A stretch of 64,000 nt of DNA from Macrostomum lignano. Taxonomy: Eukaryota. The stretch is taken from the NCBI GenBank assembly GCA_002269645.1, contig NIVC01000366.1, positions 248,001-312,000 on the forward strand, written 5' to 3'. The translations under genes and the position numbers were made by a program. A model generated the notes under the pieces. The model saw only the letters and a program-made list of their open reading frames with translations. It ran no database searches and was not told where the DNA came from. Shown here piece after piece: positions 1 to 64,000 of this stretch. Positions within the stretch are counted from its first letter, which is position 1. Every line of letters begins with the position of its first letter.

Positions 1-86
1 TTTACTGTTTGTATTAATATATAATTTTATACAAGTTTTATAATATGATTTGTTTTATTGCTTAGCCTAATATTGACAAATATGTA

Positions 87-1338
87 TTCGGTTAGGGAGA
101 AAGTTCCCGCGGTTTCTAGAACTTTCTGTCTAAGAACTTTCTGGAACATTCCAGAGCCCGGCTGTGTGGGTATATATTGAGGGTGGGTGTGTGTGATTCT
201 AACATGCTATTTAAACCAAAGAGATTACTCACTAGTCACCAGCATTATGGATCTCTCTCGGGCCTATATTCGTGGTCTCCTGCTCTACGACTTCAAATCT
301 GGACTGTCAGCCGCAGAATCCAGCCGTCGCATCAACGCTGCATTTGGTGCGGGTACCGTGTCTGAACGCACTGCCCAGAACTGGTTTGCGCGGTTTCGCC
401 AGGGAAATTTTAACCTCGAAGATTTGCCCCGGTCAGGTCGTCCCTCCGAGGTTGATGACGACTGGCTGCGCACACTCGTAGAGGCTGACCCTTGGCAAAC
501 CACGCGTGAGTTAGCGCAAGTCCTTGATGTAGACCATAAAACGGTCACCAGTCATTTGCATCAGCTGGGCAAGGTGTACAAGCTGGCACAATGGGTACCC
601 CACCAATTGTCAGATTGGGACAAGGAGCGCAGGGCAGAGGTGGCCACTTCTCTCCTCTCCTACAGGCGCACGCACAACTGGCTAAAGTCCATCGTTACGG
701 GCGATGAAAAGTGGTGCCTGTACGTCAACATCAAACGTCGACGATTATGGGTTGATGCTGACGCGACGCCTGAGCTGCAGCCAAAGGCCGGACTCCACCC
801 ACGCAAGGTCATGCTGTGCGTGTGGTGGGACTGCAAGGGCGTCATCTACTACGAACTGCTACCACCCAACACATCAATTACGGCTGACCTATACTGCCAA
901 CAGCTGGACCGATTGGCCGCCGCCATCGCACAGAAGCGTCCGAACCATGGCCCAGTACGATTCCTCCATGATAACGCTCGTCCACACACTGCTAGGGTGA
1001 CTCGCCAAAAGCTACTGGACCTTGGCTGGGAATTGGTGCCCCATCCACCGTATTCACCAGACTTGGCACCAAGCGACTATCACCTGTTTTTGTCTCTGGC
1101 CAACGCCTTGAACAACAAAACCTTCGCTGATGATGAAGAGCTTGATAACTGGCTGAACAACTTTTTCACTTCAAAGCCAGAGAAATTTTACAGTGACGGT
1201 ATTATGAGTCTGCCCGAAAAATGGCAGAAGGTGATCGATTGTGATGGTGATTATTTTATTTCTTAATTGGCTTTTTGTTTAAAAAACTCAGTTTAACAGA
1301 AAGTTCTAGAAACCGCGGGAACTTTCTCCCCAACCGAA
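87..1338 (+). mobile_element. Full-length, apparently intact mariner DNA transposon (1252 bp)
   Basis: 43-bp TIRs at 87-129 (TTCGGTTAGGGAGAAAGTTCCCGCGGTTTCTAGAACTTTCTGT) and 1296-1338 with one mismatch. TA on both flanks (85-86, 1339-1340). Uninterrupted transposase ORF between them. Confidence 0.95.
247..1266 (+). CDS. Mariner transposase, DD34D, 339 aa
   Basis: First ATG at 247. N-terminal HTH ending RSGRP, linker WVPHQL, catalytic TGDEKW / HDNARPH / YSPDLAPSDYHLF. 34 residues counted between the 2nd and 3rd Asp. Confidence 0.95.
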   Translation: MDLSRAYIRGLLLYDFKSGLSAAESSRRINAAFGAGTVSERTAQNWFARFRQGNFNLEDLPRSGRPSEVDDDWLRTLVEADPWQTTRELAQVLDVDHKTVTSHLHQLGKVYKLAQWVPHQLSDWDKERRAEVATSLLSYRRTHNWLKSIVTGDEKWCLYVNIKRRRLWVDADATPELQPKAGLHPRKVMLCVWWDCKGVIYYELLPPNTSITADLYCQQLDRLAAAIAQKRPNHGPVRFLHDNARPHTARVTRQKLLDLGWELVPHPPYSPDLAPSDYHLFLSLANALNNKTFADDEELDNWLNNFFTSKPEKFYSDGIMSLPEKWQKVIDCDGDYFIS

Positions 1339-1711
1339 TAATAAATTGTCAAATTGCTTGTAAGAGTGCATGATTTGATTTAGCACTCTCAAAAAAATTC
1401 AAATGAGTTTTGGCTTTTATTACATTATAATATATTTAAAATTTTGAAAAATTCTAACTTACTTTTTTTAAAAAGTTAGGCCTAGCTTTGTTATTGTTAA
1501 ACAAGGGTAGGAAGCCAAGGGCAACTTGTAGATCAGCCTTGAGAAGGGCTCTATTACAATAGTTAAGGGACTTATCTAGCAAGGACATAAAGCCTAAGTA
1601 GCCTAGGTTGGGACTAGGACTTAAGGCCCAGTGAGAGTGCCTTATTGGTGCTACTAACCTAGCCTTTGGATTAAGATACCAACAACCCAATAATAGAAAT
1701 GGAAACTTTTA

Positions 1712-2152
1712 AACTTTGTCCAACTTGGAACATTATGAGCATTATTCCAACTTATAATGTAAATGATTATTAAATACAATTGCAAGAGTCTAAATATCAT
1801 TCTGACTCTTATTTTGACTGATTATTTAATGCACTGCAATTATCATTATAGTCAAAATATTATTCCAACTTTTAATCTGATTCTGACCCATAATTTCAAT
1901 TAAATTTATTTTATTTTAAAATTTAAGGCAAAAATTATTATTTTAAAGTTTGCTTCATTCTGTGCATATTTTGACAAAGTAAATGTAAAAAAATTGTGCA
2001 TTTAACAGTCAGAATGATATTTAGACTCTTGCAATTGTATTTAATAATCAGTTGGAATAAGAGTTGGAATATTCCAACAATTATTCCAACTTGTAATTTA
2101 ACTGCATTATGAGTCAGAATAATGGTTAGAATATTCCGAGTTGGACAAAGTT
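1712..2152. repeat. Imperfect foldback (inverted-repeat) element, MITE-like
   Basis: AACTTTGTCCAACTTGGAAC at ~1712 is inverted at ~2133-2152. AAATACAATTGCAAGAGTCTAAATATCATTCTGACT at ~1772-1807 is inverted at ~2006-2041. Confidence 0.55.
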
Positions 2153-4399
2153 GAAATGGAAATGGAAATGTGAAATGGAAATGGAAGTAGAAATTGAAGT
2201 GCAAGTTGGAAGTGGAAGTGGCCTAGCTTTATTGAACCTAGTTAGGCCTAGGAAACAACTTTACCTAAGCGAAATAATAAGAGAAAAAAGTTAGAAGCAT
2301 TGGCTATAGGAAAAAGTGACAAAAAATTTTTATACCCTTTTATGCTTTTTAATCCTAGACTTAGGTCTAGAGCTAACTTTGTAAGATAAGTTAGTGATGG
2401 ATCCAAATATTTGGATTTGGAAAAAATGTTTCACTTTTTTAGAAGTATAAATGTTTTGGATTTGGAAAATTCATTTTCCAAATATTTCTAAATATGCTAA
2501 TGCTTCTGAATATGAAAAAACACAATATTTACATTTTATTATTCATTTTTGCTATAATGTAGATTTATTATAAGAAATTTATATCAAGTAAAGTTACTAA
2601 ACTTAGGGACCTTTGAGGCATTAAACCTAAAATGGCAAAAACTTTTTGGCAATCATTGTTTTAGGCCTAGTATAATCATTATTTGCTTTTTTAAAATGCA
2701 AATACATTCATTGACTATCGTTAAAGTTCTTAAATTACCTAAATATAATGTCAGTTAATATTAGGCCCTAGTAGTTAGAATTAGCTAGATTAGTTGTTTA
2801 AGAATTAAGTTTAATTCAAACTTATTTACTTTTTACGAAGTTTAAATTCTTGCAATTTGACTTGAATTTTATTTGAAAAGTAGACTAGTTAATGAAGACA
2901 AAGTCTTTTTGCCCCAGTGAGCTTTGGGGTTGGAATTTTATAATACCTAGTGTTGTATCGATTATTTAAAGACTTCCAAGGCATTATTAATGCTGATGCT
3001 CCTAATATTTTGTCATGTCATATATAAAGTTAGCCTAATAGATAAAGTAGGGTGAGAGTTGTAAAATGTCTCTAATGTCAAATGATTTATAGGAAGGGAG
3101 TAGGGATGTTGATTCCCCAGGGAATTATCTTATCGGGGACCCTGGTGAAAAGAAAAAAATAACTAAAAAAATGGCAGATAATTTAGATTGTAAGTGGAAT
3201 TTTTTAAACTTTGATTTAAGCTTTGTACTACATGTTCAAGGCACAAGGGTAAAAACTTTAAACAATGTTTTTTAAAACTGTATTTGACAACATGGCATCA
3301 CGAAATTGTGCGCGCACCTTTGTCAAAAAGGTGCATTTGTCGGAATGCATGCTCAATAGCTACGCTCGTGAGAGGATAATTAATAAATGAGACTGATAAT
3401 GATTTAATGATTAAACTAATAAATCTGAATTTTTATTTCTTGCAGATACATGTAAATCACCATTTTGTCCTTGTCTAATAGGGAATATATGTATGACTAT
3501 GACACCTTCCTATGCGTCAGCGCCTGACGCAGGACGCAGCGCTGTGCCCGCATCAAATGCGTCAAGCCGACAATGCAGACCAACACAGTAGTCAGTAAGG
3601 CTTCTTTTTCCTGACAGGTTTCTTTTCTATGTGCAATTTGCTTGATTGAATGACTAATAGTGAAAAAACAATCAAACATGTGTTGTGTTTGAAATATATG
3701 TAATACATTGAAATAAGTAGTTATGCAGTAAAAGAGCATAGACAAAGTTTCAAGCAGCTTTCTGTGAATCGTTTTCTTATTTTTTTAATGGCAAAAATTA
3801 AGTTAAATGCATTTTTAAATATTTTTTCTCCCTAGGGTCCCTAGTCCAATTCCCCAACAAGCTCCCTGGGGAGCACTCCCAGGGTCAATATCCCTAGAAA
3901 GGAAACTATGGGCATAAGTTCTGCAACACAAAGACAAGTAGCTAAGCATTAATAGATACACTGTAGTTGTGCAAAGTACGGATAAAATGTAATGGAATTG
4001 CTCGAATCACCAAGACCCATAAAACTGGAGAAACTGGCAGGATATAGCAGATATATGTAGGTCAGAATCAGAAGTGATGGGTGGGTGGGTCAAGTGATCA
4101 TGGGTTTGACTTCGATTGTATTATTCCTTCTTAATCTTATGCAATTAATTGTACATTTGGTATAAAGTAACAGTAATTAATTATCCTTGACCATGCTAGA
4201 GTAAAGACAAGTCAAAGTCAAGTTAATAAAAATATACTCAGCAAGAGAGCAACAGTCAAATGTTCCACCCCACTAAGCGAGATGATTTTTTCACTTATTG
4301 CGAGTGACGCAACCTACGGCACGCGCAAAGCTTATTGCTGCTTGGGAGTGGCTTAGGTCTACTTAATGGTCCAGGCCTGGACTTAAGCAGACCCAAGCC

Positions 4400-4710
4400 T
4401 AGGAACAATGCCTCGCCACACCAAGCTGATACTATTAGTCAACTGAAGGAACAGCTACAGCTGCGCACTCTGCGCTGGCCTTCCCAGTCCCCAGACATGA
4501 ATCCCATCGAGCATGTCTGGGACTTCCTAAAATGTAACATTTGATTCAAAAAGAGAATCCACCATAGAATGTTGCAGAGAGCTTTGTGTTATGCCATGGA
4601 AAATGCTTTGGAGTGGCTTCCCTAGGACTTTCTACGCTGCCTCATCATTGGGATGCCCCATAGAGTCGTCGCACTTCTGCGTGCGAGGGGATCCGACACA
4701 TCACGAACAC
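4400..4710 (+). pseudogene. Tc1-family transposase C-terminal relic
   Basis: LRWPSQSPDMNPIEHVWDFLK is the DD34E third-motif signature. It is followed after a stop/frameshift by LIIGMPHRVVALLRARGSDT, resembling the Tc1 C-terminus. Confidence 0.75.
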
Positions 4711-5440
4711 AATTCTAACTAAATATTGCATAAAAAAATTATGATTTTACTACGACTATTGATAGTCAATCAACTTTCCCTTCCTCGTGACAGCTTAGTT
4801 GCGTAACTTGAGGGTTGAATTGTGAATGTGAAGTTTTCGCAATTTGGAGGGTGGAACTTTTGACTGTTGCTGAGTATAGTATAGACACACACACACACAG
4901 TGTAACAATAACAATGGTTTAGAGCCATTTTTCTCATTAGTGTTTGTCTTTGTACATACCAAGGATGACTTCAGTAGAAGGACAGGAAACCTCATTTCTT
5001 AGAAAATTTTTGAAGGCACTTTTTCCCAAAAAAATACACTGGAGATAAGAAATTTTCATTTTTCAGCACAAAAAGTGCTATTACTTTTGATAGGAGGCAG
5101 ATCCAGTGTTCATATTTTGATATGTTGTGCCTTTTTATTGCTCTATTGATATTTATAAAGCTTTTTGTTCAGAAAATTAGATTTCTATGTTAATTTTTTA
5201 TTTTACATATATTTCCTGTACCTAAAAATCACAAAAATGCAGGACACAACTCCAATATTTGGTTTTATAAATCTATTTTATCATCTGTTACAAATATTTG
5301 CTACACAGTCAGTTAAGAATGACAAAATAGACTCATAAAACCAAAGAGCTGAGCTGTGGCATTCTAATGTATTTCAAGCACAAGACATGTGAAAATATAT
5401 ATAGAATAAAAAATTAACATGGAATCCTAATTTTTGAACG

Positions 5441-6033
5441 AAAAGCTTTATTAATGTTTAGGAATTGAAAACTTCCACACTTGTATATCTTTGAATTGCA
5501 CATCAATTGGTGCATAGTATGTATGCTTAACTATAAGCAATATAGAAAAAAATGCAAAAAAATAAAAAACTGTAAAAGTACATTCTCAATTTTTGTATTT
5601 TTTACAACCAAAGTGCTAACTTTTTGTTACAATTGAAAAAAAACAACCCAATAATGTTATGCATCTTAGTAAGGCGTACCTATAACCCTTGAACATTTTT
5701 AGCTCGAGTTTTAATGTGCATAAGGAAATGATATATAAAATATTAAAAGCTTTATTAATGTTTAGGAATTGAAAACTTCCACACTTGTGTATCTTTGAAT
5801 TGCACATCAATTGGTGCATAGAATGTATGCTTAACTATAAGCAATATAGAAAAAAATGCAAAAAAATAAAAAACTGTAAAAGTACATTTCCAATTTTTGT
5901 ATTTTTTGCAACCAAAGTGCTAACTTTTTGTTACAATTGAAAAAAACAACCCAATAATGTTATGCATCTTAGTAAGGCGCACCTATAACCCTTGAACATT
6001 TTTAGCTCAAGTTTTAATGTGCATAAGGAAATG
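5441..6033. repeat. Local direct duplication of about 290 bp (5441-5730 and 5745-6033)
   Basis: Both copies start AAAAGCTTTATTAATGTTTAGGAATTG and end GCATAAGGAAATG, with a few substitutions. Confidence 0.85.
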
Positions 6034-6273
6034 CACTTTTGTAAAGATATAATCTTAGGACAAACATTTCAACTGAAGCCTGTTCCTTTTTTTCTGCAGT
6101 GAAGCCATACAAAACTATACTCATTAAATAGATCAGATTTTCCTCTTTAAAATGACATCTCACTTGTGAAATTCGCTCTTGTAGTTTTTAAGTTATAACA
6201 ATTTTTGTAAGATTTTTTTGTCAATTTTTCGATGCATGTCTCATATTATTATATTTGTCACAGGCCAGACTAC

Positions 6274-6400
6274 CCAATGCGCTTTGCGCATTGGCTAGCT
6301 GTTTGTTCCTCATGCTCAGCACTTTGTGCTTCGCACGTTTGCTCTGCTCATCCCACAATCCCAAGGACACGCGCTTTGCACGTGTCCTTGGGTTTGTGGG
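6274..6400. other. Cluster of three hairpins, each with a TTT loop
   Basis: CCAATGCGC-TTT-GCGCATTGG (6274-6294); AGCAC-TTT-GTGCT (6318-6330); 20-bp stem with one mismatch at 6352-6371/6381-6400 closing on GC-TTT-GC. Confidence 0.7.
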
Positions 6401-7779
6401 TTTTGTAGAGCTCACTGGGGAACTAGTTGCTTATTTAGATCACTAATTAGATAATAAGGCATTTTCATTACTTAAAAGTGTCACAGTTACTCTCACCATT
6501 TACCATTTACTTTTTGTTTCCATTTAGAAACACATTTGGATTCGGATATTTGGATTTGGCTTAGGAAACTTGCAAAAATCCATATTTAGTCCATCACTGA
6601 GATAGGGCTTCTGTTGTTATAAAGGTTTTTGGTATCTTAATTGTATTAGATTTATTTTCATAAATGAATAAGAAATAGGCCTAGCTAGGTCTAATTGTTA
6701 AATTTATATTGTCTTATCTTATAATTGCATATGCCTAACAAAAACAACTTCATAGAATTAATGCCAAATAGGCCTAGCCATGGGAATTAAAAGAATTGTT
6801 AGTGACAAAAAGAAAATAACCATTAAAACTTAGTCTCACCACTCACCAGTAGCAGGTGACAGGTCTTGTACTCTTTCTTGTCTAGTACTAAACTAGCCTA
6901 ACCTAGTATAGGCATAGGCCTACTGTCTGTATGTAGGCCTATTGAGATTGAGGACAACACATATTTTAGAATAGTATAATAGGCCTAGCCTCAGCATGCC
7001 ATGATGTATGCTTACTAAACATTATATAAAAATTATGAATAGGCCCTAGCCTAGTCGATGAAAAAGCTAGGCCTAAAGCTTAGCCTATAGATATTATAAA
7101 AATAGGGCCTACGCCTAATATAGCAAATTAAATACATAGGCCTATCAAAATGTCTGTCTTAAGAGCGATGCCGATGCATAAAAGCCAAGGTCATTAGTCT
7201 AGTGCTCAATTTCTTGAGTTATATTAATACTATCAGAGGCCAGGGACATAAATTTAAAAGACAACTATGCCCTTCACTCGCACTAAGCTTAAGAAGAAAA
7301 GTTAGCCTAATTCTAGGAAAGCTTTCATTTTGTTAACAAAATATTTACTTGCATAATTTCGCAAAATATTTAGCCTAGTGTTTTTGTAAGACACTTTTTT
7401 CACCTTTAAAATAGCTTTATTGTTATAAAAATAGTTTCTATGATTAAACAACGTTTCATCAAGTAGGGGGGCCTAGAAATTTAGGCCTGAACATTACACT
7501 TTTTTGAATTTCAACCCACTTGTACAACATAATTACATACATAAAGTGTATTTGCTATTATAATAACATACATGCGCAACTGCTGGCCGACCTGGCCGAT
7601 CCGGCCACCGTAAATCGTGGCTGACCAGAGGTAAGTCGCAAAATTGAGTCAACCAAAAACAGAAAAACACAAGAACCAAGACAGGCAAGAGGAAAGCGAA
7701 AGAAAGAGCAGTTCAGGGAAAATGGTGAAGCAAAAGAAAAACAATTCGCAAAAGAAGCAAGCTAAGTTGTAAAAATAAT

Positions 7780-8690
7780 CAGGTAAGTCGCAAAAAGGAT
7801 TAGGTAAGTCGCAAAAGAAGCAAACTAAGTTGCAAAAAGGATCAGGTAAGTTGCAAAAGGGTTAGGTAAGTTGCAAAAGGATTAGGTAAGTCGCAAAAAG
7901 GATTAGGTAAGTCGCGAAAAGGATCAGGTAAGTCGCAAAAAGGATCAGGTAAGTCGCAAAAAGGATTAGGTAAGTCACAAAAAGGATTAGGTAAGTTGCA
8001 AGAAGGATTAGGTAAGTCGCAAAAAGGGTTAGGTAAGTCGCAAAAGGATCAGCTAAGTCGCAAAAAGATAGGTAAGTCGCAAAAGGGTTAGGTAAGTTGC
8101 AAAAGGATTAGGTAAGTCGCAAAAGGGTTAGGTAAATCGCAAAAAGGATTAGGTAAGTCGCAAAAAGGATTAGGTAAGTCGCAAAAGAAGCAAACTAAGT
8201 CGCAAAAAGGATTAGGTAAGTCACAAAAAGGATTAGGTAAGTTGCAAGAAGGATTAGGTAAGTCGCAAAAAGGGTTAGGTAAGTCGCAAAAGGATCAGCT
8301 AAGTCGCAAAAAGATAGGTAAGTCGCAAAAGGGTTAGGTAAGTTGCAAAAGGATTAGGTAAGTCGCAAAAGGGTTAGGTAAATCGCAAAAAGGATTAGGT
8401 AAGTCGCAAAAAGGATTAGGTAAGTCGCAAAAGAAGCAAACTAAGTCGCAAAAAGGATCAGGTAAGTCGCAACAGGAATCAGGTAAGTTGCAAAAGAAGC
8501 AAACTAAGTCGCAAAAAGGATCAGGTAAGTTGCAAAAGGGTTAGGTAAGTTGCAAAAAGGATTAGGTAAGTCGCAAAAAGGATTAGGTAAGTCGCAAAAA
8601 GGATTAGGTAAGTCGCAAAAAGGATCAGGTAAGTCGCAAAAAGGATTAGGTAAGTCGCAAAAAGAAGCAACTAAGTCGCAATAAGAGGGA
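7780..8690. repeat. About 21-bp minisatellite AAAAAGGATTAGGTAAGTCGC inside the hAT element
   Basis: Tandem expansion of the subterminal TAAGTCGCA motif. A higher-order block of about 245 bp is repeated twice (~7959-8203, ~8204-8448). Confidence 0.9.
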
Positions 8691-8837
8691 AGTAAGTCAC
8701 AATCAGAGGCAATCAGGGGGTAGTAGGTGCAAGTGTGGCAGGAGAGCAAAAACAGAATAGAAGCCTTCAACCACAGACAAGATCTTTGAAATCAGAAGCC
8801 CGCGTCAACAGTTTCCCACATTTCTTAAACTCTGGAG

Positions 8838-8920
8838 CAGGGGTTGGCAAACTCCGGCTCGCGAAGCCCCTCTATCTGGCCCTCGCCCCTCGGGTTCTTT
8901 GAAACTTCCTAACTAGCAAG
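8838..8920 (+). mobile_element. Orphan Charlie-like hAT 5' end
   Basis: CAGGGGTTGGCAAACTCCGGCTCGCG resembles Charlie-group termini. No matching opposite end was found. A related fragment lies at ~13228-13270. Confidence 0.35.
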
Positions 8921-8929
8921 GTTGGTGTC

Positions 8930-9560
8930 TCTTCAACTCTCATCTCTCTCTTCTTCTCTACCTTGCCTCCCCTCTTCTCTCTCTCTCCCCTTTTCCCTCT
9001 TCTCTCTCCTCTCATTTTTACTCTCCTCTCTTCTCCCCCTTTCTCTCTACCCTTTCTCCTCAATGCCCTCTTCTCTCCTCTTATCTTCAGCAAAAATATG
9101 TGCATATTTTCTTACTTCAAAGTAGAGGGAATAGAAGATTAGAGATAAGCAAACAGAGGAGAGGCGAGCGTTGCGATGGGAGAAAAGATAGAAGAGGAGA
9201 GAAAAGCTGAGGGAGGAAAAAGAGATGAGAGAGAAGAGGAGATTAGAGGAAAGAGGAAAGAAAAGATGATAGATGAGATCAGAAGAGAGAAAGGAGGAAA
9301 GAGGAGAGAGTAGATGAGAGAAGAGAGGATAAAGAGGAGATGAGAGGAGAGTGAAGAGAGGAGAGTGGAGAGAGACGAGAGGGAAGATAAGATGAGAGAG
9401 TAGAGTGAAATGGAGAGAGACGAGAGGAGAGATAAGAATGTAGAGAGGAGACAGAAGAGATAGGAGAGGAGAGGAAAGAGAGGAGAGAAGAGAGGAAAGA
9501 GAGAAGGGATAAGGGATGAGAGAGAAAAGAAAAAGAGGATGAGAAGATTGAGGAATGGAG
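8930..9560. repeat. Low-complexity CT-rich then GA-rich tracts
   Basis: Polypyrimidine tract at ~8930-9090 followed by a polypurine tract at ~9125-9560. Confidence 0.8.
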
Positions 9561-11699
9561 AGAATTTGCAAAGGCCTCAAATCTTAGTTTAACATGCATT
9601 ACTCCCATCTTTGCCTTTTTCCTAACTGTTAACAAGTTTTTGTTTGAGCATGACTTCAAATTTAGAATCTATGCAAAAATAGTTCCAGGAATTAGAATTC
9701 AGTGGTTTAAAAATCTGTGGGTTTTCACAGCTTGTATCTCTACTGGATTCGTATTCTGCATCTGATGAGCCATCTGAATCAGGGCTCTCATCTTCCATGC
9801 CAAATCGTCTAGCAAATCGTTCTTGAGCTATAGGTCACACTGTATTCACTTCACTTACTTCTGGACATTCATGAATCATGACTTTTGTAGTATGCTCACT
9901 ACACTGTACTGACAATTTACTAATTGCTTCATGCCGCCACTAGATGACATACTGATTAGCTGTTATAAAAATGCGGAATCTGCACGCAGCACTAATTAGC
10001 TGGCGAGGCATTTAGCTTTAAAAATATGGTCATAGTTACTCCTGCCGTTTACCAAAAGTTTTTGCTTGGCTCTTTCATAGGTAAGTCGCATTTTTTATCG
10101 AAAACTAAGTCGCACGGCCAGCGTAATTTCAGAAGTTGCGCATGTATGTATAATAATATAACTCTGTAATCTATTTTTTCTCGTTTTGATTTTAATTTTA
10201 GTTGTAAAGCAAGTTTCCTCTATTTAGGTATACATCTTGTATTATTGATATCGATTTTATATATCATATCATGAGCTGGGACATGCAATCCTATATACAT
10301 TTTATAATATAAAACATACATTTTATTTTTTAGACCTATAAAATACCTATTTTGTAGACCTAGCCCTCAGAACTCTAAATAAAAAGTTCTAGGCCTAGTC
10401 TCAATGAGGAGCTTTTGCCCCACAATGATTTTTGCTTAGCCTTAGGCCTTAGTTTTACTTTGCTATAGGCCTACTTATAGCCTATGTTCTAGGCCTATTA
10501 ATTTAAGTTGTAAAATAAAAGAATAAGAAAGAAATAAAAGAAAATAAAAAATGTTCAAGTTCAAGTATCTAAATAAATCATATATAGGACTACACTATAT
10601 ATATAATTTAGTAGATTCTTAAGTATCAGGCCTAGGGTCTATTCCAACTTCAATTATTTTTTTTTGTTACTAGACTAGGCCTATTCCTATTGTTCACGAT
10701 ATTAGCAATACTTCATTTAAAAATGCATTGTTTAACAATGTTTTTGAAATTTTTATTATAAGGCCTAGACTAGTCTATAGACATGGTAAAAATGAGGTTT
10801 TATTCATGAAATAGGCTTCATTTTTTTAGAATCATTTTCCTAGAAAGTAGGCCTATTGCATTTAAAATTAGGCTACTTTGTTTTAATGTATTTAATATTA
10901 GTAATACTATAAATATTATAAATATTATAATATTTTATTTGTTTAAAACCATGCTCAAAAGAGGTATAAATATATAAGCTACTAGCAAAAGAAGAGGCAA
11001 CTTGATACTGGTTTACAATTTGTTCCAGTAGGCCTATCTTATATTGAAGCTTGAAAACAATATTGACTTAGTTATTTAGAAGTATGATGTATCAAAAGCC
11101 CTAGGCCTAAGATTGGGAAAATTCAATCCATTCTTAGAGAACAAGACATCTAAATCTAGAATCTAAGAAATATAAGAAATCATCTTTAGAAGGCAGAAAT
11201 CCTACCAAAGGATAGAGTAATCTAAACTCAAAGTCTAAAAAACCTATCTTAGGGTAGAATACCCAGCAGGTAAACTGTGACCCTCTGATCCTGGGAATGC
11301 CTAAGACTAAGAGAATAAACTTTTAGAGTATAAGGATAAGATAGACAATGCCATAAGACCACTTAGGCCAAAAGTACAGTACATGTATATATGCTACCAG
11401 TAGATAAATATATACACTACCTGTCTACCAGAAATACAAATATCTATAAAAGTACAAAAATTATAGGAACTATTAGGCCTAGTACAACTTTGGAGACTTA
11501 ACAGAGATTTTTATTAAAGAGAAGTTAGCCTTATGACAACTTGGTACCAGTTTGCAAGATTATATCTGGGACAGAAGTAACCTCTATGTCAGTCAAAAAA
11601 TAGAGACCATAGTAACACATATAATATAAGTAATCAGATAGTAATAACCAGTTCAAATTGTTATTATAACACTGCATGTTCTTTTCTATGCCTCCTGAT

Positions 11700-11960
11700 T
11701 TAGAACATACAATTTTTTGATTTTCCATTGAAATTTAAGACCTTTGCTATTTTATTAGAGCCTACTATCATTAATGGTAATCTGCATAGTCTTAGAAATG
11801 TCTGAATTAGCAATCATGGCTCTATTGCTAGCTTTTGTTCCAATCAAGGGTGCTATAGTCTCATTGTTAATGTTAGCCTTGTCAATAGCTTTGGTAGCTC
11901 CACTGTTTAAAGTGTTGACATTTGTATTTGGATTAAATATAGTTGCTAATGGTGATTCTA
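11700..11960 (-). pseudogene. Possible highly decayed LINE reverse-transcriptase fragment
   Basis: The minus-strand reading TKAIDKANI...QITINDS...KGL loosely resembles KAFDKV...vNg.S...GvPQG, with stops. Weak. Confidence 0.25.
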
Positions 11961-12446
11961 GCTCTATATTTATGCCAGTCAAAACTTTTTTAATAGACTT
12001 TACCTTCTAGATAAGTAATATCTAATAGTCAACTTGGCATTCTGCCTAGTAATAGTCATAATGTTGCCACACTCTGGATCATATAATGGGCCTATACACG
12101 CAAAAATTTAGGCTAGGCTTGCATTAGACTTGTTAATAAGGCATTAAAACAAATGTTTGTATGTATCAATTTATCACTGTAAATAGTTGGCCTATAGACA
12201 AAAAATAAATAATTCACCAAATTATCCTTTGGGTCCTTTATACAATGCAAAAAAGGTCATTTATTGTTGCAATATAGCATTTATTCCATTTTTTGGCATG
12301 CATTTGTAACTATTCAATTTTTGTTTGACCATGTACCTAGTATGATCTAGACTATAGTAATATTGTTTAGGCTGAATCCACAATCCACATTTGTGCAAAT
12401 CTAAAATGTGAGTTACTAAATACAATGATTAGTATACATTTTAGAC

Positions 12447-12795
12447 CATACATGCCCAATACCCATCCAACCTGTCCAAACTGGACAGGTGAAATGGCCA
12501 CTAGCCAAAGTAAGTTGCAAAATTGGAAACACAAAAAAATAAATAATTGGGGAAAGAAAGAAAGGAGAGGAAGAGAAAAGGAAAAGAAAGAGGTGAGAAG
12601 AGAGAAAGAGAGGGGAAGAGGAGAGAGAAAGAGAAAAAGGTAAGAAAAGTCATATGCAAAGTAAAAATTAAGTCACAATTGGAGCAACTAAGTTGCAATT
12701 GAGAGGAACTAAGTCGCAATTGGGAGGAACTAAGTTGCAAATCTGGACAAAACTAAGTTGCACTGGATGGGTGAAATTTTGAGGTTGGGCATGTA
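12447..12795. mobile_element. About 350-bp hAT MITE of the same CATACATG family as 7567-10148
   Basis: Left end CATACATGCCCAA; right end TTGGGCATGTA. 8-bp direct repeat TTTTAGAC on both flanks (12439-12446; 12796-12803). Internal CTAAGT(T/C)GCA repeats. Confidence 0.8.
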
Positions 12796-13762
12796 TTTTA
12801 GACAATTCATATACTTCACTCAGATGACAAAATTAGCTAGCCAAATTAATGCCTCAAACTTGGTTGACAAAGAAATATAAAGTAAGTATCACAAATATAT
12901 AGAATTTCATTAAATACAACTTCTATCTATTAAAACAGGTGAATTATATTTGTTTTAACTTACTTAAGTAAGGTTAAAGACTTAAAGACTAGATCCATCT
13001 AGGACTTTGGAATTTGGACCTATATCCTATTTGTTTACTAGAAAAAAGTTGTTTTTTTCTGCTAGTAGATGAAAAGTAGTATAGACAAAATCATTTTATG
13101 CAAAGTTAAACTATCTATAGTAGTATACCTATGGATATAGCTATGGATATAAATATTTTATACTTATATCACTGTATAACTCATGTGTATACTATGTCTA
13201 ATATGTATGAACACATGCCAATGCATGGTCCTCTATCTGGCCTGCAGGTCCTTTAAAACTTCACAATAGCAATATGGTCTAATCAGGGTTCATGTCTCTT
13301 CTCAGCTCCCTTCTCTCTTATCTTCTCTCTCTTCTCTTCTCTCCTCTCCTCTCTTCTATCCTCTCCTCTTCTCTACCAACTTCTCTCCCTTCCTCTCTTT
13401 TTTCATCTCTCCTTCTCTAGTCCTCTCTCCTCATGTCTCCTTTCTTCTCATTCATTCCCTTGCCTCTCTTTTCTCCTATCTCTCTTCTCTATTCCCTCTC
13501 CTCTCACCCCTCCTCTGGCTCGCAGTCATGCGCTAGATTCTTTATCCAGCCTTCGAGTTAAAAAATGTTTACCAACCCTGATAAAGATATTGATATATTG
13601 GGTTTTATATATTTGGATATATTGGGTTATATCACTACCAATGTAGATACCAATGATAACATTTCTGAATGCAAGTTTGTTTATTATTTGCGGCAATCTT
13701 TCAGACACCTTCAGAACCAAGATATTATTTGATCAGCTAAAAAAGCAACTAGGCAAAAGAGC

Positions 13763-14325
13763 ATGCCTGTCAATCAACTAATCCGAGGTCGAAGACGCAG
13801 CCTAGCAACTGCACTCCTGTTGGGTATCTGTTTGGTTGCTGCTACGCATCTGATTTTACCAATTCTGTCTCCATTGCCCCAGCCGGCCTACACTGGCCAA
13901 GATGCTGTTCCCAGTTCTCTCCCGGACTATGCTCAGCCAGACGACTTGCACACCGCCCATCTTGGTCGTCGGTACCTTAGCAACGATCAACCGTCGCCTT
14001 GGGGTCACCCAGTGATGGACATGTCCTGCAGTATGCACACCTGCTTCAATTTCTCCCGCTGTCGTCAAGGCTTCACAGTTTACGTTTATCCAAAGCCAAC
14101 TGGCGAAGGCGATGGTGTTCTTGGCAGCGATGACGAGTCCAATGCCGAGTTGGGTGGCGGAGGCGAAACCTATGATAAAATTTTGCGAGCTATCCGACTG
14201 TCGCCCTATTATACTGACGATCCGGAGAAGGCTTGCATATTTGTGCCTGGCATCGATACACTGGACAGGGACTCGTTAAGTCCTAGGTTTAAGGCTAAAG
14301 CTGCTGCCGTGATCACCGGATACAG
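13763..14325 (+). CDS. EXT1: Exostosin-1 exon 1 (signal-anchor and start of GT47 domain)
   Basis: ATG, type II TM segment, CSMHTCFNFSRC..VYVYP and YYTDDPEKACIFVPGIDTLDRDSLS match EXT1. Donor GTTAGG at 14326, phase 2. Confidence 0.9.
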
Positions 14326-14394
14326 GTTAGGTATTTACATGTTTCTGTAGACATTTAACTGTATATAATTTAACTATATTCATTTTTAGTCTCA

Positions 14395-14770
14395 GTAGTC
14401 AATCAATATCTACTCAGCCCAGGTGTCTCATCTCTATCGCTATCTCAGCCCAGGTGTATCGTCTATCGCTATCTCAGCCCAGGTGTCTCATCTCTATCGC
14501 TATCTCAGCCCAGGTGTATCGTCTATCGCTATCTCAGCCCAGGTGTATCATCTCTATCGCTATCTCAGCCCAGGTGTATCGTCTCTATCGCTATCTGAGC
14601 CTAGGTATCTCATCATTAGTTAATGGCTATCTCAGCCCAGGTATCTCATCAATAGTCTATGGCTATCTCAGCCCAGGTATCTCATCAATAATCTATGGCT
14701 ATCTCAGCCCAGGTATCTCATCAATAGTCTATGGCTATCTCAGCCCAGGTATCTCCCCAGCCAGCCCAGG
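14395..14770. repeat. EXT1 intron 1 minisatellite, core CTATCTCAGCCCAGGT
   Basis: Tandem units of about 30 bp sharing this core. Confidence 0.9.
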
Positions 14771-14813
14771 TATTAAATTATAGCTCACTACACCTCACCT
14801 GTCGCACCCACAG

Positions 14814-15236
14814 TCACTGGCACGGCCGTGGCGAGAACCATTTAATATTCAACCTGTACGCCGGCACCTGGCCTAATTATTACGAGCACGAGTTGGGTAT
14901 ACCCACTAACCGGGCCATTCTGGCTAAGGCCAGCTTCTCTACTACAAATATTCGATCTTTATTCGACCTGTCATTCCCTCTGGTGCACTCGCAGCACCCG
15001 CTGTCCGCGCCAGCCCAGACCGTGGCGGCCTCGCCCGAGCCCTACTTGGCCAAGGCTAGGCGGCCCATTCTGCTGTCCTTCAAAGGCAAGCGGTACGTTA
15101 TTGGCAGCGGCAGTGCTAGTAGAAACTCGCTGTACCATCTGGACAATGGCAAGGATATTCTGCTGTTTACCACCTGCAAGCACGGGGATAATTGGCGACG
15201 GTACAGCGATTCCAGATGCGCCTTGGATAATGCCAG
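14814..15236 (+). CDS. EXT1: Exostosin-1 exon 2
   Basis: Acceptor CCCACAG. HWHGRGENHLIFNLYAGTWPNY, LLSFKGKRY and TTCKHG are EXT1 signatures. 423 nt, phase 2-2; the donor GTTTAC is weak. Confidence 0.9.
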
Positions 15237-15269
15237 GTTTACTTTAATGCTTTATGAGCACTCAATCCC

Positions 15270-15680
15270 CAGTTACTGGGCCAGTCACACAGATCCCAGT
15301 TGCTGGGCCAGTGCTGGGCCAACCTCCCAGATCCTCAGTTGCTGTTGGGCCAGCCACCCAGATCCTCAGTTGCTGGGCCAGTGCTGGGCCAACCTCCCAG
15401 ATCCTCAGTTGCTGTTGGGCCAGCCACCCAGATCCTCAGTTGCTGCTGGGCCAAACTCCCAGATCCTCAGTTGCTGGGCCAGCCTCCCAGATCCTCAGTT
15501 GCTGCTGAGCCAGCCTCCCAGATCCTCAGTTGCTGCTGAGCCAGCCTCCCAGATCCTCAGTTGCTGCTGAGCCAGCCTCCCAGATCCTCAGTTGCTGCTG
15601 AGCCAGCCTCCCAGATCCTCAGTTGCTGCTGAGCCAGCCTCCCAGATCCTCAGTTACTGGGCCACCCACAAATCCTCAGC
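15270..15680. repeat. EXT1 intron 2 minisatellite, 28-31 bp, core CCAGATCCTCAGTTGCTG
   Basis: Tandem units. The same family recurs at 21400-21880 and 23953-24349. Confidence 0.9.
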
Positions 15681-15736
15681 TGCTCACTCTTATTTAAGTT
15701 TATTGCATCTGTATAACTGAATTCAACCGCTTGCAG

Positions 15737-15839
15737 GTACGGCATGTGGGATTACGACAACTTACTGCATAATTCCACATTTTGTTTGGTGCCTCGAGGT
15801 CGTCGTCTTGGTTCGTATCGCTTCTTGGAGGTTCTTCAG
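15737..15839 (+). CDS. EXT1: Exostosin-1 exon 3
   Basis: TTGCAG acceptor; YGMWDYDNLLHNSTFCLVPRGRRLGSYRFLEVLQ; GTAAGT donor. Confidence 0.95.
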
Positions 15840-15904
15840 GTAAGTGGCTGTTATCTAATTTTTTTAAACGAATCATTGGGAATCATATTTGACTCCCTAC
15901 CGTG

Positions 15905-16968
15905 ACAATAAGAATCCCAATCCTGACAAAATGAGTTCCAACCCTGACAATAAGAATCCCAATCCAGATAAGAATCCCAATCCTGACAATAAGAATCCCA
16001 ATCCTGACAATAAGAATCCCAATCCTGACTATAAGAATCCCAACCCTGACTATAAGAATCCCAATCCTGACAATAAGAATCCCAACCCTGACTATAAGAA
16101 TCCCAATCCTGACTATAAGAATCCCAATCCTGACTATAAGAATCCCAATCCTGACAATAAGAATCCCAATCCTGACAATAAGAATCCCAATCCTGACAAT
16201 AAGAATCCCAATCCTGACAATAAGAATCCCAATCCTGACTATAAGAATCCCAATCCTGACAATAAGAATCCCAACCCTGACTATAAGAATCCCAATCCTG
16301 ACAATAAGAATCCCAATCCTGACAATAAGAATCCCAATCCTGACAATAAGAATCCCAATCCTGACAATAAGAATCCCAATCCTGACTATAAGAATCCCAA
16401 TCCTGACAATAAGAATCCCAACCCTGACTATAAGAATCCCAATCCTGACAATAAGAATCCCAACCCTGACTATAAGAATCCCAATCCTGACTATAAGAAT
16501 CCCAATCCTGACAATAAGAATCCCAATCCTGACAATAAGAATCCCAATCCTGACTATAAGAATCCCAATCCTGACAATAAGAATCCCAACCCTGACTATA
16601 AGAATCCCAATCCTGACAATAAGAATCCCAATCCTGACAATAAGAATCCCAATCCTGACTATAAGAATCCCAATCCTGACAATAAGAATCCCAATCCTGA
16701 CAATAAGAATCCCAATCCTGACAATAAGAATCCCAATCCTGACAATAAGAATCCCAATCCTGACAATAAGAATCCCAATCCTGACAATAAGAATCCCAAT
16801 CCTGACAATAAGAATCCCAATCCTGACTATAAGAATCCCAATCCTGACAATAAGAATCCCAATCCTGACTATAAGAATCCCAATCCTGACTATAAGAATC
16901 CCAATCCTGACTATAAGAATCCCAATCCTGACAATAAGAATCCCAATCCTGACAATAAGAATCCCACT
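15905..16968. repeat. EXT1 intron 3 minisatellite, 21-bp AAGAATCCCAATCCTGAC(A/T)AT, about 50 copies
   Basis: Near-perfect tandem array. A unit length divisible by 3 explains the DNKNPNP and GILIVRI pseudo-ORFs. Confidence 0.95.
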
Positions 16969-17040
16969 CTTTAGGAACAGTTTTCCCAATCCTGAAATTC
17001 AGAATCCCAAGTTCTCCACAATCCCGATCACTTCGCGCAG

Positions 17041-17430
17041 GCCGGTTGCATCCCCGTGGTGCTGTCTAACGACTGGGAGCTGCCATTCTCCGAGGTGATC
17101 GACTGGCGCCGAGCCGCAGTCTGGGCAGACGAGCGTCAGCTACTTCAACTGCCGGACATTGTGCGCTCTATACCCGATTGGCGCGTGATTCAGATGCGCC
17201 AGCAGTGCAGATTTTTATACAGCGCATATTTCTCTTCGGTCCAATCGATTGTGCGAGTGACGCTGGAGATTCTGGCGGATCGGATTTCCTATCTGAGGCG
17301 GCCCGGCCTGTTCTGGAATAGCCGGCCTGGCGGCTTGTTAGTCAGGCCGCCGTTCTCCCTTAATCCCTGCTATTATCCCTTCTATGGGCCAAGGCCTGGG
17401 CCGCCTTGCCCTGCTGGCCGGGTTGAGCAC
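17041..17430 (+). CDS. EXT1: Exostosin-1 exon 4
   Basis: GCGCAG acceptor; AGCIPVVLSNDWELPFSEVIDW..DERQLLQLP..YFSSVQSIV..LEI. The donor is either GTGAGG (17431) or GTTGAG (17422), both phase 0. Confidence 0.85.
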
Positions 17431-17589
17431 GTGAGGATTTGAATGGCTAGGATTTTTAGTTGTGTCTTAATTCTTTGTTTCTTTCTCACTTAAGTCCTCT
17501 TCTTCCCCTCCATTTCTTCCCTTATTGACTCCATTCCATACCCACCGTATTTTCCCCTCCTGATTTCCCTTTTCCCGTCCGTGTTTTCT

Positions 17590-18830
17590 TCTCTTAATTC
17601 CCCTTCTTCCCCTTCGTGTTTTCCCCTCTTAATTCCCCTTCTTTCCCTTCGTGTTTTCCCCTCTAAAATTCCCCTTCTTCCCCTTCGTGTTTTCCCCTCT
17701 TAATTCCCCTTCTTCCCCTTCGTGTTTTCCCCTCTTAATTCCTCTTCTTCCCCTTCGTGTTTTCCCCTCTTATTCCCCTTCTTACCCTTTTTTTTCTTTC
17801 TTAATTCCTCTTCTTCCCCTTCGTGTTTTCCCCTCTTAATTCCCCTTCTTACCCTTCGTGTTTTCCCCTCTTAATTCCCCTTCTTTCCCTTCGTGTTTTC
17901 CCCTCTAAAATTCCCCTTCTTCCCCTTCGTGTTTTCCCCTCTTAATTCCCCTTCTTCCCCTTCGTGTTTTCCCCTCTTAATTCCTCTTCTTCCCCTTCGT
18001 GTTTTCCCCTCTTATTCCCCTTCTTACCCTTTTTTTTCTTTCTTAATTCCTCTTCTTCCCCTTCGTGTTTTCCCCTCTTAATTCCCCTTCTTACCCTTCG
18101 TGTTTTCCCCTCTTAATTCCTCTTCTTCCCCTTCGTGTTTTCCCCTCTTAATTCCCCTTCTTACCCTTCGTGTTTTCCCCTCTTAATTCCCCTTCTTACC
18201 CTTCGTGTTTTCCCCTCTTAATTCCCCTTCTTCCCCTTCGTGTTTTCCCCTCTTAATTCCCCTTCTTCCCCTTCGTGTTTTCCCCTCTTAATTCCCCTTC
18301 TTACCCTTCGTGTTTTCCCCTCTTAATTCCCCTTCTTACCCTTCGTGTTTTCCCCTCTTAATTCCCCTTCTTCCCCTTCGTGTTTTCCCCTCTTAATTCC
18401 TCTTCTTCCCCTTCGTGTTTTCCCCTCTTAATTCCCCTTCTTACCCTTCGTGTTTTCCCCTCTTAATTCCCCTTCTTACCCTTCGTGTTTTCCCCTCTTA
18501 ATTCCCCTTCTTCCCCTTCGTGTTTTCCCCTCTTAATTCCTCTTCTTCCCCTTCGTGTTTTCCCCTCTTAATTCCCCTTCTTACCCTTCGTGTTTTCCCC
18601 TCTTAATTCCCCTTCTTCCCCTTCGTGTTTTCCCCTCTTAATTCCCCTTCTTCCCCTTCGTGTTTTCCCCTCTTAATTCCCCTTCTTACCCTTCGTGTTT
18701 TCCCCTCTTAATTCCCCTTCTTACCCTTCGTGTTTTCCCCTCTTAATTCCCCTTCTTCCCCTTCGTGTTTTCCCCTCTTAATTCCTCTTCTTCCCCTTCG
18801 TGTTTTCCCCTCTTAATTCCCCTTCGTGTC
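17590..18830. repeat. EXT1 intron 4 minisatellite, 35-bp TTCCCCTTCGTGTTTTCCCCTCTTAATTCCCCTTC
   Basis: Pyrimidine-rich tandem array with period 35. Confidence 0.95.
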
Positions 18831-18924
18831 CCTCTCTTCCCATTATTCTCCATCTATCTCCTCTTGAGTCGATTCCTACAATATACTTGATGTCCTTCAT
18901 GTTTCCCCATACACGACCCCCCAG

Positions 18925-19179
18925 GTCACCGCTGTGCTGTTCTGCGGCCCCGGCTGCCACAACTCGCTGCTGCTGGGAGTTCTCCGCTCCCTGACCGGCA
19001 ACGGCGGCCTCGTCCGCCAGATATTCGTTGTCTGGCGATCGTCGCTATCGCCGATGCCGCCATCGATGTCGACATTGCGTCGACTGGTTGGCAACAAGAT
19101 TCGAATTGCGCTGAGTGGGGGCGGCGGCAGCGCAGATGGCAACCCGCTGAGTCTGATTGAGATGCCGGACTGGAGTCTG
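18925..19179 (+). CDS. EXT1: Exostosin-1 exon 5 (start of GT64 domain)
   Basis: CCCCAG acceptor. VTAVLF..RQIFVVW aligns with EXT1 FTAVI..AQIIVLW. GTAAGA donor; 255 nt. Confidence 0.8.
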
Positions 19180-19283
19180 GTAAGAGCTACTCGTAATAGG
19201 CCTGATCGCTGCTTAGCTAAGAAAAGCTAAATGGCGTATTATTAGTATTATTAGTTACTTAAACCTCCTTAATAGCTGTAGAT

Positions 19284-19440
19284 TGTAGCCTAGTGGTTAG
19301 AGAGCGTCGGACTCGCGACTGAGGTCGGGGGTTCGATTCTCGACCCACTCAGGACAATTTGTTTCCTTGAGCAAGGAACTTAACTCTGCATTACTTCGGT
19401 TCACCCAGCTGTAAAATGGGTGCCAGCATTAGCTGGGATA
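19284..19440 (+). mobile_element. tRNA-derived SINE with CORE-like central domain
   Basis: A box TAGCCTAGTGG and B box GGTTCGATTC, then TTCCTTGAGCAAGGAACTTAAC...CAGCTGTAAAATGGG resembling the MIR/CORE domain. Second copy at 47356-47470. Confidence 0.75.
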
Positions 19441-19599
19441 ATCGAGGGTATTGTTGGGATTCTTGAGGTGTTAACACTTATTTTAATTGTCATATTTGAA
19501 TAACCTGTAGACATGGAGTCTGCAGACATCTGCGTGTCAGAGAGGCTTATAAGTGTAAGGGTTTGGGTAGAAATGTTGGTTTTTAATTGATTTTGAGGC

Positions 19600-19870
19600 T
19601 AATTTGGAATCTCGGCTTGGCTCTGCTTTTGCAATTAACGGCCTTGAGGGCCAACCCCCAAGGCACAGTAAGTGTACATGCCTAACGATACATATAGTTA
19701 GGGCCGCTGTACACTCCTGTGTGAGTGTGCGCCTGTGCGTATGACTGAGTACGCATCCGCGCGCTTGTGTGCCTGCTCAGGGGAGTCGGCGGAATGGGCA
19801 GCAATGCCTCTCACCGGTTTTGTGACAGTGGCGCCTAAAGTGCGCCAAGGTGCACACAACCCCAGCTTTA
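19600..19870 (+). repeat. Interspersed repeat (copies at 37555-37830 on - and, diverged, 41680-41830 on +)
   Basis: Shared CCTTGAGGGCCAACCCCCCAAGGCACAGT...GGCGGAATGGGCAGCAATGCCTCTC block. Class unknown; possibly a retroelement 3' end. Confidence 0.75.
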
Positions 19871-20234
19871 AAAATAGTATTGTAGTAGTATATTACTACT
19901 GTATTAGTGAGATAGTAGTATATAAAAGGTTAAATTTTAATATTTCTCTTTGTACTTTTAATTGCTGGTCCTCCCAAATCTCAACATTATGCTTGTTGAA
20001 CAAGTTTTCTTCTTTTTACTCAGGTTTTTTGGTTCAGCAGTTTAAAAATAAAATAGTAATATACCTTGACGTCCTTAGTTCGACTACCGTGTTTAGTTTA
20101 TTATTTAATTTACGCTGTAAAACATTTATCAAAGGTTCCGGGTTCGAATTCTCATCCGATATGTTGCGTTGCACCTATAATTGGCGTGCCTATATACCTA
20201 CAGTTAATTAATGATTTATTAATACCCCTCGCAG

Positions 20235-20408
20235 ATCTCCCAAGACGCGGTGCTATTGATCAATGCCTCTGCTCTGTCGGCGCCAATTCCTCAGCATTGG
20301 CATCAGCAGTTGCAGCAGCTCTACAGGCTGGCGTTCAGCGTTTGGCGAGCGCAAACCGACCGAGCTGTTGGGCTCCAGGGCGGCCTGCACTTTTATGACG
20401 ACTTCCAG
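20235..20408 (+). CDS. EXT1: Exostosin-1 exon 6
   Basis: TCGCAG acceptor. ISQDAVLLINAS...LAFSVWRAQTDRAVG..LHFYD aligns with TDAVLSLDED...FAFTVW..PERIVG..SHFWD. GTAAAT donor; 174 nt. Confidence 0.85.
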
Positions 20409-20454
20409 GTAAATATTGAGAAGTAATGCTGGGTTGCTGCTACTAAATCTCTAA

Positions 20455-20605
20455 TACTATTACTACTTATACTACTACTAATGATGCTACTATTGTTAAT
20501 ACTACTACTACTACCACTACTACTACTACCACTACTACTACTACTACTACTACTATTACTACTAATGCTACTACTACTATTACTGCTACTACTAGCTACT
20601 ACTAC
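20455..20605. repeat. (ACT)n microsatellite
   Basis: Imperfect trinucleotide tract; resumes at ~20795-20812 after the MITE. Confidence 0.9.
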
Positions 20606-20796
20606 TTTTGATCAAAGCCCAGTTCTAAAAAAACTAGCGGAAATTCAATCCAGTCTAACCCCAGTCTAACCCCAGTTCAAAACATTCTAACGGAAGTAAG
20701 GTTTAGCCATAGACAAAATGATCCTCAGTCTGAATTGAATTTCCGCTAGTTTTTTTAGAACTGGGCTTTGATCAAAATTGAACGTGAAAAGGTGTA
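20606..20796. mobile_element. Palindromic MITE, left-truncated copy of the 37156-37389 element
   Basis: 44-bp inverted arms at 20606-20649 / ~20734-20776. Right terminus ATTGAACGTGAAAAGGTGTA is the same as in the second copy. Confidence 0.8.
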
Positions 20797-20980
20797 CTAC
20801 TACTACTACTACTGCATAGGTCTGATTAATACTCAATGAGAACCCCGCGTATTAGCTCAATATAATTAATACGACACAGTAAATATGAAGAAAAATTGTC
20901 TAAAGAAATTTTGACCATCGTATCTAAGCCAATAAAAAAGCTGTTTTATTTCGAAATGTTAATATTATAATCTACCGAAG

Positions 20981-21322
20981 GAGCGTTGGAGTCTCACTAC
21001 GGCGCCAGCCTCAGGCGTCTCCTGCCTGCTTGGGCCGGTGCTCATGCTGCACCGCTATTACGCCTACCTGATGTCCAGCCCGTTTGCCGAACGACTGCGT
21101 CGTGTAGCCTCCGTGTTTGACGGCTGCGACCTGCTAGCCTGGAGTTTTCTAGTCAGTCACGTGACTGGCCGCCCGCCCGCCCAGCTGCTGGAGCACCGGA
21201 CGGCATGGGCCCAGCCGGAGTTCCTTGGCAGTCGGCAGCTGTGCCTGCAACCGCTGGCAAATGCGCTGGGCTCGGCTATGCCTCTGACTGTGTCCAGGGC
21301 AAGGATGGACCCTGTGTCATAG
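20981..21322 (+). CDS. EXT1: Exostosin-1 exon 7 (terminal)
   Basis: ERWSLT..LHRYYAYL..GCDLLAWSFLVSHVTGRPP..RQLC..MPL..RMDPV then stop TAG. Matches the EXT1 C-terminus. Confidence 0.9.
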   Translation, partial: ERWSLTTAPASGVSCLLGPVLMLHRYYAYLMSSPFAERLRRVASVFDGCDLLAWSFLVSHVTGRPPAQLLEHRTAWAQPEFLGSRQLCLQPLANALGSAMPLTVSRARMDPVS

Positions 21323-21399
21323 CTGACGTTTTAACCTCTGTTTGCTGGTGCTCCATTATCTTGGATTCGCAGTTTCTTGTCACATGCCAAACTGCCAGA

Positions 21400-21880
21400 T
21401 GTTCAGCTGCTGAGCAACCAGCCTCCCAGATCCTCAATTGCTAGGCCAGCCTCCCAGATCCTCAGTTGCTGGGCCAGCCTCCCAGATCCTCAGTTGCTGG
21501 GCCAGCCTCCCAGATCCTCAGTTGCTGGGCCAACCTCCCAGATCCTCAGTTTCTACCTAGCCAGCCTCCCAGATCCTCAGTTGCTGGGCCAGCCTCCCAG
21601 ATCCTCAGTTGCTGGGCCAGTCTTCCCGATCCTCAGTTGCTGGGCCAGCCTCCCAGATCCTCAGTTGCTGGGCCAGCCTCCCAGATCCTCAGTTGCTGAG
21701 CCAGCCTCCCAGATCCTCAGTTGCTGGGGCCAGCCTCCCAGATCCTCAGTTGCTAGGCCAGCCTCCCAGATCCTCAGTTGCTAGGCCAGCCTCCCAGATC
21801 CTCAGTTGCTGGGGCCAGCCTCCCAGATCCTCAGTTGCTAGGCCAGCCTCCCAGATCCTCAGTTGCTGGGGCCAGCCTCC
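21400..21880. repeat. 28-bp minisatellite GATCCTCAGTTGCTGGGCCAGCCTCCCA downstream of EXT1
   Basis: Tandem units of the same family as EXT1 intron 2. Confidence 0.9.
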
Positions 21881-22199
21881 ATTGACATTTGCAATTACAG
21901 CCGATAGCTCGTTACAAAATGCAATTTTGTCTTCCCAGCAAAATGCAATTTTATGTCTTCCCAGCAAAATGCAATTTTATGTCTTCCCAGCTGTTATCAG
22001 TATATATATATGCAATACATATATCACTATATGTATGATATATGTATTGTAATCAATGATACATGATATGCATTCAATTCTTGTTAGCTAAGCTATTCGA
22101 CTAGTCACCCTTGCTCTGCAATGAAGAAAAATACCACTTCGTGCTTTCAGAAAAATCGCCCTCAAACAGAAATTCGCAAGTGTCTTTGTAAATTGATTG

Positions 22200-23400
22200 A
22201 AATACAATTTTGTTCAGTCAGACCTCGATTCGCTCATTCGACTGTTTTATGACTTTCAACTGTTTTTTTTAAATACAACTCGATAGGTGCTTTGACGAAT
22301 ATTTGCATGCTTCACTGGATAAATTTATGTCATGCGAGTCTTTAATTTGTGTTTTCTTAGTCTAAAATACTACCTTAAAGACGCGGTCGTAACACAGTTT
22401 TTAGAAAATGGGGTGTAAAAAATGAACTGTGATTTCGTCAAAAAGGTCTGAGTCTCCAAGACGCCGTCATCAGGTTTCAGAAAGTTAAAGACCGAAACCG
22501 TATCTGCGTGAATTCTCGTCCAGTATTTTATCGGGCAGTACAGCGGCTGCGTGCTACCAGACCCTCTGTTCAGCCCTCGGTAACCAAGCCCCATCCATCT
22601 GTATGGGCTACGGCTAGTTCAGCCGCTTCCAGAGTCGAAAGTCGTTGCTTTCTTGCAGTGACACCTTGACGAAGATCAGCGAGTGTGACGAATCGACAGT
22701 TAAAGAATCTTGTCTGGGTTTTTCGGATTCAACCAGTCGTTAAGATCCTGTTCAGTGTCGCTCAGAAGCAGGCCGGCATGGAGTTCGCGCGTCTTATGCT
22801 TGACAATTTTGAAAGCGACGTCTCAAAATCAGTTGGATAATATTCTCAAAGGGGGTGAAAGCTGGGTCGTCATTGGGTCACCATAGACGGTGATGCGCCG
22901 CTGAAATTCTGCCGCGAGCGAACCGTTGAAAGGTGATGCGATGGCTGCCAACTTTTTCCCCGTCACTGCGGCATCTTGCGGCCAGTGTTGCTTGAGCACG
23001 GCGCCACAGTGAGTGCTGGATTGTACAGCACCGTCTTCTTGCCGCAGGTGCTGCAACCATTTGATCAAGAGCGGCCAAAGTCTGGGGGAGAAGGGCAGCT
23101 TCCTTCGCCCAAAAATATACTGAGGCACAGAGCAGGGGCGACCCAGCAATACAAGACAACGCAGCTGCCGCATCCGGCATATTCGCCCGGCCTCGCGCCT
23201 TGTGATTTCTTGCTCTTTCAAAAACTGAAGAACTTGATGGGGAGGCGATTCGACTTGAGATAGGAGCTCGGGAATGTCCTGCAAGCTGAGCTGGGCTCAA
23301 TCCAAAAATCTGATTTAAGGTTTTTCAACTCTTGGTTCAAGCGAATGCAACAAATGTTTGGATCTGGATGGAATTTCTGTTTAGAAATGCGATTAGCTCC
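22200..23400 (+). pseudogene. Decayed mariner transposase (copy 1)
   Basis: LDNILKGGESWV (degenerate TGDESW) and LPHPAYSPGLAPCDFLLFQKLK, with frameshifts and stops. TIRs not resolved. Confidence 0.8.
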
Positions 23401-24668
23401 TTTAATTGTAGATATACAAATTTAGCTGAATCCAACTATGTGAAGTACAATTTTATGAGAACTTCATAAGGGACACATATATGTAAATATATGTAAATTG
23501 AGTAGCTTGAATAAACATTGTAATTATACTTTTACCCAGACGCAATGAAAAAATATTTTGGCCATTATTCCACAGTTTTGATGTGTACCATAGACATTTG
23601 GATTGAAAAAATCCATCGCTCAGTATTTTTGTTAATAAATTCAGAACAACAAGAAGTAAATGAACAAAAAGGAAAAATCATTAAAACTAAAGTACCAGCT
23701 ACACGAAAAGAGTTAATAATAAATGTCACAGCTAGTGCAGTTTATCAGTTTGTAGTCGAAATTTGACAATGTAAAAATCAATTTGTCACCCAAAGTGAAA
23801 CATGCACAGTTCTCAAAGCCGCAGTTTCCAAAGATGCTCGACACTTTAGCCTGATGATTTGGCACTGCAAAAGGAGTTGGTCTATGTTGAATGTTTTCTA
23901 TGAAAGAGAAATACAGATGAGATAAATACAGAAGAATACAGAAATACTGATGAGATCCTCAGTTGCTGGGCCAGCCTCCCAGATCCTCAGTTGCTGGGCC
24001 AACCTCCCAGATCCTCAGTTTCTACCTAGCCAGCCTCCCAGATCCTCAGTTGCTGGGCCAGCCTCCCAGATCCTCAGTTGCTGGGCCAGTCTTCCCGATC
24101 CTCAGTTGCTGGGCCAGCCTCCCAGATCCTCAGTTGCTGGGCCAGCCTCCCAGATCCTCAGTTGCTGAGCCAGCCTCCCAGATCCTCAGTTGCTGGGGCC
24201 AGCCTCCCAGATCCTCAGTTGCTAGGCCAGCCTCCCAGATCCTCAGTTGCTAGGCCAGCCTCCCAGATCCTCAGTTGCTGGGGCCAGCCTCCCAGATCCT
24301 CAGTTGCTAGGCCAGCCTCCCAGATCCTCAGTTGCTGGGGCCAGCCTCCATTGACATTTGCAATTACAGCCGATAGCTCGTTACAAAATGCAATTTTGTC
24401 TTCCCAGCAAAATGCAATTTTATGTCTTCCCAGCAAAATGCAATTTTATGTCTTCCCAGCTGTTATCAGTATATATATATGCAATACATATATCACTATA
24501 TGTATGATATATGTATTGTAATCAATGATACATGATATGCATTCAATTCTTGTTAGCTAAGCTATTCGACTAGTCACCCTTGCTCTGCAATGAAGAAAAA
24601 TACCACTTCGTGCTTTCAGAAAAATCGCCCTCAAACAGAAATTCGCAAGTGTCTTTGTAAATTGATTG

Positions 24669-25869
24669 AAATACAATTTTGTTCAGTCAGACCTCGATTC
24701 GCTCATTCGACTGTTTTATGACTTTCAACTGTTTTTTTTAAATACAACTCGATAGGTGCTTTGACGAATATTTGCATGCTTCACTGGATAAATTTATGTC
24801 ATGCGAGTCTTTAATTTGTGTTTTCTTAGTCTAAAATACTACCTTAAAGACGCGGTCGTAACACAGTTTTTAGAAAATGGGGTGTAAAAAATGAACTGTG
24901 ATTTCGTCAAAAAGGTCTGAGTCTCCAAGACGCCGTCATCAGGTTTCAGAAAGTTAAAGACCGAAACCGTATCTGCGTGAATTCTCGTCCAGTATTTTAT
25001 CGGGCAGTACAGCGGCTGCGTGCTACCAGACCCTCTGTTCAGCCCTCGGTAACCAAGCCCCATCCATCTGTATGGGCTACGGCTAGTTCAGCCGCTTCCA
25101 GAGTCGAAAGTCGTTGCTTTCTTGCAGTGACACCTTGACGAAGATCAGCGAGTGTGACGAATCGACAGTTAAAGAATCTTGTCTGGGTTTTTCGGATTCA
25201 ACCAGTCGTTAAGATCCTGTTCAGTGTCGCTCAGAAGCAGGCCGGCATGGAGTTCGCGCGTCTTATGCTTGACAATTTTGAAAGCGACGTCTCAAAATCA
25301 GTTGGATAATATTCTCAAAGGGGGTGAAAGCTGGGTCGTCATTGGGTCACCATAGACGGTGATGCGCCGCTGAAATTCTGCCGCGAGCGAACCGTTGAAA
25401 GGTGATGCGATGGCTGCCAACTTTTTCCCCGTCACTGCGGCATCTTGCGGCCAGTGTTGCTTGAGCACGGCGCCACAGTGAGTGCTGGATTGTACAGCAC
25501 CGTCTTCTTGCCGCAGGTGCTGCAACCATTTGATCAAGAGCGGCCAAAGTCTGGGGGAGAAGGGCAGCTTCCTTCGCCCAAAAATATACTGAGGCACAGA
25601 GCAGGGGCGACCCAGCAATACAAGACAACGCAGCTGCCGCATCCGGCATATTCGCCCGGCCTCGCGCCTTGTGATTTCTTGCTCTTTCAAAAACTGAAGA
25701 ACTTGATGGGGAGGCGATTCGACTTGAGATAGGAGCTCGGGAATGTCCTGCAAGCTGAGCTGGGCTCAATCCAAAAATCTGATTTAAGGTTTTTCAACTC
25801 TTGGTTCAAGCGAATGCAACAAATGTTTGGATCTGGATGGAATTTCTGTTTAGAAATGCGATTAGCTCC
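24669..25869 (+). pseudogene. Decayed mariner transposase (copy 2, within the duplication)
   Basis: Same as 22200-23400 at offset 2469. Confidence 0.8.
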
Positions 25870-27148
25870 TTTAATTGTAGATATACAAATTTAGCTGAAT
25901 CCAACTATGTGAAGTACAATTTTATGAGAACTTCATAAGGGACACATATATGTAAATATATGTAAATTGAGTAGCTTGAATAAACATTGTAATTATACTT
26001 TTACCCAGACGCAATGAAAAAATATTTTGGCCATTATTCCACAGTTTTGATGTGTACCATAGACATTTGGATTGAAAAAATCCATCGCTCAGTATTTTTG
26101 TTAATAAATTCAGAACAACAAGAAGTAAATGAACAAAAAGGAAAAATCATTAAAACTAAAGTACCAGCTACACGAAAAGAGTTAATAATAAATGTCACAG
26201 CTAGTGCAGTTTATCAGTTTGTAGTCGAAATTTGACAATGTAAAAATCAATTTGTCACCCAAAGTGAAACATGCACAGTTCTCAAAGCCGCAGTTTCCAA
26301 AGATGCTCGACACTTTAGCCTGATGATTTGGCACTGCAAAAGGAGTTGGTCTATGTTGAATGTTTTCTATGAAAGAGAAATACAGGTGCTCAAGTATAGT
26401 TGCCGAACTTACCATTTGAAAGATGCACTACTTGGTTAAGTTGGCATGCGACTGATGAGCTTCGTCTGATGAGCTTCTTTGGTACCGCAGTATCCAAGCT
26501 GGGATTCTTTGGGACTGTCGGCTGCTCGACTGAATTGATTGGCCGCTTTCAGGCATCGTTTATAGCCGTCGAGGCGTTGAAGACTGCATGGTCGCGTTTT
26601 CTTCCTAGGTAGCGCCGCACGGTTCGTTCAGTCGTCGACAGGAAGATTTTTTCAATTAATAAGCGCGGCTGTTTGACGAGATGCACTATAGCCATAGTTG
26701 TTCGACAAGACAAATAGCTTTTTCTCCCACTACTCGCTTTCCTGATTTCTTGCAAGACGCAAGCAAAATCAGCACTCATCACAGTGTTGTCTATGGTCAA
26801 ACTAAGCCACACAACTCAGTCGTCTATGGGTAAAAGAACTCTTAAAACAGCCAATTGAAGCATGATAAAAAGTGTGGAATAATGGCCGCAAAAGTGTGGA
26901 ATAATGACTGCGCGCTGAGTGAAAGTATAGATACAATGCACTTGTATAGTATGCAACTTCGTTGAATAATGGACAAAACTCGAGTTTCTATGGCCACTAT
27001 TCAACGAAGTTGCATATATACAATCTACCATTGCTATCGAAACTCGAGTGGACTAATCTAGGTCCTATGGGACAGACGTTTCTACGTGTGCTTTTGTTTA
27101 TGGAACAACAAATAGGACATCTCTTGTTTAGCTAGACAATTTTTGGTA

Positions 27149-27570
27149 TAGTATTTGTCATGCTATCTCAGCCTAGAGACATCCAAACTCAGCCAGCCCA
27201 TCTCGACAGTGCGATTTTTTACGTAAGCCAGTCAAGTTTTACCATAGACATGCCTCTTAAGGCCATGCTATCTCAGCCCGGGACATGCAATCTCAGCCAC
27301 TTTTCAGATGCTATGTCAAGCTGTCCGTGGCTTAGTCTGTGATCGAAGCAAATGAAACAGAATGAGAGCAACAAGCGACGAAGACGAAGCGAGAAGTGTT
27401 TGCAATTGAAATCTATATTGGCTGAGATTGCATGTCCCAGGCTGAGATAGCATGGCCTTAAGAAGCATGTCTATGGTAAAAGTCGACTAGCTCGAGCCAA
27501 AAAAACGCATTGCGGAATGGGACTGGCTGAGTTTGGATGTCTCTAGGCTGAGATAGCATGACAAATACTA
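27149..27570. mobile_element. TA-flanked foldback MITE (422 bp)
   Basis: Arms of about 150 bp in near-perfect inversion, starting TAGTATTTGTCATGCTATCTCAGCCTAGAGACATCCAAACTCAGCCAG. TA at 27147-27148 and 27571-27572. Confidence 0.9.
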
Positions 27571-27663
27571 TAGTTGAGCCTACGCTCTCATTTTTCTCAA
27601 TCGTTGCTTCTTCAATTGACTTATTTTGCAACGTTGAAACCCCAAAGAAACTGGGTGCAGAAA

Positions 27664-29316
27664 ATGTACAGACCAGTCAGCAGCATTGGCCCTCAGACCA
27701 GTGTTGATCCGATGGAAGTTATGGAAACTCTAGTCGCTATGGAGCAGCGGTTTCGCCAAGTGTTCCAACAGATACTGATAGACACGGATTTCCCGCTGAA
27801 GTACGACGTCGCTTCTAACGAGGCAGACGGACCACTGTTCTTCGTGTTAACGAAGCAGCCAACGTCTTTAACCTACGTGATCGAAGCGCTCCCGGTTGTT
27901 TTCGACCAATCAGCATCAAAAGCGCATGTTAAACGAGTCGAAGAGCTGACCTATCACCCAGTGTTTGAAGATGTGATTGAACGGTACACCAAAACCCGGA
28001 GGAAACCAAACCCAGTCATCCTGGAGACTAGGTCTGCCGATTTTTGCTACATGGTTACTATCAAGATCGAAGTGCTGCCACTTGACCGTAGTGTACGAGC
28101 GGTGAATTTCACTCTACTGCGCGAGTACCAGATCCTGCTTCACATTTGGGAGAGCTACAGAAGCGACCTCAACGCTAATAAGTGCAACTCTGATCAGCTG
28201 ATCGGCTTCCCGATGCCATTCGAATTTCGAAACATCGAGGGCACAAAATACGATCTTCCGCACGGCCACAGCTGGGAGTATTATAGCCCGTTTGGTAAGC
28301 TTGAATCTCTGCAGCGAGTCTCCTTGACGTCTATAACATCCAGCAAGGACAGTCGGCCGATCAAGTCAACTCTGAGCTACATGTCCATAGAGAAAGTCGG
28401 GCCCAGCCTCAGCTACCTAATGGATCTGATGCTGTCGCAGCGCAAGTTTTTCAACATATCCTCGGCGCTGAAAGTCTACGACCAGCTTATCTGCCGACTA
28501 TTAGTGATGCACAAATACTCGGTTATTCATGGCGACATCAATCCGTCGGCGTTATGTTTTGGCACCGGCGAGGCCGTCAATGTGCTCTATTTGAACAATT
28601 TCGAGGCCGCCTTGCTGGCGCCCACATTCGGCCTACCGCTGCCTTTCTTTCACGACCGCTTCGTCTCGTACAGCCGTGTGAAGGACAAATCGGTCCACTT
28701 CGTCCACGACCTCGAGTCAGCTTTCTACGTGTTCCTATACTTGATGCTTGGCCGACTGCCGTGGGACTCTCGTCTGGGCGTTAGCGAAACTGAGAGTTCG
28801 ACTGTTGCGCCCGTTGGCGTCGACATCTCGGTCAATGATATCCGCTCAGAGAAGAGTCGCACCATGGAGGAGAAGGAAAAGTTCTGGCAGTCGTCTAATC
28901 AACTGCTGTGGATGGTGAAGTCAATAGACACAGAGTTCAGGGACTCCATGTATCGGAACTTTGCGTCCGACATTGTGGAGGCGATCTATGCCAGAGTAAA
29001 GGAGAGCATGTCCACTTGCCAGTCGCTGAGTCAGTCTGCCTACTCGAAGAGTGTCTTCATCACCGGCACGGCTCCTTACAATGCCTACTTTGGTGTTAGA
29101 AAGATAATTGCCAGTTTCTTCCGCTTTGAGTCGCGAAGCAACGCCTTGAAAGATCCGGTGTGGTCGGCCAAGACCGACATGCTGTTTAAGGAGGACGCTA
29201 ACGACCGTCGCATAGCCTGGGATTTGAGCTCCTGGTGCTGGAACTACTTGGACGCCGATGCCAATTCTGTTAAACGACAGTCGTCAAGAAAGTCGCAGAT
29301 CGTCGTTAGTTCATAA
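27664..29316 (+). CDS. Intronless casein kinase 1-like protein, predicted pseudokinase A (550 aa from first ATG)
   Basis: VTIKIE (beta3), LLREY (alphaC), IEKVGPSL, IHGDINPSA, YLNNFEAA and HDLESAFYVFLYLMLGRLPW parallel the CK1 motifs VAIKLE, ELLGPSL, HRDVKPDN, DFG and DDLESLGY..GSLPW. Confidence 0.85.
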   Translation: MYRPVSSIGPQTSVDPMEVMETLVAMEQRFRQVFQQILIDTDFPLKYDVASNEADGPLFFVLTKQPTSLTYVIEALPVVFDQSASKAHVKRVEELTYHPVFEDVIERYTKTRRKPNPVILETRSADFCYMVTIKIEVLPLDRSVRAVNFTLLREYQILLHIWESYRSDLNANKCNSDQLIGFPMPFEFRNIEGTKYDLPHGHSWEYYSPFGKLESLQRVSLTSITSSKDSRPIKSTLSYMSIEKVGPSLSYLMDLMLSQRKFFNISSALKVYDQLICRLLVMHKYSVIHGDINPSALCFGTGEAVNVLYLNNFEAALLAPTFGLPLPFFHDRFVSYSRVKDKSVHFVHDLESAFYVFLYLMLGRLPWDSRLGVSETESSTVAPVGVDISVNDIRSEKSRTMEEKEKFWQSSNQLLWMVKSIDTEFRDSMYRNFASDIVEAIYARVKESMSTCQSLSQSAYSKSVFITGTAPYNAYFGVRKIIASFFRFESRSNALKDPVWSAKTDMLFKEDANDRRIAWDLSSWCWNYLDADANSVKRQSSRKSQIVVSS

Positions 29317-31051
29317 TCAGACAGTTTGGTCAGAAAACCAGGTTCATTCGAACACTTCCGACGTCAGCTTTAGGATACTTTATTAGGTCTAGGACATTTC
29401 TTATCAGATGGCATACAAGTAGCGTGTCACAATGGTACCGATTCTGATTATTGCAGCTAAGCATAGGTTTTTTATTTAGAATCTCTGCGTCTAGAGCGTA
29501 TATGCAGTCTTTTCTTCTAAGCTTTTTCTAAATATATGGTCAGTCTGATTCGTTTGAGAATCAGCAGCTAAGTAGCCATTTGAAATAGCGCTTATAAATC
29601 TAAAATTCATATTTTCCTGCATTAACTATCTTGGATCTGTGGCTAATTTTTTATGCGTAATGTCAGAATGGAATGAAAATTGTCATTGTCCGGCGCTGTA
29701 CGCTCATTAGTTAACTCTTGGAAATCATTGCGTACGGCTACTGAGTATTCATTCATGAGACAATGCGCTTGGTTATGAATGGTTTTGGTGGTTAACAGTA
29801 TTTACCAGCCTGATTTTTCACGAGTGACTAGAATTAAGAATTAAGAGAATCACTCTCCAACCCTCAAAACCCAAAACCATATACAAAATCTACCATCGTT
29901 GGTTTGGTTCTTGCCCCTAGTTCACAATTGAACTCAAAAATGTTGAAAAAGTGTAAAAAGTACAAACTAAAATGAACCTAAAACAGTAGTAACCTTTTCC
30001 GAGGTTTAGTAAAGTAATTACTGGTTTCACTTGATTAAAAATCTACTTTTTTGTTTAGTTGAACCAAAATTGCCATACTGTATTTGCTAATATTTCCACT
30101 TCCGATGTGCCTCCCTACATGTACCTCTCGCCTCTTTGCTATCGGCCTACTACAATTGACAGTTTAATTTGATTTATGGTTCTCCCAGTCTTCTCGCTTT
30201 TTGGTTACCTGGGTCCTCGTGAATCTGTTGACTATTATGTAGATAAAATCTAATCCCTATAAATTTATCCCCACACTCAAACCCTGGTACTCGTAGATTT
30301 TAACATTTGTGACTAGATGGTCCCCTTGGCTAATATACCTGAACTTCAATAGGGCTCCATACTTCTATTAAAGATTACGTACGAGTATATATCAAGTCAA
30401 TCCCCATGAAGAATCTTCCCACTCTAAAACCCGTACCCGTATGCCCCGGTGTCTTGGTTTCAAGCTACATGGATTTGGATTGAAGCCACATCGAAATATG
30501 GCTTAAATTTGAAATCAGCAACCCTCATAAACCACATTTATGTAAAACTGGAACTATTTTAAAATATATACCTTAAGTTTAAGCTTAAAATGCTCCGAAT
30601 TCGGTCGGGGACGCGGCCTTTTGCAGCCTAAAAGACCATGACTATACCTTGCTAAGGTCGAGAAGAGTGCGTAAATTATTGTAATTTGAGGCTGACTTTA
30701 TTCTCACCTTGAGAGGGCTTCAGGACATGACATCGTATTTTTTGTTGGTTTTTGTTTGGTTAAAGTATCCGATTCCATTATTTTTTACTTACAATTATTT
30801 ACAACTGTGCATGGTCTCATAGAAGGTCAAAATCACAATTTACTGTAACTTTAGACTTGTCCACGCGACTTATTTTGCTTTGAGTTTAAGTAGCCGCCAT
30901 AGACAATTCTGAACTTCTAACGAAGAGTCGAGGGAGCCTCATTAGGGGCGAAGCAATAAAAGCAGCACTTAGTAAAATCAAGCTCTTCGTCATCATTTAG
31001 TGCAGAGCCGTCAGAAAACAACTGACAGATTAGTCGCAGCAAGCAAAACAT

Positions 31052-32734
31052 ATGGAAATGCACGAAGTCTTAACCCGAACCAACAGCATGATTCTGGGCT
31101 CAGAGGTCAGCCGGAGTACATTGCTCACTCGAAGCACTACTGCAGACATATCGGCCGTCGATTGGATTGCCCAACTGAATGCAAAATGCAAGACAATTTT
31201 GAGCGCCATGTGCTCTCATTCGGATCTGCTGCTCAAATACGACTTGACGTCAAGAGAACCGGACTCGCCGATGATCTACGTGAACACGCGTATGCCGTCA
31301 AAGTTCATGTTCAACATGGAAGCATTTCCCAGGCTGTCCAAACTGGAGAAGCTCAACGGCAAGCAGTTGCAAGTGGAAGAGCTGGTTTACCACAAAATGT
31401 TCGAGGCAGTGATTGAGCGGTACACCAATTCCAATCAGAAGCCGAACCCGGTGCTGCGCGACACCCGATCGTCGGAGTTCTGCTACCGAATGGCCATCAA
31501 GGTAGAAGCGGTGCCTGCTCAGAAGGCTTTGAAGGCTAGAAGATTAATTCTTCTACGAGAATTTCTAATCTTACAACACTTGTGGGAGTGCTTTCACAGG
31601 GAAATGAAAGCCAAGGTCTGCGGCACGGATCAGCTGATCGGCTTTCCCATGCCGTTTGAGTTTAAAAATGTTGTCGGCTGTTCGGAATTCGATTTTACTG
31701 AGGACGGAATGACCTACATGCATTACAATATCCACGGAGCAGAGGAGAAGGTACTGATCACCACTATTCCGCAGACTGTGCCGGATTCCACCAGTACTAC
31801 TATTGGCTCATCGCTGAGCTACATGGCAACGGAGAGGCTGGGGCCCAGTCTTGGCTACCTCATCGATCTGATGCGATCGCAAGGCAAGACTTTCTCAGTA
31901 TCCAGCGCACTGAAGATCTACGATCAAATTCTCTGCAGAATGATGATCATGCACAAGTACGGCGTTGTGCACTGCGACCCGAATCCGTCCTGCTTCTATT
32001 TTGGTCCAGGTGAAAGCTGCAACGTGCTCTATATCAGCGAGCTCGGCTCCGCTCTTGTGAAGCCGGAGTTTAACATGCAGGTGCCCAGATTTCACGACCG
32101 ATTTGTCTCGTACCTGCGTTTTCGCGAGCGTCGCTGCCACTTTGTACAGGACGTGGAGTCGGCATTCTACATTTTTCTCTACATGCTTGTTGGCCGGCTG
32201 CCCTGGGATGGGCGCACCCTCGGCAATCTCAAGCCTGCTGAGGGGATGTCGATGGTTCAGCCAAGCGATGACCCGTACACAGATCGCAGCCTGACTATTG
32301 ACGACAAGGAGAAGTTCTGGCAGAACCAGGACACGATAAGTCGCGCTATTCGCGTAGTTGAAATGGAAATTTACGATCCATTGTACGTCAGCTTCACCGC
32401 AGACCTGTTGGAAGCATTGTACTCGCGTACTCGCGAATCGCTTCAGCTGAGCTCGTCAGTAGGCATTGCTAACTACATGAAGGACTGCTGCGTAGGCAAC
32501 ACTCAGGCTTACAATGTGTATTACAATTTGCGCAGGGTCATTGCCACTTACTTCCGCTTCGAGATCCTTAACCAGCCACTCAAGGACCGGCAGGGCAGCG
32601 CGAGGCTGGAGCAGCTCAACCGCTCAAGTACAAACGATTTGAGGATCGCCTTCGACCTCAGCCATTGGTGCTGGAACCACCTCGATCCGAACCCGAATTC
32701 GAGCACTTCGAAAAGGATTTCTTTCAAAACGTAA
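31052..32734 (+). CDS. Intronless casein kinase 1-like protein, predicted pseudokinase B (560 aa), paralogue of A
   Basis: MAIKVE, LLREF, TERLGPSL, VHCDPNPSC, YISELGSA, QDVESAFYIFLYMLVGRLPW. Collinear with ORF A over nearly its whole length. Confidence 0.85.
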   Translation: MEMHEVLTRTNSMILGSEVSRSTLLTRSTTADISAVDWIAQLNAKCKTILSAMCSHSDLLLKYDLTSREPDSPMIYVNTRMPSKFMFNMEAFPRLSKLEKLNGKQLQVEELVYHKMFEAVIERYTNSNQKPNPVLRDTRSSEFCYRMAIKVEAVPAQKALKARRLILLREFLILQHLWECFHREMKAKVCGTDQLIGFPMPFEFKNVVGCSEFDFTEDGMTYMHYNIHGAEEKVLITTIPQTVPDSTSTTIGSSLSYMATERLGPSLGYLIDLMRSQGKTFSVSSALKIYDQILCRMMIMHKYGVVHCDPNPSCFYFGPGESCNVLYISELGSALVKPEFNMQVPRFHDRFVSYLRFRERRCHFVQDVESAFYIFLYMLVGRLPWDGRTLGNLKPAEGMSMVQPSDDPYTDRSLTIDDKEKFWQNQDTISRAIRVVEMEIYDPLYVSFTADLLEALYSRTRESLQLSSSVGIANYMKDCCVGNTQAYNVYYNLRRVIATYFRFEILNQPLKDRQGSARLEQLNRSSTNDLRIAFDLSHWCWNHLDPNPNSSTSKRISFKT

Positions 32735-33359
32735 GCAGTCTGACTGTCGCCTACAGAAATGACAGTAATCTTTGGATAAAATTTTAATTCGTTATTATTT
32801 TTTAATCATTCCTTTGCTACTTACTGTACTACTTAAAGTACTACGAAGTATTTTACCTGAACTAATTATCGATTTAATTTTGACTTGTATCTTTACTCAG
32901 CTGTAACGGTACGGTACGTAAGAGCAACGTAACATACTATAGTGACTTAAAAGCGTCGAAAAAGTATTCGTAATATTACAGTAACATAGAGATGCTACAC
33001 GTACTACTACTACTTGTAACTCCGCAGCTTTTGTTATAACCGGTAAAAGTTGATATGCACGCGTTTTGCAATTGGTTCGCAGAGTAAACCGTATGTACGT
33101 ATTGTAATATTCTACCAATGCAAGCCACTGTAATACCAAAATGGTGTTATGCCACAGTTCACTTCGCAGCAGTGCAGGCCAGCGCTGCAATTGCTACGAG
33201 TTTCGCTGCAGAATTCCGTACGACTTTGCGTTAATTATTTGTTTAACTGTATAAGCTTTGAAAACATTGAACGAACGATTGAGATAGACACGGGAATTTA
33301 TTTGATATGAATAAGCAGCATTGAAATACTGTTTTTCTATCGAGACTTTAGTAAGTTTA

Positions 33360-36300
33360 CGGTGACTTCCAATTAGGAAATAATATGCAGTAGCAAAGCA
33401 AGTCAAGCGATACACTGTCCAGTAGAAGGTAAAGGATATGGTAAAGTGTAGCAATACAGAGCGAAAAACATTGTTTGAAACGGTTTCGAAATTTATAGAG
33501 TACGAGTGGAACTATGTCGCTGCCCTTAGTTATGTACTTGACGACATACTTAATCGCCTTGACTGTCGCGCAGATCTCGACGTTCAGGTGACACCTAAAC
33601 TCGCGCAGCAGCGCAGGGCAGTACGGCACCACCCAGCGGTTGTCAAAGGTGAAATTCGCCTTGTGACCGCCGCGCAGCTTTGCGACCTTCGTCACCGAGA
33701 AGCCGCCCATCTCGGTTGATCTGCGACGATAGTGCGGGTAGCCGTCCTCTTGAATCATCGTTACTGCCTGGAACTCTCTCGGATAGCGCTTGCTGCATGC
33801 GCCATTCTCCATGCACGACGCGGCTGGATTCAGCTGCATTCCACAGGGACCATGCAGGAGATTCTCAGCGACCAGCTTGTGCAGGTCCGCGTCGGCAACG
33901 GGATCCGGGAGTTCTGCACTGATGATGGCGTCATACTGATCCGGCTTCAGCTTGACAGCCAACCAAAGCAGTGCGTGCACGTGGGGAAGACCTGTTTAAA
34001 GTGGGATTTGGTTCATAAATAAAAAGTTTATGAGCAAAAGTTTATCAGGAAATATAACTAATTTTTAATTGTCTCCAGGAATAGCATTTTAACAATTTTA
34101 TTAGTACAGATATTTAATTATGCAATAAATATTGGCATGATAGTAGTTACCTCGCTTTTGGTACTCGAGAGCGCAGACTCGAGCCAGCGTGTCCCCAAAC
34201 AGACTCTTTAGCCTGTCGAGGAAGGCCTTCTTCTTCAGCTCGAACACCCGGGCGGTGATGTCCGGCCGATCCACGGCAGTTTGGCCAGGCAGTAGCTCAG
34301 CAAGGATCTCAGGCCACTTCGGGTTACACGTCATCGTCAGGAACAGGTCTGGGCGGCCGAAGGCGTGCACATACGCCATGGCATCCTGCTGACGCTCCAG
34401 ACGGTACCGAGGGCTAGACGTCAGGATGACGTGGTTCCCGATGTCGATCCCCATCGGGTCGATCTCGCTCGGGTCCCCGTCGTTCGCATGGAGGGCACCT
34501 CGCAATCCGCGCAGGCGCTCTGAAAGCAGATCCTTCTGGTGCAACCGGATGTAGTTGAGCCTCTCCGACTCAATCTTGGCAGCCTGGTCGACCAGATACT
34601 GCTGGAACAGCCGGCCTCCGTAGTGCAGGCTGTTGAACTGGCCTGGGCGCACCTGGATCATGAAGGCGTAATACTTCATGATAGTGATGCCACGATCCTG
34701 CTTGAGTCCGATGCTCCAGCCGTCCTCACCAAATGGGAACAGCAGGACGTACTCCAAGGGATCGTAGGAGCGGTGGGTGTCACAGATGCTCTGGAGGCCT
34801 GTGAATTACAGAATCAAAAATGAATTCGTCTTTTCTTAATGCAAATACAGCAGTTATATACATCAAACAGAATGCTTGAATCTTCCAGTTCACAAAAAAG
34901 CAAGAGATAATACATTGATTCAATAGATTTATTCGTTTGTATTAACAAATAAAAATAAGTTTAATATAAAGTTCGAGACGCAGAACTCACCACCGCCCCT
35001 CAGACGCAAAATCACATCCCGCCGTCGCGTCTGGGCTGCGCCTTCGGTATCGTCAAGGTCCGTCAGGATGCCGACTTCACTGCACTCGGGCAAATTGAAG
35101 CGTCTGGCATGCTCCCCAGATGGACGGGCATCGGGGTTGATGACGACCTTGGCGCTTTGCAGCTGAGGGTCGTTGCGGAGCAAGTCAACAGCGGACTTGA
35201 GGCTGCACACGTAGCCGTTGCACGCATGCAGCATGGCTTGCAGCTCTTCCAGCAGACGACCGTTCAGTCCGGTGGCCCACTGCAGCCGGGTTTGCAGCTC
35301 TTGGTCCACAAAAAAGACCTGGCAGAACCTGGCCTCATTTCCCGGATCCGGCAACAGGCTGCCGATCCGATGGTGCATCTGACCTGGTATTATGGTTATG
35401 ACCATGGAGGATGAAGCTCGGGTTCCAGCCGGGCTGCTCACGCTGCTTGGCACCGAGCGACGTCATGTGGAGCGCGCCGTTGTACTTCCTGATGTCCTTC
35501 AGGAACTGAGAGCTGTCTGGGTGCTGGCCAGTCAGAAGCCGCTTCAGGACATCAGGGGGGTCACGGCGGGGCTCCAGGACGGTCTGAGTTGGATTAAAGT
35601 TGGATTAATCACTTTCAGCAGCACATCACGCAATCGTCTATGACTCCATTGGTGGTCAGAGGTTTCATACTGTATACATTGATTAGTATAAAAAGCATTA
35701 ATGAGGCAGCGATTCAAGTGAACTAAAGTAAAAAATGAACTCACCTTTCCAGCGTGGCAGCAAATGCTAGCTGGCTCGTCTTTCCAGCGTAGCGCGCTGC
35801 AGTGCGGACATTGGCGGTCCATGCGACCGAGGACATGTGGCTGGTGTGCCAGCTCCAGCAGTCTGTGGCAACGAAAAAAGTGCATTTCAATCATTACTCA
35901 TAAATGAATTATAAAATTCAGTTGTACATGCATAAAGTTTATTAGTATCAGAGAAGAGATCAGTCTCGCACGTAAGAATAGTCTTTATCAAATATCAGTA
36001 ATCTTTAATCGTAATCTTTATCAGTCTCGCACGTAAGAATAGCAGAATCAATAATCAGGAACGCCTACCTGTCTCGGCGCCAGCCTGCCTGTGCATTTAG
36101 ACGGCGGTCGCGGTCATCAGCGGACTCAGCCGCGCGAATCTGGTTCTGGCGCTGCCGCTGCGCCTCCAGGCGATGCTGATGGACTGTCTCATCCTCGGCT
36201 TCACGGCTTTCAGCTGTGCGCTGCCGCTGCGCCTCCAAGCGATGCTGGCGCTCCTCGGGTGTCTCCGAGGCCCTGCGCTTCTTAGCTGCCGATGCAGCGC

Positions 36301-37146
36301 GTGTAGATCGGGAAATATTTCCGCGTTTGGGCATTTTCTTCCGCGTAGACAATAAACAATGAATAGGCAAAAATAAACAAAGCAAAAGTAAACAAATAGA
36401 AAGTAGAGATGATGATAATAAGCAAAAATAAGATAATAGCCAATAGGAAAATAAGGAAAAATAAGCAAATGGAAATATCGCCAGATTCAGCAAATTGGAG
36501 AGAAATCTTTAGAGAATTGAAAATTCGCCTCCTTAAGAAGGGCCTAGTGTACACGATTTTTTGTCAGTAAAAATCAATAAAAAAGAACCTTAAGCCCACC
36601 AGTCTGTCCACTGCCCAGCCGATGCAATGGACTGACTACAGGCGCCAATAAAAAAACCAACTGAATCTCGGGCACAGTCCTATTTATCTGCTTATCAACT
36701 GCGATGTACACTCAGCCCAAGCCCAACCCCCCATTCCGGGGGAATCGTTAAATTTAATTGAACCTCCCAACACGCGGGGGGTTATTTGCATTGAACGCGG
36801 AACACGAGTACCCAACCCCCCCCCTCCCAAAACACAGCGACGTGAGGGCGGAGGTTGGGGTGGCTTTTTTACAAACAGACTGCAACCCCTCCACTGGAGA
36901 GGCAGAGAGGCCACAGAAGGGCCAAAGAAGGTTAGGAAATCAGTTTTCTGCTTTTTTAGGGATCTCAAATGAAAAAATGAAAGATTAAAATAGCTATAAA
37001 CTCAATCCGGAAAATTTGCAGTTTTTCCCATATAAGTTTCAACGCTGACTTGCCAGTAGTCTAGGAGAAAAGTTGCAACAAACAAACATCGCGTCAGTTT
37101 TAGTATAAGGGGAGAGGGAGAGGAGAGGAGAGAGGGAGAAGAGAAT
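33360..37146 (-). mobile_element. Helitron, 3'-truncated (Rep only, no helicase)
   Basis: 5'-end-like sequence TATACTAAAACTGACGCGATGTTTGTTTG...GACTACTGG after a CT-rich start (~37060-37146), followed by a spliced Rep coding region. 3' hairpin/CTRR not found. Both boundaries are approximate. Confidence 0.85.
33500..36334 (-). pseudogene. Helitron Rep (HUH endonuclease); exons approx. 36334-36069, 35862-35745, ~35670-34991, 34798-34151, 33991-33500
   Basis: N-terminal ETPEERQHRLEAQRQR repeats; Zn motif CPHC..CCHAGKV; GQMHHRIGSLLP; YDPLEYVLLFPFGEDGW; GRLFQQYLVD; GRPDLFLTMTCNPKWPEI; EYQKRG|LPHVH (HUH); HGPCG; DNRWVVPY; KYVVKYITKG. In-frame stops near 35525-35545. Confidence 0.9.
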
Positions 37147-37155
37147 AAAATATTT

Positions 37156-37389
37156 TACTACACCTTTTCACGTTCAATCCTGAACAAAGTCCAGTTCCAA
37201 AAAAACTAGCGGAAATTCAATTCAGACAATTCAGACTGGGGACAATTTTGTCTATGGCTAAACCTCGCTTCCGTAGCAGAATGTTTTGAACTGGGGTTTG
37301 TTGCCCCAGTCTGAATTGTCTGAATTGAATTTCCGCCAGTTTTTCCAGAACTGGACTTTGTTCAAAATTGAACGTGAAAAGGTGTAGTA
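37156..37389. mobile_element. TA-flanked palindromic MITE (about 230 bp)
   Basis: TIR CTACACCTTTTCACGTTCAAT with extended inverted arms, TA at both ends. Second copy at 20606-20796. Confidence 0.85.
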
Positions 37390-37554
37390 TCACAGGTGCA
37401 GTGAAAATATTTAAAAACTAAACTAGCATGTTTCCTACAAAGTGTTCAGTGTGCTTTTTGCCTCTCACACCAGCTTGGCCGTTAAAGTTGGCAAAAATAC
37501 TGTTGAAATCAACACTTCTCGACCAATATCGACAAGTTGCCGAAGTTTTTATTA

Positions 37555-37830
37555 GAGGCAGGGGGTTGTCTGCATCCTGCTGCACTTTAAGTGACATTGT
37601 CGCACAGCCGGCGAGAGGCATTACTGCCCATTCCGCCGACCCCATGAGCAGGCACACAAGCGCGCGGATACGTACGCAGTCATACGCACAGGCACACACT
37701 CACACAGGAGTGTACAGTGCGGTCCTAACTTTATTTATCGTTAGGCATGTACACTTCACTGTGCCTTGGGGGGTTGGCCTTCAAGGGCGTTAATGGCACG
37801 AGCAGAGACAAGTCGAGATTCCAATTTAGC
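37555..37830 (-). repeat. Second copy of the 19600-19870 interspersed repeat
   Basis: The reverse complement matches 19600-19870 closely. Confidence 0.75.
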
Positions 37831-38069
37831 CACAAATTAATGTGACTGCACTTGGAATCGAGCCTGGGCCGCTGGCACACAGAGCGCCGCGCGAGACCAC
37901 ACGAGACCATACAGGCTACGCCCTTGTCGTGTCCTGTTAGTGTAGGTAAAAATATTAAAAATCGAAAAACTTGACCTTGACCGACAAGCAGTTGTCCACT
38001 TTGTAAATAGAAAAATATTTCTATAAAATCTGTGATCAGCAGAAACCCAGATGCTCGCACACAACCAGC

Positions 38070-39115
38070 TCACACTACGGACTTTTTCCCGAAAAAATCT
38101 ACCGGCGGGTTCATCTGCGACGTTCGGCGCATAAAGTTTGCCGATGATCGCCGAGCACCGTTGGGCAACGCATTCGACGCCACGGCCTCCTCGGCGTCGC
38201 CGCCGCGGTACAATTTGTACAACTCCTCTACGATTTCGGCCGCGCACACGTCGCCGATATTTTCGGCAATCATCCGCAATAGAAAGATGCCGTCGTGCGA
38301 CAGGAACTGGTTAACAAACTGCTTCCGCTTTTGTTTGTCTTCTTTGGATTCGTCGCATGCCGATCGGAGTACCATCAGGTAGCGCTTGACGAACGTCTGT
38401 CGGTTCTTATACACCAGCAGGCGGATCAGCCAGACTATTGTAGAGCCGCCAGTCAGGGATAAGCACAGGATCGTCCAGAACCAAAGGAATATGTAGATCT
38501 TCTCGTTCAGAAGGTTGACTGGCAAGACGCACTGCACAGACCGGATGTTCCACTGGCCGACGTGTTTCGACGGCACGTCGCAGAAAGTGACCCTGGGAAA
38601 CACCATGGTCTGCTCCCACTCGCGGCCGCGGAGCAGATTGCTCATACAGTGCCAGCCGAATGCCAGACTGTCGAAGCCTAAGAATGACTGCATAATAAAC
38701 AAGTGAGCAACTCCCACCAAAGCGTACACCATCTTGTTCGTGATGTACAAAGCAAGCAGCATCGTGCCCGACCGTTTGCCGAACCAGAAACAGGGCAGGA
38801 ACTTGTGGCAGGCTTGGTGCAGCTTTTGGCGCGGCTCCGTCTTAAATGTAACCTGGCGACCGCAGTCTGGCCCGGTCCTGCTGTCCTGGTAATGACCGCA
38901 GCCCCGACAGTTTATTGTCTTCTCAATGTGTCTAGCCAGAAAGTTTACCAACTTCTTCTTTCGTTCCTGGTCCATTGTAGCGGTTTCTGCGGCAAACTTT
39001 ACAATCGCGTTCGGATTGTAGCCAGTCTGCTGGGCCATGATCTTCCACACCAGGTGAGGTGTGTACACGAGCAGTGCCTCCAGTGCCAGTACGAATGGCA
39101 CCCATTGGTAGTAGT
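38070..39115 (-). CDS. Innexin exon 2 (terminal)
   Basis: Acceptor CCTTTCAG. (N)YYQWVPFVL, FPRVTFCD and CVLPVNLLNEKIYIFLWFW are innexin signatures. Stop ends at 38070. Confidence 0.95.
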
Positions 39116-39199
39116 CTGAAAGGGATCGGTGAGGTTGTTTTAGCTAGTTGTACACCATCGCAAGCAACGCGAGCTTGTGTCTTTTGGAGATTTTGATGG

Positions 39200-39390
39200 T
39201 GGATGCTAATTCAGTTTTCGACGATGTGACTTTTCGAGCTTGTGATGTGATGGTGGTTGCTAAATCAGCTTTCGACGATGTGACTTTTCGAGCTTGTGTT
39301 GGTGGTTGCTAAATCAGCTTTCGACGATGTGAATTTTCGAGCTTGTGATGTAGCCCTGTTTCGACGATGGGGTGATTTTTCGAGCTTATG
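39200..39390. repeat. About 45-50-bp degenerate tandem repeat, about 4 copies
   Basis: Recurring TTTCGACGATGTGACTTTTCGAGCTTGTG. Confidence 0.75.
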
Positions 39391-39685
39391 ATCGCGACCC
39401 ATGAGTGTATTGTCTGTTTATGTGTATGTAATTTTCAAAGCTGCCAAACTGCAGACTATTTTTGTCTGCTACTTTGTCGAGACTATAGGAAACAATAGAT
39501 GAACTTAATTTGGCTATGCAAGCAAAGGCTGAAGAGTAGACGTCAATCAAGGGTTAGATTAATTAAAACGAACCAATGTCACAAATATTCTTCTCCACAA
39601 AGCAACTATTCCAAAAATGTTTTATTATAAAATATATTTGTTTAAATATGAACTCGGTTAAAATTGGCACTCGGACTCGCCACCA

Positions 39686-42600
39686 CACCATGCGCCCAAA
39701 ACGGCACTTTCACGCATGTTTCACGCGACACGCATGGACATACATGCGCTACGCGTGTTCCTGCAATTCACGTCACGGGAACATGCCAGTTCACGTGTGC
39801 TTGTGGTAAAAGGTATGCACGTGATTTCATGGACAAATCACGCGTTTTCACATTAGAGAATCAGATATTTGTCAACTATGTTACTTTAAGTAGCATAGAT
39901 AAGCGGCAGCAAGGGATCGCATAATTCCTAAATCAAGTATAATGAATATCTTTCTTAAACTGTTAAACTTCAAACAGAAATGCATTTCTTACTATACCAT
40001 AAATATTTTGCAGCCAATCGTTTCTCTCGCCGCTCAATTAACATTGAATAAAAAATGAAGATATAAAAAATCAAGTGAACTCACTTGAAGCCACATTGAA
40101 TCAAGAACTGTGTGCTTTCGAGAGAAGACACTATATAGAAGAAATGCGACTAAAATTTAGTCACGAGTAATTGTTTAACTCGAATTTATGATTTATAAAG
40201 TAACAAAAATAATTTTTTCGTGATAAAGCGATGCAATCTGCATCCACATAAACTTCTGACGCAGCTTACTTCCATCTTTGTTAAAGTAGTTATAAAGCAA
40301 AGCGGTGTAATTAAAACGCGGAAGGTTTTTTAAATGTTTAGCGCCTGGACTCTTGTCGAACGAACGCATTGCATGGGCTATAGTTGAAAAGACAGGAGAC
40401 GAATAAAATAGTCAGGCATCGTGGTGCCACCCAATGATGTAGGCACCAATAGTCTATCACGTGGCCTATCAATATATATAGATTGCCTATCACCTTACTA
40501 ACTGCGCTCTATATACTACTACTGCCACTGTAATTTTGATTTTTTTTAATAACCAGATTATGTCTGCAGAACCCCATAGAACAAAAGTTATGTATTCTTT
40601 GTTCTTGGTATTTCCGTCACCCTTTGTATGCCAGTATGCTATTAAATTTACTTTTAATTGGGCTTATAGGTTATAGCTAGATAGGCCTATTATAAATGCA
40701 ATCAGTTCCTGTTTTATGTGTACATTAGCTAATTTTGCATTTATTTTTTGCTATATAAAATGCAAAGGTTTGCTACTTAACCTAACTCTCAAATGAAAAT
40801 TTACAAAAACAAGACAGAGGACAATTATTAAGATTTCTTATTTGTTTTATTATTACAATAATGCATTCCTTTTATTTATATACTTGGCACTTAATTTATT
40901 ATTAATATTACCTTAATTACCAAAAAACTGACTGTATACTATATTGAATTCCTAAAAAACTCCTTTTTGCTCTACACTTGTTCCTTTGTCTTATCCTACC
41001 TTTTATTTTTTAATACTGTTTAAATTCCATATTCCAAAAACTCTAATTATAGCTATTTTGGATTCTACCTGACTTAATAAACTATATAGTAGGCCTAGCC
41101 ATAGTCAAGTCAACAAGGTGTCTGGCCTAGAAAAATTCTGGCATGAAAATAGGTGAAGAAAAATTTTGGCATATAATTTCTATCTATAGGCTAGCCTACA
41201 CATAGGAAAAATATATATAAAAAATTTGAGCATTCTGGTTTATTCTATTAGGTATTAGGTCATATAGCTAAATGTTCACATGCACTTTGGCATGAGCATT
41301 TTTTGTATAGACATAAAGAATTAACACAAGCTTACTAATGCTAATGTCCAAAGTCAAGTCATTAGCAAACTGGCAGCAAAGTATTTAGCAAGTTCTAAAG
41401 AAGTTATTCATTGCTAAGCTTAGACATTAGCAGAAGGCAAAGGAAAATTGTTTTTTTTAGTTATACAATATAGCTGTATGTTTTTATATACTAACCATAG
41501 AGCCATGAACCCCCTGTTTGTTCCTTAATACTCTGTAGTATAATAAAAAATCTCCTCAATAAAAATGTAACCTTTATACCTATCTCAATTCAGATATTAG
41601 TATTATGACAAACAGGTCTACAAATTTATTGAAACATTTGGAATAGACCAAAATGGATGACACCCATAACACCCATAAGGGGCAAGCCCCAAGGCACAGA
41701 GAATATATAGTGCCTGACAATGAGAAAGTCAAAGCAGATATATACCTCTGTGTGATCATTGCCTATGTATATATCCATGTGCCTGTGTATGCTCAGAAGT
41801 CAGCAGAATGGGCAGAATTGCCTGCCTCCCTAGGCCTACTGGTTATAGGTTTATAAAAGCATTGCACCAGGGTGCCCATAGCCCTTCTGCAAATAACTAA
41901 ACTAATTAATGGCATTTCATTGAACATGGTCAATATGTAAATATAGTAGCTAGTTGACCTGTCTTTTTCTTTTGGAAAGATTTTGTCTTCTTTTTTAATT
42001 ATTTTATTTTGTATTCTTCAGCTTCTAGTGCTTGATAGCTTTGTCCAGGGTTCTCTTCTGAACCCTACAAACTTCTTAAGATATCTTTTTACTTTCAGTG
42101 TTAGTCCATTTTGTCCATTTAGGTAAATGCATAGACCAATGACAAGCCATTATTTGTCTGAATTTCTCACCTTGCTTAGCATTTTGTAGTCTGGGTAGAA
42201 TCTATTCCATAATAAGTTTATTAACCTACTCCCTCTCTAGCCATATCAATCAGAGCATTGCTATTGGCTGGCCTACTGCTACTTATGCTTTTCTTTTGTT
42301 AGACAGTTTTGGCTGGTTGCAGCTGCTGTGAAAGATAGACACTGTTAGTTAGGTGTGATGGCACAACAACTATAATGAAAAATCATCTGGGAGAGCATGT
42401 GACTTACTTTTTGAAAACCAAGCAGTACATAGAAAAGCTAAAACCATGAGTTTGTTAATTTCTTATATTTGAAATATTTGGTTTCAAATCAGCTATGTCA
42501 AATATTCAAATCAAATCTATTTGAAATTTCATATTTGTACCATCCCTAGACTAACCACTAAGCTACAACCTACCACAAAGTGAGATCCTACCCATAAAAC

Positions 42601-45272
42601 AGCGGACTGGATAAATTCTATAACTATTAAATTCCAATGTGAAACCAATGATGTTAGCACCAATTCATTTTCTAAACTCTTCCATTTTTGGAAATTATGT
42701 ATATTGTTATATTTCACTGACTTCAATTTGGCCTACCACATTTATAATGCTATTTAAATATTTTATATTACTGCAATATGGAGCTTTGCTTTTCCTTTTA
42801 AAGAATTTTTTGTTAAATCTACCCACAATGATATTTTAGCTACAATTAAAAGTCATTTTTTACATTCAACAATATATTTAAAAAAAATTATTCTTTAAAA
42901 GAACAAAGTACAACAATAAAGTATTAATATTATAACTTTATTTAAGCATTGACTTATAGCCAATTGCAGTAATTTAGATTAGATCTTGTAGATCTGACTT
43001 GACTAGGCCTATATATCATAGAAATAGGTATAGGTAAATATTTTTGCATCATAAAATAACAACATTTATTAGCAAAGCCAAGGACGTAATTGTACTTGTT
43101 GTATTTTACATTTGCTTGCACAAGGTTGTAATCAAAACTTAGTCAATTGCTATTTTTTGTATCAAAAATTCAAATGAAACCTAAGCTTGTTATTAAGGGC
43201 CAATGGCACAGTGATCATTACATTATTAAGTTTTTCCTATGGAGTCAAGTTTGATTCCACATTTGTGACTTAATTAGTGATCATTTGTAGAAATCCCTTC
43301 ATTCCTTCTGATTTGGATCCTACCCATATGAATTTAAGACAAAAGCATATGATCTGTGGTTCAGCAGTCATGGTTAATAGAGTTTAACTATAATTTTGTT
43401 TTAGTGGCATAATGACATTAGTTTCAGAATAGATTTAAGCTAAATGAACAAAATAACTCAAGCTTCCAAAACAATCGATACCAGCTTTTTGCACCTTAAT
43501 TATTTCAAGCCACCATAGCTTGGTTCGCTAATCCTGTTGTATAGTAGTAACTTGTCATTCTCCAATTTACTGTAATATTTTTAACTGGAAACACTCCGCC
43601 AATTGGTATTCTGCATTTTTTTAATTTCAGCATAACTGGGCGACTTTTAATGGGATCTGATCAAGACTCAATTGATACTGTCCCGAGTCATGATGCCCTC
43701 TCTGTAAGGACTCCTGTCAGTACCCTTTCGCAAGCGTCGCAATTAAGCCTGAGTCAGCGAATTCTGACGCCGCCGTTGGCTACTGTACGGTTGCCAAACG
43801 ATGCCACATGCATCGCTGTTCAAGGGCACTCATCTCAGAACGCAGACTGGAGTGAAGATTTTATTACATACTCGACTCGTAAGCGAGATGTTGCCGCTCC
43901 TTACTATTATGGGCAGTTATGGTCTGGAACATCCGACAAAAAGTTAAATCAGCTGTTACGAATGGAATCATTCTTCAATTTACGATCGTTCTTTAAAGTC
44001 GAACAGTAGTTGTGTAATGCTTACGGACGGGCAAATTGGATTTATTCACAACTTCCGCGAACCATCAACGGCTATCATTAAAGCTGCCAAGACTATGCGC
44101 CCCACCATCACACGACCAACATCACAATGTCCACATCTGAAGCGGATGTACATGCAGCTGTGTACTGTGGCGAACAAATGCCCCACGTTTAAGTATCTCC
44201 TGGTCGATCCTACGGAGGCAAACTACAGGACTATTGATTTAAACGACATCACTTATCGATGCTTGTTTACGCCAGCTTCTTCTGCGACCCCGTATTTACT
44301 TAATGTGTGCCCTCTTATTGAGTTTGATTAGGTTAGTTAACCATTTTATTTTTTGCTTGCACAGTTCATCGATAACCGTTTGCCTACGTAGTGCACATTC
44401 GTAGTCTCATTATGCACGTTATTTTTATGACAAATTTAAGTCGCGTTATTACTCATGTTCGAAATACTACTCTTTTCTCTCTTACGCACTTTAATGTTTC
44501 AGTTTTATTAGATTTGCCTTTATAATATTATGTTTCTTTGGTTTCTCACATTTGCATTATGATCCATGTATCACGTGTATGTATAATCGAGCGTGTTGCA
44601 TTATATGTATTTTTTCTATATTGTATGTTTTTTGTTTGATACATTTTGCTTATGTGCAATACACTGCTTATTTTAATACACAAAGATCGAGCTTTGTTTG
44701 TAAAAAATATTCCCTACAATATTTACAAATTAGGAATTTATTCACTAAGTTAGTATTTAAACAAGTACTACTGCTCCGTTTTTGTCAGTTTTGTTCATTT
44801 TAGTTCTATTTCTTCTACCTTGACTTCCAGATTCCTGGTTTTCAATTGGGTGTGGTGGAATTCTAGTTTTAAGAAGTACTTTTATGCGAATAGGGAGTAA
44901 ATTAAGAGGGCGTATGCATTGGAAGTACTGCATAGGAAAATTCGCAATGCATTTCAATCTCGGTATGTGAAGCTACGTATGAAAGTAACTAGAAGTAGCT
45001 GTTTTGTTCAAAGCCTGTGTGCACCTGTGTACATGCATTGAATACTCATGTAGATTCGTATATAAATTATATGGAGCGCGAATAATGCACGCATGCATAC
45101 AACATGTTCACGCGAGAGAACGTCACGGGGAGACGCGTTTTCCCGTCGTGTGTGCACGCATGTCTTCCCATGCGACATGGAGGCACGCGGCGTGTGCCTG
45201 CATGTCGCATGGAAAGACACTCGTGGCCATGCCGGGATTCCCGCGTGAATCATATGGGAAGGGTGCATAGTG
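39686..45272 (+). mobile_element. Probable EnSpm/CMC-type DNA transposon relic in the innexin intron
   Basis: Termini CACCATGCGCCC and (reverse complement) CACTATGCACCC match 10/12. CA on both flanks, a possible 2-bp TSD. CACG/CATG-rich subterminal zones at 39690-39850 and 45010-45270. Internal transposase-like fragment. Confidence 0.45.
43630..44331 (+). pseudogene. Frameshifted fragment resembling the C-terminus of animal EnSpm/CMC transposases
   Basis: NG..HSSIYDRSLKSNSSCVMLTDGQIGFI...IDLNDITYRCLF...CPLIEFD-stop. Preceded by a TTTCAG acceptor at 43630. Recognised from remembered motif patterns, not from a search. Confidence 0.45.
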
Positions 45273-45714
45273 CACGCTGTGCAAAATAATTTAGAAGACT
45301 GTCAGTTCCCCTCTCGTCTCACGCCACTATTTGGTTGCTTTACGAGCAGCTGCCACTAACCTCCCGCCTTTGCTTTTTTGTGGCCCAACTTCATTCTGAG
45401 ATATGCTGAGCATTTTTGTATATAGCATCTCGCCATGCGCCTTCGCCTTGAAAATTTGCACAGAAGAAGTATGGAAATTTCTTACTCTACGAGTGTTACA
45501 GCGTGTGTAGAGTCTGCGTCTGGTAGATGCTTGTTTATTGAATCAAAGAGCATTACAGAAGTGTCTAAAGTTTGTATTTCACCATTGATGTGAAAGCTTA
45601 GTGTCAGTATAAAACGACCGTCTCTATTTTGACGCAATCGTTTTGATATAAAAGATAACATAAAATGTATATACTTGTTCATTAACTTTGATATACAAAG
45701 TGCAGCTTCAAGCT

Positions 45715-46090
45715 GCCAAATCCAACAACTTCAATCTACCAATTCCAACTCCAATCTACCAATTCCAACTACAAACTACCAATTCCAACTCCAATCTACC
45801 AATTCCAACTACAAACTACCAATTCCAATTTCAATCTACCAATTCCAACTACAAACTACCAATTCCAACTATAATCTACCAATTCCAACTCCAATCTACC
45901 AATTCCAACTCCAATCTACCAATTCTAACTACAAACTACCAATTCCAACTCCAATCTACCAATTCCAACTATAATCTACCAATTCCAACTATAATCTACC
46001 AATTCCAACTACATTCTATCGATCCCAACTCCCAATCTTCCAAACTGGCTACTCCAAATCTACCAAAACCGACTCCAGTCTATTCCAGCT
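45715..46090. repeat. Minisatellite CCAATTCCAACT(CCAATCTA/ACAAACTA) in the innexin intron
   Basis: Tandem units of about 20 bp with alternating variants. Confidence 0.85.
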
Positions 46091-46167
46091 CCAACAAATT
46101 TAAGGCACCAACTATTGCATCGAATTTCCATCACGGAAGCCCCCTGTCCATATCAGTCAAGACTTAC

Positions 46168-46465
46168 TCAGCTCCGACTTTCGCCTCGTGAGCATGTCGG
46201 GATGCGCCGGGTCCATGTGCGCCACGTGATAAGTGTTCTGAATCCAGCAATAGTTCTCAGTGTACTCTTCCCAAGGCCTGGGCCATTCGGGCGGCACCCA
46301 GCACTGGATGGGGGTGAAGATGTACTGCCTCATGGCGATCACGGCCGTGGATATGATGAGGAACGCCCCAGTCCATTGATAGTTGACTTTGTCAGCGAAG
46401 TCTTCCGCGTTAACCAAACTGCCAAATTTGAATTTGGTGAACCGAAAGAAGAAATCGGCGTTCAT
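46168..46465 (-). CDS. Innexin exon 1
   Basis: ATG at 46465. EDFADKVNYQWT..RQYIFTPIQCWVP..WEEYTENYCWIQNTY. GTAAGT donor, phase 1, joins exon 2 as A|AC TAC TAC CAA TGG. Confidence 0.95.
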
Positions 46466-47355
46466 GCTGGCAAATTTCGGTTTGGAGCACAACTACTCCG
46501 ATTCAACTCTTGAATCTGGTTCTGCTATGAGAGCAAATGTGAAATTATTTAACTAAGAAAGGCTGTTCGAGCGATGGCGAGGAGTGAGACCGAGCTCAGT
46601 TAACTGTACAGAGTCTACTCAAGAATCTGCTTGTGCTCACAATGGTTGCTATTTGCAAAAGATGCTGTGCTGTTCTCTACTCCAAATTGAACAACCAGTT
46701 TGAAAGCTTTCTCAAAGCATCGCATGCGAGCCACCTCTCCCTCTCACCTCGCCTCACCTCCGCTCGCCCCGCAGTGGCAGTTACCCCATGACCCCCACCT
46801 ATTATTTTGTCTTACAAAGTAAGGAACCGAGGGTCAGACGAACTCATGTCCATCTGAAAAACAATTCGAAATTTCCAAGGGGCCAAATTAAGCTTATATC
46901 ATAAATACGTATTGTGGGCGTTGGGTCCGTGGGTTGAATGCAATGACAGATACGCTCGTAAAATCCAATTTCATCTTAAATATTTTTATAAAACCATAAC
47001 TCAAGACAAATTGATTCGTCCAAAACTGCTCCCACAAGTTTATCAATCTAGACTACTTCCACGAAATGCTACCCATCAAACTTCAGCTGTTTTTCTCTGT
47101 TTTTTGTTATAATTTTTTCTAGCGAGAATTTTCCGGATTTAATTCTTGATAAAACTTGTCTATGGCCAAAGCCCCTTTTAGCTCTGCGAAAAATAACAAG
47201 TCCTTGCAAAAAACTGCTGTATTATGAGTGATGTCGTTCTCCGATAGTACTCTTAGACTTTTTCAATTTTATTTGTAATAATAATTATTATTAATTAACA
47301 TGCTTAGTGAAATAACGTTCACTGAAAGGGTGCTGATTTTTTATATTTTATGCCA

Positions 47356-47470
47356 TTCGATTCTCGACCCACTCGGAAAAATTTGTGTCCTTCAGCAAAA
47401 CGCTTAACTCTGCATTGCTTCAGTTCACCCAGCTGTAAAATGGGTGCCAGCATTAGCTGGGGTAATTGAG
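47356..47470 (+). mobile_element. 5'-truncated copy of the tRNA/CORE-like SINE
   Basis: TTCGATTCTCGACCCACTC...CTTAACTCTGCATTGCTTCAGTTCACCCAGCTGTAAAATGGGTGCCAGCATTAGCTGG is shared with 19331-19437. Confidence 0.8.
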
Positions 47471-48159
47471 AGTGTGTGTGGCGACCTCATAGTCCTTGGA
47501 CTGAACAGCCGTACGCAGCCTTCAGATGCGCCTCGCAATAGCTGCGGCTGAGCTGTCGGTTGCACATCAGACCATTAAGGGAAGGTGCAGTCAATGTCAA
47601 ATTCTTGATAGACAATTTCTCGGGCATACTTTCGGTTGAGTTGTAGCATTTGAAGCTGCAGTAAAATTGACTCCAGCATTGCAAAACTCTCTACCATTTT
47701 CCCTCCAGTGTCTCGTAAATCCCAGTTCAAAACTGGCTTGGTGTAAACCTCACTTAAAACTGAGTCTCCGACAAGTCTTGAGATGATGGAGTCTGGGCAA
47801 CTCATGCTTTTCATTCGGAATTCAAGAGGTTTGATGTATTGAACTTAGTGCGTTTGTAGCGTCCTCTAAATTCAGTTGTTGAAGCCTGACGTAACAGTAA
47901 TTTAGTTTTAATTAGCTACTTGTACTGTAAAATAACAATTTATCAATAATATAGTCACAACACATGGGGAGAGAGAATCGCCATTAAAAAATTAGATGTT
48001 TCTTAGAATGCGATACGGTATTTAGGTGCAGGCGCGTCGTTAAAATTCAATTCACCTGATTAAAGCTGGATAATGGTATTGTAGTAAATAGTCAGTTCTT
48101 TAGAATTCTACAAGCGTAACTCGTAAGTAGTCCGCTGTTGCCAAGGATATTGATGCGCA

Positions 48160-48186
48160 TCACAGACAGCTTTGGGTTATTTCATC
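48160..48186 (-). CDS. TRPA-like channel, putative terminal coding exon (DEITQSCL-stop)
   Basis: TTTCTCCCATTCAG acceptor; phase 0 with the 75-nt exon upstream. Confidence 0.5.
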   Translation of the reverse strand, partial: DEITQSCL

Positions 48187-48221
48187 CTGAATGGGAGAAA
48201 TGTGAGCATTGCGAGATCTAA

Positions 48222-48925
<704 letters not shown>

Positions 48926-48931
48926 ACTCAC

Positions 48932-49006
48932 CAAATCGCATCCCTCATCTCTTTCCTCTTCATCTCGCAGTCCGTGATGCTGTAGCAGCCGCTTCAACAT
49001 GACAGC
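48932..49006 (-). CDS. TRPA-like channel, C-terminal exon AVMLKRLLQHHGLRDEEERDEGCDL
   Basis: CTACCAG acceptor and GTGAGT donor; 75 nt. Resembles the end of the TRPA coiled coil (..LIxQKMEI.E.D..DEG). Confidence 0.6.
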
Positions 49007-49144
49007 CTGGTAGTTACAAACTGACTCGATGTGGGACAGCCTGTTTTTGTAGTCAATTGGCGGTACATTTATTTAACCCGGATTTTTCGCACCTCTGCTA
49101 AACTATTAACTCAAAGAAAATTCTTTTCTATGCTTCAACATGCC

Positions 49145-49423
49145 TATGTTTAGCTCGCACATGCTCTGCTGATTCTGCAGCTCCGACAGGTAGCGCCGAT
49201 TCAGGCTCATCTCGGCCTGAAAGTTGGTCCGCTGAAACTCCTCTAACAGCTGCATGCGTTGAAGACGCCGCTCTGTGCTTTCCATGACTACCTGCTCAGC
49301 ATCGGTGGCCTGATGCTGCTGCTGTGACTCCGTCTGAGGTCCACCGCTACCTCGTGCGGACTTCTTGACAGAACGACCGATGCGACGGGCGAAGCATAGA
49401 ATACGGTTCCACAGGCTGGCCAT
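49145..49423 (-). CDS. TRPA-like channel, cytoplasmic C-terminal/coiled-coil exon (3' boundary uncertain)
   Basis: CTCTCCCCAG acceptor. MASLWNRIL...ERRLQRMQLLEEFQ..EMSLNRRYLSELQNQQ is coiled-coil-like. No clean phase-0 GT donor at its end. Confidence 0.55.
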
Positions 49424-49457
49424 CTGGGGAGAGGCAGTGAGAGAAGCATTGCGAAGG

Positions 49458-50187
49458 GGTAGCTCAGCGACCATTGGGGTAGCTCAGTGACCATTGGGGT
49501 AGCTCAGTGACCATTGGGGTAGCTCAGTGACCATTGGGGTAGCTCAGTGACCATTGGGGTAGCTCAGTGACCATTGGGGTAGCTCAGTGACCATTGGGGT
49601 AGCTCAGCGACCATTGGGGTATCTCAGTGACCATTGGGGTAGCTCAGTGACCATTGGGGTAGCTCAGTGACCATTTGGGTAGCTCAGTGACCATTGGGGT
49701 AGCTCAGTGACCATTGGGGTAGCTCAGTGACCATTGGGGTAGCTCAGTGACCATTGGGGTAGCTCAGTGACCATTGGGGTAGCTCAGTGACCATTGGGGT
49801 AGCTCAGTGACCATTGGGGTAGCTCAGCGACCATTGGGGTATCTCAGTGACCATTGGGGTAGCTCAGTGACCATTGGGGTAGCTCAGTGACCATTGGGGT
49901 AGCTCAGTGACCATTGGGGTAGCTCAGTGACCATTGGGATAGCTCAGTGACCATTGGGGTAGCTCAGTGACCATTGGGGTAGCTCAGTGACCATTGGGGT
50001 AGCTCAGTGACCATTGGGGTAGCTCAGTGACCATTGGGGTAGCTCAGTGACCATTGGGGTAGCTCAGTGACCATTGGGGTAGCTCAGTGACCATTGGGGT
50101 AGCTCAGTGACCATTGGGGTAGCTCAGTGACCATTGGGGTAGCTCAGTGACCATTGCGGTAGCTCAGTGACCATTGGGGTAGCTCAG
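49458..50187. repeat. 20-bp minisatellite GGGGTAGCTCAGTGACCATT
   Basis: Near-perfect tandem array, about 36 copies by length. Confidence 0.95.
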
Positions 50188-53100
50188 TCCAGTGTCTAGT
50201 CCAGTGTCTAGAGTCCAGTGTCTAGAGTCCAGTGTCTAGAGTCCAGTGTCTAGAGTCCAGTGTCTAGAGTCCAGTGTCTAGAGTCCAGTGTCTAGAGTCC
50301 AGTGTCTAGAGTCCAGTGTCTAGAGTCCAGTGTCTAGAGTCCAGTGTCTAGAGTCCAGTGTCTAGAGTCCAGTGTCTAGAGTCCAGTGTCTAGAGTCCAG
50401 TGTCTAGAGTCCAGTGTCTAGAGTCCAGTGTCTAGAGTCCAGTGTCTAGAGTCCAGTGTCTAGAGTCCAGTGTCTAGAGTCCAGTGTCTAGAGTCCAGTG
50501 TCTAGAGTCCAGTGTCTAGAGTCCAGTGTCTAGAGTCCAGTGTCTAGAGTCCAGTGTCTAGAGTCCAGTGTCTAGAGTCCAGTGTCTATAGAGTCCAGTG
50601 TCTAGAGTCCAGTGTCTAGAGTCCAGTGTCTATAAACTCCAGTGTCTAGAGTCCAGTGTCTAGAGTCCAGTGTCTATAGAGTCCAGTGTCTAGAGTCCAG
50701 TGTCTATAGAGTCCAGTGTCTAGAGTCCAGTGTCTAGAGTCCAGTGTCTAGAGTCCAGTGTCTAGAGTCCAGTGTCTAGAGTCCAGTGTCTAGAGTCCAG
50801 TGTCTAGAGTCCAGTGTCTAGAGTCCAGTGTCTAGAGTCCAGTGTCTAGAGTCCAGTGTCTAGAGTCCAGTGTCTAGAGTCCAGTGTCTAGAGTCCAGTG
50901 TCTAGAGTCCAGTGTCTAGAGTCCAGTGTCTAAAGTCCAGTGTCTAGAGTCCAGTGTCTAGAGTCCAGTGTCTAGAGTCCAGTGTCTAGAGTCCAGTGTC
51001 TAGAGTCCAGTGTCTAGAGTCCAGTGTCTAGAGTCCAGTGTCTAGAGTCCAGTGTCTAGAGTCCAGTGTCTAGAGTCCAGTGTCTAGAGTCCAGTGTCTA
51101 GAGTCCAGTGTCTAGAGTCCAGTGTCTAGAGTCCAGTGTCTAGAGTCCAGTGTCTAGAGTCCAGTGTCTAGAGTCCAGTGTCTAGAGTCCAGTGTCTAGA
51201 GTCCAGTGTCTAGAGTCCAGTGTCTAGAGTCCAGTGTCTAGAGTCCAGTGTCTAGAGTCCAGTGTCTAGAGTCCAGTGTCTAGAGTCCAGTGTCTAGAGT
51301 CCAGTGTCTAGAGTCCAGTGTCTAGAGTCCAGTGTCTAGAGTCCAGTGTCTAGAGTCCAGTGTCTAGAGTCCAGTGTCTAGAGTCCAGTGTCTAGAGTCC
51401 AGTGTCTAGAGTCCAGTGTCTAGAGTCCAGTGTCTAGAGTCCAGTGTCTAGAGTCCAGTGTCTAGAGTCCAGTGTCTAGAGTCCAGTGTCTAGAGTCCAG
51501 TGTCTAGAGTCCAGTGTCTAGAGTCCAGTGTCTAGAGTCCAGTGTCTAGAGTCCAGTGTCTAGAGTCCAGTGTCTAGAGTCCAGTGTCTAGAGTCCAGTG
51601 TCTAGAGTCCAGTGTCTAGAGTCCAGTGTCTAGAGTCCAGTGTCTAGAGTCCAGTGTCTAGAGTCCAGTGTCTAGAGTCCAGTGTCTAGAGTCCAGTGTC
51701 TAGAGTCCAGTGTCTAGAGTCCAGTGTCTAGAGTCCAGTGTCTAGAGTCCAGTGTCTAGAGTCCAGTGTCTAGAGTCCAGTGTCTAGAGTCCAGTGTCTA
51801 GAGTCCAGTGTCTAGAGTCCAGTGTCTAGAGTCCAGTGTCTAGAGTCCAGTGTCTAGAGTCCAGTGTCTAGAGTCCAGTGTCTAGAGTCCAGTGTCTAGA
51901 GTCCAGTGTCTAGAGTCCAGTGTCTAGAGTCCAGTGTCTAGAGTCCAGTGTCTAGAGTCCAGTGTCTAGAGTCCAGTGTCTAGAGTCCAGTGTCTAGAGT
52001 CCAGTGTCTAGAGTCCAGTGTCTAGAGTCCAGTGTCTAGAGTCCAGTGTCTAAAGTCCAGTGTCTAGAGTCCAGTGTCTAGAGTCCAGTGTCTAGAGTCC
52101 AGTGTCTAGAGTCCAGTGTCTAGAGTCCAGTGTCTAGAGTCCAGTGTCTAGAGTCCAGTGTCTAGAGTCCAGTGTCTAGAGTCCAGTGTCTAGAGTCCAG
52201 TGTCTAGAGTCCAGTGTCTAGAGTCCAGTGTCTAGAGTCCAGTGTCTAGAGTCCAGTGTCTAGAGTCCAGTGTCTAGAGTCCAGTGTCTAGAGTCCAGTG
52301 TCTAGAGTCCAGTGTCTAGAGTCCAGTGTCTAAAGTCCAGTGTCTAGAGTCCAGTGTCTAGAGTCCAGTGTCTAGAGTCCAGTGTCTAAAGTCCAGTGTC
52401 TAGAGTCCAGTGTCTAGAGTCCAGTGTCTAGAGTCCAGTGTCTAGAGTCCAGTGTCTAGAGTCCAGTGTCTAGAGTCCAGTGTCTAGAGTCCAGTGTCTA
52501 GAGTCCAGTGTCTAGAGTCCAGTGTCTAGAGTCCAGTGTCTAGAGTCCAGTGTCTAGAGTCCAGTGTCTAGAGTCCAGTGTCTAGAGTCCAGTGTCTAGA
52601 GTCCAGTGTCTAGAGTCCAGTGTCTAGAGTCCAGTGTCTAGAGTCCAGTGTCTAGAGTCCAGTGTCTAGAGTCCAGTGTCTAGAGTCCAGTGTCTAGAGT
52701 CCAGTGTCTAGAGTCCAGTGTCTAGAGTCCAGTGTCTAGAGTCCAGTGTCTAGAGTCCAGTGTCTAGAGTCCAGTGTCTAGAGTCCAGTGTCTAGAGTCC
52801 AGTGTCTAGAGTCCAGTGTCTAGAGTCCAGTGTCTAGAGTCCAGTGTCTAAAGTCCAGTGTCTAGAGTCCAGTGTCTAGAGTCCAGTGTCTAGAGTCCAG
52901 TGTCTAGAGTCCAGTGTCTAGAGTCCAGTGTCTAGAGTCCAGTGTCTAGAGTCCAGTGTCTAGAGTCCAGTGTCTAAAGTCCAGTGTCTAGAGTCCAGTG
53001 TCTAGAGTCCAGTGTCTAGAGTCCAGTGTCTAGAGTCCAGTGTCTAGAGTCCAGTGTCTAGAGTCCAGTGTCTAGAGTCCAGTGTCTAGAGTCCAGTGTC

Positions 53101-53336
53101 TAGAGTCCAGTGTCTAGAGTCCAGTGTCTAGAGTCCAGTGTCTAGAGTCCAGTGTCTAGAGTCCAGTGTCTAGAGTCCAGTGTCTAGAGTCCAGTGTCTA
53201 GAGTCCAGTGTCTAGAGTCCAGTGTCTAGAGTCCAGTGTCTAGAGTCCAGTGTCTAGAGTCCAGTGTCTAGAGTCCAGTGTCTAGAGTCCAGTGTCTAGG
53301 GTCCAGTGTCTAGTGTCCAGTGTCTAGAGTCCAGTA
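50188..53336. repeat. 14-bp minisatellite GAGTCCAGTGTCTA, about 3.1 kb
   Basis: Highly homogeneous array that directly abuts the 20-bp array. Confidence 0.95.
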
Positions 53337-53386
53337 TTCACTGTCACAGATTCCAGCACCTTGAACCCCATTGTCCGCAGCCTCAC

Positions 53387-53773
53387 CAGCAGGTTCACTA
53401 GCAGAATGGGCATCAGAGTGATAAACACAGCCAGCATAGACAGTGTAACCACCGGATGATGTAGCGTCCGCTTATCTTCGTCAAATATCTTAGATACAAA
53501 CGTGCTCAAGTAGTCGTACTCGCCAAGCATCATGAGGGCGGTCTTCAGGAATGCTAGACTCGGTCTGCTCCAAGCGTCCAAGGCTGTGTCTTGGTGCAGC
53601 GCTTCACTCTCGCTGTAGTAAGCTGAGTAGCTTGCAGCAGCTCGAGACCTGGCTTTGGCGAACAGTGAGTCAGCTGTGAGCTGCGAGCGATCAACTTCAT
53701 CGCTACTGAAATTGCCACCGCTCAGAGTGACGTTGCCGACTTGCTGCTCAAAGAGGCTTTGCTCAGTTGATGT
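53387..53773 (-). CDS. TRPA-like channel exon: extracellular loop, pore helix, filter, S6
   Basis: AWSRPSLAFLKTALMMLGEYDY..HPVVTLSMLAVFITLMPILLVNLL aligns with TRPA1 PFSSP..TFSMMLGDINY..HP..FVPIVLMNLL. CGTAG acceptor and GTGAGG donor; 387 nt, no stops. Confidence 0.85.
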
Positions 53774-53849
53774 CTACGTTGATTGTTAAAATATATTTGA
53801 TTGGTTATCGTCTTAGATAATCTCAGTCATCTTATCATGCTTTGCTTAC

Positions 53850-53888
53850 CATACAGCCAAGCACCAGATTCCGCAGAGATGAGGGCTC
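53850..53888 (-). CDS. TRPA-like channel, 39-nt microexon EPSSLRNLVLGCM
   Basis: TAATTTTCAG acceptor and GTAAGC donor; phase 0-0. Confidence 0.65.
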
Positions 53889-54060
53889 CTGAAAATTAGA
53901 AAAGCACTCATGGCTACTAACGGAATACCAGTAGTTGCCATGGAAACTGATATTGAGGCAGAGTAACAGCGGTTTTTGGACGAGTTCGCCGAAGACGTAT
54001 ATCCAGGGTGGACACAGGCCTCCTGCGAATATTTATATTGCTCAATACTTGCAGACTCAC

Positions 54061-54223
54061 AGTTAAACTGACGTCTTTCAACGCAGGCATGGGCTCATAC
54101 TGCAGCAGCATGTGAAAGGACAGTCCAAATCCAATCACCAGAATGGAGAACAGCATTAGCACCCTGATGAGGGTCTGCAGAATCTCCGTGAACATGATTA
54201 CGTATAGGCCGAACATTTCGTAG
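54061..54223 (-). CDS. TRPA-like channel exon: S4-S5 linker and S5
   Basis: (R)YEMFGLYVIMFTEILQTLIRVLMLFSILVIGFGLSFHMLL matches TRPA1 FENCGIFIVMLEVILKTLLRSTVVFIFLLLAFGLSFYILL. CCTTAG acceptor and GTGAGT donor. Confidence 0.9.
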
Positions 54224-54409
54224 CTAAGGGTTTGGGGGTTGAAATCGGATTATTTTCTGTTGAAAGACTTTGTCATGCTAGAATGCATTACATTCTAGGA
54301 GCTAGAAATACGAGCGTATGTACACTCTGACATTCATTCATGACCTTTTGTATTAAGACACTTCTATAGTAAAATCTTATGACTATTTGGGGTAGCCATG
54401 GGTAGCTCA

Positions 54410-56295
54410 AGATGACCCTCTGTAAAATGACCTGTAGGATGACCTTCTGTAGGATGACCTTCGGTAGGATGATCTTCCCTTCTGTAGGATTACCTTCTGT
54501 AGGATGACCTTCGGTAGGATGACCCTCTGTAAGATGACCTTCGGTAGGATGACCTTCTGTAGGATGACCTTCGGTAGGATGACCCTCTGTAAGATGACCT
54601 TCGGTAGGATGACCTTCTGTAGGATAACCTTCTGTAGGATAACCTTCTGTAGGATGACCTTCTGTAGGATGACCTTCTTAAGGATGACCTTCTGTAGGAT
54701 GACCTTCTGTAGGATGACCTTCTGTAGGATGACCTTCTGTAGGATGACCTTCTGTTGGATGACCTTCTATAGGATACCCTCTGTAGGATACCCTCTGTAG
54801 GATACCCTCTGTAGGAGTACCTTCTGTAGGAGTACCTTCTGTAGAATGATCTACTGTAGGATGACCTGTAGGATGACCTTCTGTAGGATGACCTTCTGTA
54901 GGATGACCTTCTGTAGGATGACCTTCTTAAGGATGACCTTCTGTAGGATGACCTTCTGTAGGATGACCTTCTGTAGGATGACCTTCTGTAGGATGACCTT
55001 CTGTTGGATGACCTTCTATAGGATACCCTCTGTAGGATACCCTCTGTAGGATACCCTCTGTAGGAGTACCTTCTGTAGGAGTACCTTCTGTAGAATGATC
55101 TACTGTAGGATGACCTTCTGTAGGATGACCTTCTGTAGGATGACCTTCTGTAGGATGACCTTCTGTAGGATGACCTTCTGTAGGATGACCTTGAGTAGGA
55201 TGACCTTCCCTTCTGTAGGATGACCTTCTGTAAGATGACCTTCTGTAGGATGACCTTCTGTAGGATGTCCTTCTGTAGGATGACCTTCTGTAGGAAGACC
55301 TTCTGTAGGATGACCTTCTGTAGGATGACCTTCTGTAGGATGACCTTCTGTAGGATGACCTTCTGTAGGATGACCTTCTGTAGGATGACCTTCTGTAGGA
55401 TGACCTTCTGTAGGATGACCTTCTGTAGGATGACCTTCTGTAGGATGACCTTCTGTAGGATGACCTTGAGTAGGATGACCTTCCCTTCTGTAGGATGACC
55501 TTCTGTAGGATGACCTTCTGTAGGATGACCTTCTGTAGGATGACCTTCTGTAGGATGACCTTCTGTAGGATGACCTTCTGTAGGATGACCTTCTGTAGGA
55601 TGACCTTCTGTAGGATGACCTTCTGTAGGATGACCTTCTGTAGGATGACCTTCTGTAGGAAGACCTTCTGTAGGATGACCTTCTGTAGGATGACCTTCTG
55701 TAGGAAGACCTTCTGTAGGATGTCCTTCTGTAGGATGACCTTCTGTAGGATGACCTTCTGTAGGATGACCTTCTGTAGGATGACCTTCTGTAGGATGACC
55801 TTCTGTAGGATGATCTTCTGTAGGATGACCTTCTGTAGGATGACCTTCTGTAGGATGTCCTTCTGTAGGATGTCCTTCTGTAGGATGACCTTCTGTAGGA
55901 TGACCTTCTGTTGGATGACCTTCTATAGGATACCCTCTGTTGGATGACCTTCTATAGGATACCCTCTGTAGGATGACCTTCTGTAGGATACCCTCTGTAG
56001 GATGACCTTCTGTAGGAGTACCTTCTGTAGAATGATCTACTGTAGGATGACCTTCTGTAGGATGACCTTCTGTAGGATGACCTTCTGTAGGATGACCTTC
56101 TGTAGGATGACCTTGAGTAGGATGACCTTCCCTTCTGTAGGATGACCTTCTGTAAGATGACCTTCTGTAGGATGACCTTCTGTAAGATGACCTTCTGTAG
56201 GATGACCTTCTGTAGGATGACCTTCTATAGGATACCCTCTGTAGGATACCCTCTGTAGGATTACCTTCTGTAGGATTACCTTCTGTAGGAAGACT
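54410..56295. repeat. 15-bp minisatellite GATGACCTTCTGTAG (array A)
   Basis: Tandem array. A period divisible by 3 explains the EGHPT and RMTFC pseudo-ORFs. Confidence 0.95.
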
Positions 56296-56392
56296 TTTAC
56301 TCAAAAATAGTTTTCTAGAAACTTTAAAGGTAACGTGGGAATGCGAGAAGGATCTTTTTAGGGAGCCTCGCGCTTTGAGGACATGGGCTTAC

Positions 56393-56562
56393 CGTTGAAA
56401 GAATAGAAGGAAGTTAAACCAGGCGAGGAACACTGCAACAGATCCAGTAGCCTGTTGGTAATGCTGGCCTTCTCCTGTCAGGTGCGATAGAGCGTAGACT
56501 AAGGTTACGCAATAGAGAGCATTTTCCAAATAGTTCACTGCATCGGTCAGGTAACGTAGGCG
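56393..56562 (-). CDS. TRPA-like channel exon S3-S4 (copy A)
   Basis: RLRYLTDAVNYLENALY...GSVAVFLAWFNFLLFFQR matches TRPA1 YFLDISNVLEWIIY...GAIAVYFYWMNFLLYLQR. TTTCAG acceptor and GTAAGC donor; 170 nt, phase 0-2. Confidence 0.9.
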
Positions 56563-56704
56563 CTGAAATGCATATCAGGTGTTTCTTGTGGCTAACAGGG
56601 AGGAGGGGGTGATTCTGCCTTTGTCTATTTATGATTCAATCTAATAAATGGTGATTCCAGGTAGTGGGTGGTGATTTTAATCAGCAGGCGATGATTTTAG
56701 CTAA

Positions 56705-59700
56705 AAAGTGATGATTCTAATCAACAGGTGATGATTCTAATCAACAGGTAATGATTTTAATCAACAGGTAATGATTCTAAATAACAGGTAATGATTCTTA
56801 TCAACAGGTGATGATTCTTATCAACAGGTAATGATTTTAATCAACAGGTAATGATTCTTATCAACAGGTGATGATTCTAATCAACAGGTAATGATTTTAA
56901 TCAACAGGTGATGATTCTAAATAACAGGTAATGATTTTAATCAACAGGTGATGATTCTTATCAACAGGTAATGATTTTAATCAACAGGTAATGATTCTAA
57001 TAAACTGGTAATGATTTTAATCAACAGGTAATGATTTTAATCAACAGGTGATGATTCTAATAAACTGGTAATGATTTTAATCAACAGGTAATGATTCTAA
57101 TCAACAGGTAATGATTCTAATAAACTGGTAATGATTTTAATCAACAGGTAATGATTTTAATCAACAGGTAATGATTCTAATAAACTGGTAATGATTTTAA
57201 TCAACAGGTAATGATTTTAATCAACAGGTAATGATTCTTATCAACAGGTAATGATTTTAATCAACAGGTGATGATTCTAATAAACTGGTAATGATTTTAA
57301 TAAACTGGTAATGATTCTAATAAACTGGTAATGATTCTAATAAACTGGTAATGATTTTAATCAACAGGTAATGATTTTAATCAACAGGTAATGATTTTAA
57401 TCAACAGGTAATGATTCTAATAAACTGGTAATGATTCTTATCAACAGGTAGTGATTCTAATAAACTGGTAATGATTCTAATAAACTGGTAATGATTCTAA
57501 TAAACTGGTAATGATTCTATTAAACTGGTAATGATTCTAATAAACTGGTAATGATTCTTATCAACAGGTAGTGATTCTAATAAACTGGTAATGATTCTAA
57601 TAAACTGGTAATGATTCTAATCAACAGGTAATGATTCTAATAAACTGGTAATGATTTTAATCAACAGGTAATGATTTTAATCAACAGGTAATGATTCTAA
57701 TAAACTGGTAATGATTTTAATCAACAGGTAATGATTCTTATCAACAGGTAATGATTTTAATCAACAGGTGATGATTCTAATAAACTGGTAATGATTCTAA
57801 TAAACTGGTAATGATTCTAATAAACTGGTAATGATTCTAATAAACTGGTAATGATTTTAATCAACAGGTAATGATTTTAATCAACAGGTAATGATTTTAA
57901 TAAACTGGTAATGATTCTAATAAACTGGTAATGATTCTAATAAACTGGTAATGATTCTAATAAACTGGTAATGATTCTAATAAACTGGTAATGATTCTAA
58001 TAAACTGGTAATGATTTTAATCAACAGGTAATGATTTTAATCAACAGGTAATGATTCTAATAAACTGGTAATGATTTTAATCAACAGGTAATGATTTTAA
58101 TCAACAGGTAATGATTTTAATCAACAGGTAATGATTCTAATAAACTGGTAATGATTTTAATCAACAGGTAATGATTTTAATCAACAGGTAATGATTTTAA
58201 TCAACAGGTAATGATTCTAATAAACTGGTAATAATTCTTATCAACAGGTAGTGATTCTAATAAACTGGAAATGATTCTAATAAAGTGGTAATGATTCTAA
58301 TAAACTGGTAATGATTCTAATAAACTGGTAATGATTCTAATAAACTGGTAATGATTCTTATCAACAGGTAGTGATTCTAATAAACTGGTAATGATTCTAA
58401 TAAACTGGTAATGATTCTAATAAACTGGTAATGATTCTAATAAACAGGTAATGATTCTAATAAACTGGTAATGATTCTAATAAACTGGTAATGATTCTTA
58501 TCAACAGAAAGTGATTCTAATAAACTGGTAATGATTCTAATAAACTGGTAATGATTCTAATAAACTGGTAATGATTCTAATAAACTGGTAATGATTCTAA
58601 TAAACTGGTAATGATTCTAATAAACTGGTAATGATTCTAATAAACTGGTAATGATTTTAATCAACAGGTAATGATTCTAATAAACTGGTAATGATTTTAA
58701 TCAACAGGTAATGATTCTAATAAACTGGTAATGATTTTAATCAACAGGTAATGATTTTAATCAACAGGTAATGATTTTAATCAACAGGTAATGATTCTAA
58801 TAAACTGGTAATGATTTTAATCAACAGGTAATGATTTTAATCAACAGGTAATGATTTTAATCAACAGGTAATGATTCTAATAAACTGGTAATGATTCTTA
58901 TCAACAGGTAGTGATTCTAATAAACTGGTAATGATTCTAATAAACTGGTAATGATTCTAATAAACTGGTAATGATTCTAATAAACTGGTAATGATTCTAA
59001 TAAACTGGTAATGATTCTAATAAACTGGTAATGATTCTAAGAAACTGGTAATGATTCTAATAAACTGGTAATGATTCTAATAAACTGGTAATGATTCTAA
59101 TAAACTGGTAATGATTCTAAGAAACTGGTAATGATTCTAATAAACTGGTAATGATTCTAATAAACTGGTAATGATTCTAATAAACTGGTAATGATTCTTA
59201 TCAACAGGTAGTGATTCTAATAAACTGGTAATGATTCTAATAAACTGGTAATGATTCTAATAAACTGGTAATGATTCTAATAAACTGGTAATGATTCTAA
59301 TAAACTGGTAATGATTCTAATAAACTGGTAATGATTCTAATAAACTGGTAATGATTCTAATAAACTGGTAATGATTCTAATAAACTGGTAATGATTCTAA
59401 TAACCTGGTAATGATTCTAATAAACTGGTAATGATTATAAGAAACTGGTAATGATTCTAATAAACTGGTAATGATTCTAATAAACTGGTAATGATTCTAA
59501 TAAACTGGTAATGATTCTTATCAACAGGTAGTGATTCTAATAAACTGGAAATGATTCTAATAAACTGGTAATGATTCTAATAAACTGGTAATGATTCTTA
59601 TCAACAGGTAGTGATTCTAATAAACTGGTAATGATTCTAATAAACTGGTAATGATTCTAATAAACTGGTAATGATTCTAATAAACTGGTAATGATTCTAA

Positions 59701-61345
59701 TAAACTGGTAATGATTCTAATAAACTGGTAATGATTCTAAGAAACTGGTAATGATTCTAATAAACTGGTAATGATTCTAATAAACTGGTAATGATTCTAA
59801 TAAACTGGTAATGATTCTAAGAAACTGGTAATGATTCTAATAAACTGGTAATGATTTTAATCAACAGGTAATGATTTTAATCAACAGGTAATGATTCTAA
59901 TAAACTGGTAATGATTTTAATCAACAGGTAATGATTCTTATCAACAGGTAATGATTTTAATCAACAGGTGATGATTCTAATAAACTGGTAATGATTCTAA
60001 TAAACTGGTAATGATTCTAATAAACTGGTAATGATTCTAATAAACTGGTAATGATTTTAATCAACAGGTAATGATTTTAATCAACAGGTAATGATTTTAA
60101 TCAACAGGTAATGATTCTAATAAACTGGTAATGATTCTTATCAACAGGTAGTGATTCTAATAAACTGGTAATGATTCTAATAAACTGGTAATGATTCTAA
60201 TAAACTGGTAATGATTCTAATAAACTGGTAATGATTCTAATAAACTGGTAATGATTCTTATCAACAGGTAGTGATTCTAATAAACTGGTAATGATTCTAA
60301 TAAACTGGTAATGATTCTAATAAACTGGTAATGATTCTAATAAACTGGTAATGATTCTAAGAAACTGGTAATGATTCTAATAAACTGGTAATGATTCTAA
60401 TAAACTGGTAATGATTCTAATAAACTGGTAATGATTCTTATCAACAGGTAGTGATTCTAATAAACTGGTAATGATTCTAATAAACTGGTAATGATTCTAA
60501 TAAACTGGTAATGATTCTAATAAACTGGTAATGATTCTAATAAACTGGTAATGATTCTAATAAACTGGTAATGATTTTAATCAACAGGTAATGATTTTAA
60601 TCAACAGGTAATGATTCTAATAAACTGGTAATGATTTTAATCAACAGGTAATGATTTTAATCAACAGGTAATGATTTTAATCAACAGGTAATGATTCTAA
60701 TAAACTGGTAATGATTTTAATCAACAGGTAATGATTTTAATCAACAGGTAATGATTTTAATCAACAGGTAATGATTCTAATAAACTGGTAATGATTCTTA
60801 TCAACAGGTAGTGATTCTAATAAACTGGTAATGATTCTAATAAACTGGTAATGATTCTAATAAACTGGTAATGATTCTAATAAACTGGTAATGATTCTAA
60901 TAAACTGGTAATGATTCTTATCAACAGGTAGTGATTCTAATAAACTGGTAATGATTCTAATAAACTGGTAATGATTCTAATAAACTGGTAATGATTCTAA
61001 TAAACTGGTAATGATTCTAAGAAACTGGTAATGATTCTAATAAACTGGTAATGATTCTTATCAACAGGTAGTGATACTAACCAACAGGTGATGATTCTAA
61101 TCAACAGCTGATAAGATTCTAATCAACAGGTGATAATTCTAATCAGCAGGTGATGATTCTAATTAGCAGGTGATGATTCTAATCAGCAGGTGATGATTCA
61201 AATTAGCAGGTGATAATTCTAATCAGCAGGTGATGATTCTAATCAGCAGGTGATAATTCAAATCAGCTGGTTATGATTCTACCCAACAGGGGGTGATTCA
61301 AATTAACAGGTGATGACTCTAATCAACAGGTGATAATTCTAGATA
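56705..61345. repeat. 20-bp two-variant minisatellite GTAATGATTTTAATCAACAG / GTAATGATTCTAATAAACTG (array A, about 4.6 kb)
   Basis: Tandem array with interspersed unit variants. Confidence 0.95.
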
Positions 61346-61395
61346 TCTAGCGGAGATAAAACATTCCTCAAAGACGCTGACCCAGTAACACATAC

Positions 61396-61488
61396 CTGAT
61401 GGTACAGCTGCATCAGCTCCTTGATCCAGTTGACAATGCAAAATACAACGATGAAAATTGGTGGAACTAGACGCTCCCAGGTTGGCTC
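61396..61488 (-). CDS. TRPA-like channel exon S2
   Basis: EPTWERLVPPIFIVVFCIVNWIKELMQLYHQ carries the KE..Q motif. TTTGTAG acceptor and GTATGT donor; 93 nt. Confidence 0.85.
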
Positions 61489-61569
61489 CTACAAAAGCAT
61501 CAATAAAGCGTGTTGAAAAATCTAATTGATCGTTTCTTTGAGCACGATAATTCTAAAATTCAAACTCAC

Positions 61570-61708
61570 CACGGCCATTGAGCACTGGTTCTTAGCCGGC
61601 ACATCAGTATGCTGAGGCTGTTTGCGGATGGCCAGCCAGGAGAGCATGGCTAAGAACACGGTGTAAACCAACAGGCTGAAGTTGTGAATCCAGCAGCCAT
61701 ACTGACGC
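61570..61708 (-). CDS. TRPA-like channel exon pre-S1/S1
   Basis: (W)RQYGCWIHNFSLLVYTVFLAMLSWLAI resembles TRPA1 KWLAYGFRAHMMNLGSYCLGL. CTTACAG acceptor and GTGAGT donor; 139 nt, phase 2-0. Confidence 0.85.
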
Positions 61709-61827
61709 CTGTAAGACCGTAAATCGATTGTAGCCGAACAATAAATGGTGTAGAATGGTGTGAAATCTGTCTAAACACTACTATGTAGCAAGAGAGAATA
61801 TTTTTATAATGGAATTTCTCAAGCAAG

Positions 61828-62430
61828 GCCTTCTGTAGGAAGACCATCTATAGGAAGACCTTCTGTAGGATGACCTTCTGTAGGATGACCTTCTGTAGGA
61901 TGACCTTCTGTAGGATGACCTTCTGTAGGATGACCTTCTGTAGGATGACCTTCTGTAGGATGACCTTCTGTAGGATGACCTTCTGTAGGATGACCTTCTG
62001 TAGGATGACCTTCTGTAGGATGACCTTCTGTTGGATGACCTTCTATAGGATACCCTCTGTTGGATGACCTTCTATAGGATACCCTCTGTAGGATGACCTT
62101 CTGTAGGATACCCTCTGTAGGATGACCTTCTGTAGGAGTACCTTCTGTAGAATGATCTACTGTAGGATGACCTTCTGTAGGATGACCTTCTGTAGGATGA
62201 CCTTCTGTAGGATGACCTTCTGTAGGATGACCTTGAGTAGGATGACCTTCCCTTCTGTAGGATGACCTTCTGTAAGATGACCTTCTGTAGGATGACCTTC
62301 TGTAAGATGACCTTCTGTAGGATGACCTTCTGTAGGATGACCTTCTATAGGATACCCTCTGTAGGATGACCTTCTATAGGATACCCTCTGTAGGATGACC
62401 TTCTGTAGGATTACCTTCTGTAGGAAGACT
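61828..62430. repeat. 15-bp minisatellite GATGACCTTCTGTAG (array B), with GAAGACC variants at its left edge
   Basis: The right part reproduces the variant pattern of 55890-56295. Confidence 0.95.
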
Positions 62431-62527
62431 TTTACTCAAAAATAGTTTTCTAGAAACTTTAAAGGTAACGTGGGAATGCGAGAAGGATCTTTTTAGGGAG
62501 CCTCGCGCTTTGAGGACATGGGCTTAC

Positions 62528-62697
62528 CGTTGAAAGAATAGAAGGAAGTTAAACCAGGCGAGGAACACTGCAACAGATCCAGTAGCCTGTTGGTAATGCT
62601 GGCCTTCTCCTGTCAGGTGCGATAGAGCGTAGACTAAGGTTACGCAATAGAGAGCATTTTCCAAATAGTTCACTGCATCGGTCAGGTAACGTAGGCG
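62528..62697 (-). CDS. TRPA-like channel exon S3-S4 (copy B, duplicate)
   Basis: Appears identical by eye to 56393-56562, with the same splice sites and flanks, at offset 6135. Confidence 0.8.
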
Positions 62698-62834
62698 CTG
62701 AAATGCATATCAGGTGTTTCTTGTGGCTAACAGGGAGGAGGGGGTGATTCTGCCTTTGTCTATTTATGATTCAATCTAATAAATGGTGATTCCAGGTAGT
62801 GGGTGGTGATTTTAATCAGCAGGCGATGATTTTA

Positions 62835-64000
62835 GCTAAAAAGTGATGATTCTAATCAACAGGTGATGATTCTAATCAACAGGTAATGATTTTAATCAAC
62901 AGGTAATGATTCTAAATAACAGGTAATGATTCTTATCAACAGGTGATGATTCTTATCAACAGGTAATGATTTTAATCAACAGGTAATGATTCTTATCAAC
63001 AGGTGATGATTCTAATCAACAGGTAATGATTTTAATCAACAGGTGATGATTCTAAATAACAGGTAATGATTTTAATCAACAGGTGATGATTCTTATCAAC
63101 AGGTAATGATTTTAATCAACAGGTAATGATTCTAATAAACTGGTAATGATTTTAATCAACAGGTAATGATTTTAATCAACAGGTGATGATTCTAATAAAC
63201 TGGTAATGATTTTAATCAACAGGTAATGATTCTAATCAACAGGTAATGATTCTAATAAACTGGTAATGATTTTAATCAACAGGTAATGATTTTAATCAAC
63301 AGGTAATGATTCTAATAAACTGGTAATGATTTTAATCAACAGGTAATGATTTTAATCAACAGGTAATGATTCTTATCAACAGGTAATGATTTTAATCAAC
63401 AGGTGATGATTCTAATAAACTGGTAATGATTTTAATAAACTGGTAATGATTCTAATAAACTGGTAATGATTCTAATAAACTGGTAATGATTTTAATCAAC
63501 AGGTAATGATTTTAATCAACAGGTAATGATTTTAATCAACAGGTAATGATTCTAATAAACTGGTAATGATTCTTATCAACAGGTAGTGATTCTAATAAAC
63601 TGGTAATGATTCTAATAAACTGGTAATGATTCTAATAAACTGGTAATGATTCTATTAAACTGGTAATGATTCTAATAAACTGGTAATGATTCTTATCAAC
63701 AGGTAGTGATTCTAATAAACTGGTAATGATTCTAATAAACTGGTAATGATTCTAATCAACAGGTAATGATTCTAATAAACTGGTAATGATTTTAATCAAC
63801 AGGTAATGATTTTAATCAACAGGTAATGATTCTAATAAACTGGTAATGATTTTAATCAACAGGTAATGATTCTTATCAACAGGTAATGATTTTAATCAAC
63901 AGGTGATGATTCTAATAAACTGGTAATGATTCTAATAAACTGGTAATGATTCTAATAAACTGGTAATGATTCTAATAAACTGGTAATGATTTTAATCAAC
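62835..64000. repeat. 20-bp two-variant minisatellite (array B), runs off the window
   Basis: The unit-variant order follows that of array A from ~56700. Confidence 0.95.

What the first reader, a model, noticed from the sequence alone, without database searches (positions are those of the whole stretch)
27664..32734. Tandem pair of intronless, highly divergent CK1-like pseudokinases
Seen: two collinear ORFs of about 550-560 aa, 1.7 kb apart, with no introns although the neighbouring host genes are spliced. Both keep the beta3 Lys (VTIK/MAIK), alphaC Glu (LLRE) and catalytic Asp. Both have lost the HRD Arg (HGD/HCD), the catalytic-loop Lys and Asn (DINPSA/DPNPSC vs DVKPDN), the DFG Asp (NFE/ELG) and any recognisable Gly-rich loop. 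They share an N-terminal region of about 130 aa with no motif I recognise (KYD..S.E.D.P; EEL.YH..FE.VIERYT....KPNP), an insertion of about 45 aa before the hinge, and a conserved C-terminal tail (RIA(W/F)DLS.WCWN(Y/H)LD). Established: losing both Mg-binding residues defines pseudokinases. Inference: long open frames and conserved non-catalytic blocks despite deep divergence imply selection on a non-catalytic function. This may be an undescribed lineage-specific family that arose by retroposition followed by tandem duplication.
Basis: partly seen in the sequence, partly recalled or inferred. Interest (0 to 1): 0.7.

Follow-up and report, generated by a model that had tools for sequence, protein, structure and literature searches.

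The report
Flatworm-specific CK1-derived pseudokinase gene pair
Two neighbouring intronless genes of the flatworm Macrostomum lignano encode casein-kinase-1-like proteins that have lost most of their catalytic residues yet are kept intact by selection; they belong to an undescribed family so far found only in this species, a modest addition to the known pseudokinases.

Summary
ORF-A (27664-29316) and ORF-B (31052-32734) are intact, 41% identical, and are annotated single-exon genes of Macrostomum lignano contig NIVC01000366.1. ORF-B belongs to gene cluster Mlig016624.

Sequence profiles and an AlphaFold model (pLDDT 72, pTM 0.80) place them in the CK1 group, closest to CK1 delta/epsilon. The Gly-rich loop, the catalytic-loop Lys and Asn, and the DFG Asp are gone.

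It holds a degenerate beta1/G-loop/beta2 hairpin plus a helical insert of about 50 aa between beta2 and beta3.

Every full-length relative found among 1.84 billion representatives is from M. lignano. They form two pseudokinase clades and one clade (Mlig007526, Mlig019091, Mlig018370) that keeps GxGxxG, the beta3 Lys, H(H/L)DLKPDN and DFG/DYG and shares both inserts. That clade and the second pseudokinase clade have introns, so retroposition is plausible but unproven.

Homeologous copies show purifying selection: dN/dS is 0.06 for ORF-B and 0.38 for ORF-A, with no indels, against indel-rich flanks.

Most likely these are non-catalytic binding proteins that use a CK1-type C-lobe. No expression or biochemical data were found. 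I rate this a new member of a known kind, of moderate interest.

The parts
27664..29316 (+). ORF-A: single-exon CDS, 550 aa, CK1-derived pseudokinase
   Evidence: annotated as a 550-aa gene. Intact with 0 indels in homeologs L007 and L008. dN/dS is 0.38 against L007.
31052..32734 (+). ORF-B: single-exon CDS, 560 aa, CK1-derived pseudokinase (gene cluster Mlig016624)
   Evidence: dN/dS is 0.063 against L007, binomial p = 2e-6. AlphaFold model has pLDDT 72 and pTM 0.80. Foldseek hits are CK1-group kinases.
27838..27891 (+). ORF-A degenerate beta1/Gly-rich loop/beta2 hairpin (FFVLTKQPTSLTYVIEAL, aa 59-76)
   Evidence: Aligns column for column with FVLGSGAYGSVFQV of P0013 and FLIGAGAFGSVFRV of P0014.
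31274..31327 (+). ORF-B degenerate beta1/Gly-rich loop/beta2 hairpin (IYVNTRMPSKFMFNMEAF, aa 75-92)
   Evidence: The model predicts a strand at aa 86-91.
27937..28044 (+). ORF-A family-specific insert between beta2 and beta3 (VEELTYHPVFEDVIERYT..KPNP.., aa 92-127)
   Evidence: The YHPxF part is shared with the active-looking clade. KPN is specific to the pseudokinase clades.
31373..31480 (+). ORF-B family-specific insert between beta2 and beta3 (aa 108-143), predicted helical
   Evidence: Model helices at aa 115-125, 133-138 and 142-145.
28054..28071 (+). ORF-A beta3 strand VTIKIE with retained Lys134
31490..31507 (+). ORF-B beta3 strand MAIKVE with retained Lys150 (CK1 'AIKLE' signature)
28228..28371 (+). 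ORF-A insert between beta4 and beta5 (aa 189-236)
   Evidence: Present in the whole family, including the active-looking clade.
31664..31813 (+). ORF-B insert between beta4 and beta5 (aa 205-254)
   Evidence: small hairpin at aa 223-233.
28528..28551 (+). ORF-A ex-catalytic loop HGDINPSA (HRDxKPxN equivalent; Arg, Lys and Asn lost)
31970..31993 (+). ORF-B ex-catalytic loop HCDPNPSC. The homeologs carry D309N (L008) and C314S (L007) here.
28597..28605 (+). ORF-A DFG-equivalent triad NFE
32039..32047 (+). ORF-B DFG-equivalent triad ELG
29209..29253 (+). ORF-A conserved C-terminal motif RIAWDLSSWCWNYLD
   Evidence: WC(W/F)N is invariant in all nine pseudokinase sequences of A2 that were compared and absent from the active-looking clade.
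32642..32686 (+). ORF-B conserved C-terminal motif RIAFDLSHWCWNHLD
29317..31051 (.). Intergenic spacer between the two genes. It evolves faster than the ORFs.
   Evidence: Window against L007: 1.9% substitutions plus 64 indel columns, compared with 0.85-0.95% and 0 indels in the ORFs.

Best explanation
What it is (high confidence, about 0.85). ORF-A and ORF-B are two expressed-gene models of the flatworm Macrostomum lignano. They belong to a family of casein-kinase-1-derived proteins found so far only in this species.

The family has at least eleven clusters at 50% identity, each in 1-4 near-identical homeologous copies. It is built on a CK1 delta/epsilon-like kinase domain with four additions:
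- an N-terminal helix;
- a helical insert of about 50 aa between beta2 and beta3;
- an insert of about 45 aa between beta4 and beta5;
- a helical C-terminal extension.

One clade (Mlig007526, Mlig019091, Mlig018370) keeps all the catalytic motifs. Two clades have lost them in different combinations. The window's clade lost the Gly-rich loop, the catalytic-loop Lys and Asn and the DFG Asp. Its members P0004 and P0005 also lost the beta3 Lys and the catalytic Asp.

The window's clade has intronless coding regions, whereas both other clades have introns. That fits an old retrocopy which then duplicated in tandem and dispersed.

How it most likely works (inferred, about 0.35). These are non-catalytic proteins that use the well-preserved CK1-type C-lobe to bind partners or CK1-type substrates. 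Preserved elements are the hinge E.LGPSL, the alphaE DQ..CR, the Arg equivalent to CK1 delta Arg178, D.ES.FY and LPWD. Two newly fixed motifs add to this: KPN in the beta2-beta3 insert and WC(W/F)N in the tail. The proteins would then act as scaffolds, decoys or allosteric partners, possibly of the active-looking sister kinases.

Shown: fold, family membership, motif loss, purifying selection, taxonomic restriction within the databases searched.
Inferred: catalytic inactivity, binding function, partners, retroposition.
For: - ORFs and their similarity.
- Organism and annotation.
- The GenBank gene models are transcriptome-derived, and the average gene has 4.9 introns: PMC5730564.
- CK1 affinity: the profile against PDB gives CK1 delta/epsilon at 1e-11, TTBK at 6e-8 and VRK2 at 0.01. 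P0013 against PDB gives CK1 delta at 3e-20. An HMM built from generic CK1-like hits matches all members at E 1e-23 to 1e-42 over the C-lobe.
- Structure: the AlphaFold2 model on 13 family sequences has pLDDT 72 and pTM 0.80. The top 50 Foldseek PDB hits are all VRK1, CK1 or TTBK, at E about 3e-9 and target TM 0.51-0.64.
- Motif table showing the active-looking clade and the two degenerate clades.
- Taxonomic restriction: the exhaustive hmmsearch of 1.84e9 representatives gave 13 strong family matches (E 1e-22 or better), all from M. lignano; all but the 5'-truncated P0015 and fragmentary P0012 are full-length. After them come only C-lobe-only CK1 hits.
- Purifying selection: the window against homeolog L007 has 16 differences in ORF-B, 3 of them non-synonymous (dN/dS 0.063, p = 2e-6), and 14 in ORF-A, 8 of them non-synonymous (dN/dS 0.38). 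There are no indels in 3.3 kb of ORF, against 91 indel columns in 2.5 kb of flanks.
- Between paralogues dN is 0.45-0.73 while dS is saturated.
- Relaxed ex-active site: 2 of the 4 homeolog replacements in ORF-B fall in the 8-residue ex-catalytic loop (D309N, C314S).
- Intron data.
Against: - No direct evidence for transcription level, tissue, protein or partners. Searches of the papers and supplements held found no entry for Mlig016624 or its close paralogues.
- Catalytic inactivity is predicted from sequence only. A, B and P0002 still keep the beta3 Lys, the alphaC Glu and the catalytic Asp.
- ORF-B has Glu at the DFG-Asp position. EFG is functional in titin (PMC2639636).
- Four of the five subclade members have an acidic residue two positions after the lost Asp.
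- ORF-A's dN/dS of 0.38 is not significantly below 1 on its own (p = 0.095).
- Bootstrap support for family monophyly in the NJ tree is modest, at 60-78%. Monophyly rests mainly on the shared inserts.
- 'Only in M. lignano' may reflect missing protein sets for other Macrostomum species.
Confidence: 0.6

Rival explanations
1. The proteins are still enzymes: atypical CK1-like kinases, or other ATP-using enzymes, that compensate for the missing Mg-binding residues. Examples would be the Glu of ELG in ORF-B, the acidic residue at DFG+2 in A, P0002, P0004 and P0005, or metal-independent catalysis as described for CASK.
For: The beta3 Lys, alphaC Glu and catalytic Asp are retained in A, B and P0002 despite 41-47% overall identity. 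Precedents for active kinases with altered motifs (titin EFG, CASK GFG, WNK) are listed in PMC2639636.
Against: The Gly-rich loop is replaced by a glycine-free stretch that contains a Pro. The precedents named above keep an intact G-loop. The catalytic-loop Lys and Asn are both lost. Sister members P0004 and P0005 additionally lose the beta3 Lys and the Asp while keeping every other family feature. One homeolog of ORF-B carries D309N, and another changes the ex-Asn position (C314S), while the rest of the protein is under strong constraint.
Confidence: 0.12
2. The ORFs are decaying retro-pseudogenes, or annotation noise that happens to remain open.
For: The CDS is intronless in a genome averaging 4.9 introns per gene. 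Transposon debris lies around the locus: a MITE 92 bp upstream of ORF-A and a Helitron fragment downstream of ORF-B. No expression table entry was found.
Against: Both ORFs are intact in three homeologous loci with zero indels, while the flanks accumulate indels. dN/dS is 0.06 and 0.38. At least five paralogous loci at 34-47% identity all keep open frames of 546-588 aa, with dS saturated. The gene models derive from a transcriptome-based annotation that excluded repeat-overlapping transcripts.
Confidence: 0.02
3. The genes are cargo of a transposon: captured by the neighbouring Helitron, or part of a larger mobile unit bounded by the MITE-like repeats at 20.6 kb and 37.2 kb.
For: A Helitron_like_N fragment lies 623 bp downstream of ORF-B. 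In homeolog L007 a 5'-truncated copy of ORF-B lies next to a Helitron PIF1 segment. Copies of one palindromic MITE flank the region.
Against: At the orthologous position in L007 the Helitron is absent, while both ORFs are present and intact (the empty site joins window 33502 to 37385). Paralogue loci L001, L002, L006 and L009 have no Helitron next to the gene. The annotation pipeline removed repeat-overlapping transcripts. The flanking repeats are self-contained hairpin MITEs, not the ends of one element.
Confidence: 0.02

Closest known systems
Casein kinase 1 delta/epsilon/alpha (CK1 family proper)
   Same: It is the best sequence and fold match. Shared features are the hinge E.LGPSL, the alphaE DQ motif, the AIK.E beta3 strand, the Arg equivalent to Arg178, DDLES-like D.ES, and LPW.
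   Different: The window proteins lack GxGxxG, the HRD Arg, the catalytic-loop Lys and Asn, and the DFG Asp. They carry two large inserts (beta2-beta3 and beta4-beta5), an N-terminal helix, and a C-terminal extension of about 75-90 aa ending in WCWN. Identity to CK1 structures is only 15-19%.
VRK3, the pseudokinase of the CK1 group (PMC2639636)
   Same: It is a CK1-group kinase fold with a degraded G-loop (TRDNQG), HGN in place of HRD, a lost DFG Asp and a retained beta3 Lys. It cannot bind ATP, yet it is conserved and acts through a non-active-site surface. ORF-A's HGD and the glycine-free G-loop are closely analogous.
   Different: This is not the VRK lineage. By sequence, VRK2 scores E = 0.01 and VRK1 1e-5, against 1e-11 and 3e-20 for CK1 delta. 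VRK3 is a single conserved vertebrate gene, whereas this is a multi-locus, single-species expansion with different inserts.
Nematode-specific CK1-group expansions (TTBKL, Worm6, Worm8; spe-6)
   Same: They are a lineage-specific multiplication of CK1-group genes. In C. elegans at least half are selectively expressed in sperm (PMC3117856).
   Different: They arose independently in a different phylum. No full-length similarity was found beyond the generic C-lobe. Parasitic flatworms have only small CK1 groups; Fasciola has 8 (PMC12837073). Expression of the Macrostomum genes is unknown.
Paired pseudokinase/kinase paralogue systems (own knowledge, not tested here: Toxoplasma ROP5/ROP18, poxvirus B12/B1, STRAD/LKB1)
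   Same: Pseudokinase paralogues coexist with active-looking sister kinases in the same genome, and the pseudokinases are tandemly duplicated and divergent.
   Different: No evidence of any interaction here. The families are not homologous beyond the kinase fold.

Membership tests
CK1 group of eukaryotic protein kinases | Sequence profile matches CK1-group kinases better than other kinase groups | tested here: met
   CK1 delta/epsilon at E about 1e-11, TTBK1/2 at about 6e-8, VRK2 at 0.01, the first non-CK1 kinase (Chk1) at 0.025. P0013 gives 3e-20 for CK1 delta.
CK1 group of eukaryotic protein kinases | Bilobal kinase fold superimposable on CK1, VRK or TTBK structures | tested here: met
   Model pLDDT 72, pTM 0.80. 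The top 50 Foldseek PDB hits are all CK1-group, with target TM 0.51-0.64. The moderate TM reflects the inserts and the tail.
CK1 group of eukaryotic protein kinases | CK1 signature residues in the C-lobe (E.LGPSL hinge, DQ in alphaE, LPW after alphaF, no APE motif) | tested here: met
   Invariant across the 13 family members: E261, G264, P265, D291, Q292, P384, W385.
Catalytically competent protein kinase | Gly-rich loop GxGxxG | tested here: not met
   A has TKQPTS and B has TRMPSK at the aligned positions. P0013 and P0014 keep GSGAYG and GAGAFG.
Catalytically competent protein kinase | beta3 Lys and alphaC Glu | tested here: met
   VTIK and MAIK; LLRE. Both are lost in paralogues P0004 and P0005 (Lys) and in P0005 (Glu to Gln).
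Catalytically competent protein kinase | Catalytic loop HRDxKxxN (Asp base, Lys, Mg-binding Asn) | tested here: not met
   HGDINPSA and HCDPNPSC: the Asp is kept, and the Arg, Lys and Asn are lost. Homeolog P0165 has D309N.
Catalytically competent protein kinase | DFG Asp (Mg-binding) | tested here: not met
   NFE in A and ELG in B. Caveat: the Glu in B might substitute, as in titin EFG.
Pseudokinase | Sequence definition: at least one of the beta3 Lys, the catalytic Asp or the DFG Asp is missing | tested here: met
   The DFG Asp is missing in both, along with the G-loop, the catalytic-loop Lys and the Asn.
Pseudokinase | Biochemical inactivity, or no nucleotide binding | not testable with these tools
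   Needs recombinant protein, thermal-shift assays and kinase assays.
VRK family (VRK3-type pseudokinase) | Closest relatives are VRK1, VRK2 or VRK3 | tested here: not met
   By sequence, VRK2 scores E 0.01 and VRK1 1e-5, against 1e-11 and 3e-20 for CK1 delta. VRK1 tops the fold list only within a near-tie of E-values.
Processed retrogene | Intronless CDS while the closest outgroup relatives have introns | tested here: met
   A, B, P0002 and P0004 are single-exon. P0013 has 3 exons and P0008 has 4. P0005 has one intron at a position not shared with either.
Processed retrogene | Identifiable intron-containing parent gene, poly(A) remnant, target-site duplication | not tested
   At 41-47% identity between the copies, such marks are not expected to survive. 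No parent closer than the P0008-P0011 clade (26-28% identity) was found.
Helitron-captured gene or transposon cargo | The gene is always linked to the element and moves with it | tested here: not met
   Empty Helitron site in L007 with both ORFs present. The paralogue loci lack a Helitron.

The most novel reading that the evidence does not exclude
The two degenerate clades (about nine 50%-identity clusters) may be dedicated regulators of the active-looking sister kinases (Mlig007526, Mlig019091, Mlig018370). This would be a home-grown pseudokinase/kinase module that arose and diversified within the Macrostomum lineage. The pseudokinases would use the retained CK1 substrate-binding C-lobe and the new KPN and WC(W/F)N motifs to gate or target kinase activity. 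A role in rapidly evolving reproductive processes is possible, by analogy with the sperm-expressed CK1 expansion of nematodes.
Probability: 0.15. Interest if true: 0.6.

Novelty: new member of a known kind. Interest (0 to 1): 0.4.

Why it matters
Pseudokinases are established signalling scaffolds and allosteric regulators, and lineage-specific kinase expansions are common. The kind is therefore not new.

What is new is an uncharacterised CK1-derived family found only in a tractable model flatworm, in which transgenesis and RNAi are available. Active-looking and progressively degraded paralogues coexist in one genome. Ex-catalytic positions are visibly drifting (D309N, C314S between homeologs) while the rest of the protein is tightly constrained.

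This gives a natural series for asking which kinase-fold features are needed once catalysis is lost. It also corrects the automatic annotation 'protein kinase domain-containing protein'.

Tried and rejected
1. The first AlphaFold run, on 5 sequences, gave pLDDT 39 and was discarded. The 13-sequence run was used instead.
2. hhalign in global mode placed the CK1 G-loop on YHKMFEAVIERY. I rejected this because P0013 and P0014 have both a true GxGxxG 50-55 residues upstream and the YHPxF motif, and the model makes FEAVIERYT a helix.
3. Helitron linkage. The similar spacing of about 630 bp to a downstream minus-strand gene at three loci looked suggestive. However, the neighbours are unrelated: no Pfam hit, a p450 and a Helitron respectively.
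4. I considered shared synteny with innexin between the window and L006 but did not pursue it. P0004 and P0005 do share an upstream DSPc phosphatase neighbour.
5. The second word-indexed homologue search, run with the 13-sequence profile, returned nothing new.
6. Expression look-ups in five papers' supplements and a full-text search for the gene IDs found only Mlig019091.
7. L001 against L002 as a further homeolog pair was uninformative, with 0 differences in the CDS.
8. The viral structure library gave only generic kinases, so there is no sign of viral origin.
9. I considered equating the near-invariant Lys419 with the CK1 delta anion-site Lys224 and dropped it, because the HMM alignment puts it at about Lys232.
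10. A scan for poly(A) signals was uninformative.

Full report
**1. Observation**

The window contains two collinear + strand ORFs at the stated coordinates. ORF-A runs 27664-29316 (550 aa from its ATG) and ORF-B runs 31052-32734 (560 aa). They are 41% identical over 535 residues, BLASTP E = 4e-163.

An exact-protein look-up identifies the window as Macrostomum lignano assembly GCA_002269645.1, contig NIVC01000366.1. Both ORFs are annotated there as single-exon genes of exactly these lengths. ORF-B belongs to transcript cluster Mlig016624.

The GenBank annotation of this assembly was derived from a genome-guided transcriptome and excluded repeat-overlapping transcripts. Genes in this genome average 4.9 introns (PMC5730564). 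The models therefore imply transcripts, and an intronless CDS is unusual here.

The neighbours are spliced: exostosin exons lie at 13763-15570 and an innexin exon at 38070-39101.

**2. Kinase affinity**

Pfam alone barely sees a kinase (E = 0.05 and 0.17). A profile of five paralogues does better. It hits CK1 delta/epsilon at E about 1e-11 over hinge-to-alphaF, then CK1 alpha and gamma, then TTBK1/2 at about 6e-8, and VRK2 at 0.01.

An HMM built from generic CK1-like hits matches every family member at E 1e-23 to 1e-42.

AlphaFold2 on five sequences failed (pLDDT 39). On thirteen family sequences it gave pLDDT 72 and pTM 0.80. The top 50 Foldseek matches of that model in the PDB are all VRK1, CK1 or TTBK, at E about 3e-9 and target TM 0.51-0.64. 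The viral structure library returned only generic kinases.

**3. Motif states**

| Feature | ORF-A | ORF-B |
|---|---|---|
| beta3 strand | VTIK (Lys134 kept) | MAIK (Lys150 kept) |
| alphaC | LLRE (Glu kept) | LLRE (Glu kept) |
| Catalytic loop | HGDINPSA | HCDPNPSC |
| DFG position | NFE | ELG |
| GxGxxG | absent | absent |

In the catalytic loop the Asp is kept, while the HRD Arg, the Lys and the Mg-binding Asn are lost.

**4. The family and a correction to the architecture**

An exhaustive hmmsearch of 1.84 billion representatives found 13 strong family matches (E 1e-22 or better), followed only by C-lobe-only CK1 hits. Eleven of them are full-length; P0012 and P0015 are partial. Every one of the 13 is a M. 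lignano protein, named 'hypothetical' or 'protein kinase domain-containing'.

Alignment A2 and an NJ tree give three clades:
- (i) ((ORF-A, P0002), ORF-B) together with (P0004, P0005).
- (ii) P0008, P0009, P0010 and P0011.
- (iii) P0013, P0014 and P0015.

Clade (iii) keeps GSGAYGSV or GAGAFGSV, AIK or AVK, H(H/L)DLKPDN and DFG or DYG. It therefore looks catalytically competent, as a non-RD kinase.

Clade (iii) also shares the family's two inserts and its helical tail. In it the true G-loop lies 50-55 residues upstream of the beta3 Lys. It aligns with FFVLTKQPTSLTYVIEAL of ORF-A and IYVNTRMPSKFMFNMEAF of ORF-B. The model agrees: it predicts a strand at ORF-B aa 86-91 and a helix over FEAVIERYT.

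- a helix of about 55 aa;
- the degenerate beta1/G-loop/beta2 hairpin;
- a helical insert of about 50 aa between beta2 and beta3.

A global hhalign that put the G-loop on YHKMFEAV is rejected on these grounds.

The motifs KPN (in the insert) and WC(W/F)N (in the tail) are invariant in all nine pseudokinase sequences of A2 and absent from clade (iii). They are gains that accompany the loss of catalysis.

Degeneration is progressive and independent between clades. Clade (ii) keeps the Asn but mostly loses the Asp. P0004 and P0005 lose the beta3 Lys and the Asp as well.

**5. Selection**

M. lignano is a recent polyploid, so homeologous loci can be compared. L008 is 99.7% identical to the window and L007 about 98% identical.

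| Region (window vs L007) | Substitutions | Non-synonymous | Indel columns | dN/dS |
|---|---|---|---|---|
| ORF-A | 14 (0.85%) | 8 | 0 | 0.38 (p = 0.095) |
| ORF-B | 16 (0.95%) | 3 | 0 | 0.063 (binomial p = 2e-6) |
| Intergenic spacer | 1.9% | n/a | 64 | n/a |
| 3' flank | 1.3% | n/a | 27 | n/a |

Pooled over both ORFs, p = 5e-6.

Among the four amino-acid replacements seen between ORF-B homeologs, two fall in the eight-residue ex-catalytic loop: D309N and C314S.

Between paralogues dS is saturated and dN is 0.45-0.73.

**6. Origin**

| Gene | Coding structure |
|---|---|
| ORF-A, ORF-B, P0002, P0004 | single exon |
| P0013 | 3 exons |
| P0008 | 4 exons |
| P0005 | one intron, at an unshared position |

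The first introns of P0013 and P0008 map within four alignment columns of each other, just after beta2.

Retroposition at the base of clade (i) is therefore plausible. It is not demonstrated: no parent gene and no poly(A) or target-site remnants were identified.

ORF-A is closer to the dispersed paralogue P0002 (46.7%) than to ORF-B (40.5%). The tandem pair is thus older than at least one dispersal event.

Transposon capture is rejected. The Helitron fragment downstream of ORF-B is missing at the orthologous site in L007, and the other paralogue loci have none.

**7. Mechanism**

By sequence these are pseudokinases. They resemble VRK3, the CK1-group pseudokinase with a TRDNQG G-loop, HGN and GFG. 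VRK3 cannot bind ATP and acts through a conserved non-catalytic surface (PMC2639636).

The strongly conserved parts are CK1 C-lobe elements, including the Arg equivalent to CK1 delta Arg178, plus the new motifs. I infer non-catalytic binding: a scaffold, decoy or allosteric role, possibly towards the active-looking sister kinases.

Residual activity cannot be excluded, for two reasons:
- Lys, Glu and Asp are retained in A, B and P0002.
- ORF-B has Glu at the DFG-Asp position, as in active titin.

No expression, localisation or interaction data were found.

**8. Comparison and novelty**

Lineage-specific CK1-group expansions are known in nematodes, where many members are sperm-expressed (PMC3117856). 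Parasitic flatworms have small CK1 groups; Fasciola has 8 (PMC12837073).

This family is a new, undescribed member of a known kind, namely pseudokinase expansions within the CK1 group. It has its own inserts and tail. Its interest is moderate.

Noticed in passing
window 27147-27572: A 426-bp MITE with terminal inverted repeats of about 75 nt lies 92 bp upstream of the ORF-A start codon. It is absent from both homeologous loci (L007, L008), so it is a recent insertion in this copy's promoter-proximal region. An 80%-identical inverted copy lies at L008 2054-2478.
   Followed up: partly
window 33357-35894 (- strand): A truncated Helitron: Helitron_like_N at E = 2e-45, with broken reading frames and no PIF1 helicase part. 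Homeolog L007 has an empty site here (window 33502 joins 37385) and carries a fuller copy with PIF1 a few kb away.
   Followed up: partly
L007 15371-17350: A 5'-truncated duplicate of ORF-B, starting at Lys150, plus its 3' flank. It lies next to the Helitron PIF1 segment inside the innexin gene. It is almost identical to L007's own full copy, so it is either a very recent duplication or an assembly artefact.
   Followed up: partly
window 21484-23950 and 23953-26420: A 2.47-kb tandem duplication, each unit containing a 28-bp minisatellite (21416-21880 and 23941-24349). It is single-copy in homeolog L008.
   Followed up: partly
window 20606-20800 and 37156-37389: Two copies of a short palindromic (hairpin) MITE-like element, about 90% identical to each other. 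They flank the region but are self-contained.
   Followed up: no
window 31970-31993 (ORF-B aa 307-314): Homeolog replacements D309N (L008 copy) and C314S (L007 copy) both fall in the ex-catalytic loop HCDPNPSC. That is 2 of the 4 replacements seen among the three ORF-B copies.
   Followed up: yes
window 187-1266 (+): An intact-looking mariner/Mos1-type transposase ORF of 359 aa (HTH_48 plus Transposase_1).
   Followed up: no
window about 56999-60164 and beyond: A long satellite with a 20-bp period, seen as AATAAA recurring every 20 or 40 bp, in an AT-rich region (GC 0.26-0.33).
   Followed up: no
window 54490-56304 (-): A 604-aa low-complexity, proline- and lysine-rich repetitive ORF. It gives only sub-threshold extensin-like and HC2-like Pfam hits.
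   Followed up: no
L006 and L009: Paralogues P0004 and P0005 both have a dual-specificity phosphatase (DSPc) gene as their upstream neighbour. This suggests that pair arose by segmental duplication. P0005 has one intron of about 620 bp at a position not shared with other family members.
   Followed up: partly

Follow-up and report, generated by a model that had tools for sequence, protein, structure and literature searches.

A near-perfect 6.1-kb repeat sets a second S3-S4 exon ahead of S1 in a TRPA1-like gene of Macrostomum lignano

In the window analysed here, 64,000 nucleotides of Macrostomum lignano DNA (contig NIVC01000366.1, positions 248,001 to 312,000), a TRPA1-like gene on the minus strand carries a near-perfect 6.1-kb repeat that sets a second S3-S4 exon ahead of S1. 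We favor, by a modest degree of belief, the reading that part of a decaying TRPA paralogue was duplicated in tandem within the gene very recently, in an event that may be polymorphic. Rather than a new kind of channel, the most likely reading is a structural variant that is very young, or possibly an assembly error, in a gene copy already without an essential exon.

By its sequence, the gene is a TRPA channel of the TRPA1-like kind, as a first-pass annotation of this DNA had recognized. Among solved structures, the S1-S6 core matched Drosophila TRPA1 best (7ykr, E = 1.1e-36, full-length alignment), followed by human TRPA1 (6v9v/3j9p, about 2e-23), whereas the next subfamily, TRPV5, reached just 4e-4. 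The six-TM core also matched Pfam Ion_trans (4.8e-7), and the closest named relatives are all TRPA1 or TRPA1-like, with identities to TRPA1-like proteins of 42–50%. The pore helix and selectivity-filter motif (MMLG[DE]) are present, with LKTALMMLGEYDY aligning with MMLGELDF and MMLGEFDY, and the C-terminal exons align (MAFFT) with the coiled-coil/DEG region of P0124 and P0123, while stand-alone searches with these exons gave no significant match. The S1-S6 core is common to this gene and to TRPA1 channels from Drosophila, human, echinoderms, molluscs, arthropods and M. lignano itself (A0A1I8JFS6), as are AWFNFLLFFQR in S4, MMLGE.DY in the pore and MPILL.NLL in S6, and probably also a C-terminal coiled coil with ...DEG; the M. 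lignano paralogue A0A1I8JFS6 likewise has a long S5-pore loop. Unlike these channels, the present gene has an extra S3-S4 exon upstream of S1 and is without about 57 residues (IGLAVGDI...LKRLAMQVE...YPN). The window covers the 3' two-thirds of the gene, and the ankyrin-repeat N-terminus and pre-S1 linker would fall past base 64000. A neighboring innexin matches an M. lignano protein at 98% identity, in keeping with an origin of the window from this or a sibling species.

The introns of the gene are filled with minisatellites. Read along the minus strand, the visible part begins with copy B of a 20-bp minisatellite (62807–64000), which is cut by the window end and is base for base the same as 56672–57865, followed by S3-S4 exon copy B (62528–62697; 170 nt, phase 0 in and phase 2 out) and by copy B of a 15-bp minisatellite (61829–62429; 601 bp), which holds the duplication junction. 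The intron preceding S1 closes with a unique 3' stretch (61709–61828), which has no counterpart downstream of the 15-bp array copy A and leads to the S1 exon (61570–61708; 139 nt, entered in phase 2) and the S2 exon (61396–61488; 93 nt). Beyond these lie 20-bp minisatellite copy A (56711–61341; 4.6 kb, 231 units with higher-order internal repeats), S3-S4 exon copy A (56393–56562; 170 nt) and 15-bp minisatellite copy A (54432–56294; 1.86 kb, with higher-order structure). The S5 exon (54061–54223; 163 nt) ends in ...LQYEPMPALKDVSLT, matching the M. lignano paralogue, and the exon for the pore loop, pore helix and S6 (53387–53773; 387 nt) ends in ...MPILLVNLL before the donor gtgagg. The next intron (49424–53386), expected to hold the exon or exons for the lower S6 gate and TRP-like helix, contains satellites only, and it precedes two C-terminal exons (overall 48932–49423), at 49423–49161 (MASLWNRIL...) and 49040–48932 (coiled-coil ...DEGCDL), probably separated by a small intron. 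AG acceptors and GT donors flank S3-S4 copy B, S1, S2, S3-S4 copy A and S5.

The two S3-S4 exons are identical in sequence and spaced 6135 bp apart; all that the first-pass annotation states at the sequence level was reproduced. At this offset, 56263–57865 and 62398–64000 are 100% identical across 1603 bp, a lower bound since the window end cuts the match. This exact match takes in about 1.2 kb of 20-bp minisatellite rich in unit variants, and since the longest exact repeat within the arrays themselves is at most 374 bp, the identity lies far above chance or array background. Five differences separate the copies, all of them in the 15-bp array: near 56250/62385 there is a C/A substitution together with a slippage-type indel of 15 nt, and three unit variants lie near 55815–55875. 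Homology ends at about 55700–55730 and 61816–61865, which places the duplication junction at about 61816–61865; one breakpoint indeed falls in the 15-bp minisatellite, the GATGACC array named in the earlier annotation. Array B repeats the first ~24 units of array A, continues in a run of consensus units and ends, past the homology limit, with three increasingly degenerate units (GGTCTTCCTATAGAT, GGTCTTCCTACAGAA and GGCCTTGCTTGAGAA), after which 120 bp of unique intron lead to S1. The copies have the same orientation, a single period of 6135 (6120 after the one-unit indel) and one junction.

That the assembly itself produced this repeat is unlikely, at perhaps one chance in a few, and nevertheless has to be weighed seriously. 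In that case, the true gene would have one S1-S4 block, and a false join of related 15-bp arrays from two introns would have led the assembler either to traverse a loop twice or to place two haplotype or homeologue versions in tandem. At least 1603 bp at 100% identity, including about 1.2 kb of fast-evolving minisatellite, is also what a mis-assembly would give, and the few differences could reflect alleles or paralogues. The M. lignano genome is notoriously hard to assemble, with 15% tandem repeats, heavy recent redundancy (180–312 Mb of redundant sequence), a polymorphic karyotype with extra chromosomes in the sequenced line, and a reference built with Canu from noisy PacBio CLR reads (PMC5730564). 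Assemblies commonly contain false duplications, which often represent haplotypes; on the same scaffold, their hallmark is a gap that separates the copies (PMC9516828). In its near-identical neighboring copies within a repeat-rich and redundant genome, the present locus resembles the heterotype and homotype false duplications of Ko et al. (2022); however, it is gapless, and its junction array is short and spannable by reads. The window contains no N, and arrays of 3–4.6 kb are gapless, implying a long-read assembly. The 601-bp array B lies between unique sequence of 377 bp on one side and 487 bp on the other, so that a single long read would span it, whereas arrays could be falsely joined only through an overlap of at most a few hundred bases within a 15-bp repeat. 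Moreover, the five differences have the appearance of genuine variation rather than of one set of reads assembled twice. The caution about mis-assembly voiced in the first-pass annotation remains valid, although the spannable junction, the missing gap and these differences take away some of its force.

A nearby event also argues against an artefact. In the same window, 30 kb away, a second tandem duplication (2.47 kb) repeats 21484–23916 as 23953–26385, with 2433 bp at 100% identity, one breakpoint within a 28-bp satellite and, between the copies, a junction filler of 36 nt (23917–23952). An assembler would not be expected to invent such filler, and young satellite-associated rearrangements therefore look real in this region, where the occurrence of this same 28/31-bp satellite family at three sites in the window indicates that related arrays at nearby positions are normal. 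It is also conceivable, though improbable, that part of the 20-bp array, S3-S4 and the start of the 15-bp array were copied upstream of S1 in a non-tandem manner, without S1' and S2'. S3-S4 and its flanks are the only part of the block seen twice within the window, which does not require a second S1 and S2; in such a gene, S3-S4 copy B (phase 0 in) would follow the pre-S1 exon (phase 2 out) and shift the frame, making it a poison exon or one that is skipped. However, the identity is undecayed to the window edge, the head-to-tail layout with one period is exactly that of a simple tandem unit, and an insertion needs two junctions where a tandem event needs one.

With regard to the coding sequence, the exon order, phases and arithmetic proposed earlier were right on re-derivation: S1, S2 and S3-S4 sum to 402 nt (139 + 93 + 170), and an S4-to-S1 splice would therefore be in frame. 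If spliced, the junction would be TTCTTTCAACG joined to GCGTCAGTATGGC, reading ...FFQR/RQYGCW, and the frame is open through the remaining gene. The frame is kept because the duplicated block starts and ends in the same codon phase; this is a by-product, with a chance of roughly 1 in 3, and no evidence of function.

The gene also appears to be damaged downstream of the repeat. The S6 exon ends at NLL before its gt donor, the next homologous exon begins with MASLW, and the lower S6 gate and TRP-like helix (NLLIGLAVGDI...LKRLAMQVE) were not found anywhere in the window by permissive tblastn, whereas the IGLAVGDI...LKRLAMQVE segment is present in every relative compared. Where the exon is expected, a 14-bp satellite (50186–53335) abuts an unrelated 20-bp satellite (49456–50188) with ACT/CACTG microhomology. 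The missing segment presumably holds the equivalents of I957 and V961 of human TRPA1, which are reportedly lower-gate residues. The sequence past the S6 donor (VRLRTMGFKVLESV...) was considered as a degenerate IGLAVGDI exon and was rejected, as its similarity is not significant and a stop occurs in the first satellite unit. A junction from S6 to the C-terminal exon that skips the TRP helix would read CTAGTGAACCTGCTG joined to ATGGCCAGCCTGTGG. The absence of this exon may itself be a lesion of one allele or of the assembly. The exons that are visible are all intact, and their splice sites are canonical; any pseudogene would therefore be very young.

Searches for a product of the gene point the same way. 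No corresponding protein was found in 5.8 billion sequences, though M. lignano proteomes were included. When its own protein model or transcript was sought with the S1-S6 core, the search recovered just two proteins, one a fragment of 46% identity and the other a weaker match from Logan; the C-terminal exons as queries for a protein or transcript gave no matches, and the best match in an exhaustive HMMER search was the M. lignano paralogue, 50% identical. An exact-pattern scan with the S1 exon gave 0 matches in metagenome contigs; bacterial and viral collections have no bearing on a flatworm. Adjacent duplicated S1-S4 or S2-S4 modules were present in none of 160 relatives. Two proteins with two modules each, one from Hydra (2370 aa) and P0175 (1905 aa), were set aside as whole-channel fusions rather than adjacent S1-S4 duplications.

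These results bear on the suggestion, made in the first-pass annotation, of a channel with about 10 TM segments or of mutually exclusive S1-S4 cassettes. We regard it as very unlikely that a complete, expressed duplication provides a functional innovation, be it a 10-TM TRPA subunit in which one S1-S4 bundle follows another, or regulated alternation of the blocks. The preserved frame, intact exons and canonical splice sites would permit it, and four extra TM helices would probably keep the membrane topology. Insect TrpA1 offers a precedent for phase-compatible duplicated exons inside a TRPA1 gene, with mutually exclusive exon1a/1b and exon10a/10b, the latter between the ankyrin repeats and the TM segments (PMC11471635). 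However, the insect exons are single, diverged, functionally distinct and outside the TM core (PMC11471635), whereas here a three-exon TM block is presumably repeated as a whole, and its visible S3-S4 copies are identical, so that alternation would change nothing and there is no cassette diversity. Zero divergence likewise leaves no time for selection. The S4'-to-S1 join (..FFQRRQYG..) would be nearly loopless, with S1 cut off from the pre-S1 segment, and the absence of the lower gate and TRP-like helix from this gene copy, of a matching protein or transcript in the searches described and of adjacent S1-S4 modules in relatives makes a working product unlikely. A functional double-S1-S4 subunit with 10 TM, maybe from an allele or homeologue that keeps the TRP-helix exon, is exceedingly improbable.

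Taken together, the repeat and its identity, the exon phases, the TRPA assignment and the missing exon are shown by the sequence, whereas it is by inference that we take the repeat to be physically real and part of a complete tandem unit, propose how it arose and regard the gene as non-functional. Under the favored reading of a recent duplication in a decaying paralogue, a 6.1-kb unit comprising S1, S2, the 20-bp array, S3-S4 and the start of the 15-bp array would have been copied in tandem, with one breakpoint in the 15-bp array of the S4-S5 intron and the other at the margin of a small group of related 15-bp units in the intron preceding S1. Related arrays may have exchanged unequally, or replication may have switched templates at a stalled fork. 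The degenerate units that end array B are as expected for the edge of a native, related array upstream of S1, making satellite-mediated exchange plausible, in line with the unequal recombination between related satellites proposed in the earlier annotation. The same gene copy would have lost the lower S6 gate and TRP-like helix exon or exons via the junction of two unrelated satellites, and skipping one of the two identical blocks could still yield a normal mRNA. Intragenic exon-block duplications of the NAHR and FoSTeS-MMBIR types are similarly head-to-tail, in one orientation, with near-zero divergence and breakpoints in repeats, and the filler DNA of the 2.47-kb sister event is also of this type. 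By contrast, the repeats here are intronic minisatellites rather than interspersed elements, and the full second unit and reciprocal breakpoint lie outside the view of the window. The locus is therefore most readily viewed as a TRPA paralogue that has recently been disabled or is redundant, within a region rich in satellites and prone to rearrangement, and the duplication may be polymorphic within the sequenced line.

The weight of this locus for channel biology is small until expression is shown, and it serves as a warning for annotation, since counts and architectures of TRP channels, and of other genes, in satellite-rich flatworm assemblies need read-level checks before a new architecture is claimed. 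If the repeat is physically real, it would provide a snapshot of intronic minisatellites reshaping a gene, in which one channel gene has both gained an in-frame four-helix membrane module and lost an essential exon, with a third young rearrangement 30 kb off. It would then show how domain-level duplications in membrane proteins may originate, and would mark Macrostomum as a genome in which such events are frequent.

The S1–S6 translation of the TRPA gene, a minus-strand, TRPA1-like channel gene with minisatellite-filled introns, matches Pfam Ion_trans, and among solved structures it matches TRPA1 (7ykr at 1.1e-36; human TRPA1 at ~2e-23), with the next subfamily, TRPV5, at only 4e-4. An exhaustive HMMER search returned 1593 relatives; the closest with a name are TRPA1 or TRPA1-like proteins of various phyla (<=42% identity), and a M. 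lignano paralogue, A0A1I8JFS6 (479 aa), is 50% identical. No counterpart protein of this gene was found in a 5.8-billion-sequence collection that includes M. lignano proteomes. GenBank annotation of Mlig_3_7 left out transcripts overlapping repeats (PMC5730564), which may be one reason. The S5-pore loop at 53773–53560 (residues ~160–250 of P0124, the M. lignano paralogue) is unusually long (~100 aa) and N-x-S/T-rich; it is found in this gene and the paralogue alone, is lacking in the TRPA1-like proteins of other phyla, and looks like a lineage-specific insertion. The locus works like a TRPA1-type gene and mostly is one, but as assembled it fails a defining feature of TRPA1, the gate and TRP-like helix.

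After S6, all relatives read NLL-IGLAVGDI(E/A)xVQ...LKRLAMQVE...LP...YPN, which forms the lower gate and TRP-like helix, followed by a segment spelled GMASLWSKM in another relative (P0123) and a coiled-coil ending ...DEG. Here the S6 exon stops with ...MPILLVNLL/gtgagg at 53387, and the next homologous exon opens ag/ATGGCCAGC... (MASLWNRIL) at 49423. The missing ~57 residues (IGLAVGDI...LKRLAMQVE...YPN) were not found in the 64 kb by standard or very permissive tblastn. In the 3.96-kb intron (49424–53386, minus), a 14-bp satellite (50186–53335) directly adjoins an unrelated 20-bp satellite (49456–50188), with only ACT/CACTG microhomology at the junction (~50186–50190). A splice across this gap keeps the frame, and its product would be without the TRP-like helix and the equivalents of the human I957/V961 gate residues (reportedly so numbered in the TRPA1 structure paper of 2015). 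The gene copy, as assembled, is unlikely to yield a working channel. Since the remaining exons are all intact, the loss of the gate/TRP-helix exon must be recent, allelic or assembly-specific.

Along the minus strand of the 55.9–64.0 kb region, a 20-bp minisatellite is followed by S3/4 exon B (62697–62528), a 15-bp minisatellite (array B, 62429–61829), 120 bp of unique intron, S1 (61708–61570), S2 (61488–61396), 20-bp minisatellite A (61341–56711), S3/4 exon A (56562–56393), a further 15-bp minisatellite (array A, 56294–54432) and S5. The exon order given in the first-pass annotation, S3/4(B)-S1-S2-S3/4(A)-S5, is thereby upheld, with an AG acceptor and a GT donor at every exon. Its two S3/4 copies were also recovered: the two exons are identical in sequence, and at an offset of 6135 the copies agree at 100% over 1603 bp, reaching the window edge, while the longest exact repeat within the arrays themselves is 374 bp. 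The S1, S2 and S3/4 exons sum to 402 nt (134 residues), and the reading frame stays open whether the block is spliced in once or twice, as had been proposed. The breakpoint indeed falls in the 15-bp array, where homology stops at ~61816–61865 and array B passes through three ever more degenerate units into unique intron. Array B comprises ~24 first units of array A, a run of consensus units and the three degenerate 'GGTCTTCC/GGCCTTGC' units, which are missing from array A at the corresponding position. Within the 15-bp array, five differences separate the copies: a single substitution, a slippage-type indel of 15 nt and three unit variants.

A second tandem duplication lies 30 kb from the TRPA repeat (21484–23916 = 23953–26385; 2433 bp, 100.0% identity, period 2469). 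One of its breakpoints is within a 28-bp satellite, and its junction (23917–23952) carries a 36-nt filler (ATGAGATAAATACAGAAGAATACAGAAATACTGATG), as is classical for repair or template switching; ORFs within 21484–26385 (e.g., 25793–25350) have no Pfam match. Minisatellites make up about one quarter of the window, with units of 14, 15, 20, 21, 28 and 35 bp, several having higher-order internal repeats. Because one 28/31-bp family (CCAGCCTCCCAGATCCTCAGTTGCTGGG) occurs at three sites (15312–15659, 21418–21880 and 23953–24349), it is normal here for neighbouring sites to carry related arrays.

Next to the TRPA gene, a two-exon innexin gene (46492–46160 and 39143–38073, minus) shares 98% identity with the M. 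lignano innexin A0A1I8I560 and so assigns the window to M. lignano or a sibling species; a homeologue, another line or a sister species may account for the remaining 2%. A Helitron-like transposon fragment (~36500–33360, minus) contains Helitron_like_N at 2.4e-45 in ORF 34805–34104, with more long ORFs around it. Inverted dispersed repeats of ~200–280 bp and 80–87% identity (19592–19863 vs. 37836–37562; 20606–20799 vs. 37367–37156) are probably copies of an interspersed element.

The TRPA duplication is probably physically real. A mis-assembly is unlikely to have produced the repeat, although ~1.2 kb of minisatellite is perfectly identical between the copies, and M. lignano assemblies are known to be difficult and redundant: the genome was assembled with Canu from CLR reads, has 15% tandem repeats and 180–312 Mb of duplicated sequence, and line DV1 carries extra chromosomes (PMC5730564). 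However, array B is just 601 bp, flanked by unique blocks of 377 and 487 bp, so that the path from S3/4(B) through the array to S1 is short enough for ordinary long reads to span. The gapless window with its 3–4.6-kb arrays points to a long-read origin. A false join would require a very short overlap within the 15-bp repeat. Clean substitutions and a slippage event of unit size separate the copies, which are therefore distinct sequences rather than one read set used twice. Moreover, same-scaffold false duplications are typically separated by a gap (PMC9516828), whereas none lies between the copies (0 N in the window), and the independent duplication nearby carries junction filler, a sign that assemblers do not invent. 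A partial, non-tandem copy of the segment is improbable.

At the protein level, the block is in phase 2 at entry and exit, and its inclusion adds exactly 134 residues (S1–S4), hence four TM helices with membrane topology kept. Frame keeping is no evidence of selection, as chance alone would give it in ~1-in-3 cases, and skipping either block would restore a normal mRNA. The S4'-to-S1 join (..LLFFQR-RQYGCW..) would leave almost no cytoplasmic loop and part S1 from its pre-S1 segment. Adjacent S2–S4 modules occur in 0/160 close relatives, in agreement with the earlier statement that no such TRPA is known, and the double-module architecture would thus be unprecedented; the only two two-module proteins among these relatives are whole-channel fusions with modules 944 and 1290 residues apart. 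The ~10-TM product of the first-pass annotation would retain its frame and four extra helices, but a functional double-S1–S4 channel is highly improbable, given the lack of precedent, the zero divergence of the copies, the missing TRP-helix exon and the absence of a matching database protein. This argues for a transient structural variant, not an evolved design. Mutually exclusive cassettes, the other product envisaged, would give the same protein either way because the visible exon copies are identical. Insect TrpA1 differs here, as its mutually exclusive exons (exon1a/b and exon10a/b) lie outside the TM core and are diverged and functionally distinct (PMC11471635).

As to origin, unequal exchange might have joined the S4–S5 intron array to the edge of a short, related array already resident in the intron upstream of S1; alternatively, replication might have stalled in the 15-bp array, the fork then switching template to microhomology upstream of S1. 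The structure of array B fits both equally well, so that the recombination proposed earlier is compatible with the array ends without being singled out by them, and the earlier account holds as an observation and in part as an interpretation. On balance, we lean towards a 6.1-kb tandem duplication that is very young and may be polymorphic, in a Macrostomum TRPA paralogue that is redundant or was recently disabled; it would be one among several rearrangements associated with satellites in this region. Three events make up this picture, all of them very young and with a minisatellite breakpoint: the TRPA repeat, the 2.47-kb duplication and the satellite–satellite deletion. In kind, the TRPA duplication is a repeat-associated intragenic tandem duplication, a class already known. 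The locus is not yet a discovery in channel biology, but it serves as a neat illustration and as a warning for annotation.
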